From positions 34,030-98,029 of the forward strand of contig CALMJK010000016.1 of assembly GCA_937864225.1 (NCBI GenBank): DNA of 64,000 nucleotides, given 5' to 3'. The position numbers and the translations under genes were made by a program. Each line of letters begins with the position of its first letter. Within the stretch, counting starts at the first letter, position 1. The notes under the pieces were generated by a model. That model saw nothing but the letters and a program-made list of their open reading frames with translations. It was not told the origin of the DNA and searched no databases. The stretch is from an uncultured bacterium (GTDB taxonomy: Bacteria > Krumholzibacteriota > Krumholzibacteriia > LZORAL124-64-63). Positions 1 to 64,000 of this stretch are shown here, one piece after another.

Positions 1-587
1 CCGGCCGCACCTGGTACCTGGACCCCATCGACGGGACCACCAACTACGTTCACGACTACCCCTTCTACTGCGTGTCGGTCGCCTGCGCCCAGGACAGCGA
101 GTTGCTGTGGGCAGCCGTCTACGCGCCCTACTTGGACGAGCTCTACCTGGCGGCGCGCGCAGGCGGGGCCCGTCTGGAGCGACCGCGCGCCGGGGAAGCC
201 CGCGCGCTGGCGAGGCGGGAGCCCGTCGCGCTCACGCGGGCCCTGCTGGCCACCGGCTTTCCATACCGGCGCGACGAGCTCGTGGCCCGCAACGCCGCCC
301 ACATGCAGCGCTTTCTCATGTTGGGTTGCCACGACGTGCGGCGGGGCGGCAGCGCCGCGTTGGATCTCTGCCACGTCGGGGCCGGCAAGCTGGACGGCTA
401 TTGGGAGATGAGCCTGCGCGTGTGGGACTGCGCCGCCGGCACCCTCGTGGCGCGCGAGGCCGGGGCGGTGGTGACCGACTTCGCGGGACAGGGCGGCCTG
501 CTCTCGGGGCAATCGATCCTCGCCGCGGCGCCGGGCCTGCACGCCGAGATGCAGGCGCAACTGCGAGGGAGTGGCGATGGCGCGTGA
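1..587 (+). CDS. Inositol monophosphatase family protein (SuhB-like), 5'-truncated at window edge
   Basis: The translation contains the WDxAAG motif and conserved C-terminal IMPase-fold residues (…MLGCHDVRRGGSAALDLCHVGAGKLDGYWE…WDCAAGTLVAREAGAVVTDF…). The reading frame is open back to base 1. Confidence 0.75.
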   Translation, partial: GRTWYLDPIDGTTNYVHDYPFYCVSVACAQDSELLWAAVYAPYLDELYLAARAGGARLERPRAGEARALARREPVALTRALLATGFPYRRDELVARNAAHMQRFLMLGCHDVRRGGSAALDLCHVGAGKLDGYWEMSLRVWDCAAGTLVAREAGAVVTDFAGQGGLLSGQSILAAAPGLHAEMQAQLRGSGDGA

Positions 588-596
588 TGACGACGC

Positions 597-1481
597 GTGC
601 GCGCAGGTCGGCGAGGCCACCGGCCGCTGGGCGTGCGGGGGGGGGGGACCGTGATCCGCGTCGTGACCCTCCTGACGGACTTCGGGCTCGCCGATCCCTA
701 CGTGGCCGAAATGCGCGCGCGACTCTATGCGGAATGGAGCCGCTTCCCGGCTCCCGACCCGCTGCCGGTGGTCGTGGATCTGTCGCATGGCGTGCCGATG
801 GGCGACGTGGCGGCGGCCGCCTGGCTCCTGGCGCGGACGGCCCCCGGTTTCCCGGCGGGGGCAGTGCATCTGGCGGTCGTCGATCCCGGCGTGGGCACGG
901 AGCGGCCCGCGGTGGCGGTCGCGGCGCGCGGACAGCTGTGGGTCGGCCCGGGGAACGGCCTGTTCGAGTTCTTGCGGCGGGACGGCGCGGACGTGGAGGT
1001 CGTGCACCTCGACAATCCGCTTTACCTGCGGGGCCCGGGGGGGCGCCCGGCCAGCACGTTTCACGGGCGCGACGTCTTCGCGCCGGCGGCCGCGCACCTG
1101 GCCATGGGCGTGCCGCTGGCGCAGGTCGGATCGCCCGCCCCGGCGGCGGCGCTGGGGCGGCTGGCCGAGGCCGGCGCCGCGGAGAGCGGCCCGCAAGCCG
1201 AGCGGATCGGACAGGTGGTCTGGATCGACCGTTTCGGGAACGCGCTCACCGACGTGCGGCGGGACGGGCCTCACGGCGAGCGCCTGGCCGGCGGCGCGGC
1301 CATCGCGCTGGGCGCCGCGCGAGCGCTCGGCCCGGTGCAGACCTACGCGCGAGGCGCCACGGCAGCGCCGTTCTGGTATTGGGGCAGCGGCGACACGCTC
1401 GAGGTCGCGCTGCGGGGCCGCGACGCCGCGCGCGAGTACGGCTGGAAGGTCGGTTTGGCGGTGAGGATCGCCACGCCCTAG
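597..1481 (+). CDS. S-adenosyl-L-methionine hydroxide adenosyltransferase (DUF62; fluorinase/chlorinase SalL/FlA family)
   Basis: It carries the N-terminal LLTDFG motif, the central HLAVVDPGVGT motif and the FHGRDVFAP motif typical of DUF62. The start is GTG at either 597 or 651. A G11 homopolymer lies at 637-647. Confidence 0.75.
   Translation: MRAGRRGHRPLGVRGGGTVIRVVTLLTDFGLADPYVAEMRARLYAEWSRFPAPDPLPVVVDLSHGVPMGDVAAAAWLLARTAPGFPAGAVHLAVVDPGVGTERPAVAVAARGQLWVGPGNGLFEFLRRDGADVEVVHLDNPLYLRGPGGRPASTFHGRDVFAPAAAHLAMGVPLAQVGSPAPAAALGRLAEAGAAESGPQAERIGQVVWIDRFGNALTDVRRDGPHGERLAGGAAIALGAARALGPVQTYARGATAAPFWYWGSGDTLEVALRGRDAAREYGWKVGLAVRIATP
637..647 (+). repeat. G11 homopolymeric tract inside the 5' end of the DUF62 gene
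   Basis: The sequence gcgtgc-ggggggggggg-acc encodes GGG in frame. Confidence 0.9.
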
Positions 1482-1511
1482 ATTCATGGGGACCGTCAGC
1501 AGGAGGATCGC

Positions 1512-2285
1512 ATGCTCGTGCGCGCTGGATTGTCCGGCCTTCGTCCGCGCCTGATGGCGGCCCCCGTGGCGCTGGCCGTGTTGCTCTCTCTGGCCTCTTG
1601 CGCGGGGCCGCGGTTCGGTCTGCCGTATCCCCGCGAGCGGGCCGGGCTGGCCTTCACCGACTCGTTGCCGCCGCGCGTCTTTCTAGAGCAGGTGCAGGAT
1701 CTGCGGCCGAAGGCGCAACGCGAGGGACAGGGCGTCTTCTTCAAGCTCACTTTTCCGAGCGACGACAGCTGGGAGCGACCCGTCGACCAGATCTACCGGC
1801 AAGCGCTGAGCCAGGACCTCGCGCAGACGCGGGTCGTCGAGCTGGTCCCGCTGCCTCGCCAGGCCGCGTACACGCTTTCGGCCGAGCTCTTCTCGTTCGG
1901 CTGCCGCCTGGAGCGTTCGCCGGCGGCGTTTCTGATGCCGCTGGGCGGCGGCATGATGGCCGGGCTGGTGCTGGGCGAGGACAGCTCGGACAAGCTCAAG
2001 CTCGGCGCCGTGCTGGGCCTGGCCCTGACGATGGCGATGCCGATGCCCACCGCGCACCGGGCCGAGTGCGAGGTGCGCCTGACCTTGCGCGACCCGTCCG
2101 GCGCGGTCGTTTGGCAGAAGGCCTGTCTCGGCGAGGTGGATGGGAGGGCCTACATCCCGGCCACGGCGCGCGACGACCGCAAACTGGCGCAGAAGCATCT
2201 GCCCAGGGCGGTCAAGCGCTGCAACGCTTGCCTGTTGGGACAATTGAGGGATTTCCTGTCGCGGCAGGGAGCGGCGGCGCAGTGA
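1512..2285 (+). CDS. Hypothetical lipoprotein (signal peptide with LASC lipobox)
   Basis: The N-terminus MAAPVALAVLLSLASCAGP is a typical signal peptidase II lipobox. No recognisable catalytic motifs were found. Confidence 0.45.
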   Translation: MLVRAGLSGLRPRLMAAPVALAVLLSLASCAGPRFGLPYPRERAGLAFTDSLPPRVFLEQVQDLRPKAQREGQGVFFKLTFPSDDSWERPVDQIYRQALSQDLAQTRVVELVPLPRQAAYTLSAELFSFGCRLERSPAAFLMPLGGGMMAGLVLGEDSSDKLKLGAVLGLALTMAMPMPTAHRAECEVRLTLRDPSGAVVWQKACLGEVDGRAYIPATARDDRKLAQKHLPRAVKRCNACLLGQLRDFLSRQGAAAQ

Positions 2286-2306
2286 GCGCCACGCCAGACC
2301 GCCGGG

Positions 2307-3659
2307 TCAGAGCAGGCGGGCCGCCAGGCTCGCCAACTCGCTGCGCTCGCTCTTGGCCAGCGTGATGTGGCCGTAGATCGGCTCCTGCTTGAAGCGTTCG
2401 ACGACGTACGTGAGTCCGTTGCTGGCGGCGTCCAGATACGGGTTGTCGATCTGGTACGCGTCGCCCGTCAGGATCACCTTGGAACCGTGGCCGGCCCGGC
2501 TGATCACGGTCTTCACCTCGTGCGGCGTCAGGTTCTGCGCCTCGTCGATGATGATGAACAGTTTGGGCAGGCTCCTGCCGCGGATGTAGGTGACCGCCTC
2601 GACCTCGATGAGACCGGCGTCGAACAGGTACTGCACCTTGTCGCCGGATTTCTCCAGTTCCGGATCCACCAAGAACTGCAAGTTGTCGAAGATCGGTTCC
2701 ATCCAACTCTCGAGCTTCTCGTCCTTGGTCCCCGGCAGATAGCCGATGTCGCGCCCCAACGGCATGATCGGCCGCGAGACCATGATCTTGCGGTAGCTCT
2801 TCTCCTCGGCCACCTTGTGCAGGCCCACCGCGAGGGCCAGCAGCGTCTTGCCCGTTCCCGCCTGCCCGAGCATGCTCACGAGCTGGATATCTGGGCGCAT
2901 CAGCAGCTCGAGCGCGAAGCGCTGTTGCAGGTTGAGCGGCTGCAGTCCCCAGGGGCGCGCCGCCTCGTGCTGCAGCGGCTCCACGCGGCCCGACTCGCGC
3001 CGGTGCATGCCCAGGGCCGTGTGCTTCGGGTTGCCGGCCGCGCGCAGCAGCACGCCCTCGTTGGGCTGCAGATCGGCGGGGGCCGGCAGGGCCTCGCCGC
3101 GATAAAAGGCGTCGACCGCTTGGTCCGGCACTTCGAGTTCCCGCCATCCCGTGTACAGCTCGTCGAAGCTGACCGTGCCGCGCTGCAGATCCTCCGATTT
3201 GAGCCCCAGCGCGTCGCCCTTGACCCGCGCGTTGATGTCCTTCGTGACGAAAACGACCTCGACGCCCCGATCCCGTAGGAAAAGGCCGGCGGCCAGGATG
3301 CGGTTGTCCGGGATGCTGCCGTCCAAGCCGCGCGGGAGGTACTCGACGTACGTGTCGACCAGCACGAACAGCCGCCCGCCGTGCGGCAGGGGGACGCCCT
3401 CGCGCAGGGCGCCGTGCGTGCGCAACGCGTCGATCGCGCGGATGACGCGCCGGGCGTTGCGGCCGCGCTCGTCGTTCTCGCGCTTGAAGCGGTCCAACTC
3501 CTCGAGCACGTCGACGGTCAGGATGATGTCCCGGTCGTCGAAGGCGTCGAGGGCGCTGGCGTCGTGCAGAAGGACGTTCGTGTCGAGCAGGTAACAGCGA
3601 CCCGTGAGGTTGGCGAGGCAATTGCCATTGGACGGTTTAACGGCGGCGTTGTCGGCCAT
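2307..3659 (-). CDS. PhoH2: N-terminal PIN-domain RNase fused to PhoH-like P-loop ATPase
   Basis: The N-terminus is PIN-like (YLLDTNVLLHD…TVDVLEELD). The C-terminal half has a Walker A motif GQAGTGKT and a Walker B motif LFIIIDEAQNL with PhoH-like conservation. Confidence 0.85.
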   Translation of the reverse strand: MADNAAVKPSNGNCLANLTGRCYLLDTNVLLHDASALDAFDDRDIILTVDVLEELDRFKRENDERGRNARRVIRAIDALRTHGALREGVPLPHGGRLFVLVDTYVEYLPRGLDGSIPDNRILAAGLFLRDRGVEVVFVTKDINARVKGDALGLKSEDLQRGTVSFDELYTGWRELEVPDQAVDAFYRGEALPAPADLQPNEGVLLRAAGNPKHTALGMHRRESGRVEPLQHEAARPWGLQPLNLQQRFALELLMRPDIQLVSMLGQAGTGKTLLALAVGLHKVAEEKSYRKIMVSRPIMPLGRDIGYLPGTKDEKLESWMEPIFDNLQFLVDPELEKSGDKVQYLFDAGLIEVEAVTYIRGRSLPKLFIIIDEAQNLTPHEVKTVISRAGHGSKVILTGDAYQIDNPYLDAASNGLTYVVERFKQEPIYGHITLAKSERSELASLAARLL

Positions 3660-3926
3660 GGTCCCTCCGTGGCGAGAGGCTGCGGTGCGCCACCTGGTCG
3701 GCGCTGCCCGTTCCTACAAGTTCGGCGGCTGCGGCCCTGCTTTTAGCTCAACCGTGCCGAACCGTCTGCGAAACAGTTCAACCGGCGGCCGCGGAGTGAG
3801 ATTGTAGTGTATGAAAAGTCTCCATTGCAGCAGAATCTCCGGCGTGGCAGGACAAAGCGTCCGTGAGCGGACGCCCGTGCCCAAGGAGGGCCCATGTGCG
3901 GCGAGAAGCAGGCTAGAGGCGACACC

Positions 3927-5297
<1,371 letters not shown>

Positions 5298-5315
5298 CGC
5301 TCGATCTGGAAGGGG

Positions 5316-5753
5316 TTGCCCATGCCCGCCCTGGGTCTGATAGCGCTGGCCACCGGGCTGGTCGCCCAGGTGTTCAAGATGCTTCTGCTGTCGGCGCGCA
5401 CGCGACGCCTGGATCTCTCCGCGCTCGCCGCCACCGGCGGCATGCCCAGCTCACACACCGCAGCGGTCACCACGCTGGCACTGCTGGTGGGGGAACGGTC
5501 CGGGTGGGCCTCCTCCATGTTCAGCGTCGCCATCGTCTTCGGCCTGTACGTCGTGTTCGAAGCGACCGGGCTGCGACAGGAAGTCGGCAAACAGGCCCGC
5601 CTGCTCAACGACCTGGTCGAGCAGTACCGGCTCACGCACGCCCTGGACAGGTCGCGGCTGCGCGAGCTGACCGGGCACACCTGGGCCGAGGTGGCGGGAG
5701 GCTTCCTCTGCGGCGTCGGCGGCTGGCTGGTGGGCCGGGCGCTCCTCGCCTAG
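5316..5753 (+). CDS. Divergent PAP2-family membrane protein (DUF212/YuiD-like)
   Basis: This is a small membrane protein with a GGMPSSHTA motif typical of the DUF212 acid-phosphatase-related family. A good RBS (GGAAGGGG) lies upstream. Confidence 0.55.
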   Translation: MPMPALGLIALATGLVAQVFKMLLLSARTRRLDLSALAATGGMPSSHTAAVTTLALLVGERSGWASSMFSVAIVFGLYVVFEATGLRQEVGKQARLLNDLVEQYRLTHALDRSRLRELTGHTWAEVAGGFLCGVGGWLVGRALLA

Positions 5754-5777
5754 GCGCGGCGCCCGCCGCGATTCTGC

Positions 5778-5805
5778 TTGACAGTCTCCGGCCCCGTCTT
5801 AAATG
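5778..5805 (+). promoter_or_regulatory. Candidate sigma70-type promoter (TTGACA-16-TAAATG) upstream of the ParA-like gene
   Basis: The hexamers were read directly from the intergenic sequence. The -10 element matches the consensus only weakly. Confidence 0.3.
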
Positions 5806-5926
5806 CTGGCATTTGGCCTCGGTGGGGCGGAGGGAGCCGCCGCCGCCGGTGGCGGTGAAACGGAGGTGGTCGGCGGGTCCGCGCCCGCGGACGGCGGGCA
5901 AGCCGATCAGAAAGGACGGGGTCATG

Positions 5927-6997
5927 AGGATCATTGCCCTGGCCAACCAGAAGGGTGGATGCGGCAAGACCACGGTTGCCACGAACTTGGCGGCGGCGCT
6001 GGCGCAGCTCGGCAAGCGCGTCCTGCTCATCGATAACGACCCGCAGGGGCATGCCACGCTCGCGTTCGGTTTCGGCGAACGCGATTTCTCGCTGAGCACC
6101 TACGATCTCTATCTCACCACGGACATTTTGGTGGAGGACGCGTTCCTCGAGGTCGCGGGGGGCCTGCATCTGGTGCCCGCGGGCATCGAGTTGAGCGCCG
6201 TGGAGCAGGCGCTGGCCCGCGAACCGGAGAAGGAGCAACGCCTCCGGAAGACCTTGCGGCGGTCGGCGCTGCCTTACGACATCGTGCTGATCGATTGCCC
6301 GCCGAGCGTGGGCCTGCTCACGTTCAACGCGTTGCTGGCCTGCGGGGAGGTCGTCGTGCCGGTCGACGCCAGCACCCAGAGCCTGCAGGCCGTGCGCAAA
6401 TTCCGCGAAACGCTGGCGGTTCTGCGGGAGAAGCGGGGACACGACGTCCTGCCGCACGTCCTGTTGTCGAATTTCGACCCGCGTCCGCGGTTTGCGCGCG
6501 GATTGTCGGGAGAACTGGGAGAACAGCACGGCGACGTTCTGCTCGAGACGATCGTGCACCATACTGTCCGCCTGAAGGAGGCCGCCGCGGCAGGCGTGCC
6601 GGTGGCGCTCTTCGATCCGGGCTCGCGCGGCAGCCTCGATTTCCGCCTCCTGGCCGAAGAATTGGTGGCGAGACAGGTCACGCTGGGCGTGCCCGACCTG
6701 GACCGGTGGGCCGAACTGCTGCACGGTCCGCAGATCACGCCCGAGGGAGTCTGTTTCGCGGGCCGCTTCCCCCGCGCGGCCTCGGTGCGCGTGACCGGAT
6801 CCTTCAGCGGCTGGAGCGCGGAGGGCGTGCCGCTGCATCCGGGGCCCGACGGGCGCTGGGAGACCACGCTCCCGCTGTCGCCCGGCCGGCACGAGTATCG
6901 TTTCGTGGTCGATGGCCAGTGGCAGACGGACCCGGAGAACCCCGAGAGCATCGCCAACGAGTTTGGCGGGCGCAATTCGCTCGTCACGGTGCCCTGA
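5927..6997 (+). CDS. ParA/MinD-family ATPase fused to a C-terminal CBM48/AMPK-beta glycogen-binding domain
   Basis: The N-terminus has the deviant Walker A motif KGGCGKTT and the fold of Soj/ParA. The C-terminal 90 aa (RVTGSFSGWSAEGVPLHPGPDGRWETTLPLSPGRHEYRFVVDGQWQTDPENP) matches the AMPK1_CBM/CBM48 signature. A strong RBS precedes the ATG at 5927, and the listed ORF start at 5153 is an upstream artifact. Confidence 0.8.
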   Translation, partial: RIIALANQKGGCGKTTVATNLAAALAQLGKRVLLIDNDPQGHATLAFGFGERDFSLSTYDLYLTTDILVEDAFLEVAGGLHLVPAGIELSAVEQALAREPEKEQRLRKTLRRSALPYDIVLIDCPPSVGLLTFNALLACGEVVVPVDASTQSLQAVRKFRETLAVLREKRGHDVLPHVLLSNFDPRPRFARGLSGELGEQHGDVLLETIVHHTVRLKEAAAAGVPVALFDPGSRGSLDFRLLAEELVARQVTLGVPDLDRWAELLHGPQITPEGVCFAGRFPRAASVRVTGSFSGWSAEGVPLHPGPDGRWETTLPLSPGRHEYRFVVDGQWQTDPENPESIANEFGGRNSLVTVP

Positions 6998-7001
6998 CGC
7001 C

Positions 7002-7871
7002 GTGCCGGGCGCGACGGCCAGCAGTTCCCGCGGCCATCACATTCGCGCCGTGGTCGATCAGTTCCTGGCGGACGGGTGGACGGCTCCGCTTCCGCGGGCC
7101 ACGGCTTCGTGGTCAGGCGCTCGGCCATTCCGCTTCGCGGTGGCCGCGCCCGGCGCCGGCGCCGTCGCGGCTTGGGTCTGCGCGCGCCTGGCCCGCGCGA
7201 GCTTGCGGATCGGCGCGGGCGACGGCGGCGCGCCTCCCCGCGTGATGCTGGAGGAATGGCACCAGCAGCTCTGGTCCGCGGTGCCGTTTCTGGGCGGCAC
7301 GGATCACGATCATCTGCGACGGCTGTTCCGTCCGCTCGACCCTGGAGGCTCGACCGGTGTCGCCCGGCGCTGGGTGGGCGCGGTCGAAGTCGTGCCGCCG
7401 CAACCCACCGAGTCGCCGCCGAACGCGAGCGGGAGTTTCGGCATTTGTTGGCTGAACTTCGGCCGCCTCTCGCCCGAGGCGATCGAGGCCGTGGAGGCGC
7501 TGCCGGCGTGGGACGGAGGCGCCGCCAGGGCCGGAGGTGTCGATGGCCTGGTCTGGTGCCGCGGCGAAGAGGATGGCGGCGCCCTGCGTGACGCCTATTG
7601 GCTGGGCCGGTTGATCGCCGCCACGGGCGCCCGACAGGTGCGGCTGGTCCGCGTTTGCGCCACGGCGCGCCGTCCGGACACGGCGCTCGCCCGGGAGGCC
7701 TCGCTGGCCGCCAGCGTTGCGCCCGATCTGCAGGTGGAGGCGTTGCCGCTGCTCGTCGCGGACCTTGTCGCCGACACGGGCGCCGACGACCCGCTGGCGC
7801 GACTCGCCGCGGGCATGACCATGGCGGCGGCCGCCGCCCGGCGGCGGCCGGGGGAGGCGGCGCGGGCATGA
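7002..7871 (+). CDS. Hypothetical protein (GTG start, follows ParA-CBM48 gene)
   Basis: The reading frame is open with no recognisable domains. Its ATGA overlap with the next ORF supports a real coupled gene, but high-GC ORF calls are uncertain. Confidence 0.35.
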   Translation: MPGATASSSRGHHIRAVVDQFLADGWTAPLPRATASWSGARPFRFAVAAPGAGAVAAWVCARLARASLRIGAGDGGAPPRVMLEEWHQQLWSAVPFLGGTDHDHLRRLFRPLDPGGSTGVARRWVGAVEVVPPQPTESPPNASGSFGICWLNFGRLSPEAIEAVEALPAWDGGAARAGGVDGLVWCRGEEDGGALRDAYWLGRLIAATGARQVRLVRVCATARRPDTALAREASLAASVAPDLQVEALPLLVADLVADTGADDPLARLAAGMTMAAAAARRRPGEAARA

Positions 7872-8203
7872 CAAGTCCGGACCAATTCGTCCAAGTCGGA
7901 CTGATCGAGCCCGGTCCGTTGCGTGAGGACTTCCGCCGCTTTCTGGCGCTGGCCCGAGACCTCGGCCCCGAGGTGACGCTGCGGGAGGAACCGTTTGTCA
8001 TCGTGCTGGAACGCGATGGCGCGCCGCTGTTGCGCGCCCGGCTCGCAGCCCGTCAGGTGCAGATGCTGCTGGGAGCGCAAGGGAACGCGGTCGTGGAATG
8101 TCGCCACCACGAGGATTTCGTGGGCGTGCTGTCGTGGCTTCTGGAGGGCGAACGCCGCCGCATGGGCGCCGCGTTGGCCGACTCCGGAACCGCCTGGGCA
8201 TGA
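7868..8203 (+). CDS. Hypothetical small protein, translationally coupled on both sides
   Basis: The start ATG at 7868 overlaps the upstream stop (ATGA), and its own stop overlaps the WaaL-like start at 8200 (ATGA). Confidence 0.35.
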   Translation: MTSPDQFVQVGLIEPGPLREDFRRFLALARDLGPEVTLREEPFVIVLERDGAPLLRARLAARQVQMLLGAQGNAVVECRHHEDFVGVLSWLLEGERRRMGAALADSGTAWA

Positions 8204-9597
8204 ACCCGCCCGCCGGTGCCGCCGACGCGACGGGCGCACGGCCGCCTCGGCTGGCGGAAATCCTCTGGGGGGCAGCGCTCGTCAGCTTGGCTTGGGTCGG
8301 CGTCGATCCCGTGGCGCTGGCCACGGGGCGTGACCTGGGGGCGGGCTTCCAACCCTCCTATCTTCTCCTGGCGGGCGCCATCTGCGCCTGGATTCCCTTC
8401 GGGAGCCGCGGCGCGCGGGCGAAGGTGTGCCGGCTTGCGGCCTGGCAATGGTTCGCGCTGGTCGGCTTGGTGGTCGCCCTCGCCTCCGGCGCTGGTCTTT
8501 TCTTGGCGCCGCCGCCGGGTGTCGCGCTCTCGGCGCGCATGATGCGATTTGTCAAACAAATTGTCCAATTGATTGTCATGATATCTTTTATGTCATTTAC
8601 GATTTACTGGACGCGCGGCGCCGGGCGCTGGGCGCGGGTGCGCGATCTGTTCGGCGTGGGCTGCGCGATCCAGATCGCCTGGGGCCTGACCCAGGCGGTG
8701 ACCTTCGGGCACGCGCCGGGCTGGTTCGTGGCTGCCGAGCGGATCGCGACCTCCAACCCCAGCATCCTTTCCGGGTCCGGGGAACTCTTTCTGGGCGGCG
8801 TCTTCACGGGGATTCCCAGGGTGCGCGGCACCGTCTGCGAACCGCTCTATCTGGCCAACTACGCCTTGTTGGCCCTGCCCGTGCTGCTGTTGCCCGGCTC
8901 GCGGCGATGGCAGCGGGCGATCGCGTGCGGCGCGGGAGTGCTGCTGTTGCTGAGCTGGTCGCGGGGCGCTTGGCTGGCCGCGGTCGTGGGGGTGGGGGTA
9001 TGGGCCGCGCTGGCGGCGCGCGCCCGCTGCCTGCCCCGCCCGGGCCGGCGCTGGTGGGCGCTGGTGGTGGTCCTGGTCGTCATCGCCGTGACGGCGGCCG
9101 CGCTGCGTCCCGATCTCGCGTTGCTGCCGGGCCGGCGATTGCTGCAGGTCTTCAATCGCGCCGATTGGTCGAACCTGACGCGGTTCTACTCCATGCAGGC
9201 CGCCTGGCGCGCCTGGCTGCTCAGCCCGTGGCTGGGGGTGGGCTGGGGTCAGTTCGGGTTCCACTTCCCCGCGCTTGCGGACCCCCTTGGACTGCAAAGC
9301 CAGTTCTCGTGGCCGGTCGTCAACAATTTCCCGCTGGCGATCCTGTGCGAGACGGGTCTGCTCGGGTTCGGCGTGCTGGCCGCGGCGGGCGCCTGGCTGG
9401 CACGGGCCAGTTGGCGCGCCGTCCGCACAGGCGCCGGCAGCGCGGCCGCGGGACGCGTGGCGCTGCTGGCGGCAGGCACGGCGGCGGTCTGGTCGCAGTT
9501 GCTGACGTTCTCGCAGTACAACTTGCCTCACATCTGGGTGGCGCCGGGTCTGCTGCTGGCCGCCTTGGCCGAGGCGCGAGAGGACCGGCATGGCTGA
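8200..9597 (+). CDS. O-antigen ligase family membrane protein (WaaL/Wzy_C-like)
   Basis: It is a multi-TM protein with the SRGAWLA motif and a periplasmic loop typical of Wzy_C. An AT-rich codon island sits inside the gene at 8538-8610. Confidence 0.6.
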   Translation: MNPPAGAADATGARPPRLAEILWGAALVSLAWVGVDPVALATGRDLGAGFQPSYLLLAGAICAWIPFGSRGARAKVCRLAAWQWFALVGLVVALASGAGLFLAPPPGVALSARMMRFVKQIVQLIVMISFMSFTIYWTRGAGRWARVRDLFGVGCAIQIAWGLTQAVTFGHAPGWFVAAERIATSNPSILSGSGELFLGGVFTGIPRVRGTVCEPLYLANYALLALPVLLLPGSRRWQRAIACGAGVLLLLSWSRGAWLAAVVGVGVWAALAARARCLPRPGRRWWALVVVLVVIAVTAAALRPDLALLPGRRLLQVFNRADWSNLTRFYSMQAAWRAWLLSPWLGVGWGQFGFHFPALADPLGLQSQFSWPVVNNFPLAILCETGLLGFGVLAAAGAWLARASWRAVRTGAGSAAAGRVALLAAGTAAVWSQLLTFSQYNLPHIWVAPGLLLAALAEAREDRHG

Positions 9598-19280: not shown

Positions 19281-19310
19281 CGGCGGCCCCTCCTCCAGGA
19301 GGGGCCGCCG
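19281..19310 (+). other. Perfect 13-bp GC hairpin (cggcggcccctcc-tcca-ggaggggccgccg) in the leader
   Basis: The palindrome was read directly from the sequence and has no U-tract. It could act as an upstream-gene terminator or a leader attenuator. Confidence 0.4.
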
Positions 19311-19354
19311 CGTCTGGGCGCCCGCCCTGGAGGGCGTGACGACGAGGGAGTGCC

Positions 19355-20971
19355 GTGAGGACCTGGTGGTCGGGGAAGCTGGCGCTGCTGGCTTTGGTGG
19401 CCGGGCTGCTGGGCGGGCCGGGTTGCGGACGGGACGCGTCCCGGCGCCCGCTGGGGCCGGCGTCGGCGAGCCAACCGTCGGCGGGGGGCACGGCCGTGGT
19501 GGCGTTGCCCGCGGACCCCGATGTGCTCAACTCGCTGATCTCCGGTTCCGCCTACAGCGGACAGGTGCTGAGCCTGGTGAACGACGCCTTGATCGAAATC
19601 GGGGAGGACCTGCAGCCCCAGCCGCGCATCGCGCGGGCGTGGGACTGGAGCCCCGACAAGCTGGAGCTCACGTTCCATTTGCGGCCATGGCGCTGGGAGG
19701 ACGGCGCCGCGTTGACCGCGCGGGATGTCGCCAGTTCATTCGCCCTGTTCCGGTCGCCGCTGGTCGCAAGCCCGCGTCGCGGCGGCCTGGAGTGCGTCGC
19801 GAGCGTCCGGGCGCTGGATGACAGCACCGTGCGGTACGAATTGGTCGGTCCGCGCGCCGACGCGCTGCTGTCGGCGTCCCACGCGCTGCTCCCTGCGCAC
19901 CTGACTCAGCAGCTGGATCCAGGCGATGTGCGAACGTGGCCGCTCAACGAGCGGCCGCTGGCATCGGGCCCCTTCGCCGTCCAAGAGTGGCGCCGCGGCC
20001 GCGAACTGGTGCTCGTTCGCAACGAACGCTACCCAGGGCCCCGCGCGCTGCTCGACCGGATCGTCCTGCGCGTCATTCCTGACGAGACGGCGAGACTCGT
20101 GGAGTTGGAGACGGGGGGAGTCGATTTCGTGGACGAGATTCCGGCTCATGCCGCCGCGCGCCTGCAAAGGAGCGGTCGCGCCGAGGTCCAGCGCTGCGGA
20201 GGCCGCTTGATCGGGCATTTGCAATGGAATCTGCGGCGGCCGGGGCTTGACGATCGGCGCGTTCGCAAGGCGCTTTCGCTGGCGATCGATCGCGAAGCGT
20301 TCGTCCAGGGCTTGTTGCACGGATACGGCCGGGCGGCGGCGAGCCCGTTGCCTCCCCTGCTCGCGGCCCACGATTCGACGCTGGCGCCGGACCCGTTCGA
20401 TCCGGCCAGCGCGCGGGCGCTGCTCGCGGCCGCCGGCTGGCGTGATCGCGACGGAGACGGCATCGTCGATCGCGACGGACAGCCGCTGTCGCTGCTGGTG
20501 ATCACGCGCAAGGGCGATCCGGTGCGCGAGAGCGGCCTGACCGTGATCCGCAGCAATCTGCGCGCGGTCGGCGTGGACGTGCGGGGGCGGGTTCTGGAAT
20601 TCGGGGCCGCGCTCGACGAGGTGCGCGCGGGACGATTCGACGCCTATCTGGGCGTGTACTCGGCGCGTATCTGGCCCGACCCCTCCGGCTTGCTGCAGGC
20701 GAGCGCCACGGATCGATTCAACTATGGAGGATACGCGAGCGCCGAGGCCGATTCGGTGCTCGCAGCCGCCCTCGCGTGTCCCGATGCGGAGGCGGCGAAG
20801 CGAGTCTGGGCCAGCTATCAACGGATCGTGGCCGAGGACGCGCCGATTGCCTTCCTTTATTACCCTGATTCGCTCAGCGGTGTGTCGCGGCGGCTGCGGG
20901 ACGTGCGGACTCATGTCCTGTCGCCCTTCAACAATGCCCAGGCGTGGTGGATCGCGCCGGAAGATCGCTGA
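19355..20971 (+). CDS. ABC transporter substrate-binding protein, family 5 (peptide/nickel, OppA/DppA-like) lipoprotein
   Basis: The protein has a signal peptide plus a GCG lipobox and family-5 solute-binding-protein conservation along its length. No permease or ATPase genes are adjacent. Confidence 0.8.
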   Translation: MRTWWSGKLALLALVAGLLGGPGCGRDASRRPLGPASASQPSAGGTAVVALPADPDVLNSLISGSAYSGQVLSLVNDALIEIGEDLQPQPRIARAWDWSPDKLELTFHLRPWRWEDGAALTARDVASSFALFRSPLVASPRRGGLECVASVRALDDSTVRYELVGPRADALLSASHALLPAHLTQQLDPGDVRTWPLNERPLASGPFAVQEWRRGRELVLVRNERYPGPRALLDRIVLRVIPDETARLVELETGGVDFVDEIPAHAAARLQRSGRAEVQRCGGRLIGHLQWNLRRPGLDDRRVRKALSLAIDREAFVQGLLHGYGRAAASPLPPLLAAHDSTLAPDPFDPASARALLAAAGWRDRDGDGIVDRDGQPLSLLVITRKGDPVRESGLTVIRSNLRAVGVDVRGRVLEFGAALDEVRAGRFDAYLGVYSARIWPDPSGLLQASATDRFNYGGYASAEADSVLAAALACPDAEAAKRVWASYQRIVAEDAPIAFLYYPDSLSGVSRRLRDVRTHVLSPFNNAQAWWIAPEDR

Positions 20972-21022
20972 GCGCTTTTCGAGCGAGCCGCTCTGGCTAC
21001 GCTGAAATTCCTGACGTATTTT

Positions 21023-22726
21023 ATGGTCATGAAGTTGCCGATTCGCAGCGAGCGCCGGCCGGTCCGGCGAACAAGTGTTCGGGGCAAACTGGCGCGGGCC
21101 GTGCTGTGGTCGCTGGCCCTGCTGCTGAACGGCTGCTCCGATTCCAGTGTTTCGCCGCCAGCGCCCGTGCAGATCGTCTTCGAGCCTGCAGCGGCGGAGC
21201 TCGACCTGTCGTACGGGACACGGGTGACTTTCTCCGTGTCCGCCAGCTCTGGACCGACACCGCTCGCCGCCTTCTACCGCGGCAGCGCCCTGCTGGGGAC
21301 CGGCTCGTCGTACTTGTACGATTGCGCGCAGGTCGGACTCGATTCCCTGCGGGCCGAGGCGTATTGCGACAGCGACACGATCGTCAAGAACTGGCAATTG
21401 CGCGTGGATGCCGGTTGGGGCGACTGCCCGGCCCCGGTGGGGGTCTACGCGGCCCCCGGCCTGCGGCCGGGCGGGCTGACCATACGCTGGGCGTCGGCCG
21501 CGCCGGCTCTCAATCCGCGCCCGATCGTGCTCTACCACGTAGCGGTCGCCTACGACGCGCCGCTCACCGAAGCCGACTGGCCCGGGAATGCGATCCTGGC
21601 GTCCGTTCCTTACAACGGCGCCCTGCTGGCGTACGCCTTGGAACCGGCCGGCCTTCCCCAGGGAAGCGTGGCCGCCGTGGGGGTGCGCGCGGAGGACGAT
21701 CGCGGCGTTCTTTCGCCGCTGGTTGTCACCGCCGTGGCCCGCGTGCCGGCGGCGTGGTGGCTGTCCGGACATCTGATCGACCCCGCGGGCCAGGCCCTCG
21801 AGGGCTTGAGCGTCGTGGTCGGGAGCCTGCCGGAGTATCGCACTTTGAGCGCCGCCGACGGCAGTTTCACGTTGCCCAGGTCCGACCTGGTCCCCGAGGG
21901 ATTTCGCGACATCGACAAATTCGTGCTGTCCATCCGCGACGAGTTGGACTTCGGTCGCGTCGGGCGCTGGTACGACATCCGCTCCGACAGCCTCGGCGTG
22001 GCGGACGACGTTCCGTTGGACATCATCATGATCCCGGGACGGGACGAATACGGCGAGACCTTGATGCAGACCGAATGTGGAATCATCGCCACTTACGCGG
22101 GCCCCGAAATTGATGTCCAGGAATTTTTGCTGTACCTGCGGAGCATGACGAGGACGACCTACGTCACTCAGCCTCGCCTATTCAAGTGGGACGCTTGGCC
22201 GGTCCACTGGTGGCTGCGCCAGCCAGCCTGGAGCGACTCGGGCAGTTTCGACTTCGTGCCGCTGTTCAGGGCGGCCACGGCCGCCTGGAATTCCCGGCTG
22301 GGCGCCGATTGCTTCGTCGAAGTGGCGGATAGTCTCGCGGCCGATCTGTGGATCGCGGCCGAGACGATGAATAGCAATCTCTTCGGCATGACGTCGATCG
22401 TGGAGCCAGAATACGCGCCGATCAACACGATCGTGCCCAGCCGCATGCGGATCCAGGTGAGGCGCGACCTGCGGTACGAGAACCTCGCGGCGGGTGTTGT
22501 CGTGCATGAGTTGGGGCATGCGCTCTGTCTGGGAGCGCACGGGGAGTGCGAGGATCCCTATCTGCAAATCATGCGCGACGGTGCGCACGAAATTGAGGCC
22601 CCCGCGCCGGGCGAGAGCTGGATATCCAATATGGCCGCCGCCATCGCGCCGGAGGAGAGGCTCGCGGCGCACTTGGTGCGCCTGCTGCCCCAGCGCGTCA
22701 ACATGCACCAGTATCTGCTTGACTGA
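21023..22726 (+). CDS. Putative zinc metalloprotease lipoprotein (HExxH, metzincin-like)
   Basis: The N-terminus LALLLNGCSD is a lipobox. Near the C-terminus VVHELGHALCLGAHGECEDPYLQIM gives an HExxH plus third-His arrangement with a downstream Met. Confidence 0.5.
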   Translation: MVMKLPIRSERRPVRRTSVRGKLARAVLWSLALLLNGCSDSSVSPPAPVQIVFEPAAAELDLSYGTRVTFSVSASSGPTPLAAFYRGSALLGTGSSYLYDCAQVGLDSLRAEAYCDSDTIVKNWQLRVDAGWGDCPAPVGVYAAPGLRPGGLTIRWASAAPALNPRPIVLYHVAVAYDAPLTEADWPGNAILASVPYNGALLAYALEPAGLPQGSVAAVGVRAEDDRGVLSPLVVTAVARVPAAWWLSGHLIDPAGQALEGLSVVVGSLPEYRTLSAADGSFTLPRSDLVPEGFRDIDKFVLSIRDELDFGRVGRWYDIRSDSLGVADDVPLDIIMIPGRDEYGETLMQTECGIIATYAGPEIDVQEFLLYLRSMTRTTYVTQPRLFKWDAWPVHWWLRQPAWSDSGSFDFVPLFRAATAAWNSRLGADCFVEVADSLAADLWIAAETMNSNLFGMTSIVEPEYAPINTIVPSRMRIQVRRDLRYENLAAGVVVHELGHALCLGAHGECEDPYLQIMRDGAHEIEAPAPGESWISNMAAAIAPEERLAAHLVRLLPQRVNMHQYLLD

Positions 22727-22826
22727 TCGCCGATATTACACGACATTGGGCTCGTGTTGTTCGAACCCATCGCGTGGTAACAATTATCAACGCGGACCCG
22801 CCTCATTCTCGCCCGGAGGTGCAAAC

Positions 22827-23336
22827 ATGCCGCGAGGCAAAGCTAAGTTGGCTTCGAGCCTGACCGTGGTCGAACTCAGAAGCCTGTTGGCCGTCAAGGA
22901 GAAGATGGTCGCTCTCGAAGCCAAGAAGGCGAAACTGGAAAGCGAACTCGCCGCGGTCAATGCGTCTTTGCGCAAGATCGCGTCCGCCAGCGCGACGGCG
23001 CCCAAGGGGAAGCCGAGGCGCAAGGCGCGGCGGCCGCGCAAGAAGACCGCCGCGGTCGCCAAGGCCGCCGCGTCCAAGAAGGTCGCGCGCAAGAAGACGC
23101 GCGGCGCGAAGGTGCGGCGAAGCGGCCGGACGGGCGCGACGCTGCAGGAAGTCGTGGCGGGGCTCATCCGGCAGAATGGCAAGCCGATGGAGTTTCAGAC
23201 CATCCTCGGCACCATTCGCCGCAAGAAGCTGGTCACCACGCGCAGCGCCAACTTCGCCAACGTGCTGCGCCGGACGCTCTCGACCAGCACGCGCATCAAG
23301 CGCGTGGCCCGCGGCACGTACGGCCTGGCCAAATAG
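22827..23336 (+). CDS. HARE-HTH domain protein with N-terminal coiled coil and Lys/Ala/Arg-rich histone-H1-like region
   Basis: The C-terminal 65 aa (ATLQEVVAGLIRQNGKPMEFQTILGTI…NFANVLRRTLSTSTRIKRVARGTYGLA) match the HARE-HTH consensus known from the RpoE delta subunit. The middle region (KGKPRRKARRPRKKTAAVAKAAASKKVARKK) is strongly basic. A GGAGGT RBS lies upstream. Confidence 0.6.
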   Translation: MPRGKAKLASSLTVVELRSLLAVKEKMVALEAKKAKLESELAAVNASLRKIASASATAPKGKPRRKARRPRKKTAAVAKAAASKKVARKKTRGAKVRRSGRTGATLQEVVAGLIRQNGKPMEFQTILGTIRRKKLVTTRSANFANVLRRTLSTSTRIKRVARGTYGLAK

Positions 23337-23355
23337 CGCGCCGCCGGGGGCGGGA

Positions 23356-23700
23356 TCAGCCCGGAGGCCAGCGCAGGGCGCGGCCGCCCAAAAGATGGAG
23401 ATGGAGATGGGGGACGGTCTGACCGGCCCCCTCTCCACAATTGACGACCAGGCGGTAGCCGGCCGCTTCCAGGCCGAGCTCGCGGGCCAGCGTGGTCGCC
23501 AAGATCGCCAGCCGCCCCAGCATCGGCGCGTCATCCGCGGTAAGGTCGGCGAGGGATTCGACGTGACGGCGCGGCACGAGCAGGACGTGGGTGGGGGCCT
23601 GCGGGTTGATGTCATGGAAGGCGAAGAAGTCCTCATCCTCGTAGGCGCGGCGACTGGGTATGCGCCCGCCGGCAATCTCGCAGAACACGCACTTGGGCAT
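23356..23700 (-). CDS. HIT-family (histidine triad) nucleotide hydrolase
   Basis: The translation carries the CVFCEI motif and the HxHxHxx motif (HLHLHLLGG). Confidence 0.85.
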   Translation of the reverse strand: MPKCVFCEIAGGRIPSRRAYEDEDFFAFHDINPQAPTHVLLVPRRHVESLADLTADDAPMLGRLAILATTLARELGLEAAGYRLVVNCGEGAGQTVPHLHLHLLGGRALRWPPG

Positions 23701-23792
23701 GACGCTCCTTCCCGCCGCCTCGCCCGAGGCGAGGCGGCCCGGCGCGAGGCACACTAGCACGCCGGCGCCGGACGCCGCAATCGGGGGCCCGC

Positions 23793-24722
23793 GTGAGCAC
23801 GCTGCTGGTCGTCGGCTACAATGCCTGGGACGTGATCGTGCCGCTGCCGGCGCTGCCCGCGTCCGACACCAAGCTCGAAACGCCGGGGCTGCTCACGGGG
23901 GGCGGTGGACCGGCGGCCACGGCGGCGGTGGCGCTGGCCCGCCTGGGGGCGCAGGTCCGCCTGGTCACGCCGCTGGCGGACGATCCCCCGGGGCTATCGC
24001 AGCGGCGCGAACTGCAAGCGGCGGGCGTCGACTTGTCGCTCAGCCCGACACGCGCGGGGGCTGCCTCGCCGGTCGCCGTCATTCTCGTGGAGCCGTCGGG
24101 AGCGCGCACGATTCTCTGGCGGCGCGGCGGTTTGCCGGGCCTCGCGCCGGCGGAGACGGCGGCGGCTTGGCTCGATGGCGTCGACGTCCTGCTGTGCGAC
24201 AGTCACGAGCCCGCGGCGGCGGCGGCGCTGGCGACGGCGGCCAGGGCGCGGGGCGTGCCGGTCGTGCTCGACGGCGGCACGGCCCGTCAGGGCTTGGCGG
24301 AACTGGTGCCCCTGTGCGACGACGTGATCGCCTCGTCCGTGTTCGCGCCGGCGCTCACGGGTGAGCGGGATCCGATCGCCGCGCTGCGGGCGTTGGCGGC
24401 GCGGGGCCCGGCGCGGGTGGCGATCACCTATGGGTCGGCCGGCTGCCTGGCCTTGGCCCAGGACGCGCCGTTCCACGTGCCGGCCTTCGACGTGCCGGTG
24501 CGCGACACCACGGGCGCCGGCGATGCGTTCCACGCCGGGTATGCGCTGGCGCGCGCCGAGGGGCGCCCTTTCGCCGAGAGTCTGGCGTGGGGCAGCGCCG
24601 TGGCGGCCCTCAAGTGCCGGGATTGGGGCGGGCGCCGCGGCCTGCCGACCCGTTCTGAAGTGGAGGCCTTGCTGCGGGATGGATGTCGGCGAGCCGAGCG
24701 CCCGCCCTCCGGAGGCAGCTGA
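23793..24722 (+). CDS. PfkB-family carbohydrate kinase (ribokinase-like)
   Basis: Glycine-rich N-terminal motifs and a C-terminal DTTGAGDAF anion-hole motif identify the family. Confidence 0.8.
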   Translation: MSTLLVVGYNAWDVIVPLPALPASDTKLETPGLLTGGGGPAATAAVALARLGAQVRLVTPLADDPPGLSQRRELQAAGVDLSLSPTRAGAASPVAVILVEPSGARTILWRRGGLPGLAPAETAAAWLDGVDVLLCDSHEPAAAAALATAARARGVPVVLDGGTARQGLAELVPLCDDVIASSVFAPALTGERDPIAALRALAARGPARVAITYGSAGCLALAQDAPFHVPAFDVPVRDTTGAGDAFHAGYALARAEGRPFAESLAWGSAVAALKCRDWGGRRGLPTRSEVEALLRDGCRRAERPPSGGS

Positions 24723-24744
24723 GCGGAAATTCTGTTTTTTTGCC

Positions 24745-24774
24745 TTGGATTTTCGCCTATTTTTCGCTTAAACT
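24745..24774 (+). promoter_or_regulatory. Candidate lexA promoter (TTGGAT-18-TAAACT) with embedded direct repeat TTCG-N7-TTCG (possible LexA operator)
   Basis: The region lies in a T-rich intergenic stretch 45 nt upstream of lexA. The direct repeat sits at 24752-24766 within the spacer. The operator assignment is inference only. Confidence 0.3.
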
Positions 24775-24818
24775 GACCGAGCGCGGCAGCCGGGCCGCGT
24801 GGAACAAGGGAGGCGCCC

Positions 24819-25415
24819 ATGGGCTTGACGCCGCGCCAGGCCGAGATCCTGTCCTACATCCAGGAGTACACCCGCACGCACGGCTATGCGCCGACGCTGC
24901 AAGAGATCGCGCGGCGCTTCTCGCTCGCCTCGGTGGCCACGGTGCACAAGCACGTCAGCCGGCTCGTCGATCAGGGGCGCTTGGCGCGTGGCCGGCATGA
25001 ACATCGCGGGCTGGCGCTGCCCGAGCCCGCGCGGAGGGCCAGGCCGGTGGCGTTGCTCGGAGCGGTCGCGGCCGGGCGCCCGATCGAGCCGCTGGCCGCC
25101 GTCGAAGAACTCGAACTGCCCGAGTCCTGGCTCGCGCGCGGCCGCACCTTCGCGCTGCGCGTGAGGGGCGATTCGATGATCGACGAGCAGATCCGCGACG
25201 GGGACGTGGTGATCGTCGAAGAGCGCGAGGACGCCCGCAACGGGGAGACCGTGATCGCGCTCGTCGACGGCGAGGCGGTGACCGTCAAGCGGTTTCGCCG
25301 CGATGGGTCGCTGATTCGTCTCGAGCCTGCGAACAGCCGGCTCGCTCCCCTCGTGCTTCCCGAGGAGCGTGTCCGTGTGCAGGGCGTCGTCGTCGGGGTT
25401 TTCCGACGGTTCTGA
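24819..25415 (+). CDS. lexA: LexA repressor
   Basis: The N-terminus is a winged HTH (LTPRQAEILSYI…), and the C-terminus is an S24 peptidase with an AAG cleavage site and a Ser/Lys dyad (RGDSM … KRF). Confidence 0.9.
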   Translation: MGLTPRQAEILSYIQEYTRTHGYAPTLQEIARRFSLASVATVHKHVSRLVDQGRLARGRHEHRGLALPEPARRARPVALLGAVAAGRPIEPLAAVEELELPESWLARGRTFALRVRGDSMIDEQIRDGDVVIVEEREDARNGETVIALVDGEAVTVKRFRRDGSLIRLEPANSRLAPLVLPEERVRVQGVVVGVFRRF

Positions 25416-26448
25416 ACGTGGCGCGCGCGAGCGGCGCGTGTTGCACCTGCGCCCGCTGGGCGCGCGCTGGCCCGACCGGGCGCGCGTCCACGGCGCGCGC
25501 TGGACGCCGGTCTGGGAGCTGGGCGAGGGTGGAATCCACCTCGATCTGACCGGAACCGAGCGCCTGCACGGCGGCGGAGATGATGGCCCGATCCGGGTTT
25601 GCCGCGAGGCCGCCGCGCGCTGGGGCGCGTTGGCGGGCGGCAGCGCGCCGTCGCGCTTGGCTGCCGCGCTCGCCTCGCGGATCGCGGCGGACGACGCGGT
25701 GCGGCGGCTCGTTTCCGGCGAGCGCCCCGCCCTCCTGCTGTGCGTGGCGCCCGGGAGCGTCGAGGCATTCCTGGCCCCCTTCCCCGTGAGCGTGCTGGGC
25801 CGCGGCCAGCTGGAGACGGTGAATGTGCTGCGGCGCGCCGGGCTGCGCACGCTGGGAGATCTGCAGGAGCTGCCGGCCGCGAGGTTGGCGGCGTGGCTGG
25901 GCGCCGAAGGGGCGCGGCTGGCGGAGCTGGCGCGAGGGATGGACCGGACGCCGCGGTCCGCGGCGTGCTCGCGGACGGCGACCGTGGTCGCGGTGGCGTT
26001 CGAGCGTCCGCTGTCCGGGCGGCTGCCGCTGGCTACGCTGTGGCGCGCGACGGCCGGCCGGGCGTTGCTGGCCTGTCCCGAGGGGCCGGGCGCGTGGGCG
26101 TGGTGGGACCTGCGCGCGTGTCGAGGGAGCGGCTGGGAAACGGCCCGCGTCACGGCCGAGCCCGCGGCGGGCGGCACGCTGGGCGACTGGCTCGCCCTGT
26201 TGCAGCGGCTTTGGCGCCGGCTGCCGCCCCGCCGGGCCGGCCTGACGGCGCTTTGCCTGGCGGCGGGCGAGCGGCGTCGAGACGCGCGCGCCGCGCAGGG
26301 CGAGCTCTTCGGGCCGACCGCCGCGGAGCGGTTGGCCGCCGCCTGGCGACGCGCCGGACATCGCGATCCCGGGCTGGTGCATCTGGCGGCGCAGGAACTG
26401 CTCGAGGATTGGGGCGCGGTCTGGTCGGATCCGCAGCGCGAGACGTGA
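25369..26448 (+). CDS. ImuB-like Y-family DNA polymerase homolog lacking the N-terminal catalytic palm (putative)
   Basis: LHLRPLGARWP…HLDLTGTERLHGG resembles the ImuB N-terminus and the LDVTGS…FGG motif. The helix-hairpin-helix element (RRAGLRTLGDLQELPAARLAAWLG…ARG) is Y-family-like, but there is no DxD/SIDE catalytic region. The ORF overlaps the lexA 3' end. Confidence 0.45.
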   Translation: MSVCRASSSGFSDGSERGARERRVLHLRPLGARWPDRARVHGARWTPVWELGEGGIHLDLTGTERLHGGGDDGPIRVCREAAARWGALAGGSAPSRLAAALASRIAADDAVRRLVSGERPALLLCVAPGSVEAFLAPFPVSVLGRGQLETVNVLRRAGLRTLGDLQELPAARLAAWLGAEGARLAELARGMDRTPRSAACSRTATVVAVAFERPLSGRLPLATLWRATAGRALLACPEGPGAWAWWDLRACRGSGWETARVTAEPAAGGTLGDWLALLQRLWRRLPPRRAGLTALCLAAGERRRDARAAQGELFGPTAAERLAAAWRRAGHRDPGLVHLAAQELLEDWGAVWSDPQRET

Positions 26449-26459
26449 CGGGGCGCGGC

Positions 26460-27428
26460 TCAGAAAAGCGGCGGTTCGCCGTGGCCGGCGGCCGGCTCGG
26501 TCGCGGGGAACGCGGCCAGTTCACGCGGAAAGACGCGGCGCAGGGACGCCGGCACGGCCGGCGTCCTGCCCGACCAGAGCCGCTGCAGCTGGAGCGCGTT
26601 CACCACGGCCTGTCCGCGGAAATGATTGTTCGCGATCACATAGACAGGCGTACCGGCGGGCAGCCCGGGCGCCGTCGCGCGCAGTCGGTCCGCCCAACCC
26701 GCGAGCTGCGCGTCGCTGTACAGGTAGTCGTAGCGTTGATCTCGTCCGGCCCCGGGGTCGAACCAGGCGGCGGCGTTGCGGCCGTGCAATCGGAAGTATA
26801 GAGGAGAGGCGGGACCGGCCTGCAAGACGGCGGCGGCGAGCGCGTCGCCCGGGTCGAGGTTGCCGCGCGACGAGGGTTGATCGGGCACGACGGCCGGAAA
26901 CGGCAAGGGCGCGACCCAACCCGCGCGGCGCACCTCGATCACGAGCGGCCAGCCCGCGTCGCGAGCCGCGCTCGCCACGTCGGCCAGGGCCGCTCGCGTC
27001 GCGGGCGTTGGGCGCAGCGACCAAGGGAACTGCAGCAGCAGCGCGCCCAGGTGTCCACTCTCGCGGGCCGGCCAGAAGGCCGCGCACGCGGCGTTCACCG
27101 CGGCGGGGTCGGGCACGCCGCCGCCGTGGCTGAGCCGTTGGGAAAGCTTGAAGCACCAGCGGAAGTCCGGGTACGCCTCGGTCCGACGGCACCAGGCCGC
27201 GATCTGGGTGGCGCCGACGTCGCGGTAGAACGTGACGTTCACTTCGATCGTCGGAAAGAGAGCCAGGAGCAGCTCCAGGTTCTGCCTGCCGCCTCTCGTC
27301 CCGGCGGCGTACACGACGCCTTGCCAATCCGCGTAACTCCAGCCGGCCGGCCCGCACCTGACCTCCGGGCCGTCCGGCGTCGCGCGCAGCGCGCCGTGCC
27401 CCTCCTTCTCTGGCGCCGCATTGCACAT
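26460..27428 (-). CDS. DUF72 (YecE) family protein
   Basis: The translation carries the GWSYADWQG motif near the N-terminus and DUF72 conservation throughout. The true start may be the internal GTG (VRCGPAGWSY…). Confidence 0.75.
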   Translation of the reverse strand: MCNAAPEKEGHGALRATPDGPEVRCGPAGWSYADWQGVVYAAGTRGGRQNLELLLALFPTIEVNVTFYRDVGATQIAAWCRRTEAYPDFRWCFKLSQRLSHGGGVPDPAAVNAACAAFWPARESGHLGALLLQFPWSLRPTPATRAALADVASAARDAGWPLVIEVRRAGWVAPLPFPAVVPDQPSSRGNLDPGDALAAAVLQAGPASPLYFRLHGRNAAAWFDPGAGRDQRYDYLYSDAQLAGWADRLRATAPGLPAGTPVYVIANNHFRGQAVVNALQLQRLWSGRTPAVPASLRRVFPRELAAFPATEPAAGHGEPPLF

Positions 27429-27501
27429 TCTGATCCCTTCGGGCGCGACGGCGCGATTCTAGAGACACCCTCCCCAGGCGTCAACGCGGGCGCGGGGGCG
27501 G

Positions 27502-27530
27502 TTGACGGGGGCGCGGATGGCCGGTACCAT
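27502..27530 (+). promoter_or_regulatory. Candidate promoter TTGACG-17-TACCAT upstream of hsp20
   Basis: The hexamers were read directly and lie about 45 nt upstream of the Hsp20 start. Confidence 0.45.
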
Positions 27531-27575
27531 CGGCCGCGTCACGCCACGAGCACGTATCGCGGACGGGAGGCACGC

Positions 27576-28025
27576 ATGCTCCTGGAGCGCATGAGCGAAT
27601 CGGACCGGGCCGGCGGCATGGAGGAAATCTTCGAGATCCTGGTCACCTCCTTCAAGGGGCACAGCGGCGGACTGCCGATGGAAGGGGATCTCGCCTGGCG
27701 TCCCGCCACCGACGCCTACGAGACGGAGGAAGGCTTCGTCGTCCAGATGGATCTGGCGGGCATGGACCCGGCGAACATCGAGGTCGCGATCGACGGGGAC
27801 ACGCTCGTCGTGCGCGGCGTGCGAGGCGACATCGCTCCGCCTGGCAAGAAGCACTACTTCAAGATGGAAATCAGCGTCGGGCCGTTCGAGCGCCGCATCC
27901 AGGTGCCGTTCGAGATGGATCCGCAGAGCGCGACGGCTGGGTACCGGAACGGCTTCCTCTACGTCGAGGTGCGCCGGGGACGCCGGCGGCTTTACGCGCG
28001 TCGGCGCATCGACGTGGGCGAGTGA
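27576..28025 (+). CDS. Small heat-shock protein, Hsp20/alpha-crystallin family
   Basis: The alpha-crystallin domain is evident (…FVVQMDLAGMDPANIEVAIDGDTLVVRGVR…GFLYVEV). Confidence 0.85.
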   Translation: MLLERMSESDRAGGMEEIFEILVTSFKGHSGGLPMEGDLAWRPATDAYETEEGFVVQMDLAGMDPANIEVAIDGDTLVVRGVRGDIAPPGKKHYFKMEISVGPFERRIQVPFEMDPQSATAGYRNGFLYVEVRRGRRRLYARRRIDVGE

Positions 28026-28086
28026 GGCGACACGATTCGTGGCGGGCGCCGGAGGGCGCCGCGAGGGGAGAAGAGCGTTGTCTCCG

Positions 28087-30471
28087 ATGAACGAACGGGC
28101 CAAGGGCAAGATCGCCGACGCCGAACTCGCCGAGGGGCGCGTGCCGGACACCTTGCCGATCCTGCCGATCAGCGAAGCCGTCATCTTCCCGTACATGATG
28201 GTCCCGCTCGTGCTCAGCGACCGCAAGCTGATCCAGCTCGCGGACGACTGTCTCGCCGGAGACAAGGTCGTGGGCGCGTTCTCGCAGCGGCCGGAATCGG
28301 AGGACGAGGAGACTGAGCGGCCGGAGCACGAGCTGATCTATCACGTCGGAACGGCCGTGCGGATCCAGAAAATGCTGCGCTTTCCCGACGGCAGCATGCG
28401 GCTGCTGGGACAGGGGCTGGCGCGGGTCCGCATCGAGAAGTTCGAAAGCGTGCGACCTTACCTGAAGGCGCGCGTGGAGATCGTGCCGGAGGAGGACGAG
28501 CGCGATTCCCGGACGCTGGCCTACATGCGCGGCGTGGCCAACAACTTCATGAAGATCGTGGACGCCAGCGAGAGCCTGTCGGACGAGTTGAAGGTCGTCG
28601 TCATGAACATCGACGAGCCCGGACGGCTGGCCGATCTGATCGCGACCAATCTGGACATCGAGGTCGCGGAAAAGCAGAAGATTCTCGAAGAGGCTAGCCC
28701 CCGCCGTCGCCTGCAGGTGCTGGCCAAGCTCGTCATGCGCGAGCTGGAAATGGTCGAACTGGGCCAGAAGCTGCAATCGCGCGTGCGCAAGTCGATCGAC
28801 AAGGATCAGCGCGAATACTACCTGAGGCAGCAGTTGAAGGCGATCCAGCGGGAGCTCGGCGAGGTCGACGAGACATCTGTCGAGTTGGACGAGCTCAAGA
28901 AACACGTCGCGGAGGCCGAGCTGCCGGAGCACGTTCGGACCGCCGCCGAGCGTGAGTACGACCGGCTGTCCCGCATGTCGCCCGGGGCGAGCGAGTACAC
29001 GGTCAGCAAGACATACCTCGACTGGCTGCTCGAACTGCCGTGGCTGGTGTCGTCGGAGGACAAGCTGGACCTGCGCCGCGCCGAGCGCATTCTCGAGCGG
29101 GATCATTTCGGGCTGGAGGACGTCAAGGAACGGATTCTCGAGTACCTGGCCGTCCGCAAGCTGAAGAGCGACAATCGGGGGCCCATCCTGTGCCTGGTGG
29201 GACCGCCGGGTGTCGGCAAGACGTCGCTCGGGCGCAGCGTGGCGGAGGCGATCGGGCGCCGCTTCTTCCGCTTTTCGCTGGGAGGAATGCGCGACGAGGC
29301 GGAAATCCGCGGCCATCGGCGCACCTACGTGGGCGCGATGCCCGGGCGCCTGATCGCGGGCATCAAGGAATGCGGCACCAACAATCCGCTGATCATGCTG
29401 GACGAGATCGACAAGCTGGGACAGGACTTCCGCGGCGATCCCGCCAGCGCCCTGCTGGAGGTGCTGGACCCCGAGCAGAACAACAGTTTCACGGATCATT
29501 ACGTGGCCCTGCCCTTCGACCTTTCGCGGGTTCTGTTCATGACCACGGCGAACATGCTCGACACGGTCCCACGCCCGCTGCTCGACCGCATGGAGGTCAT
29601 CAACCTGCCGGGCTACACCAACCTCGAAAAGCTGGAGATCGGCAAGCGGTTCCTGGTGCCGCGTCAGCTGAAAGAGAACGGTCTCGATGCTCAGCTCGTG
29701 CGTTTCGCCGACTCGGCGCTGCAGCGCATCATCGCCATGCACACGCGCGAGGCGGGCGTGCGCGAGCTGGAGCGCCGGATCGGCGCGGCCTGTCGCAAGG
29801 TGGCGTGGGACGTCGCGAAGGGGAAGAGGAAGGTCCACCGGATCAACGCGCGCAATCTCGACGAGTATCTCGGCCAGGCGCCGTACAGCGACGAGCGGCT
29901 GCGGAGCCGGGCGAAGATCGGGGTGGCCACGGGCCTGGCCTGGACGTCGGTGGGCGGCAAGATCCTCTACTTGGAGGGGGTTCTGCTGCCGGGGGGCAGC
30001 GGGAATCTGAAGCTGACGGGGCAGTTGGGCAGCGTGATGCAGGAATCCGCCAGCGCGGCCTTTTCCTATCTGCGCAGCCGCTTCGGGGAGCGCTCCGAGC
30101 ACCGCGATTTTTTCCGGAAGCACGATCTGCACGTCCACATTCCGGCCGGCGCCGTCCCCAAGGACGGTCCCAGCGCGGGCGTGGCCATGGCCACGTTGAT
30201 GGTCTCGCTGTTGCTGCGCCGGCCGATCGACCGCCGCACGGCGATGACTGGCGAGATCACGCTGACCGGCGACGTGCTGCCCGTCGGCGGCGTCAAGGAA
30301 AAGGTGCTGGCGGCGCACCGCGCGGGGATCAACCGGGTGATCCTCCCGCTGGCCAACGAGGCGGACCTCGACGAGATCCCCAGCGAGGTGGCCGGCGACA
30401 TCGTCTTCGTGCCGATCCGGCACGTGGAACAGGCGTGGCGGGAGGTCTTCCCGAAGCTGAAGCTGGACTGA
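28087..30471 (+). CDS. lon: ATP-dependent Lon protease
   Basis: The protein has a LON N-terminal domain (LPILPISEAVIFPYMMVPL) and an AAA+ module with Walker A GPPGVGKTS. The proteolytic domain shows PKDGPSAG with the catalytic Ser and Lys. Confidence 0.95.
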   Translation: MNERAKGKIADAELAEGRVPDTLPILPISEAVIFPYMMVPLVLSDRKLIQLADDCLAGDKVVGAFSQRPESEDEETERPEHELIYHVGTAVRIQKMLRFPDGSMRLLGQGLARVRIEKFESVRPYLKARVEIVPEEDERDSRTLAYMRGVANNFMKIVDASESLSDELKVVVMNIDEPGRLADLIATNLDIEVAEKQKILEEASPRRRLQVLAKLVMRELEMVELGQKLQSRVRKSIDKDQREYYLRQQLKAIQRELGEVDETSVELDELKKHVAEAELPEHVRTAAEREYDRLSRMSPGASEYTVSKTYLDWLLELPWLVSSEDKLDLRRAERILERDHFGLEDVKERILEYLAVRKLKSDNRGPILCLVGPPGVGKTSLGRSVAEAIGRRFFRFSLGGMRDEAEIRGHRRTYVGAMPGRLIAGIKECGTNNPLIMLDEIDKLGQDFRGDPASALLEVLDPEQNNSFTDHYVALPFDLSRVLFMTTANMLDTVPRPLLDRMEVINLPGYTNLEKLEIGKRFLVPRQLKENGLDAQLVRFADSALQRIIAMHTREAGVRELERRIGAACRKVAWDVAKGKRKVHRINARNLDEYLGQAPYSDERLRSRAKIGVATGLAWTSVGGKILYLEGVLLPGGSGNLKLTGQLGSVMQESASAAFSYLRSRFGERSEHRDFFRKHDLHVHIPAGAVPKDGPSAGVAMATLMVSLLLRRPIDRRTAMTGEITLTGDVLPVGGVKEKVLAAHRAGINRVILPLANEADLDEIPSEVAGDIVFVPIRHVEQAWREVFPKLKLD

Positions 30472-30487
30472 GCGCGGGGAGGGGAAA

Positions 30488-31648
30488 GTGGCGCCGGGAC
30501 TGGTGGAAATCCTGCTGCGCCCGTGGCTGCGCCCGCGGGGGACCGAGCCGTTTCGCCTGCCCGGCGCGCTGGTCCCAGGCCGCCCCGTGCTGGTCGTCGA
30601 CAGCGGCGACACGGCGGAGCTGGCCTTCCACGCGCCCGTGCTGCGCGCCCTGCGCGATGGCTACCCGGAGGCGCCGCTCGCCTTCCTGCTGCAGCCGCGC
30701 CACGTGTCGCTCGTTGCCGCGTCGGGGCTGGGCCAAGCCTGGCGGACCTACGAGCCGAAGAGCCTGAGGCCGCTCACGCCACGGTTTTTGCGGCTGCTGC
30801 GCGCCGCGCGCGCGCAGCGCTGGCAAACGGCGCTGCTGCTGTCGCAGACGCCCAACCGTGAGCTGGAACTGCTGCTCCGGTCCGCGGGGGCGCCGTTGCG
30901 GCTGGGGCCGTCCCATCCGGACGCTTGGCCGGCGGTCACGCTCGAGATCCGGCGCCCGTCGGTCGACGCCACGTACCTGGGCGATCGTCCGGCGGCGGTC
31001 CTGCCCCTGCTGGGTCTGACGCGACCGATCGCGGCCCCGGCCTGGCCCCTGCCGGAGGATCGCGTGCGCCAGGCGCGACAACTCGTGCGTTTCAACAAGG
31101 CGAAACCGGACAATCTGCTCGTGGCGTGCGACCCCGCGCTGGGCAAGGTCGGGGCGGGACCCAGCGTGGCGCTGCTGCGCGGCCTGGCGGAACAACTGCT
31201 GGGCCGTTTGTCCTGCCAGATTCTGCCCCTGTCGGCCGACGCGGCCGAGCCGCGCCTCGGCGAGTTGTGCGCGCTGTTGCCGGCGATCCCGCCCGCTCTG
31301 CGCTGCGCGGACCTGCTCGAGACTCTGCTCATCCTGTCGCAGTGCGATCTGCTGGTGTCGGGCAACACCGATCTCTTCCATTGGGCGGTGGCGCTGGGCG
31401 TGCCGGCGGTGGGACTGTTCACGCCGGCGGACAGCGAGGAGTGGGAGCCCAAGGGGCGTCCGCGCACGGGACTGGCGAGGATCGGGGCGCAAGACCGCTT
31501 CGAGTTCGGGGCGCTTTTGTCGGTGCTGCGAGCGGCCGGCGTTCAGATCGGCGGCCCCGGCGCGCGGCTGGCGGCCGCGGCAGCCGCCGGCGGGGCGGAC
31601 TCCATCGTCACGGCGGATCGCGCGCGCGGTGTTCCCGAGGCGCAGTAG
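30488..31648 (+). CDS. Glycosyltransferase family 9 (LPS heptosyltransferase-like) #1
   Basis: The GT9 N-terminal pattern (LVVDSGDTAELAFHAPVLRALR..YP) and the C-terminal GNTDLFHWAVALGVPAVGLF motif identify the family. Confidence 0.7.
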   Translation: MAPGLVEILLRPWLRPRGTEPFRLPGALVPGRPVLVVDSGDTAELAFHAPVLRALRDGYPEAPLAFLLQPRHVSLVAASGLGQAWRTYEPKSLRPLTPRFLRLLRAARAQRWQTALLLSQTPNRELELLLRSAGAPLRLGPSHPDAWPAVTLEIRRPSVDATYLGDRPAAVLPLLGLTRPIAAPAWPLPEDRVRQARQLVRFNKAKPDNLLVACDPALGKVGAGPSVALLRGLAEQLLGRLSCQILPLSADAAEPRLGELCALLPAIPPALRCADLLETLLILSQCDLLVSGNTDLFHWAVALGVPAVGLFTPADSEEWEPKGRPRTGLARIGAQDRFEFGALLSVLRAAGVQIGGPGARLAAAAAAGGADSIVTADRARGVPEAQ

Positions 31649-31649
31649 G

Positions 31650-32747
31650 ATGCCGCCGCGACGCGCAGCGGCGGGCGCCCGCCGGCGTCTGCTGGTCGTG
31701 GCTCCCAATTGGCTGGGCGATCTGATCATGTGCACGCCGGCGCTGGCGCGGCTGGCGGCCTCGCCCGCGCGCGAGACCGGCGACCTGGAACTCATCTTGG
31801 GCGTGCGCTCGCGCTGGCTGGCGCTGGTCGCGCGCGACCCCCGCTGCGATCGACTCCTGCCGAGCCCGCGGCGGACCGGCCCGGCGGGCGTCATCGGCGC
31901 CGGGCGCGCTTGGCGCGCGCTGGCGCCGGACGCCGTGCTGTTGATGCCGCCGTCCCTGCGCGTGGCATTGGCGGCGCGGTTGGCGGGCATCCCGCGACGC
32001 ATCGGGCAGGTGAGCGATGCGCGCGGCTGGTTGCTGACGACGGCCGTGCCGCGGCGGGCGCGCGGCGCGCGACACTATGCGGACGAGTTGCTCGACCTGG
32101 CGGCGGCCGCGGAGGCGGCGCTGGACTTGGCTCCGCCCGCCGACCCGTCGCCGCCGCCGGCCTTGCCCGCTGCGCTGCGCGTGCCGGCCGACCCGCGGCT
32201 CGCGGGCAAGACGCCGGCCTGGGCGCTGGCCACCAGCGGCACCTACGGCGACGCCAAGAGCTGGCCGGCGGCGCGGGCGGCGTCTTTCGTGGATCGCGCG
32301 GTGTCGGAGTGCGGCGTGCGGGTGTTGCTGCTGGGCGACGCGGCGGCCAAGCCGGCGGCGGCGGCCGTGCGGGCGGCGAGCCGTTGCGTTTGGCGAGACG
32401 ACCCCGCGGGCGGTCCGGGGGGCGTCGACTTGACGGGCAGGACCGGTCTGGAGGAGGTCGTGGCGCTGCTGCGCGGCTGCGCGGGTTTCGTGGGCTGCGA
32501 CAGCGGATTGATGCATCTGGCCGCGTCGCTGGGCGTGCCCACGCTGGGGTTGTTCGGCTCGACGAACCCGGCGTGGACGGCGCCACGCGGCGCGCGTGTG
32601 GGCTTCCTGGCGGCCGAGGGCTTCGCCTGCAGCCCTTGCTATCGGCGCCGTTGTCCCATGACGGTCTACTGTCTGGACACGCTGGACGCGGCCCGGGTGC
32701 TGGACCGCGCGCGCGAGTTGATCCAGAAAACCCAGGAGCCGGGATGA
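31650..32747 (+). CDS. Glycosyltransferase family 9 (heptosyltransferase WaaF/WaaC-like) #2
   Basis: LLVVAPNWLGDLIMCTPAL and the C-terminal CDSGLMHLAASLGVPTLGLFG are the strongest GT9 signatures in the window. Confidence 0.75.
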   Translation: MPPRRAAAGARRRLLVVAPNWLGDLIMCTPALARLAASPARETGDLELILGVRSRWLALVARDPRCDRLLPSPRRTGPAGVIGAGRAWRALAPDAVLLMPPSLRVALAARLAGIPRRIGQVSDARGWLLTTAVPRRARGARHYADELLDLAAAAEAALDLAPPADPSPPPALPAALRVPADPRLAGKTPAWALATSGTYGDAKSWPAARAASFVDRAVSECGVRVLLLGDAAAKPAAAAVRAASRCVWRDDPAGGPGGVDLTGRTGLEEVVALLRGCAGFVGCDSGLMHLAASLGVPTLGLFGSTNPAWTAPRGARVGFLAAEGFACSPCYRRRCPMTVYCLDTLDAARVLDRARELIQKTQEPG

Positions 32748-33346
32748 CGCTCTGGCTGCCGGAACTGCCGCCCGCCGGCGGGCCACCCGCGGCGCGCCGC
32801 GGGACGCGCGCGCTGTTCCTGGATCGCGACGGTGTGATCATCGAGGACGCTCACTACTTGCACGATCCCGGGGGGGTCCGTCTGCTGCCGGGGGTCGCGC
32901 CAGCCCTGCGCCGCATGCGCGACGCCGGCTGGCTGCTGATCGGCGTCTCGAACCAGTCGGGGATCGGCCGGGGACTGTATGGCGAGCGGGAGTTCGCGGC
33001 CGTGCAGCGGCGCGTCGACGCCGAGTTGGCGTCGCGCGGGGCCTGGCTCGACGCCCTGTATTATTGCCCGCATGCCCCGCAGGCGGCGTGCGCCTGTCGC
33101 AAACCGGAACCGGGGCTGCTGCAGGAGGCGGCCGCGCGGTTCCACTGGACGCCGGAGCGCTCCTGGCTGGTCGGCGACAAGGCGACCGACATCGAGTTGG
33201 CGCGCAGGGCCGGGCTGAGCGCTTGCCTGGTGCTGACGGGGCGTGGAAGCGGGACGGTGGCCCAGGCGGCGCGGGAGGCGTCCACGCTGGTCTGTGCCGA
33301 CCTGTCCGCGGCCGTCGCGCACATCCTGGCGGAGGAGACGCCGTGA
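32744..33346 (+). CDS. gmhB: D-glycero-D-manno-heptose 1,7-bisphosphate phosphatase (HAD-IIIA, GmhB-like)
   Basis: The translation carries the FLDRDGVI motif and GVSNQSGIGRG. The C…C.C zinc-binding insert is present, as is the GDKATDIE motif. ATG 32744 overlaps the upstream gene's 3' end. Confidence 0.8.
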   Translation: MTLWLPELPPAGGPPAARRGTRALFLDRDGVIIEDAHYLHDPGGVRLLPGVAPALRRMRDAGWLLIGVSNQSGIGRGLYGEREFAAVQRRVDAELASRGAWLDALYYCPHAPQAACACRKPEPGLLQEAAARFHWTPERSWLVGDKATDIELARRAGLSACLVLTGRGSGTVAQAAREASTLVCADLSAAVAHILAEETP

Positions 33347-34548
33347 CCTGGAGCGTGGACGGCCGTCCGGTGCGTGAGGTCTTGGTCACGCGGCTGCGCT
33401 ACCTCGGGGACGTGGCCATGTCCACGGTCGTGCCGCGCGTGTTGCGCTTGGGCGATCCCGAACTCGCCGTTGATTTCCTGTGCGAGGAGACGCACGCCCC
33501 GCTGTTGTGGGGGCAGCCAGACTGCGTCCGCGTGCGCCCGCTGAGCGCGGGTCGCGCGGGGGCCGACGCTCGAGCGCGTCGCGCCGAGCACGACCGCGCG
33601 AACGGCGCCGTGCCCGCGCCTGAGCGGGGAGCGCGCCTGGAGGCGCCGCGCGGCGGAATGGGCATGGTCGCCGCCCTGCGCGCCGCGCGGTACGACCTGG
33701 CGATCGATCTCTTCTTCAACCCGCGCAGCGCCCTGCTGCTGGCGGCGGCCGGCGTGCGCGCGCGCATCGGCGGCGCCCGAGGTTTACGCCGACGGCTGTA
33801 CACTCATCACGCATGCGCGACGGAGTTGACGCGGCGGCCCCGGCTGCGCGAACTGGCGCCGGGGGGACTGGGCGATCACCTGTCCCGCTTGGCGCCGCTG
33901 CGCCACGCGGAGACCGGCCTGGCCTTTTTGGATTGGCTGGAGACGCTCACGCCCGGGGTTCCGCTGCGGCCGCGCGTGGCGCGACCGCCGCTGGACGACG
34001 GCGAGGCGCGAAGAGCCATGTCGGCGCTGGGCGTGGACGCGGCCGACGGTTTCGTGCTGCTCGCACCGGGCGCGACGTGGCCGGCGAAAGAGTGGCCGGC
34101 TGCCGCGTGGCGGGATCTGGCGGCGAGGTTGACGTCGGCGCAGCCGCGCCCGGTACTGTTCCTTTCGCCGCCCGCGCGCGCCGCGGCGTACGCGGCGGCC
34201 GCGGCGGCGGTGCCGAGCGGACGGGGCGGCCTTTTGCCCCCCCTGCGGTTGGCCGAGGCGTTGCGCGTGACGGCGGCGGCGACCCTCGTGATCGCCGTCG
34301 ATGGCGGCATCATGCACGCCGCCGTGGCGCAACAGCGGCCGACGCTCGCTCTCTTCGGCCCGACTGATCCCGCGCTCTGGTTCCCTTACGGAGGAGACGA
34401 GCGCTTTCGCGCGCTGGCCACCAGACCGGCTTGCCATCCCTGCGACCGACACGTCTGCGACGCGTTCATCTGCCTGCCGGACCTGCGTGTCGGCGATGTC
34501 CTGAGGGAGGCACTTTCGATGCTGTCGCCAGCGGAGCGGGGCGCGTGA
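33343..34548 (+). CDS. Glycosyltransferase family 9 #3
   Basis: GTG 33343 overlaps the gmhB stop (GTGA). The RLRYLGDVAMSTVVPRVLR pattern and the C-terminal DGGIMHAAVAQQRPTLALFGPTDP motif identify the family. Confidence 0.65.
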   Translation: MTWSVDGRPVREVLVTRLRYLGDVAMSTVVPRVLRLGDPELAVDFLCEETHAPLLWGQPDCVRVRPLSAGRAGADARARRAEHDRANGAVPAPERGARLEAPRGGMGMVAALRAARYDLAIDLFFNPRSALLLAAAGVRARIGGARGLRRRLYTHHACATELTRRPRLRELAPGGLGDHLSRLAPLRHAETGLAFLDWLETLTPGVPLRPRVARPPLDDGEARRAMSALGVDAADGFVLLAPGATWPAKEWPAAAWRDLAARLTSAQPRPVLFLSPPARAAAYAAAAAAVPSGRGGLLPPLRLAEALRVTAAATLVIAVDGGIMHAAVAQQRPTLALFGPTDPALWFPYGGDERFRALATRPACHPCDRHVCDAFICLPDLRVGDVLREALSMLSPAERGA

Positions 34549-35642
34549 GCTGCGGCGCCGGATGGCGGCTCGGCGCCGGGGGCGTGCGGCGTATTCTGGC
34601 GATTCGCCGGCACGCCCTCGGCGACGTGCTGGTCACTTTGCCGGCGTTGCAAGAGCTCGGCACGGCCTTCCCGCGCGCGACCATCGATCTCGTCGTGGAT
34701 CCTCCCTTCGCAGCGCTGCTGTCCGGCCTGGACCCGTGCGTGCGCGTCGTGCCGTGGCCGACGGCCCGGGCAGGGGCTGGCGGTGGTTGGCTGAGGGAGT
34801 TGCGCGCGGCGGGCTACGATCTGGCGATCGACTGGCTGGGCAGCCCGCGCACGGCGTTCTGGACGGCGATCAGCGGCGCGCCGACCCGCATCGGGTACGA
34901 TCTGCGCTGGCGCGCCTGGGCCTACAACGTGCGCGTGTCGCGCAACAGGGCGTGCGGCACGGCTCTGGCGCAGTACGCCGGCGAGGCATTTCTCGATCCC
35001 GTGCGGGCCTTGGGCGTGGCGGCGCGCGCGTGGCGACCGGCGACCCTGCGGCCGGCCGGCGCGATGAGCGCGGCCCATCGAACTTGGACCCGGGCGGTGC
35101 GCGGGTGGCCGCGACCCCTGGTGGGCTTGGTGCTGAGCGCGAGCTGGAGCGCCAAGGCCTGGCCGGTGGAGCAGGCCGCGCAGCTGTGCGCGCTGGCCAG
35201 GGCGGACGGCGCGAGCGTCCTGTTCGTGCCGGGCCCGGGCGAGGACGGATTGGCGCAGCGGTTGCGGAACGCCTCGCCCGAGACGCCGCACGCCCCGAGC
35301 ACGACGCTGCCGGAACTCGCCGACCTGCTCGGATTGCTCGACGTCCTGGTGGCGACGGATTGCGGCCCTCGTCACTTGGCGGCCTGCCTGGGCGTGCCGA
35401 CGGTCACGCTCTTCGGGCCGACCGATCCCCGCGGTTGGAACCAGGCGCACCCGGATCGGGTAGCAGCGCGCACGGGCGAGCCGTGTTCTCCGTGCGATCT
35501 GGTCACGTGCCCGGTGCCGGGCCACCCTTGCATGACCCGCTTGACGGGGGCGTTGGCCTGGGAGAAGGTGCAGGCGCTGCTGGCGCGCCGGGGCGTGCTG
35601 CGGGACCGACCGGGACGCGGGGAAGGTGAAGAGGAATCATGA
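34545..35642 (+). CDS. Glycosyltransferase family 9 #4
   Basis: GTG 34545 overlaps the upstream stop (GTGA). The IRRHALGDVLVTLPALQEL pattern and the C-terminal DCGPRHLAACLGVPTVTLFGPTDP motif identify the family. Confidence 0.7.
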   Translation: MSCGAGWRLGAGGVRRILAIRRHALGDVLVTLPALQELGTAFPRATIDLVVDPPFAALLSGLDPCVRVVPWPTARAGAGGGWLRELRAAGYDLAIDWLGSPRTAFWTAISGAPTRIGYDLRWRAWAYNVRVSRNRACGTALAQYAGEAFLDPVRALGVAARAWRPATLRPAGAMSAAHRTWTRAVRGWPRPLVGLVLSASWSAKAWPVEQAAQLCALARADGASVLFVPGPGEDGLAQRLRNASPETPHAPSTTLPELADLLGLLDVLVATDCGPRHLAACLGVPTVTLFGPTDPRGWNQAHPDRVAARTGEPCSPCDLVTCPVPGHPCMTRLTGALAWEKVQALLARRGVLRDRPGRGEGEEES

Positions 35643-36460
35643 GGACGCTGCCGCATCGGACGGGGTGGCTGGTGGTGATGCTCCTGGCTAGCATCGTCGC
35701 CGCGCAGGAGGAGAGCGGCGGCCAGGCAGCCGACTCTTCGGGCACGCTCGAGCCTTTGGGCGCGGTCGTGCCCGACAGCTTGGCGCGCGTGCCGTTCGGA
35801 CCGGGCGAGCGGCTTGTCTTCACGATCGATTACGGCCCGATCAACGCGGGCGAGGGCACGCTCGAGGTACGGGGACTCGTGGAGACCGACGGCCACCCCT
35901 GCTACCTGATCGAGAGTCGAGCGCGCTCCAATCGGTTTTTTTCGGCCTTCTATATGGTGCGCGACAAGGTCGTCTCGCACATGGACGCGCGCCGGTTGAT
36001 CTCGCGCTATTTCATGAAACGCCTGCGCGAGGGCGATTACCGGCAGAACGTCGAGGTCCGCTTTGACCACGCGGCCGGCAAGGCTCACTATTTGGACGGA
36101 CGGACCTTTGACACGATGCCCGGCATCCAGGACATCCTGTCGGCCTTCTATTTCGTGCGGGCTCTGCCGCTGGAGCCGGGACGGGTTTGGCATGTGCGGA
36201 CGCACAGCTCTCGCAAGGACTATCCTCTCGAGGTCATCGTGCACGGCCGGGAACGGGTGAAGGTGCCGGCCGGCGAATTCGACTGTCTCGTCGTCGAGCC
36301 GGTCATTCAGGGAGAGGGACTTTTTCAGCACGAGGGGAAGCTGACGATCTGGCTCAGCGACGACGACCTGCGGATCCCGGTGCTGATGAAGACGAAGGTG
36401 AAGGTCGGGTCCATCGACGCGTCGCTCAAGGAGTTCGTGGCGGGGAAGCCGCTGGTCTGA
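35639..36460 (+). CDS. DUF3108 domain protein (secreted)
   Basis: A signal peptide is followed by the FTIDYGPINAG…LTIWLSDD..RIPV…KVGS pattern typical of DUF3108. The start overlaps the upstream stop (ATGA). Confidence 0.7.
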   Translation: MRTLPHRTGWLVVMLLASIVAAQEESGGQAADSSGTLEPLGAVVPDSLARVPFGPGERLVFTIDYGPINAGEGTLEVRGLVETDGHPCYLIESRARSNRFFSAFYMVRDKVVSHMDARRLISRYFMKRLREGDYRQNVEVRFDHAAGKAHYLDGRTFDTMPGIQDILSAFYFVRALPLEPGRVWHVRTHSSRKDYPLEVIVHGRERVKVPAGEFDCLVVEPVIQGEGLFQHEGKLTIWLSDDDLRIPVLMKTKVKVGSIDASLKEFVAGKPLV

Positions 36461-36548
36461 GCCCGGCGGAAGGGGGAGAGCTTTGGACGACGGGCGTGAC
36501 AGGGATCGGCCCGGAGATCCGCCCAAGCGCGCCTGGCCGGAGGCGGAC

Positions 36549-37529
36549 ATGAGTGGCGTGCGCCGCCTGCCGTTTCGGGCACGGTTGAACAAGGTGGCCG
36601 TCGAGGATTTCGGCGCGCCGGCCGGCGCGGACGGCGGGCGCGGAGCCTTCGCCGCGCTGCTGGACCGCTTGCCTCGCCAACTCGCCGCGCAGCACCTGCG
36701 CCTGCTCGTGACGCGCCTGCAAAAGGCGCGGCGCGAGGGCCGCGTCATGCTCTGGATGCTCGGCGGCCATGTCGTCAAGACGGGCGTGGCCCCGTACCTG
36801 ATCGATCTCATGGACCGTGGTTATGTGACGGCCATCGCCGTCAACGGCTCCACGTCCATCCACGACGTGGAAATTGCGCTGTTCGGCAGGACCAGCGAGG
36901 ATGTCGCGCGCAATCTCGAGGACGGCAGTTTCGGCATGGCCGCCGAGACGGGCGACTTCTGTTTCGCGGCCTATCGCGCGGCGGTGACCGCGGGCTGCGG
37001 CATGGGCGAAGGGCTGGCGCGCGCCCTGGCGCGGGCAGAGGCGCCGCACCGCGAGGTGAGCCTGCTGCACGCGGCGTGGGCGCGCGACCTGCCCTGCACG
37101 GTGCATGTCGCGCTCGGAACTGACATTCTCCACCAGCAGGCGGGCGCGGACGGCGCGGCGATCGGCGAATTGTCCATGCGGGACTTCCGCATCCTGGCCG
37201 GCGTGGCGCAACGCTTCGCGCCGGAGGCCGTGGTGGTCAATCTCGGCTCCGCCGTCGTGCTGCCGGAGGTTTTCCTGAAGGCCTACACGGTGGCGCGGAA
37301 TCTGGGTTGCCGTCCGACGCGGCTGACCACGGCCAACCTGGACATGCTGCAGCATTACCGCCCGCGCGAGAACGTATTGCAACGCCCCGTGGCCTGGGGC
37401 GGGGACGCGATCCCGCTGACGGGGCACCACGAGATCATGGTGCCGCTGTTGCAGGCGATCCTGGCGGACGCGGATGCCGTGGAGAAGGGCGCCGGCGGCG
37501 CGACAGCGGGCGGACGGGAGCGGTCATGA
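36549..37529 (+). CDS. Deoxyhypusine synthase-like protein (putative)
   Basis: Segments align to eukaryotic and archaeal DHS: WMLGGHVVKTGVAPYLIDLMDRGYVTAIAVNGSTSIHDVE versus the LGYTSN…VDVLVTTAGGVEED region, and AAWARDLPCTVHVALGTD versus YWAQKNHIPVFSPALTDG. The comparison is from memory, not a database search. Confidence 0.5.
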   Translation: MSGVRRLPFRARLNKVAVEDFGAPAGADGGRGAFAALLDRLPRQLAAQHLRLLVTRLQKARREGRVMLWMLGGHVVKTGVAPYLIDLMDRGYVTAIAVNGSTSIHDVEIALFGRTSEDVARNLEDGSFGMAAETGDFCFAAYRAAVTAGCGMGEGLARALARAEAPHREVSLLHAAWARDLPCTVHVALGTDILHQQAGADGAAIGELSMRDFRILAGVAQRFAPEAVVVNLGSAVVLPEVFLKAYTVARNLGCRPTRLTTANLDMLQHYRPRENVLQRPVAWGGDAIPLTGHHEIMVPLLQAILADADAVEKGAGGATAGGRERS

Positions 37530-39112
37530 GGCGCAGGCCTGCGGATCCCACCTGGGTGCCCGAGCGCGGATGGCTTCGTCCAGACCGCGCGGGCCCGGAC
37601 GCCGGGGTCAGCGGGCGTTTCCTGACGATGGCCACCGTGCTGGCCGTGGCGGTGCGCTTCTACCATCTGGGCTCGCAATCCCTATGGGTCGACGAGGCCA
37701 TGACCTGGAACATGGCGCGGCCCGACGGCGGCTTGAGTTTTGCGCAGCAGGTGGGCGAGGAGATCCAGGGTCCTCTCTATCTGGCGCTGGTCTGGCCGCT
37801 CGTGCGCTGGGCCGGATTCTCGGAGTTCTGGCTGCGGTTCCCGGCAGCCGTGGCCGGCGCCCTGACCGTGCCGCTGCTGGCCCTGCTCGGACAGCGCCTG
37901 TGCAACGGGCGCAGCGCGCGCCTGGCGGCCTTGTTGCTGGCGGTCAATCCCTTCCACCTTTGGTACAGCCAGGAGGCGCGCGGATACGCTTTCCTCATGC
38001 TGCTGGCGACACTCGCGTCACTGGCGTTTCTGTGGTTGGCTTCGAGGCCATCGGTGGGGCGAGCCCTGCTGTACGGGGGGCTGGGTCTGGCCACCGCCCT
38101 GAGCAACTTTTCGGGCCTTTTCCTGCTGATGGGGCACGCGCTGGCGGTGCCGGTGGTCGTGCGCCCGCGCGGAAGCCGTGCGTGGGGCGCGTGGCTCGGC
38201 GCCTGGCTGCTGATCGCGGTCGTGCTCGCGCCCTGGTTGTTGAGGGCGAGCGACATCTTGGCGGTGGACCGACTGTTGCCCGGGGCGGCGGGCGGCACGC
38301 CGCTGCGGGGGGAGACGACGTTCTCGGTCTTCGCCCTGCCCTACACGGTCTACGCCTTCTTCTTCGGTTTCAGCCTGGGGCCCTCGCTCACGGAACTCCA
38401 CGGCCCCGGGCCCTTGGCGGCGGTCCGTGCCTGGTGGCCCGTGCTGGGGGGAGCCGCACTCGCGATCCTGGTGCCGCTCGTGGCTGGAGCGCTGCGGTTG
38501 GGCCGGCGCGGCATGGTTTTGCTGGCTCTTTGGGTGCTCGTGCCGGCCGCGGCGGTCACGCTGCTGGCGGCGCGGAATTTCAAGCCGTTCAACCCGCGTT
38601 ATCTCGCCGCCGTCATGCCGCTCGTGCTGCTCGTGGCCGCGCACGGTCTGGGCTCGCTGCCGCGACGGTTGGGGCGGATCTGCGGCTTTGTCATGCTGGC
38701 GCTGCTGCTGTGGTCGCTGCACGGCTACCACGGCGATCCGCGCTACGCCAAGGAGGATGTGCGGGACGCCGCCGCTTGGATCGCCGGGCGGGCCGACGCG
38801 AGCGATCCGATCATGGTCCCGGTCGTGACGCATGTTTATCATCTGTACCATGCTGGACCGGGACGGATCGTTCCGTTTTGGCAGGTGCCTCTCCTACGGG
38901 ACGAGGCCGCGGCCCGCGCCGTCCTGCGCGAACGCATGGGGGACGCGCCCAAGGGATACTTGGTGCTGGCGCGTTCGTGGGAGATCGACCCAGACGGCCG
39001 GCTGCCCGCGGCGCTGATGGCCGAGGCGACGATCGCCGCGGAGGCCGTCTTCCCGGGCGTGCGGGTCCTGGAATGGCGCCGGACGCCGCGAGCGTCGGAG
39101 GAGCGGCCGTGA
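37526..39112 (+). CDS. GT-C family glycosyltransferase (ArnT/PMT-like, GT83/GT39)
   Basis: The protein has many TM helices and the first-loop LWVDEA motif (DE) typical of ArnT/PMT. ATG 37526 overlaps the upstream stop (ATGA). Confidence 0.7.
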   Translation: MRRRPADPTWVPERGWLRPDRAGPDAGVSGRFLTMATVLAVAVRFYHLGSQSLWVDEAMTWNMARPDGGLSFAQQVGEEIQGPLYLALVWPLVRWAGFSEFWLRFPAAVAGALTVPLLALLGQRLCNGRSARLAALLLAVNPFHLWYSQEARGYAFLMLLATLASLAFLWLASRPSVGRALLYGGLGLATALSNFSGLFLLMGHALAVPVVVRPRGSRAWGAWLGAWLLIAVVLAPWLLRASDILAVDRLLPGAAGGTPLRGETTFSVFALPYTVYAFFFGFSLGPSLTELHGPGPLAAVRAWWPVLGGAALAILVPLVAGALRLGRRGMVLLALWVLVPAAAVTLLAARNFKPFNPRYLAAVMPLVLLVAAHGLGSLPRRLGRICGFVMLALLLWSLHGYHGDPRYAKEDVRDAAAWIAGRADASDPIMVPVVTHVYHLYHAGPGRIVPFWQVPLLRDEAAARAVLRERMGDAPKGYLVLARSWEIDPDGRLPAALMAEATIAAEAVFPGVRVLEWRRTPRASEERP

Positions 39113-39795
39113 GACCGGACGTGTACGCCGACCGAGGGGGCTTCGACACGTGGACAGCCGCCGCCGCAGCCGACCTGCGCGCCGACGACGGGCTGGCGTA
39201 CCGCCTGCTCAAGCGGCTGTTCGATCTGGCGGCGTCGCTGATCGGCCTGGTGCTGCTGCTGCCGCTGTTCCCGTTCATTGTCGCGCTCATCAAGCTGGAT
39301 AGCCCTGGTCCCGTCTTCTTCCGCCAAGTGCGCGTGGGCAAGCGCGGGCGGCTTTTCACGTGCTGGAAATTCCGCTCCATGGTCGCCGATGCCGAAGAGC
39401 GCAAACTGGTCCTTGGCCATTTGAACGAGGTAACCGGCGCCGCGTTCAAGATCCGGAACGACCCGCGCGTCACCGACGTGGGTCGCTTCATCAGGCGCAG
39501 CAGCCTGGATGAATTTCCCCAGCTCTTCAACGTGCTGCGCGGCGAGATGTCGATCGTCGGGCCGCGGCCCCAGATTCCCGACGAGGCGCGGCAGTATTCG
39601 CCGTCGCAGGCGCTGCGGCTGATGGTCAAACCCGGTCTGACCTGTTTGTGGCAGGTGTCCGGACGAAGCCACCTCGATTTCGACGAGTGGATGGCGCTGG
39701 ATCTCGAATACGTGCGGCGGCGCGATCTGTGGCTGGATGCGTGGATCCTCACGCACACGCTGCCGGCGGTCATCGCGCGCAAGGGCGCCTATTGA
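39109..39795 (+). CDS. Bacterial sugar transferase (polyprenyl-phosphate hexose-1-phosphate transferase, PglC/WbaP C-terminal type)
   Basis: The translation carries LKRLFDL, PGPVFF.Q.R.G..G..F…KFR.M motifs and the PRP catalytic dyad region (SIVGPRPQ), followed by the DLEYV tail. GTG 39109 overlaps the upstream stop (GTGA). Confidence 0.85.
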   Translation: MRPDVYADRGGFDTWTAAAAADLRADDGLAYRLLKRLFDLAASLIGLVLLLPLFPFIVALIKLDSPGPVFFRQVRVGKRGRLFTCWKFRSMVADAEERKLVLGHLNEVTGAAFKIRNDPRVTDVGRFIRRSSLDEFPQLFNVLRGEMSIVGPRPQIPDEARQYSPSQALRLMVKPGLTCLWQVSGRSHLDFDEWMALDLEYVRRRDLWLDAWILTHTLPAVIARKGAY

Positions 39796-39807
39796 GGGGG
39801 TGGTGGC

Positions 39808-40182
39808 GTGCGCGGGCTCGGCGTGGATCTGACCGCCGTGGATAGAATGGGCACGATTCTCAGACGTCACGGCGACCGCTTCCGCGCGCGCTGTTTCGGG
39901 CCGTTGGAGCGGGCGCCCCGACCCGCGGAGACCGCCGCGGCGGAAACGGCCCGCTTGGCGGCCGCCTGGGCGGCCAAGGAAGCCTTCCTCAAGGCGGCGG
40001 GCGCGGGCCTGGACCGGGTGCCGCCGCGCCAGATTCAGCTCGTGCCGGGCGGCGCGGCGGGCTCGCGGCTGCTGCTGGGGCCCGAGGCTCGCGCGGCGCT
40101 GGCCGGGGCCGGGGCGGAGGCGGCGCGCGTGGCGGTCACGATCGGGGGCGGCTACGCGGCCGCGGTCGTCGTGTTGGACTAG
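39808..40182 (+). CDS. acpS: Holo-[acyl-carrier-protein] synthase (4'-phosphopantetheinyl transferase)
   Basis: The GVDLTAVDRM and WAAKEAFLKA motifs match AcpS, and the length of about 125 aa fits. Confidence 0.8.
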   Translation: MRGLGVDLTAVDRMGTILRRHGDRFRARCFGPLERAPRPAETAAAETARLAAAWAAKEAFLKAAGAGLDRVPPRQIQLVPGGAAGSRLLLGPEARAALAGAGAEAARVAVTIGGGYAAAVVVLD

Positions 40183-40314
40183 GCCGCGCTGCCCGCGGCA
40201 GCCTGCCCGGGCGGGGCTTGCCGCAGGCGGCGGCGCCGGGTAAGATGCGTTTCGCGCGGCGAAACGCTCAGCCGCTGTCCAACCCGTGCGCGGCGCTCAT
40301 GGGAGGGATCCCGT

Positions 40315-41247
40315 TTGATCCGGCTCTCGTACCTGCTGGTGGACGTCTTCACGCATCGCCCTTTCGGCGGCAGCCGGTTGGCGCTGTTCCCCAACGGCGA
40401 AGGACTTTCCGCCGGTCTGATGCAGGCGATCGCGGGGGAGATGGGGTGCGTCGAAGCGGCGTTCGTGTTGCCCAGCCGCACCGGCCGACGCAACTGGTCC
40501 GCGCTGCGCGTCTTCACGCCGACGGCGGAAATCCCGTTCGCGGGACACTCGGTCCTCGGCGCGACCTGCGCCCTCGACCACCTCGGGCGGCTGGCGCGCA
40601 CGGGCGAGCGGACCCTCTGTGAATGGGAGTTGGAATCGGGATATTTCCCCGTGTTGCTGCGCGAGGAGGAGGGGCGCACGCTTTACAGCCTGGTGCAGAA
40701 TCCTCCCGTCTTCATCGGCCAGTACTATCACCGCGACAAGGTGGCGCGGGCGCTCGGCATCCCGAGCGAGGAGATCGCCATCACCGGCCTGCCCTGCGAG
40801 ATCGTCTCGACCGGGCTTCCGATCCACATCGTGCCGGTCGGCTCGCTGGAAACCGTGCGGGCCATCACGTTGCAGCCGACGGAAGCCGATGCGATCGCGG
40901 TCGATCTCGGTTTCGGCGATCTGTTCGTGTTCACCTGCGAAACCGAATCCGCGGAGGCCGACGTGCACTGCCGCATGTTCGCGCCCCATTTCGGCATTCC
41001 CGAGGACCCGGCCAGCGGTTCGGCCAATGGGGCCCTAGCCGCCTACCTGATCAAGCACCGTTTGGTGCCGGCGCAGCCGCACGTGCGGCTGGTCAGCGAG
41101 CAGGGCCTCGAAATGGGTCGTCCCAGTCGCCTCATCGTGGAGGCCGAAGTCGAGAACGGCAGGGCCAGCCTCATCCAGGTCGGGGGAAACTGCGTCGTGC
41201 TGGGAGAAGGGGTGCTCTCGGTGCCGGACGATCTGCCCGCGGCCTGA
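40315..41247 (+). CDS. PhzF-family isomerase (phenazine biosynthesis-like protein)
   Basis: The N-terminus (LLVDVFTHRPFGGSRLALF) is typical of PhzF in the DAP-epimerase fold, and the conserved Glu is present in the VEAAFV context. Confidence 0.85.
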   Translation: MIRLSYLLVDVFTHRPFGGSRLALFPNGEGLSAGLMQAIAGEMGCVEAAFVLPSRTGRRNWSALRVFTPTAEIPFAGHSVLGATCALDHLGRLARTGERTLCEWELESGYFPVLLREEEGRTLYSLVQNPPVFIGQYYHRDKVARALGIPSEEIAITGLPCEIVSTGLPIHIVPVGSLETVRAITLQPTEADAIAVDLGFGDLFVFTCETESAEADVHCRMFAPHFGIPEDPASGSANGALAAYLIKHRLVPAQPHVRLVSEQGLEMGRPSRLIVEAEVENGRASLIQVGGNCVVLGEGVLSVPDDLPAA

Positions 41248-41292
41248 CCTGAGACTGCAGACACCAGACAGGAGCGAGGAGACGGAGCGCCC

Positions 41293-42939
41293 ATGACGCA
41301 TCCCGCCGGACTGAGCCAGGAAATGGCCGACATGGTCGTGCAGACGCTGCGCCAGGTGGCGCGGCGCGACCTGCCGGACGCGCGCGTGCTGAAACTCGAC
41401 CGGGAAGACGAGTTCCCGCACGATCTGATCCGGACGCTGCTTTCGCCCGAGGTCGGTCTCCACTTGATCTTCCTGCCGGAGGACGTGGGCGGTCTGGGCG
41501 GCGGCGCGCGCGACATCTGCAGGATCTCCGAGGAGATGGCGGCCGTCGACTTGGGCGTGGCGACGGCCTTTCTGGCGATCTGCCTGGGCACGGATCCGAT
41601 CCTGGTCGGCGGGACGCCCGAGCAGAAGACGCGCTGGCTCGGCCGCATCGCATCGGAGGGATTGATCGTCGCCTATGGGGTGACCGAGCCGGCGGCCGGC
41701 AGCAACGTCGCGGCGCTGCAGACGCGCGCCCAACCGGTGCGCGACGCCAGCGGCGCCGTGGAAAGCTACCGTCTCAACGGCACCAAGCAGTTCATCACCA
41801 ACGGAGGCGTCGCGCAACTCTACACGATTCTCGCCGCGGCGCCGGGGGGGCCCAGTTTCTTCATCGTCGAGCGCGACACGCCGGGCATGTCCGCCGGCCG
41901 TCACGAGGACAAGCACGGCATCCGCGCCTCGAACACCACGAGCGTGCAGCTCGATGACGTGATCGTCCCGGCCGATCATCTCGTGGGTCTGGCCGAGGGG
42001 CGCGGCCTCAAGCAGGCCAACGAGGTCTTCGGTTATACGCGTCTGATGGTGGGAGCCTTCGGGTTGGGAGCCGGCCAGAACGCGCTGGAGCGAGCCCTCG
42101 CCTACGCGCGGCAGCGAATCCAATTCGGCTCGCCCTTGATCGAGAAACAGGGCTACGCGCTCAAACTGTTGGCGCCGCATTGGGTCGATCTGGCGGCCGG
42201 CAGGGCCTACGTGCGCGAGATCGCACTGCGCATCGACAGCGGCGAGCGGGACCTGCAGGTCGAGGGTTCGATCGCCAAGCTGTGGTGCACCGAGGCCGGC
42301 AACCGCGCGGCCGACGCCGCGCTGCAGGCCTTGGGCGGGTACGGATACACGCGCGAGTACATGGTCGAAAAGATTCGGCGCGACGTGCGCATCACCAGCA
42401 TCTACGAGGGGACGAGCGAGATCCAGCAGGCCATCATCGGACTCTACCGCTGGAAGGAGACGGTGCGATCGAAGGGGGCGTTCTGGAGCGGCCAGGCGGC
42501 GCGTCTGGAGGACCTGCACGCCCGGCGCCCGGACGTCGGCGCCGCGCAGGCCGCCGCCGCCGCGCAGGCGCTCGGCCAGACGATCCTCCATTGCCACCAG
42601 TCCGGTTTGACGAAGCACCAGATCGTCCAGTTCCAACTGGCGGACCTGGCGGCCGTCGTGGAGGTGGCGGGCGCGTTTTGCCGCGATGCGGCGCAGGACG
42701 GCGACGAAGCGGCCGCCGACGCGGCCATGAGCCGCTGGTTCGCGCGCCGGGCGCTCGCCGCCGCGCGGCGGCGCGGTCTTGAAATCGTGCTGGGCGCCGT
42801 GGATCCGGGGGACGAGGCCGGCGTGGCGGCGGCGGGAACTTTCGCGGCGCGCGTGGCCGCCCCCGATGCTTGGCGCTCGCTCGTGGGGGGCTGGCGCGAC
42901 CTGGAGAGCGTGGCGGCCCACCTGCGCGCGCGGGCCTAA
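41293..42939 (+). CDS. Acyl-CoA dehydrogenase with about 170-aa Ala-rich C-terminal extension
   Basis: The translation carries the ACAD motifs (AYGVTEPAAGSNVAAL, YRLNGTKQFITNG, IYEGTSEIQ). A long low-complexity tail follows the catalytic domain. Confidence 0.85.
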   Translation: MTHPAGLSQEMADMVVQTLRQVARRDLPDARVLKLDREDEFPHDLIRTLLSPEVGLHLIFLPEDVGGLGGGARDICRISEEMAAVDLGVATAFLAICLGTDPILVGGTPEQKTRWLGRIASEGLIVAYGVTEPAAGSNVAALQTRAQPVRDASGAVESYRLNGTKQFITNGGVAQLYTILAAAPGGPSFFIVERDTPGMSAGRHEDKHGIRASNTTSVQLDDVIVPADHLVGLAEGRGLKQANEVFGYTRLMVGAFGLGAGQNALERALAYARQRIQFGSPLIEKQGYALKLLAPHWVDLAAGRAYVREIALRIDSGERDLQVEGSIAKLWCTEAGNRAADAALQALGGYGYTREYMVEKIRRDVRITSIYEGTSEIQQAIIGLYRWKETVRSKGAFWSGQAARLEDLHARRPDVGAAQAAAAAQALGQTILHCHQSGLTKHQIVQFQLADLAAVVEVAGAFCRDAAQDGDEAAADAAMSRWFARRALAAARRRGLEIVLGAVDPGDEAGVAAAGTFAARVAAPDAWRSLVGGWRDLESVAAHLRARA

Positions 42940-42971
42940 GGCAGACGGCAGGACGGAGCGACCGAACACCG

Positions 42972-43406
42972 ATGGCTGCAGGCGAGGCATTGTCGTGGAC
43001 GGCCCATCCTTTCCGGCGGCGCCGTGGGCGCGGTTGGGCCGGCTTGGCAGCCGCCGCGACGGCGCTCGGGCTCGTGCACCTGTGGGCGCGCTCGCTGGCG
43101 CTGACGCTTTTGGGCGGCGTCCTGCTGGCGGTTTCTCTCTGGCCCTTCTACTTCCCGGTGCGGTGGCGGCTGTCCGAGACGGAGATCACGGCTGATTTCG
43201 GCGCCTGGCGACGTCGCTGGCCGTGGGAGCGATTCAAGGGCTTTGTGGCGCTGGGCGACGGCGCCGTGCTGACGCCCTTTGCGCGGCCGCACGCGCTCGA
43301 GCGGTGGCGGACGCTTTGGCTGCCCTGCCCGGAGCGCGCGGACGACCTGCACGCTTGGTTGGCGCAGCGACTGCCCAGGCGCGGCGGGGAGGGGAACGGC
43401 CCGTGA
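42972..43406 (+). CDS. Small membrane protein, bacterial PH-domain (bPH_2/YdbS)-like (putative)
   Basis: It has two N-terminal TM helices, and the roughly 80-aa soluble domain after them is PH-like by pattern. This is a weak call. Confidence 0.35.
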   Translation: MAAGEALSWTAHPFRRRRGRGWAGLAAAATALGLVHLWARSLALTLLGGVLLAVSLWPFYFPVRWRLSETEITADFGAWRRRWPWERFKGFVALGDGAVLTPFARPHALERWRTLWLPCPERADDLHAWLAQRLPRRGGEGNGP

Positions 43407-43780
43407 GTGAAAGGAGCGGCGAGCGGGAGGCGGCCGCGCGCGCCGATGTGGCGTCTCTCCTGGCGGAAGCGGGTGCCGCGCCGGCGGGCCTGGCGGCCGC
43501 AGACGACCGGCTGCTGGCCGAGGTGGCGTTGGCGGTGAAGCGAAGAGGGTTGGAGACCCCCGCCGTGCTGTGGTTGGAAAGCCTGCGCCCGCTCTCTTTC
43601 CTCGGCGCTCAAGCCATGCATTTCCTCACGCCCTTCGTGCAGGCCTTCATTCCCGCGGACCGTTTTCGTCGCTTGGCGTCCGTGCTGGAGGAGCGGGCGA
43701 ACCTGGAACGCCTCGTCCGCCTCGTCGAAGTCGCGGCAAGCTCCGCTCCGGCCGCGAAAGATCGCGGGGGTGGGGCTTGA
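43403..43780 (+). CDS. Hypothetical protein (GTG start overlapping upstream stop, GTGA)
   Basis: The reading frame is open and translationally coupled, with no recognisable domain. Confidence 0.35.
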   Translation: MSERSGEREAAARADVASLLAEAGAAPAGLAAADDRLLAEVALAVKRRGLETPAVLWLESLRPLSFLGAQAMHFLTPFVQAFIPADRFRRLASVLEERANLERLVRLVEVAASSAPAAKDRGGGA

Positions 43781-43845
43781 GCGCGCATCCCGCCGCAGAA
43801 AGGCCCGCCGGAGGTCCCGGACCACGGCCCTGCAACGTCATCCTG

Positions 43846-45630
43846 ATGACGGACTGCGGGTCAACGTCGACCAAGGCCATTCTCATCGAGCGGCGGGATG
43901 GGCAGTACCGTCTGGTCGCGCGAGGCGAGGCGCCCACGACGGTCGAGGCGCCCTGGGAGGATGTCACGCGGGGTGTTCGCAACGCCATCGCGGAGGTCGG
44001 GGAGGTGACCGGGCGCCGCCTGCTGGATCCGCATTCGGGCGGCCTGATCACGCCTTCGCGAGGAGACGAAGGTGTCGACCTGTTTTTGAGCACGAGCAGC
44101 GCGGGGGGCGGGCTGCAGATGCTCGTGGTCGGGGTCGTGCGGAACATGACGGCCGAAAGCGCGGAACGCGCCGCCCTCGGCGCGGGTGCGATCGTGACCG
44201 AGGTCATCGCGTTCAACGATCACCGACGCCCGCACGAGCAGATAGAGCGCATCCGGCACTTGCGTCCGGACATGATCCTGCTGAGCGGGGCGGTCGACGG
44301 CGGCAGCACCTCTCATGTCGTGAAGCTGGCGGAACTGGTGGCGGCGGCGGAGCCCAGGCCGCGGCTGGGCGGCGGCGGCCGGTTGCCGTTGATCTATGCC
44401 GGCAACGTGGCGGCGCGCGAGGAGGTGTCGTCGGCGCTGGGCGAATGCGTGGACCTGGTCCTGACGGAGAACCTGCGGCCGATCCTCGAACGGGAGAATC
44501 TCGGTCCGGCGCGCGCGAGAATCCACGAGGTCTTTCTGGAGCACGTCATGGCGCGCGCGCCCGGGTACGCGCAGTTGATGGATCTGTGCGACAGCCCCAT
44601 CGTCCCAACGCCGGCCGCCGTCGGAGACATGGTCAAGCGCATCGCCGCCGAAGAAGGGTGCGACGTGCTGGCCGTCGACATCGGCGGTGCGACCACGGAC
44701 ATCTTCTCGATGTTCGACGGACAGTTCAACCGGACCGTGAGCGCCAACCTCGGCATGAGCTACAGCGTGGCGAACGTGCTGCGCGCCGCGGGGTTGCCGG
44801 GTGTCATGCGATGGGTCCCGCTGCATCTGGAAGAGCGCGAGCTGCGCGATCGCCTCCTGAACAAGATGATTCGGCCCACGACGGTCCCGCAGCTGCTGGA
44901 GGAACTGGTTCTGGAGCAGGCGGTCGCGCGTGAAGCCTTGCGTCTGGCCTTCCAGCAGCACCGCGGTTTCGCGAGCGGGCTGAAGGGGGTGCACCGCGCA
45001 CACGGCATGGGGGACGCCTTCCACCAAGCCGGTCCGGACGCCACCCTGGCGGACATGATGCGGCTGGGTTTGATCATTGGGTCGGGCGGCGTGCTTTCGC
45101 ACGCGCCGCGGCGGGCTCAGGCCGCGCTGATGCTGATCGACGCCTTCCAGCCGGAAGGCGTGACGCGGCTGGCCGTCGATTCGGTCTTCATGCTGCCGCA
45201 ACTGGGCGTACTGGCGAATGTGCACGCCGAGGCGGCGCGGCAGGTGCTGCGAAACGACTGCCTCGTGCGCTTGGGGACCTGCGTGGCGCCGGTCGGGCCG
45301 GCCGTGCGCGCCGGCTGTGCCGTGGCGTCGGTTCAATTGACGGAGCGCGACGGCCCGAGGCGCGAGATTCGGCTCGGCGCGGGGGAACTCGTGCGCGTGC
45401 CGCTGGCGGCGGGCGCGCAGGCTCATCTGTGCGTGCGCCCGGCGCGCGGATTCGACGCGGGCGCGGGGCCGGGCGCCGTGCTGGAGACCGACGTCGACGG
45501 CGGTGAGGTGGGCGTGATTCTCGACGCGCGGGGCCGGCCGATCGCGCTGGCGGCGGACGAGCCGGGGCGGCTTGCCCAATTGCGCAGGTGGCACGCGGCG
45601 CTCGATCTCTACCCGGAGGCGATCGCGTGA
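43846..45630 (+). CDS. GlmL/MutL-EutA-like ASKHA-superfamily ATPase (duplicated actin-like fold)
   Basis: The N-terminus MTDCGSTSTKAILIE matches phosphate-1 of GlmL (IDFGSTYTK-type). LSTSSAGGGL is a phosphate-2-like motif. The second half carries LAVDIGGATTDIFS, the DIGGATTD hallmark of the GlmL/EutA and hydantoinase-A families. Confidence 0.55.
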   Translation: MTDCGSTSTKAILIERRDGQYRLVARGEAPTTVEAPWEDVTRGVRNAIAEVGEVTGRRLLDPHSGGLITPSRGDEGVDLFLSTSSAGGGLQMLVVGVVRNMTAESAERAALGAGAIVTEVIAFNDHRRPHEQIERIRHLRPDMILLSGAVDGGSTSHVVKLAELVAAAEPRPRLGGGGRLPLIYAGNVAAREEVSSALGECVDLVLTENLRPILERENLGPARARIHEVFLEHVMARAPGYAQLMDLCDSPIVPTPAAVGDMVKRIAAEEGCDVLAVDIGGATTDIFSMFDGQFNRTVSANLGMSYSVANVLRAAGLPGVMRWVPLHLEERELRDRLLNKMIRPTTVPQLLEELVLEQAVAREALRLAFQQHRGFASGLKGVHRAHGMGDAFHQAGPDATLADMMRLGLIIGSGGVLSHAPRRAQAALMLIDAFQPEGVTRLAVDSVFMLPQLGVLANVHAEAARQVLRNDCLVRLGTCVAPVGPAVRAGCAVASVQLTERDGPRREIRLGAGELVRVPLAAGAQAHLCVRPARGFDAGAGPGAVLETDVDGGEVGVILDARGRPIALAADEPGRLAQLRRWHAALDLYPEAIA

Positions 45631-46742
45631 GCCACGCCTATTATCCCGGGCTGTCGGTCAGCGGCTGGACGATGTTGCGCCGGGAGCGACTGTTGCCGGT
45701 TGCGGGCGAAGTCCTGGTCAACGTGGGCCAGGTGGTCGCGCCGGACACGCTGGTGGCGCAAACGGTCCTGCGCGGGCAACTCATCCCGGTGAACGTGGCC
45801 GCCAGCCTCGGAGTGTCTCCGGAAGAGGTGCCGGGTTCGCTGCTCAAGGAACTCGGAGATGCCGTGGAATCCGGCGAGATCCTGGCACGCACGAAGGGGT
45901 TGTTCGGCCTGCTCCGCAGCGAGTGCCGGGCCCCTGCCGGCGGTGTCATCGCCTCGATCTCCGCGGTGACGGGGCAGGTCATGCTCGAGGGGCCCGCGGT
46001 GCCGGTGCAGGTGCGGGCCTGGCTGTCGGGAACCGTGGCCGAGGTGCGCCCGGAGCGGGGAGCCGTCGTCGCGTCGGGCGGCGCTTGGTTGCAAGGCGTG
46101 TTCGGGCTGGGGGGCGAGACGTGGGGGGCGCTGGTTCTGGCGGTGTCGGCGCCCACGGACGTGCTGGAAGAGCCGGACATCACGCCGGCCATGCGCGGCA
46201 AGGTCGTCGTGGGAGGAGCGCTGGCGACGCTGGGCGCCCTGCGGCGCGCCGCCGAGGTGGGGGTCGCCGCGGTCGTCACCGGGGGTGTGCATGCGCTCGA
46301 CCTGGGCGCGTTCCTGGGTGAGGAGATCGGCGTGGCGGTGACCGGCGCGGAGGAGATCGGATTCACTCTTGTGGTGACCGAGGGCTTCGGCCAGGTCGCG
46401 ATGGCCAGGCGGACCTTTCGCCTGCTGGGCGAGAAGGAAGGTTTCATCGCGAGCGTGTGCGGCGCGACGCAGATCCGCGCGGGCGTGGTGCGTCCAGAGA
46501 TCATCGTGCCGACCGCCGCGAGCGAGCGGCTGGCGGCGGAGACGGCCGCTTCGGGCGGGATCGAGGTCGGGGCTCCGGTGCGGCTGATCCGGGCGCCCCA
46601 TTTCGGGGCGATCGGTCTGGTGCGGGAATTGATCGCTCAACCGCAGGTTCTCGAGAGCGGCGCGCGCGTGCGCGTGCTGGTGGCTGAGCTCGAGAACGGC
46701 CTGCGGGTGACGGTGCCCCGCAGCAACGTGGAAGTTTTCTGA
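45627..46742 (+). CDS. Hypothetical protein, Gly/Val/Ala-rich, possible barrel-sandwich/Rossmann-like regions
   Basis: GTG 45627 overlaps the upstream stop (GTGA). No confident family match was found. Confidence 0.4.
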   Translation: MSHAYYPGLSVSGWTMLRRERLLPVAGEVLVNVGQVVAPDTLVAQTVLRGQLIPVNVAASLGVSPEEVPGSLLKELGDAVESGEILARTKGLFGLLRSECRAPAGGVIASISAVTGQVMLEGPAVPVQVRAWLSGTVAEVRPERGAVVASGGAWLQGVFGLGGETWGALVLAVSAPTDVLEEPDITPAMRGKVVVGGALATLGALRRAAEVGVAAVVTGGVHALDLGAFLGEEIGVAVTGAEEIGFTLVVTEGFGQVAMARRTFRLLGEKEGFIASVCGATQIRAGVVRPEIIVPTAASERLAAETAASGGIEVGAPVRLIRAPHFGAIGLVRELIAQPQVLESGARVRVLVAELENGLRVTVPRSNVEVF

Positions 46743-46752
46743 CGGAGAAGAC

Positions 46753-47571
46753 GTGGCGGGCTGGTTCGAGCAAGCCAACTGGAACCTGGCGCTGTTCACG
46801 CTGATCCTGGGCGGCGTTCTGCTGGCGTCCATCCGGGCCGCGCTGCGCGGTCGCGTGCCCCGGGTGCGCGTTCTGCCGGGCGTCGCGGCGATGGCTGAAG
46901 CCGTCGGCCGCGCCGTGGAAATGGGGCGTCCCGTCTTTTTCGTGCCCGGCACGCGCGACCTGGACAACGTGCAGACGGTGGCGGGACTGGCAGTGCTAGG
47001 CGAGTTGGCCGCGCTCACGGCGCGTCTGGAGTGCCGCCTGGAGGTGCTCACGGACCGCAGCCTGGTCATGGCCGCGGCGCGCGAGGCGGGGCGCGCGGCC
47101 TACCTGGCCGCCGGGCGCCCGGAGACCTGGCGCGACGACAGTGTCAGCTACGTGTCGGACGACCAGTTCGGCTTTGTCGCGCGCGTGGACGGCCTGATCG
47201 CGCGCGAAAGGCCCGCCACCTGCTTCTGGTTGGGCGCTTTCTCGGCCGAGTCGCTGCTGCTGGCCGAAGCGGGCAGTCAGATCGGCGCCATCCAGATCGC
47301 GGGCACGGCCGAGCGCAGCCAACTGCCGTTCTTCATCGCCGCCTGCGACTACACGCTGATCGGAGAGGAGTTGTTCGCGGCGAGCGCCTGCCTGACGGGC
47401 GATCCGGCGCTGCTCGGTACCCTGCGGGGACAGGACCTCGGCAAGGCGGTGGCGGGCGGCGCTCTTCTGCTGGGATCGCTGCTGGCGACCGCCGCGGCGC
47501 TCACGCACTGGCCCTTCATCGTGAAGCTGCAGAGCGCCCTCCAACGCCTGTTCAGCGCGGGAGGTCCGTGA
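46753..47571 (+). CDS. Membrane-anchored protein (single N-terminal TM helix + soluble domain)
   Basis: The N-terminus WNLALFTLILGGVLLASI is a TM helix. The protein appears paralogous to the gene at 48283. Confidence 0.45.
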   Translation: MAGWFEQANWNLALFTLILGGVLLASIRAALRGRVPRVRVLPGVAAMAEAVGRAVEMGRPVFFVPGTRDLDNVQTVAGLAVLGELAALTARLECRLEVLTDRSLVMAAAREAGRAAYLAAGRPETWRDDSVSYVSDDQFGFVARVDGLIARERPATCFWLGAFSAESLLLAEAGSQIGAIQIAGTAERSQLPFFIAACDYTLIGEELFAASACLTGDPALLGTLRGQDLGKAVAGGALLLGSLLATAAALTHWPFIVKLQSALQRLFSAGGP

Positions 47572-47572
47572 C

Positions 47573-48286
47573 ATGCGCAGCCGGGCTCCGCAGTTGCTCG
47601 TCGCCGCCGTCGGGATTCTCCTCGTGCTGACGGCCTTCGTGCCGCGTCCGGCGCCGGGAGCGGGCAATGCCTGGCAGGGCTTCTTTGCCTACATCGACGA
47701 GAATTTCTCGGTCTGGTTCAACATCATGGCGGTGTTCGCCTTCGGGCTGGGCGCCGCCAGCTTGTTGGGGGTGCATGGAGGGCGCGTGCGGCGGCGAGGG
47801 CGCGATTGGCCCTATTCGCTGGCCACGTTGCTGGCTTTCGGCGTGACGCTGCTGGTCGGGCTCCTCAAGCTGGGCGGGCCGCCGGGGCTGACGGGCGACC
47901 CGGCCGACTCCGCGTCGATTCTCGGACGCATCTTCGCGGCGGTGGTCAGCCCCCTGCAGGCCAGCATGTTCGCCTTGCTCGCGTTCTTCGTCGCCTCGGC
48001 GTCCTATCGGGCCTTTCGCGTGCGCACGCGGGAGGCCTCGGCGCTGCTGGCCGCCGCCCTGGTCATCCTCATCGGACGCACGCCCTTCGGTTCCGCCCTC
48101 ACGCAGTGGTTGCCGGAGCCGCTGGCGTTCCTGCGCCTGGAACGGCTGTCGCTGTGGATCGTGCAGGTGCCCAACCTGGCGGGACAGCGAGCGATCATGA
48201 TCGGCATCGCGTTGGGCGTGGTGGCCATGTCCCTGCGCCTGATCCTCGGCCTAGAGCGGGGCGTGCTGGGGAAGGAAAGGCCGTGA
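47573..48286 (+). CDS. Integral membrane protein (about 6 TM helices)
   Basis: Hydrophobic segments recur throughout the protein. The start lies 1 nt after the upstream stop. Confidence 0.45.
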   Translation: MRSRAPQLLVAAVGILLVLTAFVPRPAPGAGNAWQGFFAYIDENFSVWFNIMAVFAFGLGAASLLGVHGGRVRRRGRDWPYSLATLLAFGVTLLVGLLKLGGPPGLTGDPADSASILGRIFAAVVSPLQASMFALLAFFVASASYRAFRVRTREASALLAAALVILIGRTPFGSALTQWLPEPLAFLRLERLSLWIVQVPNLAGQRAIMIGIALGVVAMSLRLILGLERGVLGKERP

Positions 48287-49170
48287 CCGGGACGGAACAC
48301 ACGGCCGGCTCCTCGCGGCGAGCAACGGGTCTGGCCACTCTGGACCGGCGCTGGATCTATCTGGCGTTGGCGGCCGCGATCGCGCTTTCCATCGTGGCTC
48401 GCATCCGCTTCCCCGACACGCCGTCCCCTCTGGTCCAGGCGGCCTACGACCGGGTGGAGACGCTGCCGCCGGGCGCGTCGATCGTCATGGCGCTCGACTA
48501 TTCCCCCAGCTCGCGCCCCGAACTCGAGCCGATGGCCTTTGCCATCGCGCGACACGCGATGCTGCGCGGGCACCGCTTGATCCTGCTCTCCACCTGGGAC
48601 ACGGGCAACGCGATGATCGCGCGCCTGTGCACGGAGGTGTTGCGCCGCGAATTTCCGGAGCGCCGCGAGGGCGAAGCATGGGTGGCGTTGGGTTACAAGT
48701 CCGGAAACGAGATGCTGATCAACGCCATCCGGCAGGATTTCGACTCGATGTACGCGAGCGACATGGAAGGCCGTTCTTGCGCGGATCTCGCGGTCCTGGC
48801 GGGCGTGGAAAGCCTGGCAGACTGCACACTGATCGTCTCGCTGTCGAGCGGCACGCCGGGCTTGAAGGAGTGGGTGCTGTTCGCGGGTGACGTGACGGGC
48901 GTGCCGGTGGTCGGCGGCAGCACGGGCGTCGGCACGCCGGAGTTCCTGCCGTACTTCCCGCGGCAGATCCGCGGCTTGCTGGGCGGGCTCAAGGGGGCCG
49001 CGGAATACGAGGCCGCGCTGGAGCTGGGCCATCCGGATTTCCACCAGCGCACGATGGCCGCGACCGACGGCATGGGTCCGCAAGCCGTTGCGCACAGCCT
49101 GATCGTCCTGTTCATCGTGCTGGGCAACGTCGGGCTGTTGTTGCAGCGACGGCAGAGGCGGGGGACATGA
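48283..49170 (+). CDS. Membrane protein with N- and C-terminal TM anchors and central soluble domain
   Basis: GTG 48283 overlaps the upstream stop (GTGA). TM helices sit at both ends. Confidence 0.45.
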   Translation: MTGTEHTAGSSRRATGLATLDRRWIYLALAAAIALSIVARIRFPDTPSPLVQAAYDRVETLPPGASIVMALDYSPSSRPELEPMAFAIARHAMLRGHRLILLSTWDTGNAMIARLCTEVLRREFPERREGEAWVALGYKSGNEMLINAIRQDFDSMYASDMEGRSCADLAVLAGVESLADCTLIVSLSSGTPGLKEWVLFAGDVTGVPVVGGSTGVGTPEFLPYFPRQIRGLLGGLKGAAEYEAALELGHPDFHQRTMAATDGMGPQAVAHSLIVLFIVLGNVGLLLQRRQRRGT

Positions 49171-49859
49171 GCGGGGGCCTGCACTTGAGCAGTTCGGTCG
49201 AAGTGTGGGTCGGGGCCGCTCTGACGCTGATGGTGTTCAGCTATCTCTGGCGCGACAACCCCTTCTACAAGCTGGCTGAACATGTGTTCGTGGGCGTGTC
49301 CGCGGCCTATGTCATGGTGCTTGGCTTTTGGACCACGCTGTGGCCGAATGCGATCGCGAAGCTGTGGCCCGGCGCCGCGCGCCTGACGACGCCCGAGGCC
49401 GTCGAGCCGACCCACGACTGGGCGCTCTTGCTGCCCGTGATTCTCGGCTTGCTGATGCTGGGTCGCCTGCACCCGCGCACGGTCTGGCTGAGTCGCTGGC
49501 CGACGGCCTTCGCGATCGGCACCAGCGCGGGATACAATCTCGTCCGCTACCTGCGCTCCGATTTCCTGGCGCAGATCCACTCGGGGATGACGCCCAGCTT
49601 GATCGCCACGACCGGGGGGCGCCTGGCGCTCGGGGAAAGCCTCTCGCACGCGATTCTGCTCGGGGGGACGATCTGCGGGATCGTCTATTTCACGTACACG
49701 CGCCAGCACCGCGGGGCTTGGGCCCGGGTCGCCGGCACGGGCGTCCTTTTCATGATGGTCACCTTCGGGACGACCTTCGGCTACACCGTCATGGCGCGGA
49801 TTTCCTTGCTGGTGAGTCGGCTGCACTTCTTGCTGGGCACCTGGCTCGGCCTGATCTAG
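49167..49859 (+). CDS. Integral membrane protein (about 6 TM helices)
   Basis: ATG 49167 overlaps the upstream stop (ATGA). The protein is multi-TM. Confidence 0.45.
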   Translation: MSGGLHLSSSVEVWVGAALTLMVFSYLWRDNPFYKLAEHVFVGVSAAYVMVLGFWTTLWPNAIAKLWPGAARLTTPEAVEPTHDWALLLPVILGLLMLGRLHPRTVWLSRWPTAFAIGTSAGYNLVRYLRSDFLAQIHSGMTPSLIATTGGRLALGESLSHAILLGGTICGIVYFTYTRQHRGAWARVAGTGVLFMMVTFGTTFGYTVMARISLLVSRLHFLLGTWLGLI

Positions 49860-49919
49860 GCGGAGGGGACGCGGCGCGCCTGCAGGCTACAGATCCGCAG
49901 CCGTCTGCCGAAGATAAAG

Positions 49920-49949
49920 TTGACGGTTCGGCTCCCCGAACCCTAGACT
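49920..49949 (+). promoter_or_regulatory. Candidate promoter TTGACG-18-TAGACT with 16-bp palindrome GTTCGGctccCCGAAC in the spacer
   Basis: The sequence was read directly. It lies about 40 nt upstream of the TPR gene, and the palindrome may be an operator. Confidence 0.4.
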
Positions 49950-49986
49950 CGCCGGGCCGGCAGGGCGACCTGCCGACGGGGGGAAG

Positions 49987-50862
49987 GTGCGCATGCAGGA
50001 GAGTTCCGCCAGCTTAGCGCGTCAAATCGAGTTCTATCAGCGCAAATACGAGCTCAGCCCCCACTCGCGGGCGTTCGCCCCGCTCGCCGATCTGTACCGC
50101 AAGGCGGGGCGCCTCGATGAGGCGATCGAAGTGCTGGCCGGAGGGCTGTCGGAGCACCCACGCTACGTTTCCGCGCTTGTGATCCTGGCGCGTTGCCACC
50201 TGGACGCGGGACGGGCCGTGGAGGCGGGCTCGGCCTTTGGCAGGGTGTTGGAATTGGATCCCGACAATCTCGTGGCGCTCAAGCAACTGGCCGAACTGGC
50301 CGAGGTCGCCGGGGATCGCCAGCAGGCCGCGGCTTTCCTGGAACGCGTGATCGTGCTGGACCCGACGGACGAGCAGGCGACGGAGCGGCTGGAGGATCTG
50401 CGTCGTCCGGGCGGGGCGGTCGCGGCGGAAGAACAAGCGGGCGCGTCGGATGCGAGTCGCGCCGGGCCGAAGGGCGCGGTCGAGACGGCCGGCGCGATGG
50501 CCCACGCCCCCGGCGCCGGGACGGGGACGGCGGCGATGGGCGGCCAGGCTCCGGCCGGGCCGGACGCGCAGCGGGGCGAACGCCAGTCCTTCGCGACGCG
50601 GACGCTGGCGGAGGTCTATCTCGCGCAGGGCTACCGGGACAAGGCGGTGGCGGTCCTGCGGCAGATCCTGGCCCGACATCCCGAACGAAGCGACGTGGCG
50701 GCCAAGATCGCCGAGATCGAGAATCTACCCGCCGAGTCCATCGCGTCGCTCTCGTCGGCGGAACCTGCGGCGGTCCCGACGGCGCCCGGAGTTGGCCCGC
50801 CCAGCCGCGAGCACTTCGACGCTTGGCTGAAGCGAATCACGAAGCCGGAAGAGCGCTCTTGA
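49987..50862 (+). CDS. TPR-repeat protein
   Basis: TPR-like helices are present (YRKAGRLDEAIEVL…, LAEVYLAQGYRDKAVAVLRQIL). Confidence 0.6.
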   Translation: MRMQESSASLARQIEFYQRKYELSPHSRAFAPLADLYRKAGRLDEAIEVLAGGLSEHPRYVSALVILARCHLDAGRAVEAGSAFGRVLELDPDNLVALKQLAELAEVAGDRQQAAAFLERVIVLDPTDEQATERLEDLRRPGGAVAAEEQAGASDASRAGPKGAVETAGAMAHAPGAGTGTAAMGGQAPAGPDAQRGERQSFATRTLAEVYLAQGYRDKAVAVLRQILARHPERSDVAAKIAEIENLPAESIASLSSAEPAAVPTAPGVGPPSREHFDAWLKRITKPEERS

Positions 50863-51311
50863 CGCCCGTTCGCTCCGTGGCCGTGCTCAATGGCCCCAAC
50901 CTCGACCGCTTGGGGGCGCGGCAGCCCGCGCTGTACGGCGACATGCCCTGGCCCGAACTCGTGGCGCTGGTGCAGGAGTGGGCGCGCGAGTTGGGTCTGT
51001 CGGCGGCCGTGAGTCAGGCGGCCGGGGAAGGCGAGTTGGTCCAACTGGTGCACGCCGCCGGGCGTGACTGCGCCGGGATCGTCCTGAACGCCGGCGCCTA
51101 CACGCACACTTCGGTCGCGTTGCGCGACGCCGTGCTGTCGGTCGCCGTTCCCATCGTGGAGATTCACCTGACCAACCCGGCCCGGCGCGAGGCGTTTCGG
51201 CACGTGAGCCATCTATCCGACGTGGTGACCGGCACCGTTCAGGGTTTCGGCGCCGTCGGGTACCGTTTGGCCCTGGTCGGCCTGGCGGACCTGCTGGCTC
51301 GGCGCAAATAG
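50862..51311 (+). CDS. aroQ: 3-dehydroquinate dehydratase, type II
   Basis: The LNGPNLDRLGARQPALYG motif and downstream conserved His and Arg residues identify the enzyme. The start codon is uncertain (TTG or GTG). Confidence 0.8.
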   Translation, partial: TPVRSVAVLNGPNLDRLGARQPALYGDMPWPELVALVQEWARELGLSAAVSQAAGEGELVQLVHAAGRDCAGIVLNAGAYTHTSVALRDAVLSVAVPIVEIHLTNPARREAFRHVSHLSDVVTGTVQGFGAVGYRLALVGLADLLARRK

Positions 51312-51347
51312 AGTGCTGAAAAGCGATTGGATCGCGGCACGCGGCCA

Positions 51348-51376
51348 TTGCCAAGGCAGTTCCCCGGTGCTATCAA
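51348..51376 (+). promoter_or_regulatory. Candidate promoter TTGCCA-17-TATCAA upstream of efp
   Basis: The hexamers were read directly in the intergenic region. Confidence 0.35.
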
Positions 51377-51435
51377 TGGGGCGCGCGCGGCAGCCGGCCG
51401 CGCCCGATCGGCGCGCGAGAAAGCGAGGCTTTTTC

Positions 51436-51993
51436 TTGGCTTCCACCAGTGATTTTCGCAACGGCATGGTGATCCGCTTCCGCGAGGGGCTGTGGAGCAT
51501 CGTGGAATTCCAGCACGTCAAGCCGGGCAAGGGCGGCGCCTTCGTCCGCACCAAGCTGAAGAACGTCGAGTCCGGTCGGGTCGTCGAGGAAACATTCCGG
51601 GCAGGGGAGAGGGTGGAGGACATCCGCCTGGAGCGGCGCGATTTCCAGTACCTTTACCGCGAGGGCTCTTTCTTCACGTTCATGAACTTGGAAACGTACG
51701 AGCAGATCCACATCGCCCAGGAGCAATTGGGCGACGTGCCGCTGTACCTCAAGGAGGGGGAAAAGGTCATTCTGGTTCTGCACGACGAGCGATCGCTCGC
51801 GGTCGAACCCCCTTACACCGTCGAATTGAGAGTGGACAAGACGGATCCCGGCCTGCGCGGCGACACCGCGCAGGGCGGCACCAAACCGGCCACGATGGAG
51901 ACCGGTCTCGTGATTCAGGTGCCGCTGTTCATCGAGGAAGGGGAGGTGCTGAAGGTCGACACGCGCACCGGCAAGTACATCAGCCGTGTTTGA
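51436..51993 (+). CDS. efp: Elongation factor P
   Basis: The tip loop [15 protein letters not shown] carries the conserved Lys, and the three KOW/OB-domain layout is present. The start is a TTG, giving [15 protein letters not shown]. Confidence 0.9.
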
Positions 51994-52021
51994 CGCGCGC
52001 CAGTCCCAAGGAAAGGATGCC

Positions 52022-52495
52022 ATGGAGATCGATAACGTGCGCCAGCTGGTGAAGCTCGTCGAGGAAAGCGGAATCGAGGAGCTGGAAATCAGCAGCGAGG
52101 GCACCACGATTCGCATCCAGAAGCAGCGTAGCTGCGACCGTTCGCCCGCGGCCGCCATGTTTTCCGCCGCCTATCCTTTCCCGGTCGCCCCGGTGGCGCC
52201 GGTGGGCGTGGCGCCTGCGGCGGTGTCCAGCGCGGTGACCGAGGAACGGGCCCGCTGGAAGGAATTCCGCTCGCCGATCGTGGGGACTTTCTACCGGGCG
52301 CCGGCGCCGGGCGCCGAGGCGTTCGTGAACGTCGGCGACCGCGTCGGGGCGGGGCAAACCCTGTGTATCATCGAAGCCATGAAGGTCATGAACGAGATCG
52401 AAGCGGAATTTCCGGGCGTCATCAGGGAGATCCTGGTCGAGAACGGCAGCCCGGTGGAGGCGGAGGCCATCCTCTTCCTCTTGGAGCCTGCCTGA
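52022..52495 (+). CDS. accB: Biotin carboxyl carrier protein of acetyl-CoA carboxylase
   Basis: The C-terminal biotinyl domain carries the [11 protein letters not shown] (AMKM) motif, and an Ala/Pro-rich linker precedes it. An AAGGAAAGG RBS lies upstream. Confidence 0.85.
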
Positions 52496-52531
52496 GCGCG
52501 CCGAGCGCCGGCCAGGCCAGGTCAGTTCGCC

Positions 52532-52572
52532 GCCGCCCCGGCCCCCGCGGCCGGGGCGGCGCATTTTGTGTT
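52532..52572 (+). terminator. Rho-independent terminator after accB (12-bp perfect GC stem gccgccccggcc/ggccggggcggc, loop cccgc, followed by a T-rich tail gcattttgtgtt)
   Basis: The hairpin and T-tract were read directly from the sequence. Confidence 0.6.
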
Positions 52573-52681
52573 CCTCCCCGCTCAAGCCCCGCCCCGGCTT
52601 GGCCGATGATGAATGGGCCACTTGCCGGCCCGCCAGGGACGCGAACGCCGGCGGACACGTTCGTGAGGGAGAGGACCACCC

Positions 52682-53833
52682 ATGGAGATCAAGCCGATCC
52701 TGCAGGCGATGATCGAGCACAAGGCCAGCGACCTCCACCTGAAGGTCGGGGTCAAGCCCATTCTCAGGGTCAATGGCCGACTCGTGCCCGTCGAATTTCC
52801 GGCGCCGTCGCCCAAGGACATGATCCAGATCGCGCAACAGATCCTGACCCCGGCGCAACGGGAGATCTTCGAATCCACGCGCGAGATCGATTTCGCGTTC
52901 GGCGTGCCCGGCCTGGCGCGGTTTCGCGCCAATTTTTACGTGCAGCGAGGCACGATCGCGATGGTGTTCCGCCATGTCCCGGTGGAAATCCAGGACTTCG
53001 AGAGCTTGGGCCTGCCGTCGGTCGTGAAAGAGTTGGCAAGTTGCCGTCGCGGGCTGATCCTGGTCACCGGCACGGTGGGCAGCGGCAAGTCCACGACGCT
53101 CGCGGCGCTCGTGGACACGATCAACTCGAGCATGCCCTCCAACGTGATCACGATCGAGGATCCGATCGAGTTCCTGCACCGGGACAAGATGAGCCTGATC
53201 AATCAACGCGAGGTGGGCACGGACACGGGCTCCTTCGCGGAGGCGTTGCGGCACATCCTGCGCCAGGACCCCGACGTGATCCTGATCGGCGAAATCCGCG
53301 ACGCCGATTCGATGAAGGTGGCGCTCACCGCCGCCGACACCGGTCACCTGGTGCTGAGCACGCTGCACACGGTCGACGCGACGCAGACCATCAGCAGGAT
53401 CATCTCGTTCTTCCCGCCTCATCAGCATCAGGAAATCCGTTACCTGCTCGCGTCCACGCTGCAGGCCATCATCTCGCAGCGGCTCATCCCGGACATCGCG
53501 GGGGTTCGCCGCTATCCCGCCGTGGAGGTCATGATCAACACCAGCACGATCCGCGAGTACATCGAGGACCCGGAAAAGACGGTGTTGATCCGGCAGGCGA
53601 TCCAGGAGGGTTTCGTCCAGTACCAGATGCAGACGTTCGACCAGGCGTTGATGGCCATGTACAAGGAGAAACTGGTTTCCCTGGAAGAGGCGCTCAAGGC
53701 GAGCAGCAACGCGCACGAATTCGCGCTGCGGGTCAAGGGTATCCAGGCCAGTTCGGACGTCACCTGGGACCGCTTCGAGACGGAAAAGACGAACGAATCG
53801 ACACCGCCCGAGACTCAGTTCTCTCGCATCTGA
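52682..53833 (+). CDS. pilT: Type IV pilus retraction ATPase PilT (twitching motility)
   Basis: The translation carries Walker [11 protein letters not shown] and the Asp box, with His boxes (IGEIRD…LVLSTLHT), and full-length PilT/PilU conservation. GC content is visibly lower than in the neighbouring genes. Confidence 0.85.
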
Positions 53834-53846
53834 TCTGAGCCCGGCC

Positions 53847-53881
53847 GGGGCGCGGGGCCGGCGGAGCCGGCCCCGCGCCCC
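53847..53881 (+). terminator. Perfect 15-bp GC hairpin (ggggcgcggggccgg-cggag-ccggccccgcgcccc) immediately after pilT, no U-tract
   Basis: The palindrome was read directly. It is a likely intrinsic-terminator-like structure of the kind seen in high-GC genomes. Confidence 0.45.
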
Positions 53882-54014
53882 GACGGCGGGCGATTCCGGC
53901 TTGCCATTCCCCGGCACCAGGGCGACAATAGCCGCCGCGATGAAACGCTCCACGGGCGAGCACGTTGCCGTGCGCGCGGCCGGGCGGGGGCGCGTTCAAG
54001 ACGGAGTGTCCCGC

Positions 54015-55397
54015 ATGTTCAAGAAGGTCCTGGTCGCCAACCGCGGGGAGATCGCCCTGCGGGTCATGCGCGCCTGCCGCGAACTCGGCTGCGAATGCGT
54101 CGCCATCCACTCCAGCGCCGACGCGGAATCCCTGCACGTCAAGTACGCGGACGAATCGGTGTGCGTGGGCCGCAAGCTCAGCAGTGAAAGCTACCTGAAC
54201 GTGCCCAACATCATCGCGGCCGCCGAGATCACCGGCGCCGAGGCGGTGCATCCCGGCTACGGATTCCTGGCGGAAAACGCCCAGTTCGCGGAGATCGTGA
54301 CGGAGAGCCGCTTCGTGTGGATCGGCCCGACGGCCGAGACGATCCGCAAGATGGGGGACAAGGCGGCGGCCAGGCGCACCGCGCAGAAAGCCAAGGTGCC
54401 GGTCATTCCCGGCACGCCGCTGCTGCCGGGGGTCGAGGACGCGGTGGCGGCGGCCGCTCGTCTGGGCTACCCCGTGATCATCAAGGCCACGGCCGGGGGC
54501 GGCGGCAAGGGGATGCGTGTCGCCCGCTCGGCGGAGGATCTGCGCCAGTGCTTCGTCACGGCGCGCGCCGAGGCGGGCGCGTCGTTCGGCAACGATGGCG
54601 TCTATCTCGAAAAGTACCTTGAGAACCCGCGGCACGTGGAGATCCAGATTCTGGCGGATCACCACGGGCACGTGTTGCACCTGGGCGAGCGCGATTGTTC
54701 GGTGCAGCGGCGGCACCAGAAGCTGATCGAAGAAGCGCCTTGTCCCGCGCTGTCGGCTCGGCAGCGGCAGAAGATGGGAGAGGCGGCGGTCCGTCTGGCC
54801 GCCGCCGTGGGCTATCGCTCGGCCGGCACCATCGAGTTCCTGCTCGACGCGGACGGGTCGTTCTATTTCATGGAGATGAACACCCGGATCCAGGTCGAAC
54901 ACCCGGTCACGGAACTCGTGACGGGGATCGACATCGTCAAGTGGCAGTTGCGGATCGCGGCCGGGGAGCCGCTGGATTTCGAGCAAAAGGACGTGCGGAT
55001 CACGGGACATGCCATCGAGTGCCGTATCAACGCCGAGAATCCGCAGCGGGATTTTCTGCCCTGCCCGGGGCGGATCTTCTTCTTCCACGCGCCGGGCGGG
55101 CCGGGCGTTAGGATCGACAGCCACATCTATTCCGAGTACCAGGTGCCTCCCCATTACGACTCGTTGCTGGCGAAGATCATCGTGCACGGGAAGGACCGTC
55201 CCGAGGCCATCGCCCGCATGAGACGCGCTTTGGATGAGTGCGTGATCGAGGGCATTCCCACCTCCATACCCTTCCACATCGAAGTGCTGGGCAACCAGAC
55301 TTTCGTCGCGGGGCGCGCGACAACCCGCTTCCTCGAGACGGAACTCGAGGGGCTCCGGGAGGGCATCCGTGTCCGCACGCAAAACGGCGAGACGTGA
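54015..55397 (+). CDS. accC: Acetyl-CoA carboxylase biotin carboxylase subunit
   Basis: The N-terminus [16 protein letters not shown] matches AccC, the ATP-grasp motifs are present, and the length is about 460 aa. Confidence 0.95.
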
Positions 55398-57768
55398 GCG
55401 CAACGGGTTGACGGGCTGGTGGGCCGCGCTGCGGCTGGGCGGCCTGTTGCTGACCGCGCTGTCGCTCTACCTGGCGCTGTGCCTGACGGGCCCAGCGGCC
55501 GATTGGCTCGATTGGTATCGGTTCGGCGAGCCGCCGAGTCTGCGCACGAGCGGGCACCCGGGCGGGCCCGTGGGGGCGGGGCTGGCCTTTCTGGCGCGCG
55601 CGGTCCTCGGCGTGCCGTGGGCCGGTGGCCTGGCTCTGCTGCTGCTCGTCGGTGGGCTGTGGCATCTGGGCACCGGTCGTCCCCTGCTGGGCCGCCTGCT
55701 GCGGCGCTGGGCGCCGCTGTGGCTGTTCTCCACCGCTTGGCTGGCTCAACCGGCCTGGATCCTGGACGAGGCGCTGGGCGCGCGTTGCGGAGGCGTGCCC
55801 GGCTGGTTGGTGGCCAGGGGCTTTTGCGCCCTGTTCGGGGTGGGCGGGGCGCGGATCTTTCTGACCGTCCTCTTGCTCACGGCCCTGGGTTGGGCGCTGT
55901 GGCCCGCTTGGCAGCCGCTGGCCGAGCGTCTGGGCGGCGCGCTGGGCGCGGGCCTGGCGCTCGCCGGCCGCTGGCTGCTGCGGCTGCCGGGTACTGCGGC
56001 GCACGGCCTGGCCGGCCTGACCAAGGCCGCCTGGCGGGGCGCGCGGGGCGCGCCGGGACACGAGGGCGCCCGGGGCGGCGAGGCAGCCGCGGCGGTCGAC
56101 CGAGGCGGGCGCAGGCGTGTGCACTTGCCGTCTTCGCCGGCCGAGGCGCTGGCGACGCCGACGGCAGCGCAGGACGTGGCGGCAAGCTCGGTGGCGCCGG
56201 CGTCGGCCGGACGTCGCGGGGCGCGGCAGACCGTGGCGGCGGCGCCGGCGGACGCCGAGGAGGCCGCGGCGTGGTTGGAGCTCGAGTCACGGACGGCGCC
56301 GAGCGGCGCCGGCGCGCCGCTGCCGGAGCTGTCGCTTCTGTCGGATCCGCCCGCCGACGGTTCGCGCCTGGAACCGGGGCTATTGGACTCCGCGGCCGAC
56401 CTGCTGGAGGCAACGTTGCGCTCCTTCGGCGTCGAGGGGGAGGTCAAGGATGTGCGGCCCGGTCCGGTCGTCACCACGTTCGAGTACCAGCCGGCCTCCG
56501 GGATCAAGGTCGCGCAGATCGTGCAGCGGGCCGACGATCTCGCCCTGGCCATGCGCGCGCGTTCGATCCGCATGGAGGCTCCCATCCCCGGCAAGGCGGC
56601 GGTGGGGATCGAAATTCCCAATCCGACGGCGCGCATGGTGCACCTGAAAGAGGTGCTGCAGGGGGCTGGCGAGCGCTTGCAGTTGCCGCTGGCGGTCACG
56701 TTGGGCAAGGACGTCGTGGGGCAGCCGGTCGTCATCGATTTGGGCGCCCAGCCGCACCTGCTGGTCGCCGGTTCGACGGGCAGCGGCAAGAGCGTCTGCC
56801 TGAACAGCATCATCACGACGCTGCTCTTGCGGAACGATCCGTCGCGCGTGCGGCTGATTCTGATCGATCCCAAGATGCTGGAAATGAACGTCTACAACGG
56901 CATCCCCCACCTGCTGTTGCCGGTGGTGACGGATCCCAAGGAGGCTCTGCGCGCGCTGAAGTGGATGGAAGCGCAGATGGACCACCGTTATCGCCGACTC
57001 GCGCGGCACAACGTGCGCAACATCGAGCAGTACAACGCGCGCGTCGCGCGCGGCGAAATCGTCAGCGAGGAAGGCGAGACGGTCAGCGAGCCCATGCCCT
57101 ACTATCTGACGATCGTGGATGAACTGGCGGATCTGATGATGCAGCTAGGCCAGGACTTCGAGTTGCCGATCACGCGGCTGGCGCAGAAGGCCCGCGCGGT
57201 CGGGATCCATCTCATCTTGGCCACGCAGCGTCCGTCCGTGAACGTGTTGACCGGGGTGATCAAGGCGAACATCCCGTGCCGGATCGCCTTCCGCGTCATC
57301 CAGAAGAACGATTCGCGCACGATTCTCGACATGAACGGCGCGGAGCGTCTGTTGGGGCACGGCGACATGCTGTATTTGCAGCCTGGCCGCGCACTGCCGG
57401 TGCGAGTTCATGGCGCCTACGTGGGGCTGGAGGAATGCGAGGCCGTCGTCGCGCATTGGCGGCGCTACGCCGACCTGACGCGGCCCGTCTCGCTGGCGGA
57501 GGAGAAGGGCGGCGGCGGCGAAGTCGTCGGCGAGGATGATCTCTTTGAGGCGGCGAAGCGGATTGTCGTGTTGCACCAGAGCGGCTCCACGTCCTTGCTG
57601 CAGAGGCGGCTGCGCATCGGATACACACGGGCGGGTCGCCTGATGGACATGCTCGAGCAGGCGGGCGTCGTGGGTCCGTTCACCGGCAGCAAGGCGCGCG
57701 ACGTGCTGCTCAGACCCGAGGAATTGGACGCCTCCGCGGGCTTGATCGAGCTGCAGGAGGAGGAGTGA
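55369..57768 (+). CDS. ftsK: DNA translocase FtsK/SpoIIIE
   Basis: The protein has N-terminal TM helices and a motor domain with Walker A GSTGSGKS. The C-terminal winged-helix gamma domain is present ([21 protein letters not shown]). The start is ambiguous (GTG 55369 overlapping accC, or a downstream TTG). Confidence 0.9.

Positions 57769-64000: not shown

Follow-up and report, generated by a model that had tools for sequence, protein, structure and literature searches.

ATPases of the ParA/MinD family have been described with DNA, protein machines and protein-shelled organelles as their cargos. The ParABS systems pair a ParA/Soj ATPase with ParB, while BcsQ/TadZ are family members encoded in polysaccharide biosynthesis and export operons. 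The BY-kinases (Wzc, and CapB with its activator CapA) are ParA/MinD-like P-loop proteins of Wzy-dependent loci, and are activated by a peptide of their membrane partner. Carbon-storage granules are served by proteins of the PhaM/PhaF type, which tether PHB granules to the nucleoid and are non-enzymatic and histone-like, with neither an ATPase nor an activating partner. In McdA/McdB and the orphan ParA systems (ParC/ParP, PpfA, PomZ/PomXY), a fast-evolving, lineage-specific partner engages the ATPase via an N-terminal region and the cargo is not DNA (PMC11407121). This 2024 review of ParA/MinD cargos names no glycogen or other carbohydrate cargo (PMC11407121). Here we examined a Krumholzibacteriota locus in which a ParA-type ATPase carries a carbohydrate-binding module of its own. 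The window, meaning the whole stretch of DNA analysed, spans 64 kb, and all features described lie on its + strand.

The gene for this protein, ParA-CBM (5924..6997), encodes 357 aa that comprise a Soj/ParA-type ATPase (residues ~1-254), a flexible linker (~255-273) and an AMPK-beta/CBM48 module (~274-356). Its ATG was located at 5924-5926, behind a GAAAGGA Shine-Dalgarno sequence at 5910-5916, and its stop codon at 6995-6997; a public protein (P0001) is identical and of equal length (357 aa). The sequence-only reading had found the gene correctly and placed its start at 5927, which is the second codon. Its proposal of a ParA ATPase fused to a CBM48 domain was borne out by Pfam, and for the C-terminus also by phmmer against PDB sequences. 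The Pfam matches were AAA_31 (residues 1-170, E 7e-44, 150 bits vs cut-off 27), CbiA (E 1e-18, 67.5 bits vs 25.4), AMPK1_CBM (residues 286-356, E 2e-14, 54 bits vs 26.8) and CBM_48 (residues 274-333, E 4e-6, 27.4 bits vs 22.4).

By its sequence, ParA-CBM is a Soj-like deviant-Walker-A ATPase, and it satisfied both the motif and the HMM thresholds of the ParA/MinD class. The deviant Walker A motif NQKGGCGKTT (5945..5974, residues 8-17) carries the signature Lys10, the catalytic Lys15 and the family-typical Cys13. Among 43 family members reaching down to 33% identity, N8, K10, G11, G12, G14, K15 and T16 never vary, whereas C13 shows at least 90% conservation; D37 and D39 of Walker A' (LLIDNDPQG) and D124 of Walker B (IVLIDCPP) are likewise invariant in the 43 sequences. 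Among solved structures, the ATPase part came closest to a ParA family protein (8RAY, E 1.7e-41) and to Thermus Soj (1WCV, E 2.8e-38). Chromosomal ParA/Soj proteins as a group matched at E 1e-41 to 1e-37, compared with E 1e-22 for MinD and a much weaker E 4.6e-11 for McdA, and sequence identity between the domain and Soj/ParA proteins lies at 38-45%. It was also noted that R187, at least 90% conserved, aligns with the arginine of the Soj DxRT motif, which we take to be R189 of B. subtilis Soj, a residue of non-specific DNA binding. ParA-CBM may thus bind DNA, a prediction that turns on this one conserved arginine.

We compared the locus with the established systems that it most resembles. It shares with ParABS the deviant Walker A with its signature lysine, the DxDPQG Walker A', the R189-equivalent arginine and a partner gene directly downstream whose product opens with a ParB-like peptide (of the form LGRGL... 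in other phyla). Unlike ParABS, it combines a partner devoid of ParB HTH and CTPase domains with an ATPase that bears an extra CBM48, and the analysis brought no parS-like repeats to light. A chromosomal ParABS partition ATPase was rejected on the NCBIfam ParA_partition model (NF041546, 111.7 bits, below the cut-off of 180) and on the lack of an adjacent ParB; a Pfam scan of 47 window ORFs turned up no ParB at all. BcsQ was rejected as well (TIGR03371, 98 vs 157.85 bits; NF007460, 28 vs 399), the neighbours being Wzy_C, GT4 and WecA and not bcsA/B. A BY-kinase (Wzc/CapB/EpsG) was rejected on DNDPQG in place of DxDxR, a CBM C-terminus without a Tyr cluster and 43.9 vs 108 bits for TIGR01007. 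PADLOC matched no defence-system component to ParA-CBM or to the two ORFs behind it (ORF2 and ORF3); its models gave partial matches to the Walker A and N-terminal region of the ATPase (residues 5-39 and 12-100; E 1.4e-5 and 3e-3) and none to ORF2 or ORF3.

We found that the architecture is far from isolated. At 64-82% identity, over 120 homologue clusters agree closely in length (357 aa in most, as much as 395 in a few) and fully in their Pfam set, and dozens of 50%-identity clusters at 34-49% identity give a single unbroken match across residues 1-356. The ParA plus CBM arrangement persists to 33% identity in several candidate phyla. Because so many clusters share length and domains, a misassembly, which the sequence-only reading had allowed for, does not account for the fusion, and on these alignments the fusion is a genuine, widely conserved bacterial ATPase family. 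The same reading had implied a rare architecture, in place of which we find a large family of several phyla, abundant in uncultured ones (Krumholzibacteriota, Glassbacteria, Myxococcota and Leptospirillia MAGs). Database searching for the architecture returned many homologues, named only "AAA/ParA family" or "chromosome partitioning protein"; no function was assigned to the family in any source examined, and a literature search found no publication on it. The label "chromosome partitioning protein" is probably misleading, since ParB is absent and a CBM is present. Some members have long acidic linkers (682 aa in locus L091), which would be compatible with a flexible tether to a bulky particle.

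The C-terminal module (6743..6991) satisfied the CBM48/AMPK1_CBM class by HMM thresholds and by sugar-contact residues. When its C-terminal 105 aa were searched with phmmer against PDB sequences, the AMPK beta2 and beta1 CBMs came out on top (E 8e-9), followed by pullulanase, GlgB, SEX4 and LSF1; AMPK beta was also the top match for the C-terminal 85 aa. Residues W297, R327, W333 and G348 align with W100, K126, W133 and G147 of AMPK beta1, where mutations abolish or weaken glycogen binding (PMC6274970). The family keeps W297 throughout and W333 and G348 in at least 90% of its members, with R or K at position 327; the replacement of K126 by Arg in ParA-CBM is a conservative change. The module differs from that of AMPK in being joined to a bacterial P-loop ATPase and not to a kinase scaffold. 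As ParA-CBM lacks a signal peptide, it must meet its ligand in the cytoplasm. The likeliest ligand is glycogen, since alpha-glucan genes (glycogen synthase, GH57 and phosphorylase) stand beside the module in three other lineages; an earlier suggestion of a glucan such as glycogen, made from the C-terminal domain, thus agrees with both the conserved contact residues and the gene neighbourhoods.

These alpha-glucan neighbours occur in three independent lineages. In the first (L085), the module lies beside genes for glycogen synthase, a branching enzyme of family GH57 and phosphorylase, and beside one for a CBM48 protein that stands alone; a cytoplasmic GH57 gene adjoins it in the second (L096, L106 and L110), and a GT5 synthase in the third (L102). 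Among ~193 neighbouring ORFs at 30 loci we counted 4 GH57 and 3 GT5 ORFs, where the chance expectation is well below one if ~3 such genes per genome are assumed. Such neighbours were found in only 5 of the ~30 non-Krumholzibacteriota loci, and the 64-kb window contains no glycogen gene. One Krumholzibacteriota MAG has been reported to be rich in starch/glycogen hydrolases.

The ATPase gene is followed after 4 nt by ORF2 (7002..7871), which starts with GTG at 7002 and encodes 289 aa, in agreement with the public gene call (P0293). ORF2 and ORF3 have a third-position GC bias like that of the neighbouring genes (0.85 and 0.78). ORF2 is a fast-evolving protein, with orthologues at 18-52% identity in 13 Krumholzibacteriota loci, and has a conserved N-terminal peptide, RGHHIRAVVDQFL (7029..7067, residues 10-22), in which H13, I14 and F21 are invariant across the 13-sequence alignment. 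We defined a partner family by the motif [KR]..[LIH]xx[IV][SA]H[LH][FY]L encoded beside the ATPase gene; ORF2 satisfies it, its 13 orthologues and proteins of other phyla conserve it, and a six-frame translation of the whole window contains it only once, in ORF2. In distant lineages the peptide is KRLGRGLEDVSHLFLS, which resembles a ParB N-terminus, and the counterpart of the ORF2 peptide in other phyla reads K(R/P)LGRGLE(D/E)VSHLFLS. The LGRGL form occurs in loci L081, L093, L094 and L102, with the variants PRGL (L108) and LGKGI (L120), and canonical ParB proteins from the surveyed loci have GLGRGLxAL at the equivalent position. A partner gene with the ParB-like peptide stands beside the ATPase in at least 12 of 30 non-Krumholzibacteriota loci and in all readable Krumholzibacteriota loci. 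Because of this dedicated partner the system is not self-contained, contrary to what the sequence-only reading had supposed.

Behind the peptide, the partner bodies are interchangeable: some partners have a ParA-like domain that lacks the P-loop, others a nuclease-like domain or a membrane anchor. The nuclease-like third domain of other lineages is encoded as its own gene, or fused to the peptide, or to the peptide plus pseudo-ParA; it matched NucS weakly (E 1.4) and nuclease-like candidate defence proteins at E 1e-7. No such domain was found in the module of Krumholzibacteriota, this window included. A comparison of the other-phyla partner family with ParA gave a probability of 95% (E 3.9e-8, 221 columns), and one partner-family member exceeded the Pfam thresholds for the ParA/MinD fold. 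The profile of Krumholzibacteriota ORF2 proteins matched the other-phyla partner family in hhalign with a probability of 80% and E 1.4e-5 over only 79 columns, and its direct comparison with ParA gave no significant match; the AF2 model of ORF2 reached pLDDT 35. The body of ORF2 is possibly a P-loop-less ParA/MinD-like domain. ORF2 matched no Pfam or NCBIfam model, those of the ParB HTH or CTPase domain included, and it is probably an ATPase activator or adaptor. The observations on the partner family point to a modular design in which one candidate activating peptide has been moved between different anchor domains.

The interpretation that we favour, at somewhat under an even chance, is a two-component ParA system whose ATPase itself binds a cytoplasmic alpha-glucan and tethers or distributes glycogen particles. 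ATP-bound ParA-CBM dimers would sit on the nucleoid, through the R187 equivalent of the Soj DNA-binding arginine, and the two CBMs of a dimer would hold a glycogen particle. The N-terminal peptide of ORF2 would then trigger ATP hydrolysis and release, and the site of release would depend on which of the variable bodies the partner carries (pseudo-ParA, nuclease-like domain or membrane anchor). Through such cycles of binding and release, glycogen granules could be tethered, spread over the nucleoid, spaced and inherited at division. This spacing would resemble carboxysome positioning by McdAB, and the pairing of a ParA-type ATPase with a fast-evolving, lineage-specific partner is common to McdAB and other orphan ParA cargo systems; in those, however, the adaptor binds the cargo, whereas ParA-CBM bears the cargo-binding module on the ATPase itself and is predicted to carry a polysaccharide. 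The proposed outcome, a carbon-storage granule kept on the nucleoid and inherited by daughter cells, is also that of the PhaM/PhaF tethers, although the ParA-CBM system is not homologous to them and has an ATPase and a candidate activating partner.

In weighing glycogen tethering, we counted in its favour the domain calls, the motifs, the Soj-like solved relatives and R187, the CBM residues, the lack of a signal peptide, the alpha-glucan neighbours, the ParB-like peptide, the match of the partner body to ParA, the long acidic linkers and the hydrolase-rich MAG. Counted against it were the 5 of ~30 loci with alpha-glucan neighbours, the window without a glycogen gene, and CBM-less relatives with the same partner set (L113, L120 and L132). 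Since these relatives keep the partners, the core machine can do without glycogen binding. A further point against it is that a canonical Brownian ratchet has its activator on the cargo, and here the cargo-binding module is on the ATPase. Envelope-polysaccharide genes also recur near the module, in Krumholzibacteriota, the L096-L106 lineage and L089.

The last observation leads to the main alternative, an organiser of envelope-polysaccharide assembly of the BcsQ/TadZ kind, in which the ATPase would place a Wzy-dependent or other glycan export machine at a membrane site while the CBM holds a cytoplasmic glucan primer or intermediate. The module heads a tight, overlapping operon. A terminator-like GC hairpin (5755..5770; 6 GC pairs, then ATTCTGCTT) directly 3' of the DUF212 gene (stop codon 5753) appears to mark the 5' boundary of the transcription unit. 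It is followed by a promoter-like site (5778..5805) of inferred function, with TTGACA at 5778-5783 and a -10-like TTAAATG at 5799-5805; the TTGACA stands unchanged in all 8 Krumholzibacteriota upstream regions that were aligned, and a consensus scan missed the site because the spacer is only 15-16 nt. Behind ORF3 come a Wzy_C/O-antigen ligase-polymerase-like membrane protein (8200..9597; Pfam Wzy_C, E 1.2e-15), a GT4-family glycosyltransferase (9590..10762; Glycos_transf_1 and Glyco_transf_4), a WecA/MraY-type polyprenyl-phosphate sugar-phosphate transferase (10802..12142; Glycos_transf_4, E 5e-33), a SAM-methyltransferase-like gene that overlaps both its neighbours (12108..12779; Methyltransf_11, E 1.7e-7; start confirmed) and a last gene of 452 aa with a signal-peptide-like N-terminus and no Pfam match (12776..14134), all five of them syntenic in Krumholzibacteriota loci. 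The gene after this unit has a strong promoter-like site of its own at 14131-14159. The coupling of ORF2, ORF3 and the WaaL-like gene, as first read, was confirmed by ATGA overlaps at 7868-7871 (ORF2/ORF3) and 8200-8203 (ORF3/Wzy_C), and the Wzy_C and GT4 genes share 8 nt.

Wzy_C, GT4 and WecA were found downstream in 12 of 12 Krumholzibacteriota loci with a long enough flank, including a lineage at 50% identity that adds a Wzz-like gene; in L015 and L017 a Wzz-like gene stands directly after the module, a point of likeness to the BY-kinases. Further afield, the L096-L106 lineage has an Alginate_exp porin, Poly_export and Wzz/GNVR nearby, with a membrane-anchored partner in the L096 lineage, and Wzy_C-TPR or PMT_2 genes lie close by in L085, L086, L089 (Wzy_C-TPR), L097 and L098. 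The Pfam CBP_BcsQ model also matches ParA-CBM (E 8e-18). However, beyond Krumholzibacteriota the module mostly lies outside polysaccharide operons; the closest outside lineage keeps ParA-CBM, ORF2 and ORF3 and continues with PmbA/TldD, so the envelope-polysaccharide placement stressed in the sequence-only reading is conserved in one phylum only. Characterised CBM48 modules bind alpha-1,4/1,6 glucans, and the locus offers no established producer of these polymers. The NCBIfam BcsQ cut-off of 158 bits was not reached, BcsQ itself has no CBM, neither bcs genes (bcsA/B/E/R) nor a membrane-targeting helix are present, and the ATPase is nearer to Soj than to MinD. We therefore consider this organiser unlikely.

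Partition or regulation directed at DNA or the nucleoid appears quite improbable. The partner would be a ParB analogue and glycogen a signal, not a cargo: through the CBM the ATPase would sense glycogen or be sequestered by it, in the manner of the AMPK beta CBM, and segregation or division would thereby follow carbon status. One account documents the AMPK CBM as a glycogen sensor (PMC2642990), and the Soj-like ATPase with its R189-equivalent arginine, the ParB-like peptide, the nuclease-like domain of other lineages (separate or fused) and the CBM-less relatives with the same partners would all suit such a role. Against it stand the Krumholzibacteriota modules without the nuclease-like domain, the lack of a ParB HTH/CTPase domain and of evident centromere repeats, a ParA_partition score of 112 bits vs 180, and a chromosomal setting among housekeeping genes in place of a mobile element. 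A further reading, an orphan ParA of the ordinary kind whose cargo is an unrelated protein and whose C-terminal module is a mere Ig-like (E-set) protein-protein interaction domain, would suit the majority of neighbourhoods, in which glycogen genes are absent, and the use of CBM48/E-set folds in protein contacts (the AMPK CBM packs on the kinase domain), but is very unlikely given the sugar-stacking W297 and W333 and R/K327 and G348, conserved while the family diverged to 33-40% identity, the sugar-binding CBMs as best matches and the enrichment of alpha-glucan genes among the neighbours.

If ParA-CBM does tether glycogen, its place at the head of a Wzy-dependent envelope-polysaccharide operon means that it may couple carbon-store use to glycan export in Krumholzibacteriota. 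The boldest form of the proposal, which we hold only speculatively, would make this the first ATP-driven system for positioning a polysaccharide storage granule or securing its inheritance, with a motor that carries the cargo-binding module, a portable ParB-like activating peptide on interchangeable anchors (pseudo-ParA, nuclease-like DNA binder, membrane anchor) and, in Krumholzibacteriota, wiring into an envelope-polysaccharide operon such that glycogen mobilisation and glycan export are spatially coupled. The family offers a testable candidate for active glycogen organisation and suggests that in some bacteria the placement or inheritance of glycogen stores is an active process. It is accessible to experiment: the ATPase is small and soluble, its ligand-binding domain is obvious, and two tryptophans and a short partner peptide stand out as targets. 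The portable-peptide design could help to recognise the partners of other orphan ParA proteins.

ORF3 (7868..8203) encodes a small conserved protein of 111 aa, translationally coupled on both sides, for which the public gene call agrees (P0314). Both downstream ORFs had been proposed as adaptor or regulator; the proposal suits ORF2 with its ParB-like peptide and does not extend to ORF3, whose distribution is restricted to a narrow clade and whose fold could not be recognised. Pfam and NCBIfam gave no matches for it, and structure comparison of its AF2 model no significant one. Six homologues are 50-57% identical, and positional homologues occur in L010, L085 and L086. The AF2 model (pLDDT 68) has an alpha-beta4/5-alpha topology.

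The first gene of the unit was found on the forward strand, from an ATG at 5924 to a stop codon at 6995-6997, with a GAAAGGA ribosome-binding site 7 nt upstream of the start. The sequence-only reading had the gene right and its start, 5927, one codon late. The product of 357 aa (ParA-CBM) is identical to a public protein of equal length. Pfam placed AAA_31/CbiA over residues 1-227, CBM_48 over residues 274-333 and AMPK1_CBM over residues 286-356 (E 2e-14; 54 bits against a cut-off of 26.8). When the last 105 residues were compared with PDB entries by plain sequence search, the CBMs of AMPK beta2 and beta1 ranked highest (E 8e-9), followed by pullulanase, branching enzymes, SEX4, and LSF1, which bears out the C-terminal CBM48 module that had been proposed. 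The same length and Pfam set recurred in more than 120 clusters at 64-82% identity. Among 1.8 billion cluster representatives, dozens at 34-49% identity gave one continuous match across residues 1-356, and some longer proteins (400-700 aa) were also encountered in which a linker separates ATPase and CBM. Given the shared architecture of these clusters and the continuous matches, the fusion predicted from the sequence is real, and the misassembly that the sequence-only reading had allowed for was not what we found. Within species genomes, the full-length relatives came nearly all from Candidatus Krumholzibacteriota MAGs. It was also noted that a 682-aa form in a Leptospirillia MAG (locus L091, 8001-10049) carries about 400 aa of highly acidic repeats (EAADEEDE...) between the two domains.

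We then consider the ligand of the CBM module. In the alignment to AMPK beta1, W297 corresponds to W100, R327 to K126, W333 to W133, and G348 to G147. Glycogen binding by the AMPK beta1 CBM is abolished by W100G and K126Q and weakened by W133L and G147R (PMC6274970). Among the 43 family members compared, the most distant at 33% identity, W297 was invariant, W333 and G348 were at least 90% conserved, and position 327 was mostly R or K. With these glycogen-contact residues conserved and no signal peptide on the protein, the obvious predicted ligand is an alpha-glucan of the cytoplasm, i.e. glycogen.

The ATPase domain retains invariant residues in the Walker A (N8, K10, G11, G12, G14, K15, T16), Walker A' (D37/D39/Q41), and Walker B (D124) motifs. 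Its nearest solved structures were the ParA family protein 8RAY (E 1.7e-41), Thermus Soj (E 2.8e-38), and Helicobacter Soj, with MinD (E 8e-22) and McdA (E 5e-11) far more distant. R187, which is at least 90% conserved, aligned with the arginine of the Soj DxRT segment, a position that we take to be R189 of B. subtilis Soj, required for non-specific DNA binding; from this correspondence we infer, reasonably, that ParA-CBM binds the nucleoid. Partition ParA, BcsQ, MinD, and tyrosine autokinases are covered by curated NCBIfam models, and ParA-CBM fell short of all of them by wide margins; by profile score it is placed outside these named subfamilies.

Directly downstream are ORF2 (289 aa; GTG 7002 to 7871, forward strand) and ORF3 (111 aa; 7868-8203, forward strand), both with coding-type GC3 and matching public gene calls, and the Wzy_C gene, which starts at 8200 on the same strand and overlaps ORF3; the spacing and overlaps of the three were as first described. 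A direct search with ORF2 returned almost no homologues (2 matches). Every Krumholzibacteriota locus possesses a gene of 180-310 aa at this position, and these genes share the N-terminal motif R-x-HHI-x-A-[IV]-A-HHF-L. Translated in all six frames, the whole window contains this motif a single time. In loci from other phyla, ParA-CBM has beside it a gene that begins with a more telling form of the motif: KRLGRGLEEVSHLFLS in L081, KPLGRGLEDVSHLFLS in L093 and L094, HKRLGRGLEDITDIFIS in L102, and KRLGKGIEDISHLFLS in L120, with more variants in L083, L085, L086, L088, L090-L092, L100, L104, L107, and L111. In the examined loci, canonical ParB proteins whose genes follow an ordinary ParA gene begin with (K/R)xGLGRGLxALL, and we infer that the partner peptide is an ATPase-activating handle.

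Behind the peptide, the partner bodies were P-loop-less ParA/MinD-like domains, nuclease-like domains, or membrane anchors. The partner profile from other phyla matched the ParA domain over 221 columns (probability 95%, E 3.9e-8) with degenerate residues at the position of KGGCGKTT, and one member exceeded the Pfam thresholds for ParA and CbiA. The nuclease-like domain has a third gene to itself in L081, L091, and L120, is joined to the peptide with nothing in between in L093, L094, and L108, and follows the pseudo-ParA domain within one fusion protein in L111; its matches (2VLD, NucS, E 1.4; a PADLOC candidate, E 1e-7) make a NucS-type fold a weak lead only. The membrane-anchor partners of L096-L099, L105, L106, and L110 comprise the peptide, one transmembrane helix, and a beta-rich domain, and are encoded upstream of the ATPase gene, which they overlap. 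When built from Krumholzibacteriota only, the ORF2 profile matched the partner profile of other phyla (probability 80%, E 1.4e-5) across the peptide, first strand, degenerate loop, helix, and second strand, and by this profile match ORF2 is assigned to the partner family. Its body is probably a pseudo-ParA. The direct profile comparison of the ORF2 clade with ParA was not significant, and a first ORF2 alignment (A2) covered only 34 columns of ParA (probability 4.7%). The match of A2 to the partner family (E 4e-12) was discarded as circular, because two sequences were common to both alignments. The AF2 model of ORF2, made from two sequences only (pLDDT 35), was unfit for a fold search.

For ORF3, six close homologues were found, and positional counterparts exist in L010, L085, and L086. 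Its AF2 model is moderately confident (pLDDT 68) with an alpha-beta-alpha arrangement, and Foldseek against the PDB gave no significant match (best E 0.23, TM <0.4). A comparison with the nuclease-like third gene of other lineages showed the two to be unrelated (hhalign probability 0.2%). In most Krumholzibacteriota loci, the gap between ORF2 and Wzy_C holds the gene of a different small membrane protein (about 180-200 aa), which combines a signal peptide with a C-terminal transmembrane helix and a basic tail and had no Pfam match (L001 ~10140-10679; equivalents in L004-L006, L009-L010, L012-L014, and L016). The window lacks this protein and has ORF3 instead, and L010 has both. A gene of about 580 aa is inserted between partner and Wzy_C in the 50%-identity Krumholzibacteriota lineage (L015 9793-11562, L017 9748-11496), and by its sequence this gene appears to encode a coiled-coil Wzz/polysaccharide co-polymerase.

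ParA-CBM heads eight tightly packed genes at 5924-14134, in the order ParA-CBM, ORF2, ORF3, Wzy_C, GT4, WecA-like transferase, methyltransferase, and an exported protein without a family match. The unit is bounded upstream by a terminator-like hairpin (5755-5770) and a TTGACA box, which was invariant in eight related loci, and downstream by the promoter-like site of the next gene (14131-14159). All Krumholzibacteriota loci with enough flank kept the order DUF212, ParA-CBM, variable gap, Wzy_C, GT4, WecA, methyltransferase, and last gene, including the two 50%-identity loci with the added Wzz-like gene. Rfam returned nothing over 5500-8400. In most related loci (L001, L006, L009, L011, L012, L013, L016; ~7930-8000), the parA-CBM start is preceded, at a distance of about 75 nt, by the conserved box CTTTCGAC, and RNAalifold paired it with GTCGAAAG, which overlaps the ribosome-binding site. 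Judged by conservation, not covariation, this pairing may be a translational control hairpin; the box is absent from window 5754-5923 and from L010.

Outside Krumholzibacteriota, we surveyed 21 full-length metagenome loci along with 12 contexts obtained through protein look-ups. At 49% identity, the nearest outside lineage kept DUF212, ParA-CBM, and the ORF2-like and ORF3-like genes and then ran into PmbA/TldD, so the module is separable from the polysaccharide genes. Alpha-glucan genes adjoin the module in three unrelated lineages. In L085, ParA-CBM, partner, and ORF3-like gene are followed by a stand-alone CBM48 protein, glycogen synthase, GH57 branching enzyme, and phosphorylase; in L096, L106, and L110 the second gene upstream of the module encodes a cytoplasmic GH57; and in L102 a GT5 synthase stands immediately behind the partner gene. 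By Pfam, 4 GH57 and 3 GT5 genes were counted in ~193 neighbouring ORFs from 30 loci, where ~0.2 alpha-glucan genes are expected if a genome holds roughly three. The extra GH57/GT5 neighbours were detected only through Pfam counting and clustering, and tblastn with the L085 glycogen enzymes added no more loci. In the window, a Pfam scan of 47 ORFs detected neither a glycogen gene nor a ParB, and no ParA besides ParA-CBM. Envelope-type genes were also recorded near the module, namely Alginate_exp porin, Poly_export, and Wzz in the L096-L106 lineage, Wzy_C-TPR in L089, and PMT_2 in L085, L086, L097, and L098. A ParA with the same KGGCGKTT Walker A cysteine and no CBM was encountered in L113, L120 (9420-12416), and L132, followed by the same peptide-bearing pseudo-ParA partner and the nuclease-like third gene.

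Alongside the demonstrated domain identities, motif conservation, partner family, and recurrent alpha-glucan neighbours, we tentatively favor, at a little short of an even chance, a two-component ParA system. The ATPase would bind glycogen through its own CBM and also bind DNA, the partner peptide would drive its cycle, and glycogen particles would be tethered and distributed on the nucleoid. Counting against this glycogen-positioning reading, the cargo module sits on the motor and not on the activator, relatives without a CBM exist, and the Krumholzibacteriota operon link to Wzy-dependent polysaccharide is left unaccounted for. That shared operon keeps alive a second, unlikely explanation, in which the ATPase organizes a glycan assembly machine. 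It is more doubtful still that glycogen acts as a signal for a DNA-directed system. Least likely, the CBM module would be a mere protein-binding Ig domain, against which the conserved sugar-stacking tryptophans argue. Returning to glycogen positioning, ParA-CBM would work like known ParA-plus-partner systems and thus form no new category. In the sources, the family carries no label more specific than "AAA family ATPase", "ParA family protein", or "chromosome partitioning protein", and the known family with an assigned function that the sequence-only reading had considered did not appear. Nothing relevant on ParA together with glycogen, CBM48, or AMPK1_CBM came up in the literature searched, and neither full-text searches nor a 2024 review (PMC11407121) gave a ParA with carbohydrate cargo, the association of BcsQ with cellulose secretion aside.

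Several additional features were noted among the related loci. In one lineage, the gene just downstream of ParA-CBM encodes a protein whose N-terminus is rich in lysine and resembles histone H1 and whose C-terminal domain is conserved (L096 10780-11181, L099 3012-3419, L105 4288-5001, L106 11464-11979); it had no Pfam match and may be nucleoid-associated. A Ppx/GppA (polyphosphate/ppGpp phosphatase) gene adjoins the module in two unrelated loci (L088 6861-7817, L108 3885-5408), a further possible connection with storage polymers or starvation. L120 and L091 each have a MerR regulator upstream. In L081 (1-7740), phage-like genes for terminase, portal, and major capsid protein were found 2-8 kb upstream of the module, which may be coincidence.

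Across its 64 kb, the window is an ordinary chromosomal stretch that carries glnA, lon, lexA, efp, accBC, ftsK, and polA. The gene that follows the eight-gene unit (14131-19224, forward strand) encodes a secreted-type protein of 1653 aa in which a C25 (gingipain-like) peptidase domain is combined with FG-GAP repeats and, at the C-terminus, a FlgD-Ig domain, and before it lies the strongest promoter-like site of the scanned region 5600-14400 (TTGACC-17-TATAAT with TG). Four genes at 43570-48283 (forward strand) encode PF13941 'MutL' (E 1e-124), a 384-aa protein, DUF6754 (E 4e-97), and a 237-aa protein, and look like an uncharacterised operon. At 2307-3659 (reverse strand), a PIN domain is fused to a PhoH-like ATPase, and this fusion is also found beside glnA in L010 at 80% identity.

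Follow-up and report, generated by a model that had tools for sequence, protein, structure and literature searches.

A/T-rich islands of rare codons in a WaaL-like ligase gene and in polA of a GC-rich uncultured bacterium

The window analysed here (the whole 64-kb stretch of DNA, with a GC content of 70.1%) contains two short in-frame A/T-rich islands, one in a gene encoding an O-antigen-ligase-family membrane protein (8539–8610, plus strand, 24 codons, MMRFVKQIVQLIVMISFMSFTIYW) and the other in polA (62454–62516, plus strand, LSFVIVTNDSDLRAYIHSLPE). Both are rare-codon clusters according to %MinMax analysis. They would be two new instances of an already known phenomenon, that of conserved rare-codon clusters. 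The explanation tentatively preferred, at a little under an even chance, is that, in each, selection maintains rare A/T-rich codons clustered at a specific position, providing locally slow translation and/or a weakly structured mRNA. In a genome with a GC content of 70%, rare-codon clusters appear as raw A/T-rich islands, and these two would, therefore, be an unusually clear case, in nature, of local codon rarity or composition under selection. Six species of an uncultured phylum have retained A/T-rich codons at the same place in polA despite turnover of the sequence, and the same A/T-rich tendency is found at the homologous spot of the glycan-ligase helix in three clades.

The host gene of the first island (8200–9597, plus strand) encodes a protein of 465 amino acids placed in the O-antigen ligase family (Wzy_C, WaaL fold) by Pfam, an AlphaFold model and Foldseek. 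The protein matches PF04932 (Wzy_C) with an E value of 1.2e-15 and a score of 58 bits (gathering cutoff, 31.7), its AlphaFold model has a pTM of 0.90, and the best PDB match of this model in Foldseek is WaaL (7TPG; E=1.3e-5, TM 0.56/0.63), whereas no NCBIfam model matches it. The model and these matches indicate that the protein is probably a WaaL-fold glycan ligase or polymerase, in agreement with the description of the gene as WaaL-like in an earlier, sequence-only reading. The gene lies in a glycan operon of overlapping genes and is followed by genes for GT4 and WecA-like glycosyltransferases. The island corresponds to codons 114–137 and specifies most of helix 4, a predicted transmembrane helix, as that reading had also suggested (AlphaFold helix 109–136, pLDDT above 90). 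This helix is conserved and polar (R-x-x-K-Q-x-x-Q-L-x-x-M), and comparison with 66 homologues showed that the island preserves the family-invariant residues R115, Q119, Q122, M126, F129 and W136. In this lineage, a threonine replaces a helix proline that is present almost family-wide elsewhere.

The island was originally described as an AT-rich stretch of codons with an intact frame, and this description is accurate: its GC content is 0.31 over 72 nt, in a gene with a GC content of 71%. The lowest 60-nt GC content of the entire window (0.25, at 8547) falls within it, and only three spots in the window have a GC content below 0.45: 8525–8623, an intergenic spot at 24711–24788, and 62440–62523 in polA. 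Coding A/T islands are rare, with two in 64 kb. GC3 in the ligase island is 0.46–0.50, versus 0.90 for the gene, and 13 of its 24 codons end in A or T, versus 51 of 441 (11.6%) in the remainder of the gene (binomial P=4.8e-7). Amino-acid content can be ruled out as the cause of the low GC3, because low GC at codon positions 1 and 2 leaves GC3 unlowered in this DNA: GC12 does not correlate with GC3 across the window (r=0.03), and the average GC3 is 0.889 in windows where GC12 is below 0.4. The borders are sharp, as are those of the polA island (63 nt). The repeated units noted in the earlier reading do exist, but the actual unit is TTGTC, present three times at an exact spacing of 12 nt (TTGTC-N7-TTGTC-N7-TTGTC, 8549–8577, plus strand, with starts at 8549, 8561 and 8573). 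Each unit corresponds to a [Phe/Ile]-Val codon pair, and the three pairs, at positions i, i+4 and i+8, line the same side of the helix. The periodic motif is unique in the window, with a probability of arising by chance of 0.003 in mononucleotide shuffles and 0.01 in codon shuffles, and is interpreted as a side effect of A/T-rich codons in a periodic helix.

The sequence-only reading raised the possibility of a local assembly chimera. An assembly or sequencing artefact would account for the abrupt change in composition and for nothing else, and its probability is negligible. The identical island, with identical flanks, is present on no fewer than 10 contigs, which derive from at least five samples (including ERZ781239, ERZ781243 and SRR5468104/108/109) and from two pipelines (ENA and Logan), it occurs in two alleles one base apart, it is in frame, and all the family-invariant residues are retained. 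A chimera or artefact is, thus, refuted to the extent that assemblies can show. The two alleles result from a natural A/G polymorphism at position 8583 (plus strand), giving ATA (Ile) or ATG (Met), which is the sole difference between two haplotypes over 19.6 kb of the window; the haplotypes differ at three sites in 21.4 kb, and the probability of one of these falling within the 72-nt island by chance is about 1%. A GATATC palindrome previously reported in the island is present in one natural allele but not in the other, due to this A/G difference at 8583.

The ligase island is in register with the 66 homologues, with no indel. The gene-wide GC minimum lies at the position of the island in 17 of the 66 homologues and in 11 of the 41 high-GC ones. 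Of 41 high-GC genes, counting that of the window itself, 10 have their gene-wide %MinMax minimum in the island (9/40 homologues), against about 5% expected (P=5e-5), these counts and this P value ignoring phylogenetic non-independence. Rarity thus recurs at the homologous position above chance, with phylogeny left aside, and, on this sequence comparison, the island would class as a conserved rare-codon cluster. A drop in GC of 0.18 or more marks islands at the same codons in three clades, that of the window and, in weaker versions, two others. Alignment against relatives had been proposed as a check; the nearest ligase relatives sampled (L005 and L077, 52–55% identity) have no synonymous signal at the island. 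Among the homologues compared, the extreme state of 31% GC is found in this species only. Given the absence of a synonymous signal in the nearest sampled relatives, this extreme state is lineage-specific, and could be a separate event. GC12 in the island is 0.23, versus a median of 0.50 in the high-GC homologues, and is also 0.23 in a low-GC member of the family (L027). No coding island with a GC content below 0.40 was found around the ligase locus in 300 kb from high-GC relatives.

The second island of the same kind that had been reported in polA (DNA polymerase I; 61464–64000, plus strand, with the translation running off the end of the window) was indeed found there. It opens the 3'-5' exonuclease domain, immediately past a Pro/Ala-rich linker, and begins about 36–55 codons past the 5'-nuclease domain; the polA homologues contain PF02739, PF01367, PF01612 and PF00476. 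Its GC content is 0.35, its GC3 is 0.29 (gene GC3, 0.88) and its GC12 is 0.44 versus 0.61. A/T-ending codons account for 16 of its 21 codons, versus 10% elsewhere (P=1.4e-12). The island is present at the same codons in all five of the nearest genes sampled (L086–L089 and L173, 57–65% identity), with an island GC3 of 0.43–0.48 versus 0.83–0.95 and the gene-wide GC minimum at that spot in each. The %MinMax minimum lies at the island or within 13 codons of it in L086–L089, but not in L173, and the sequence comparison suggests that this island, too, would be classed as a conserved rare-codon cluster. Two more distant relatives (L174 and L175) lack it, as do 19 high-GC polA genes from other lineages, which rules out a general property of polA in GC-rich bacteria. 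The island is kept at about 42–48% GC, with a GC3 of about 0.45, across species with 57–65% protein identity, a distance at which saturation of synonymous sites is expected. Between the closely related L086 and L087, divergence in the island is 2.2 times that of the gene, and the changes go both ways. As judged by these alignments, composition is conserved while the sequence turns over rapidly, and the polA island is demonstrably old and maintained.

Rare-codon clusters were defined as 17-codon windows in which usage is rarer than the synonymous average (%MinMax <0). The %MinMax minimum is -40 in the ligase island and -50 in the polA island, and these are the only negative windows of each gene; negative windows make up 0.45% of 11,856 across the long ORFs of the window. 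The codons ATA, TCA, TCT, AAA, ATT, TTT, CAA and CGA occur at 0.6–5.5 per 1000 codons in the window (ATA at 0.7 and TCA at 0.6), and TTA occurs once in 12,288 codons, that one being in the polA island. The earlier statement that ATT, ATA, TTT, CAA and AAA are essentially absent elsewhere went too far: at 0.7–5.5 per 1000 codons they are rare, yet present. The 60-nt folding energy at the ligase island is -7.3 kcal/mol, versus a gene mean of -24.5, making this the weakest-folding stretch of the ligase mRNA. There are no tRNA genes within the 64-kb window.

The tentatively preferred explanation may be set out as follows. A rare-codon cluster would have been kept, and in this lineage intensified, in the segment for the conserved polar helix, with selection probably acting on local composition or codon rarity and no sequence motif. 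Ribosomes would be slowed over about 24 rare codons on mRNA of very weak secondary structure. In the ligase, the pause might occur as the earlier transmembrane helices emerge from the ribosome and enter the membrane, and in polA just after emergence of the complete 5'-nuclease domain and the linker. With pauses timed in this way to helix insertion and domain emergence, the islands would tune co-translational insertion or folding, or the level of expression. Conservation of codon rarity, rather than codon identity, at a given position has been described before (Chaney et al., 2017; PMC5438181). If this explanation is correct, the two genes would provide test cases, with natural 'recoded' sister-lineage controls, for the effect of elongation rate on membrane insertion and on the folding of domains. 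In the island, the A/T shift affects synonymous sites as well as those amino-acid sites that tolerate change. As a counterpoint, an A/T shift at amino-acid positions is not needed for pure selection on translation speed, and fits selection or mutation on nucleic-acid composition; likewise, the helix P-to-T replacement looks more like drift than tuning.

The islands could instead be in-frame elements selected for nucleic-acid composition, A/T-rich stretches of DNA or RNA, about 70 bp long, whose composition and not sequence is read, with the protein sequence bent to fit, although this is rather doubtful. Possible roles include, for example, duplex melting or bending, nucleation of AT-preferring nucleoid proteins, or an unstructured mRNA pad for RNase, Rho, S1 or an sRNA. 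Both islands would then be held at about 35–45% GC over deep time, against a strong GC pressure in the genome, by a non-coding function overriding coding constraints, rather than by a translation-speed signal, which seems somewhat unlikely; amino-acid replacements would have been imposed on the conserved helix and, in PolA, on the element that opens the exonuclease domain, and a non-coding signal would dictate protein sequence. Consistent with such elements, the A/T shift extends to all three codon positions, within the limits set by invariant residues, and the polA islands (GC12 0.44, GC3 0.29–0.48) have approximately the composition of a genome with 45% GC, inside genes with 64–73% GC. The turnover of the polA sequence under a conserved composition, the sharp borders and similar lengths of the two islands (63–72 nt) and the weak folding of the ligase mRNA at this point also fit, and known AT-preferring nucleoid proteins, such as Lsr2, bind throughout GC-rich chromosomes (PMC6584129). 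Against these observations, the islands have no motif in common, and the three A/T-rich spots are no more alike than expected by chance. There is no conserved promoter on either strand, no family in Rfam reaches its gathering score in the window (the only weak match, with E=1, falls outside the island), and no RNA fold is conserved or significant: the sense z-score of the ligase island is -1.97, those of relatives range from -1.25 to +0.67, and the folds differ. Moreover, such islands are rare in the window and, at a GC content below 0.40, missing from the coding sequence surveyed in relatives, and a coding location is odd given that intergenic A/T-rich regions exist. A known RNA family or structured cis-regulatory RNA was rejected, with no Rfam family and no fold common to relatives. 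The A/G difference at 8583 would preserve a predicted A-U pair in the form of G-U, in a hairpin marginally better than shuffles and not shared with relatives.

The sequence-only reading also suggested a recombination patch from a low-GC donor. More broadly, a neutral, non-equilibrium patch specific to this lineage, imported by low-GC gene conversion or transformation or generated by a burst of G:C-to-A:T changes, then tolerated and slowly ameliorating, is improbable. It would account for the sharp borders, for the non-conservative replacements, including that of the helix proline, and for the restriction of the 31% GC extreme to this species, the closest sampled ligase relatives having no synonymous signal. 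The low-GC family member shares the island GC12 of 0.23, and the only SNP in 19.6 kb lies inside the island, with the ATG allele being the GC-richer, as expected for a fast-evolving patch out of equilibrium. However, the island is in register, with its invariant residues kept, it coincides with a family-wide minimum of GC and codon rarity, with moderate islands in two other clades, and its polA twin is demonstrably ancient and maintained. The many windows with low GC12 and normal GC3 also argue against a general local mutational runaway. No donor was found, in weak searches. Phage and plasmid DNA gave only chance-level matches (E of about 0.7–0.8). A word-indexed search with the 41-aa island peptide gave no candidate, but was weak, as the source protein itself was also unrecovered; an exhaustive search of representatives clustered at 50% identity gave only two unrelated weak matches. 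Among the homologues inspected by eye, with no formal computation, none fits the island peptide much above the overall identity of about 50%. A repeat or mobile-element insertion was rejected: the alignment with homologues contains no indel, the three A/T-rich spots do not resemble one another beyond chance, and TRF finds the ligase island free of tandem arrays.

An intragenic promoter of sigma-70 type, sense or antisense, or an operator for a specific regulator, as proposed earlier, is very unlikely, even though A/T-rich DNA in a GC-rich genome is promoter-prone and palindromes are present. A search for -35 and -10 hexamers with a 16–18 nt spacer recurring in homologous islands, which covered sigma-70 only, found no sense-strand promoter in the ligase island and one weak antisense match (TGGACA-17-CATCAT, 9/12). 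No promoter was conserved across the five polA islands, the single marginal match (8/12, antisense) being confined to L089. The genuine promoters of this genome are, by contrast, clean and near-consensus (TTGAC-N17-TAnnAT) and lie in a GC-rich context. The palindromes are common neither to both islands nor to relatives, GATATC being allele-specific, and the polA island sequence evolves rapidly. A DNA-binding protein that reads composition may nevertheless act at the islands. Comparison by eye gave no convincing match to dif, Ter, parS, IHF, DnaA, Fur or LexA-like motifs. An internal translation start, yielding a truncated ligase or a Klenow-like PolA, was also rejected: in-frame ATG and TTG codons exist, but, on reading, the alignments of relatives contain no start codon or Shine-Dalgarno (SD) sequence conserved at a fixed position.

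The islands most closely recall the conserved rare-codon clusters defined with %MinMax (Clarke & Clark; Chaney et al., 2017, PMC5438181), in which about 20 successive rare codons give a negative %MinMax and different species retain rarity, but not the particular codons, at equivalent positions. These clusters are often located within domains or between small structural units and have been proposed to tune co-translational folding (PMC5438181). The islands differ from them in that non-synonymous sites are also pushed towards A/T, visible as a raw GC drop to 31%, in that their strength varies greatly between lineages, and in belonging to an uncultured organism. They also resemble mRNA-programmed pauses in membrane-protein targeting, in that the mRNA for a polytopic membrane protein would itself specify a slowdown, presumably to coordinate insertion. 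The pauses that Fluman and colleagues are said to have described in 2014 reportedly occur early in the gene, before emergence of the second transmembrane helix, via SD-like elements rather than rare codons. The ligase island, by contrast, is at codons 114–137, in helix 4, without an SD-like element, and its polA twin is in a soluble protein. In GC-rich Streptomyces, bldA control depends on single TTA codons and on a tRNA under developmental regulation. Almost unused codons could similarly tie expression to scarce tRNAs here, but the islands are clusters of 21–24 codons of many different rare types.

A/T-rich regions bound by silencers are usually longer than these islands and often horizontally acquired. 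The nucleoid silencers Lsr2 and MvaT recognize A/T-rich stretches of GC-rich chromosomes by composition (PMC6584129, PMC4466236). The islands are likewise short A/T-rich stretches within a GC-rich chromosome, but the ligase island is a native sequence that codes for a conserved helix and is homologous to its counterparts in relatives. In mosaic genes with short recombination imports, a patch of deviant composition with sharp bounds interrupts a gene that is otherwise native. The ligase island has this appearance, but no donor was found, other clades have weaker islands at these codons, and polA contains a conserved counterpart. For annotators and for detectors of horizontal gene transfer or chimeras, short A/T-rich patches in GC-rich MAGs can, therefore, be native and conserved. 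The A/T-rich islands contain several palindromes: CAATTG, TCATGA and TTTG-N5-CAAA, and, in polA, AGTCACT-N6-AGTGACT. In the ligase island, one alternative sense frame is open, encoding an unremarkable peptide, and another contains three TGA stops.

The window has a GC content of 70.1% and appears, from its closest homologues, to come from an uncultured member of Candidatus Krumholzibacteriota. The A/T-rich stretch at 8539-8610 (+ strand), referred to here as the ligase island, reads ATG ATG CGA TTT GTC AAA CAA ATT GTC CAA TTG ATT GTC ATG ATA TCT TTT ATG TCA TTT ACG ATT TAC TGG and lies in frame within a 465-codon open reading frame (8200-9597). Its 60-nt GC minimum of 0.25 is the lowest of the whole window, in which GC falls below 0.45 at just two other spots, one intergenic (24711-24788) and one in polA (62440-62523), with no sequence likeness beyond chance among the three. 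The host gene encodes a protein of the Wzy_C/O-antigen-ligase family (PF04932, 58 bits), the AlphaFold model of which (pLDDT 86.7, pTM 0.90) most resembles, among solved structures, the WaaL ligase 7TPG; the residues encoded by the island (113-136) are placed by this model inside one long helix (109-136). The statistically unusual TTGTC-N7-TTGTC-N7-TTGTC periodicity of the island corresponds to [F/I]-V codon pairs along one face of this helix.

A/T-ending codons account for 13 of the 24 codons of the ligase island, versus 11.6% in the remainder of the gene (P=4.8e-7), and for 16 of the 21 codons of the polA island (62454-62516, + strand, in a gene running from 61464 past the window end), versus 10% (P=1.4e-12). 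Window codon frequencies place the island codons among the rarest: TCA (0.6 per 1000 codons), ATA (0.7), TCT (1.5), AAA (2.1), ATT (2.9) and, in the polA island, TTA (0.1). The sequence-only reading described ATT, ATA, TTT, CAA and AAA as essentially absent elsewhere; these frequencies bear out their rarity, but absence was an overstatement. Codon rarity was also assessed by %MinMax, computed with the window's own codon table and negative where codons are rarer than the synonymous average; it reaches -40 in the ligase island and -50 in the polA island, the only negative regions of their respective genes, and is negative in just 0.45% of all windows of long ORFs. GC at codon positions 1-2 (GC12) and 3 (GC3) was uncorrelated across 3000 coding windows (r=0.03), so the low GC3 cannot be put down to A/T-rich amino acids. 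The mRNA is poorly structured at the ligase island (60-nt folding energy of -7.3, versus a mean of -24.5 kcal/mol). We conclude that the anomaly is genuine, with strong statistical support.

An identical ligase island with its flanks was found on at least 10 contigs of ENA and Logan assemblies, from at least five samples (probably of one study), which disposes of the assembly chimera initially envisaged. Two haplotypes differ at 3 positions over 21.4 kb; over the 19.6 kb that overlap the window, they differ only at 8583, A/G (Ile ATA or Met ATG), which falls in the ligase island, with a chance probability of about 1%, and the GATATC palindrome first noted there is present in one allele and missing from the other. 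Alignment with 31 homologue proteins and 66 homologue gene sequences places the island in register and shows no indel, which rules out an insertion; all residues that are invariant or nearly so in this segment are kept (R115, Q119, Q122, M126, F129, W136). Recombination from a low-GC donor, also proposed, found no backing: the island had no meaningful phage or plasmid match, and peptide-level searches were weak and uninformative as to the donor.

The closest ligase relative in the searched databases has 57% protein identity. In high-GC homologues, the 24 island columns have a mean GC of about 63%, a low value for the gene that is due to K/Q/I/M/F codons, GC3 being barely reduced. The gene-wide GC minimum nevertheless lies at the island position in 17 of 66 homologues (11 of 41 high-GC homologues). 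Of 41 high-GC genes, the window's own among them, 10 have their gene-wide %MinMax minimum there (9/40 homologues), where about 5% would be expected (P=5e-5, with no correction for phylogeny). Three clades have clear islands at this position, in which GC drops by 0.18 or more and GC3 is lowered: the window's species; the loci L041/L003, with weaker examples in L007, L009 and L032; and L067/L072/L054/L081. The island of the window surpasses the others in strength by a wide margin and also has the lowest GC12 (0.23, versus a median of 0.50); amino acids have, therefore, been replaced too, including a nearly universal helix proline. No synonymous signal was detected at the island codons of L005 and L077, the two nearest ligase relatives sampled. 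This position in the ligase gene is special.

The polA island is located at the very start of the 3'-5' exonuclease domain, right after a long Pro/Ala-rich linker. The island codons are A/T-rich (GC 41-48%) in all five of the nearest polA genes whose DNA was retrieved (L086-L089 and L173, 57-65% identity), with a GC3 of 0.43-0.48, versus 0.83-0.95 gene-wide, and constitute the gene-wide GC minimum in 5/5. The island is absent from L174 and L175, two Krumholzibacteria-like genes at a greater distance, and from 19 other high-GC polA genes from metagenomes; in L175, the equivalent segment (positions ~1291-1305) still starts with GTT TTA, perhaps left over from an island since lost. Within the island, GC12 is 0.44, versus 0.61 gene-wide; for the equivalent segment, it is 0.61 among other high-GC lineages and 0.42 among low-GC genomes. 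In the close pair L086/L087, the island has diverged 2.2 times faster than the gene as a whole, and the changes run both ways, so it is the composition that persists rather than the sequence. Synonymous sites should be saturated at 57-65% protein identity, which points to selection or a persistent local force rather than a recent event.

These features match those of conserved rare-codon clusters, as described by %MinMax analysis and by Chaney et al. (2017; PMC5438181), and the islands are best filed as a new, unusually stark case of this known class, which in a GC-rich genome would appear as A/T-rich islands. Our best reading, with no more than moderate confidence, is that they are position-specific clusters maintained by selection. 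Ribosomes would slow over a run of about 24 very rare codons, where the mRNA forms hardly any stable structure: in polA, 36-55 codons past the end of the 5'-nuclease domain, as this domain has fully emerged from the ribosome, and in the ligase gene during the synthesis of helix 4, with the preceding helices leaving the ribosome. The analysis establishes that the island is real, in frame, homologous to its counterparts, made of rare codons and conserved in position; we infer both the pause and its benefit. Speed tuning alone does not require the A/T enrichment also seen at amino-acid positions, and a composition element read at the DNA or RNA level is our second choice, with a non-trivial chance of being correct. 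For the ligase island only, a lineage-specific neutral event, a short import or mutation burst now ameliorating, is possible and would fit the single SNP inside it, but the coincidence of this island with a family-wide minimum and its conserved polA twin argue against such an event.

The intragenic promoter suggested by the sequence-only reading fared poorly. A sigma-70 scan gave one weak antisense match in the ligase island and one marginal match, in a single relative, among the five polA islands; no sigma-70 match is thus conserved. The real promoters of this genome have near-consensus hexamers in a GC-rich context. No Rfam family reached its gathering score, the ligase island folds only marginally better than shuffled sequences (z=-1.97), and no common RNA fold was found across relatives and polA.

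Near-consensus sigma-70-type promoters (TTGACC-N17-TATAAT, TTGACC-N17-TACCAT and TTGACG-N17-TACCAT) occur at 14138-14170, 19240-19270 and 27500-27530, alongside GGAGG-type Shine-Dalgarno sites; this FCB-group member, therefore, seems to rely on expression signals of the classical type and not on those of Bacteroidetes. The third A/T-rich spot (24711-24788; T-rich, 60-nt GC minimum 0.38) is flanked by two genes on the same strand, with a GGGAGG Shine-Dalgarno site and an ATG following it; it bears no similarity to the coding islands and is probably a promoter or 5' leader. In many high-GC relatives (L031-L076), an A/T-rich intergenic promoter region of 70-160 nt, in which GC can be as low as 0.28, precedes the operon, about 1.6-2.7 kb before the ligase gene, with TTGACA/TATAAT-like boxes recognisable in several of the regions displayed; the window's species lacks such a region within the stretch inspected (5560-5760, 74% GC). 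Three genes upstream of the ligase gene (5924-6997), a ParA/MinD/BcsQ-like ATPase is fused to an AMPK1_CBM (glycogen-binding) domain; the two intervening genes of the same overlapping-gene operon encode hypothetical proteins (289 and 111 aa) with no Pfam or NCBIfam match.

In the PolA proteins of this clade (61464-62450; homologues P0123-P0140), the 5'-nuclease and exonuclease domains are separated by a low-complexity Pro/Ala/Glu-rich linker of unusual length, from 40 to over 100 residues (well over 100 in P0133, which has the longest one seen), and this linker directly precedes the A/T-rich island. The ExoI motif of the window's PolA (62535-62546) is A-T-E-D, versus D-T-E-T or a near variant in the 59 other homologues listed (60 shown); this replacement of the first catalytic aspartate of the 3'-5' exonuclease site by alanine suggests a proofreading-deficient Pol I. 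Across 40 high-GC Wzy_C homologues (loci L003-L083), GC3 is lowest mostly at columns of invariant residues that have two-fold or Gly codons, such as H367 (CAT 45%), N198 (AAT 42%), D373 (GAT 50%) and G204 (GGT/GGA 52%), and strictly conserved residues thus tend to have A/T-ending codons gene-wide.

Follow-up and report, generated by a model that had tools for sequence, protein, structure and literature searches.

A conserved gene cluster that joins a GlmL/MutL-family ASKHA ATPase to a four-gene DUF6754 membrane cassette and probably encodes an undescribed envelope or membrane machine

The ASKHA proteins most relevant to the locus described here are the GlmL/MutL, Or-4, EutA and DdrA reactivases; GlmL/DdrA/EutA-type proteins are believed to act by prising Rossmann-type client domains apart. 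No mechanism has been established biochemically for the GlmL family itself, and none of its members is known to power a membrane complex. Several membrane systems also invite comparison, among them Rnf/Nqr, the PilM-PilN-PilO, GspL and FtsA group of actin-fold proteins, and the GldA-GldF-GldG-type ABC systems, in which an ABC-2 permease is combined with a periplasmic auxiliary protein that has a membrane anchor at each end. Here we analyze a window of 64,000 nucleotides from an uncultured bacterium that carries, between positions 42972 and 49859, an eight-gene cluster (o1 to o8; Table 1). Its recurrence across at least five bacterial phyla and the absence of a match to any characterized system suggest that it is probably an undescribed envelope or membrane machine.

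Table 1. Genes of the cluster, with positions counted from the first nucleotide of the window
Gene	Position	Strand	Product and remarks
o1	42972..43406	+	144 aa; two N-terminal TM helices, small C-terminal domain; GC3 0.85
o2	43403..43780	+	125-aa helical protein; GTGA overlap with o1
o3	43777..45630 (most likely)	+	GlmL/MutL-family ASKHA ATPase; start at ATG 43846 in the first-pass annotation and in public calls
o4	45627..46742	+	371-aa cytoplasmic partner of the ATPase; GTGA overlap with o3
o5	46753..47571	+	DUF6754 protein; first gene of the conserved membrane cassette
o6	47573..48286	+	237-aa integral membrane protein; six TM helices, N-in and C-in
o7	48283..49170	+	295 aa; GTGA overlap with o6
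o8	49167..49859	+	230-aa integral membrane protein; ~six TM helices, N-out; last cassette gene

The eight + strand ORFs proposed in the first-pass annotation are all present. Their GC3 values (0.79-0.90, versus ~0.5 at codon position 2) follow the pattern expected for genuine genes when genomic GC is 70%, and a public protein collection already holds all eight proteins with identical starts, so independent gene calls agree. The genes are arranged for translational coupling, with the 4-nt overlaps as originally reported (GTGA at 43403, 45627, and 48283; ATGA at 49167). The other junctions had been given as gaps of 1-10 nt, which holds for o4/o5 (10 nt) and o5/o6 (1 nt) but not for o2/o3, where the gap is 65 nt if the ATPase starts at ATG 43846. 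However, an in-frame TTG lies 23 codons further 5', at 43777. Because this codon creates a TTGA overlap with the o2 stop and restores a 'VIL' strand, which precedes the DxGST motif in 25 homologues, it is most likely the true start of o3, giving a protein of 617 aa. With it the chain is unbroken, every junction being either a 4-nt overlap or a gap of at most 10 nt. All these data support the view of o1-o8 as a co-directional, translationally coupled operon. The upstream PhzF and acyl-CoA dehydrogenase genes, once considered possible members of the same transcript, are syntenic with the cluster in the window's own clade only and are not part of the system.

The products of o2, o3, and o4 make up module A, which is cytoplasmic and either soluble or peripheral. 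The assignment of o3 to the GlmL/MutL family, initially made on its DIGGATTD hallmark, was borne out by an end-to-end match to Pfam PF13941 (MutL; E 5.7e-124, 414.8 bits versus a cut-off of 27), which spans residues 2-472 of the 594 of the ATG 43846 form and positions 4-450 of the 450 of the profile. Both ASKHA phosphate motifs, TDCGSTSTK and VDIGGATTD, are invariant or near-invariant across 25 homologues, which we count in favor of a putative ATPase competence. Like DdrA, which has DdrB, o3 is accompanied by small or medium-sized obligate partners (o2 and o4). In contrast to GlmL and Or-4 proteins, it scores under every NCBIfam GlmL cut-off (NF040745, 229 bits versus 475; TIGR01319, 164 versus 204) and under that of Or-4 (NF040744, 206 versus 600), and a further conserved domain of ~120 aa is added at its C-terminus. 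Furthermore, it is never found beside a B12 mutase, aminomutase, or lyase, and is tied instead to a four-protein membrane cassette; client genes of the kind that adjoin GlmL sensu stricto (glmS/glmE, oraS/oraE, or similar) are absent from the window and do not recur in ~160 related loci. No relative of known structure was found for o3 at E≤0.01.

The o2 protein, with a conserved core PA..(W/F)LES.RPL.FLG.QAMHF..P, is a partner or an N-terminal domain of the ATPase. Its gene lies immediately 5' of o3 at 21 loci in genomes and at many in metagenomes, and in Krumholzibacteria it is fused to the N-terminus of the ATPase (MutL proteins of 709-711 aa; o2 part, E 3e-15). The o4 protein, first described simply as a Gly/Val-rich hypothetical, is composed of an N-terminal lipoyl/RnfC_N-like barrel-sandwich hybrid, a central alpha/beta region with the motifs TEGFG and GATQIRAG, and a C-terminal KOW/SH3-like domain. 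Among 30 of its homologues, Pfam matches were obtained to Biotin_lipoyl in 19 (best E 5e-11), RnfC_N in 17 (best E 1.4e-6), NQRA_N in 10, and KOW in 7; the window's own o4 matches neither RnfC_N nor NQRA_N, and the generic Biotin_lipoyl is the stronger match among the homologues. Against the PDB, o4 gave a weak KOW match to SPT5/NusG. There are 4754 o4 homologues, with o3 immediately 5' of o4 in 42/54 metagenome loci, and some o4 genes are solitary, for example in Poribacteria. A biotin- or lipoyl-dependent enzyme and a Na+-pumping decarboxylase were considered and rejected, as the modifiable lysine at the o4 hairpin is not conserved (K/H/G/A/S; not among the columns conserved at ≥90%) and Pfam searches found no carboxyltransferase gene within the cluster. 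The remaining non-cassette gene, o1, is an accessory, lineage-restricted component, with homologues 5' of o2/o3 only in the window's clade and, as weak matches of 24-29% identity, in Acidobacteriota and at a few loci from metagenomes, and none in the Krumholzibacteria relatives. A hydropathy scan places its TM segments at about residues 22-62. It has no significant match in Pfam or NCBIfam (top, AzlD, E 0.037, under the cut-off), and the PH-like label it had been given drew nothing at E≤0.1 beyond noise in either collection.

The products of o5-o8 (module B) are four integral membrane proteins, as had been proposed. The hydropathy scan, read with the positive-inside rule, gave ~six TM helices each for o6 and o8, in agreement with the earlier count, and two each for o5 and o7, which had been taken for single-pass proteins. 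In o5, an N-out TM helix leads into a cytoplasmic alpha/beta/alpha domain of Rossmann-like type, which is followed by C-terminal TM or amphipathic helices. The protein matches Pfam PF20539 (DUF6754) with 324.7 bits versus 27 (protein 3-249; profile 4-250 of 257), and in many homologues a signal peptide and an FN3 domain precede the TM helix. According to an alignment of 39 homologues, o7 crosses the membrane with an N-in TM helix, folds ~220 aa into an alpha/beta domain in the periplasm, and returns through a C-terminal TM helix that bears a conserved Q/H/N, the protein ending in a cytoplasmic RRQRR tail; it is represented by 3113 clusters at the 50% identity level among 1.84 billion representatives and has no relative in Pfam or the PDB. 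The soluble domains of o5 and o7 lie on opposite faces of the membrane. Among 38 o6 homologues the motifs LLAFFVASASYRAFRA and AGQRAIMIGIALG are conserved, and no relative was found in Pfam, NCBIfam, or the PDB. In o8, a cytoplasmic loop DNPFYKFAEH and the motif YFFFSKEHKG are conserved. The topology suggested by these sequences is supported by natural o7-o8 fusion proteins, in which exactly one extra TM helix joins the o7 C-terminus to the o8 N-terminus, and the positive-inside charge distribution agrees with it. The two pairs suspected of paralogy are not detectably paralogous (hhalign probability 2.4% for o5/o7 and 0.1% for o6/o8). Structures gave no functional pointer because the DUF6754 fold of o5 is generic and the predicted structure of o8 is a weak model.

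Compared with the Rnf/Nqr complexes, the cluster has an analogous set of parts: o4 may correspond to NqrA and RnfC as a cytoplasmic subunit with an N-terminal barrel-sandwich hybrid (RnfC_N in 17/30 and NQRA_N in 10/30 homologues, as above), the two small 6-TM subunits of opposite orientation recall the NqrD/E pair, and o7 recalls NqrC/RnfG as a membrane-anchored periplasmic subunit. However, neither the Rnf-Nqr membrane subunits nor FMN_bind, Complex1_51K, or Fe-S motifs are matched significantly (Rnf-Nqr family PF02508 gave noise-level matches in 2/38 o6 homologues, E 0.014, and none for o7 or o8), o6 and o8 share no homology, and the energy module is an ASKHA ATPase instead of a flavin/Fe-S oxidoreductase. 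With GldA-GldF-GldG, compared by Pfam, the cluster shares a general architecture, in which a permease-like subunit with six TM helices is combined with a periplasmic alpha/beta protein that a TM helix fixes at either end (o7) and with an ATPase in the cytoplasm, but the latter has an actin fold and is not an ABC ATPase; ABC_tran, ABC2_membrane, and ABC_transp_aux were not found above noise in the eight proteins or their homologues. The genetic coupling of an actin-fold protein to membrane-anchored partners reaching the periplasm is shared with PilM-PilN-PilO and GspL/FtsA. Nevertheless, o3 is of the MutL/GlmL ASKHA subfamily, genes for PilN/O, secretin, or pilins are absent, and among its partners are two polytopic proteins as well as a Rossmann domain in the cytoplasm.

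More generally, Pfam has no family for six of the eight proteins and offers only a DUF family for one more. Nothing that names a function came from Pfam beyond MutL and DUF6754, from NCBIfam, PADLOC, or PDB-sequence searches, or from fold searches. Solved structures offered no function-identifying relative for any of the eight, o4 alone having weak local KOW-like and barrel-sandwich matches, and none of the eight matched a PADLOC anti-phage model at E≤0.01. The HMM searches thus agree with the initial impression that the module corresponds to none of the transport, secretion, or motility systems described so far. An ion-driven motor of the MotA/ExbB/TolQ type was rejected, as MotA_ExbB and ExbD/MotB domains are absent from the eight window proteins. 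Full-text literature searches returned no papers on DUF6754, PF13941, or GlmL together with ASKHA.

Gene order is conserved far outside this genome. In 66/67 species-level genomes with sufficient flank, from at least seven named phylum-level groups, o5 is followed by o6, o7, and o8. Overall, at least 596 species-level genomes carry the cassette, in addition to thousands of metagenomic homologues; its identity between Planctomycetota, Acidobacteriota, and Zixibacteria is 40-60%. The four-gene membrane cassette is the invariant core of the cluster, often with no ATPase nearby, and the cluster is not, as formerly described, built around the ATPase. Within 10 kb of the cassette, o3/o4 were found in 26/54 genomes: 7/7 in Planctomycetota, 6/6 in Acidobacteriota, 4/4 in the window's clade, 5/12 in Zixibacteria, 2/5 in Ignavibacteria, 0/3 in Eisenbacteria, 0/2 in Caldithrix, and 0/1 in Gemmatimonadota. 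Conversely, the cassette was found in 13/30 o4-centered metagenome loci. The two modules are linked repeatedly, in four or more phyla and in several arrangements (co-directional and adjacent, divergent, or with a second cassette in between), including 4-nt overlaps or short gaps at the o4/o5 boundary; as a rough estimate, if their positions in a genome of a few Mb were random, they would lie together in well under 1% of cases. Clustering of all flanking ORFs identified o2-o8 as the only widely shared ones. Because about half of the loci have no o3/o4 within 10 kb and solitary o4 genes exist, the cassette may work without the ATPase. The unusually strong cross-phylum identity (48-70% for o3, 50-70% for o5, and 43-67% for o4) fits a tightly constrained machine.

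We propose that the cluster is a conserved two-module machine in which the ATPase module A docks on, and energizes, the membrane complex formed by module B, a reading whose chances we regard as evenly balanced. In this model, o5-o8 would form a hetero-oligomeric inner-membrane complex, with o5 and o7 joining two unrelated 6-TM subunits (o6 and o8) and offering a Rossmann-like domain to the cytoplasm and an alpha/beta domain to the periplasm, respectively. Module A would dock on the cytoplasmic face, most likely at the DUF6754 domain of o5, and ATP binding and hydrolysis would drive or re-set a conformational change in the complex, by analogy with the action on client domains attributed to GlmL/DdrA/EutA-type proteins. 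The output across the membrane could be the transport of a substrate or, by way of o7, a mechanical or enzymatic task in the envelope or periplasm. The envelope context speaks for the model, as the window is rich in LPS and O-antigen genes and, in Zixibacteria/Ignavibacteria-type loci, o3-x-o4 stands at the head of a tol-pal cluster. The stronger proposal, that a GlmL-type actin-fold ATPase with o2/o4 energizes a four-subunit complex from cytoplasm to periplasm as an unrecognized class of envelope machine, is made tentatively.

Alternatively, the link between the modules could be metabolic only, the cassette being an autonomous ion-coupled transporter or membrane enzyme and o3/o4 two soluble enzymes, ATP-dependent and similar to kinases, hydantoinases, or oxoprolinases, whose substrate is the small molecule that is transported; the modules would then share regulation but have no physical coupling. 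Many kinases and ATP-dependent hydrolases or carboxylases are ASKHA proteins, o3 has weak, sub-threshold matches to Hydantoinase_A (E 2.5e-4) and Hydant_A_N, and the invariant o4 motifs TEGFG, GATQIRAG, and RPE look enzyme-like; the incomplete linkage and the solitary o4 genes would also fit, and high cross-phylum identity is typical of core enzymes. Nevertheless, no catabolic enzyme, regulator, or binding protein recurs beside the widely shared o2-o8, the contexts are housekeeping or envelope ones and not catabolic islands, and the 4-nt overlaps running through both modules argue for matched expression, so we consider this explanation doubtful, if the most serious of the rivals. That the two modules are unrelated neighbors, co-inherited by chance or hitch-hiking, would explain the incomplete linkage (26/54 and 13/30), but not its occurrence in several phyla and arrangements far above random expectation, nor the coupling across the o4/o5 boundary; the comparative data already bring this reading close to refutation, and we find it scarcely credible.

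As a member of the actin-fold superfamily, o3 could polymerize or act as a membrane-tethered scaffold like FtsA, MreB, or PilM, with the cassette as the anchor and envelope constriction coordinated with Tol-Pal. Some Planctomycetota, a phylum in which the system is present, lack FtsZ; an FtsK gene lies ~5.5 kb 3' of the cluster in the window and its relatives, and in Zixibacteria/Ignavibacteria-type loci o3-x-o4 heads a tolQ-tolR-tolA-tolB-pal-cpoB cluster. However, the FtsK and Tol-Pal adjacencies are lineage-specific, TolQ/TolR genes adjoining o4 in Zixibacteria/Ignavibacteria-type loci only, and the latter may be plain synteny. Filament interfaces are not indicated anywhere in the sequences, and a review of the actin superfamily lists glutamate mutase (GlmL/MutL family) among the enzymes, apart from the polymer-forming families (PMC5597319), making a cytoskeletal or division role unlikely. 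We consider it quite improbable that o3 is a canonical reactivating chaperone of a cobalamin enzyme, in which case o4 or the DUF6754 domain would be its client and bind the corrinoid in a new way. Its membership of Pfam MutL, a weak, sub-threshold B12-binding match in its inserted domain (E 0.0029, 17.9 bits versus 32.1), and the Rossmann-type client-like domains of o4 and o5, the fold class of B12-binding domains, would be in line with such a role. Against it stand the NCBIfam GlmL and Or-4 scores of o3 and the absence of a mutase or aminomutase catalytic subunit from the window and, as a recurring gene, from ~160 related loci. Moreover, there is no cobalamin riboswitch or other Rfam element in 39000-52000, and no B12-binding Pfam match in the window's o4 or o5 or among 30 o4 homologues.

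The breadth and cross-phylum conservation of the cassette are the signature of an important, mechanistically constrained machine that has escaped notice because most of its hosts are not in culture, and DUF6754 (PF20539), a family with no assigned function, is here placed in a conserved four-gene cassette. If the ATPase truly drives the membrane complex, the GlmL branch of the actin superfamily would extend past B12-enzyme maintenance, and cytoplasmic ATP would be coupled to work across the bacterial inner membrane in a new way, an energizing principle besides ABC, P-type, AAA+, and ion-driven motors in a machine widespread in FCB, PVC, and Acidobacteriota lineages.

The full cluster of both modules was also found in MAGs labelled Singulisphaera and Gimesia, two genera with cultured strains.

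The comparative sequence data establish a conserved modular system, composed of an invariant four-subunit membrane cassette (o5 to o8) and a cytoplasmic ATPase module (o2, o3 and o4), the two modules being linked repeatedly, though not universally. A genome scan with the DUF6754 alignment as query and one genome per species gave matches in at least 596 species, and the best 80 of these loci belonged to Zixibacteria, Eisenbacteria, Gemmatimonadota, Ignavibacteria, Caldithrix, Planctomycetota (including MAGs labelled Gimesia and Singulisphaera), Acidobacteriota and the window's own clade, the closest named relatives of which are Candidatus Krumholzibacteria. Among the matches listed, o5 was followed by o6, o7 and o8 in 66 of the 67 loci with enough downstream sequence, and o3/o4 were found no more than 10 kb from the cassette in 26 of the 54 loci whose upstream sequence extended for at least 8 kb. 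This linkage was present in all loci from Planctomycetota (7/7), Acidobacteriota (6/6) and the window clade (4/4), in part of those from Zixibacteria (5/12) and Ignavibacteria (2/5), and in none from Eisenbacteria (0/3), Caldithrix (0/2) or Gemmatimonadota (0/1). When metagenome loci were found with the o4 alignment, o3 lay directly upstream of o4 in 42 of 54, and the cassette was present in 13 of the 30 with at least 6 kb downstream. The first-pass annotation had described an unrecognised, conserved, membrane-associated ASKHA system, which these data support and strengthen; its picture of an operon built around the ATPase has to be abandoned, since the invariant part is the cassette.

The arrangement of the modules differs among lineages. 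In one locus (L088) they are co-directional and adjacent, in the order [146 aa][89 aa]-MutL-o4-FN3_DUF6754-230-291-367; in Zixibacteria and Ignavibacteria they are divergent and the cassette is present in two or three tandem copies, and Poribacteria present a dispersed arrangement with o4 alone. In two Candidatus Krumholzibacteria loci (L169 and L170) o1 is absent and o2 forms the N-terminal part of a fusion with the MutL-type ATPase (709-711 aa). In Zixibacteria/Ignavibacteria-type loci, o3, a ~258 aa anchored periplasmic protein and o4 head a tolQ-tolR-tolA-tolB-pal-cpoB cluster (L091; also L097, L100, L101, L120, L164, L029, L056, L067 and L069); the intervening protein has a signal peptide and a C-terminal TM anchor. 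Eight loci of this type (L029, L056, L064, L067, L069, L074, L091 and L164) carry two to three tandem paralogous DUF6754 cassettes beside a single o3/o4 pair, and their o5 paralogues carry long FN3-like extensions at the N-terminus (415-518 aa). Another lineage (L104; also L125, L126, L129 and L133) has o4 without o3, followed by a 293-aa protein resembling an outer-membrane beta-barrel with a signal peptide, and then by accA and era.

Coordinates of the system and of other features in the window and in related loci
Feature	Sequence	Position	Strand	Description
o1	window	42972..43406	+	two-TM small protein
o2	window	43403..43780	+	ATPase module
o3	window	43777..45630	+	ATPase, probable start TTG
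o4	window	45627..46742	+	ATPase module
o5	window	46753..47571	+	DUF6754, cassette
o6	window	47573..48286	+	cassette
o7	window	48283..49170	+	cassette
o8	window	49167..49859	+	cassette
Promoter-like site	window	49920-49949	+	sigma-70-like, TTGACG-18-TAGACT
accB to accC region	window	52022-55395		with inserted gene
Inserted gene	window	52682-53833		T2SSE/PilT-like ATPase
Envelope glycan genes	window	8098-12142, 30488-39795
Peptidase_C25/FG-GAP protein	window	14263-19224		1653 aa
o2-ATPase fusion	L169	4310-6439
o2-ATPase fusion	L170	4340-6475
Tol-Pal-linked locus	L091	9191-17202
o4 without o3	L104	11126-13866

The eight genes have the features of genuine coding sequences. The window, which matches ENA contig ERZ781239 NODE_9, has a GC content of ~70% with unbroken composition around the cluster region, and the codons of o1-o8 have the GC profile typical of coding sequence in a high-GC genome (0.79-0.90 at position 3, ~0.5-0.6 at position 2). 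Furthermore, a public protein collection already holds all eight proteins with identical boundaries, so independent gene callers concur on them. The overlaps proposed previously were correct (GTGA at 43403, 45627 and 48283; ATGA at 49167), as were the gaps of 10 nt between o4 and o5 and 1 nt between o5 and o6; the exception to the claimed tight spacing was a gap of 65 nt before the ATPase when its start is placed at ATG 43846. Using the in-frame TTG 43777 instead lets the start and the o2 stop overlap as TTGA, so that this gap vanishes, and adds 23 codons that restore the 'VIL' beta-strand before DxGST, as in 25 homologues. The ATPase gene probably starts at this TTG, not at the publicly called ATG. 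The transcription unit most likely stops at o8, because the sole sigma-70-like match in 39.5-51.5 kb follows the o8 stop and precedes the TPR gene, and this promoter-like site suggests that the genes downstream of o8 form their own transcript. An Rfam search of the cluster region returned no elements.

Regarding the neighbouring genes, L169 and L170 are syntenic with the window over PMT_2, Bac_transf, ACPS, PhzF, ACAD, the cluster, TPR, EF-P, BCCP, T2SSE, AccC and FtsK. PhzF and the acyl-CoA dehydrogenase (ACAD), which had been considered possible members of the same transcript, and the TPR gene were rejected as parts of the system because their synteny is limited to the window clade; the TPR gene is also separated from the cluster by the promoter-like site. 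Clustering of every flanking ORF revealed no widely shared or universally associated neighbours beyond the system.

o3 gave a full-length match to Pfam MutL/GlmL (PF13941, E 5.7e-124). It has the two ASKHA phosphate motifs and a conserved additional C-terminal domain of ~120 aa, and it scores well under all NCBIfam GlmL and Or-4 cut-offs. By these profile matches it belongs to the MutL family of Pfam but is no GlmL orthologue. o5 matched DUF6754 (E 4.3e-97), and the other six proteins had no significant matches in Pfam or NCBIfam. Individual scans of 30 o4 homologues identified its N-terminus as a biotinyl/lipoyl-like barrel-sandwich hybrid (Biotin_lipoyl in 19/30, RnfC_N in 17/30 and NQRA_N in 10/30), and its C-terminus was KOW-like according to the homologue scans and a profile search. 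A role of o4 as biotin or lipoate carrier was rejected, as the hairpin Lys is unconserved. When the homologues of o6, o7 and o8 were scanned singly against Pfam (E<=1), only scattered TM noise resulted. Against all PDB sequences, the alignment profiles of o3, o5, o6, o7 and o8 found nothing relevant, and that of o4 gave weak KOW and RNAP-hybrid-domain matches alone. A PADLOC search of the cluster proteins found nothing, and a literature search retrieved no papers on DUF6754, on PF13941 or on GlmL in combination with ASKHA.

The AlphaFold2 model of o5, built from a 120-sequence alignment, was confident (pLDDT 93.9). In it, a TM helix at the N-terminus is followed by a Rossmann-like alpha/beta/alpha domain with six strands and by long helices at the C-terminus. 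The invariant residues fell mostly in loops after beta-strands, the site of ligand or partner binding in Rossmann folds. From hydropathy and the positive-inside rule, o5 and o8 are predicted to be N-out, o5 with its domain in the cytoplasm and o8 with about six TM helices; the predictions for the other two are N-in with six TM helices (o6) and N-in/C-in with a periplasmic domain (o7). Many o5 homologues have a signal peptide and an FN3 domain ahead of the TM helix, which fits the N-out orientation. Moreover, natural o7-o8 fusions (579-598 aa, including P0371, P0381 and P0389) carry exactly one added TM helix and a ~60-residue linker where the o7 C-terminus joins the o8 N-terminus, and the predicted topology is thus independently supported, because this is precisely the one helix that it requires. 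Another protein (P0370, 630 aa) has the o7 periplasmic domain duplicated. The earlier description of two single-pass proteins was wrong, o5 and o7 each having two predicted TM helices, and the proposed paralogous pairs were not borne out by hhalign (probability 2.4% for o5/o7 and 0.1% for o6/o8). A 'subunit-swap' model would predict that the o4 alpha/beta region resembles the o5 or o7 domains, a likeness that was also rejected (probability 0.07% and 0.22%). The new o3 start, the topology model, the o4 domain assignment and the modular structure are additions to the earlier observation.

The most economical explanation is that the ATPase module would act on the cassette from the cytoplasmic side, docking most plausibly at the DUF6754 Rossmann-like domain. 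There it could perform ATP-dependent conformational work, as proposed for GlmL/DdrA/EutA-type proteins, which might be passed to the periplasmic o7 domain or spent on transport. A review places glutamate mutase among actin-superfamily enzymes, apart from polymer-forming families (PMC5597319). Chance adjacency of the modules fits poorly with a linkage that recurs across phyla in differing arrangements, and so does a canonical B12-reactivase role with the absence of both a B12 client enzyme and a cobalamin riboswitch. Rival readings would be a purely metabolic link, in which an autonomous transporter accompanies a soluble ATP-dependent enzyme, and a scaffold or cell-division role.

The system invites comparison with several known ones. 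Rnf/Nqr have a similar parts list, and GldAFG-type ABC systems and PilMNO share the architectural idea; however, the sequence features that define Rnf/Nqr, ABC systems and PilMNO are absent here. We rate the system as falling outside every known kind.

Elsewhere in the window, accB (BCCP) and accC (biotin carboxylase) are separated by an inserted T2SSE/PilT-like ATPase gene, as in L169 and L170. Envelope glycan genes are abundant in the window and encode a Wzy_C O-antigen ligase, a GT4 (MraY/WecA-like) transferase, two GT9 heptosyltransferases, an ArnT-like PMT_2 protein and a Bac_transf sugar transferase, and the large Peptidase_C25/FG-GAP protein has a FlgD_ig-like C-terminus.
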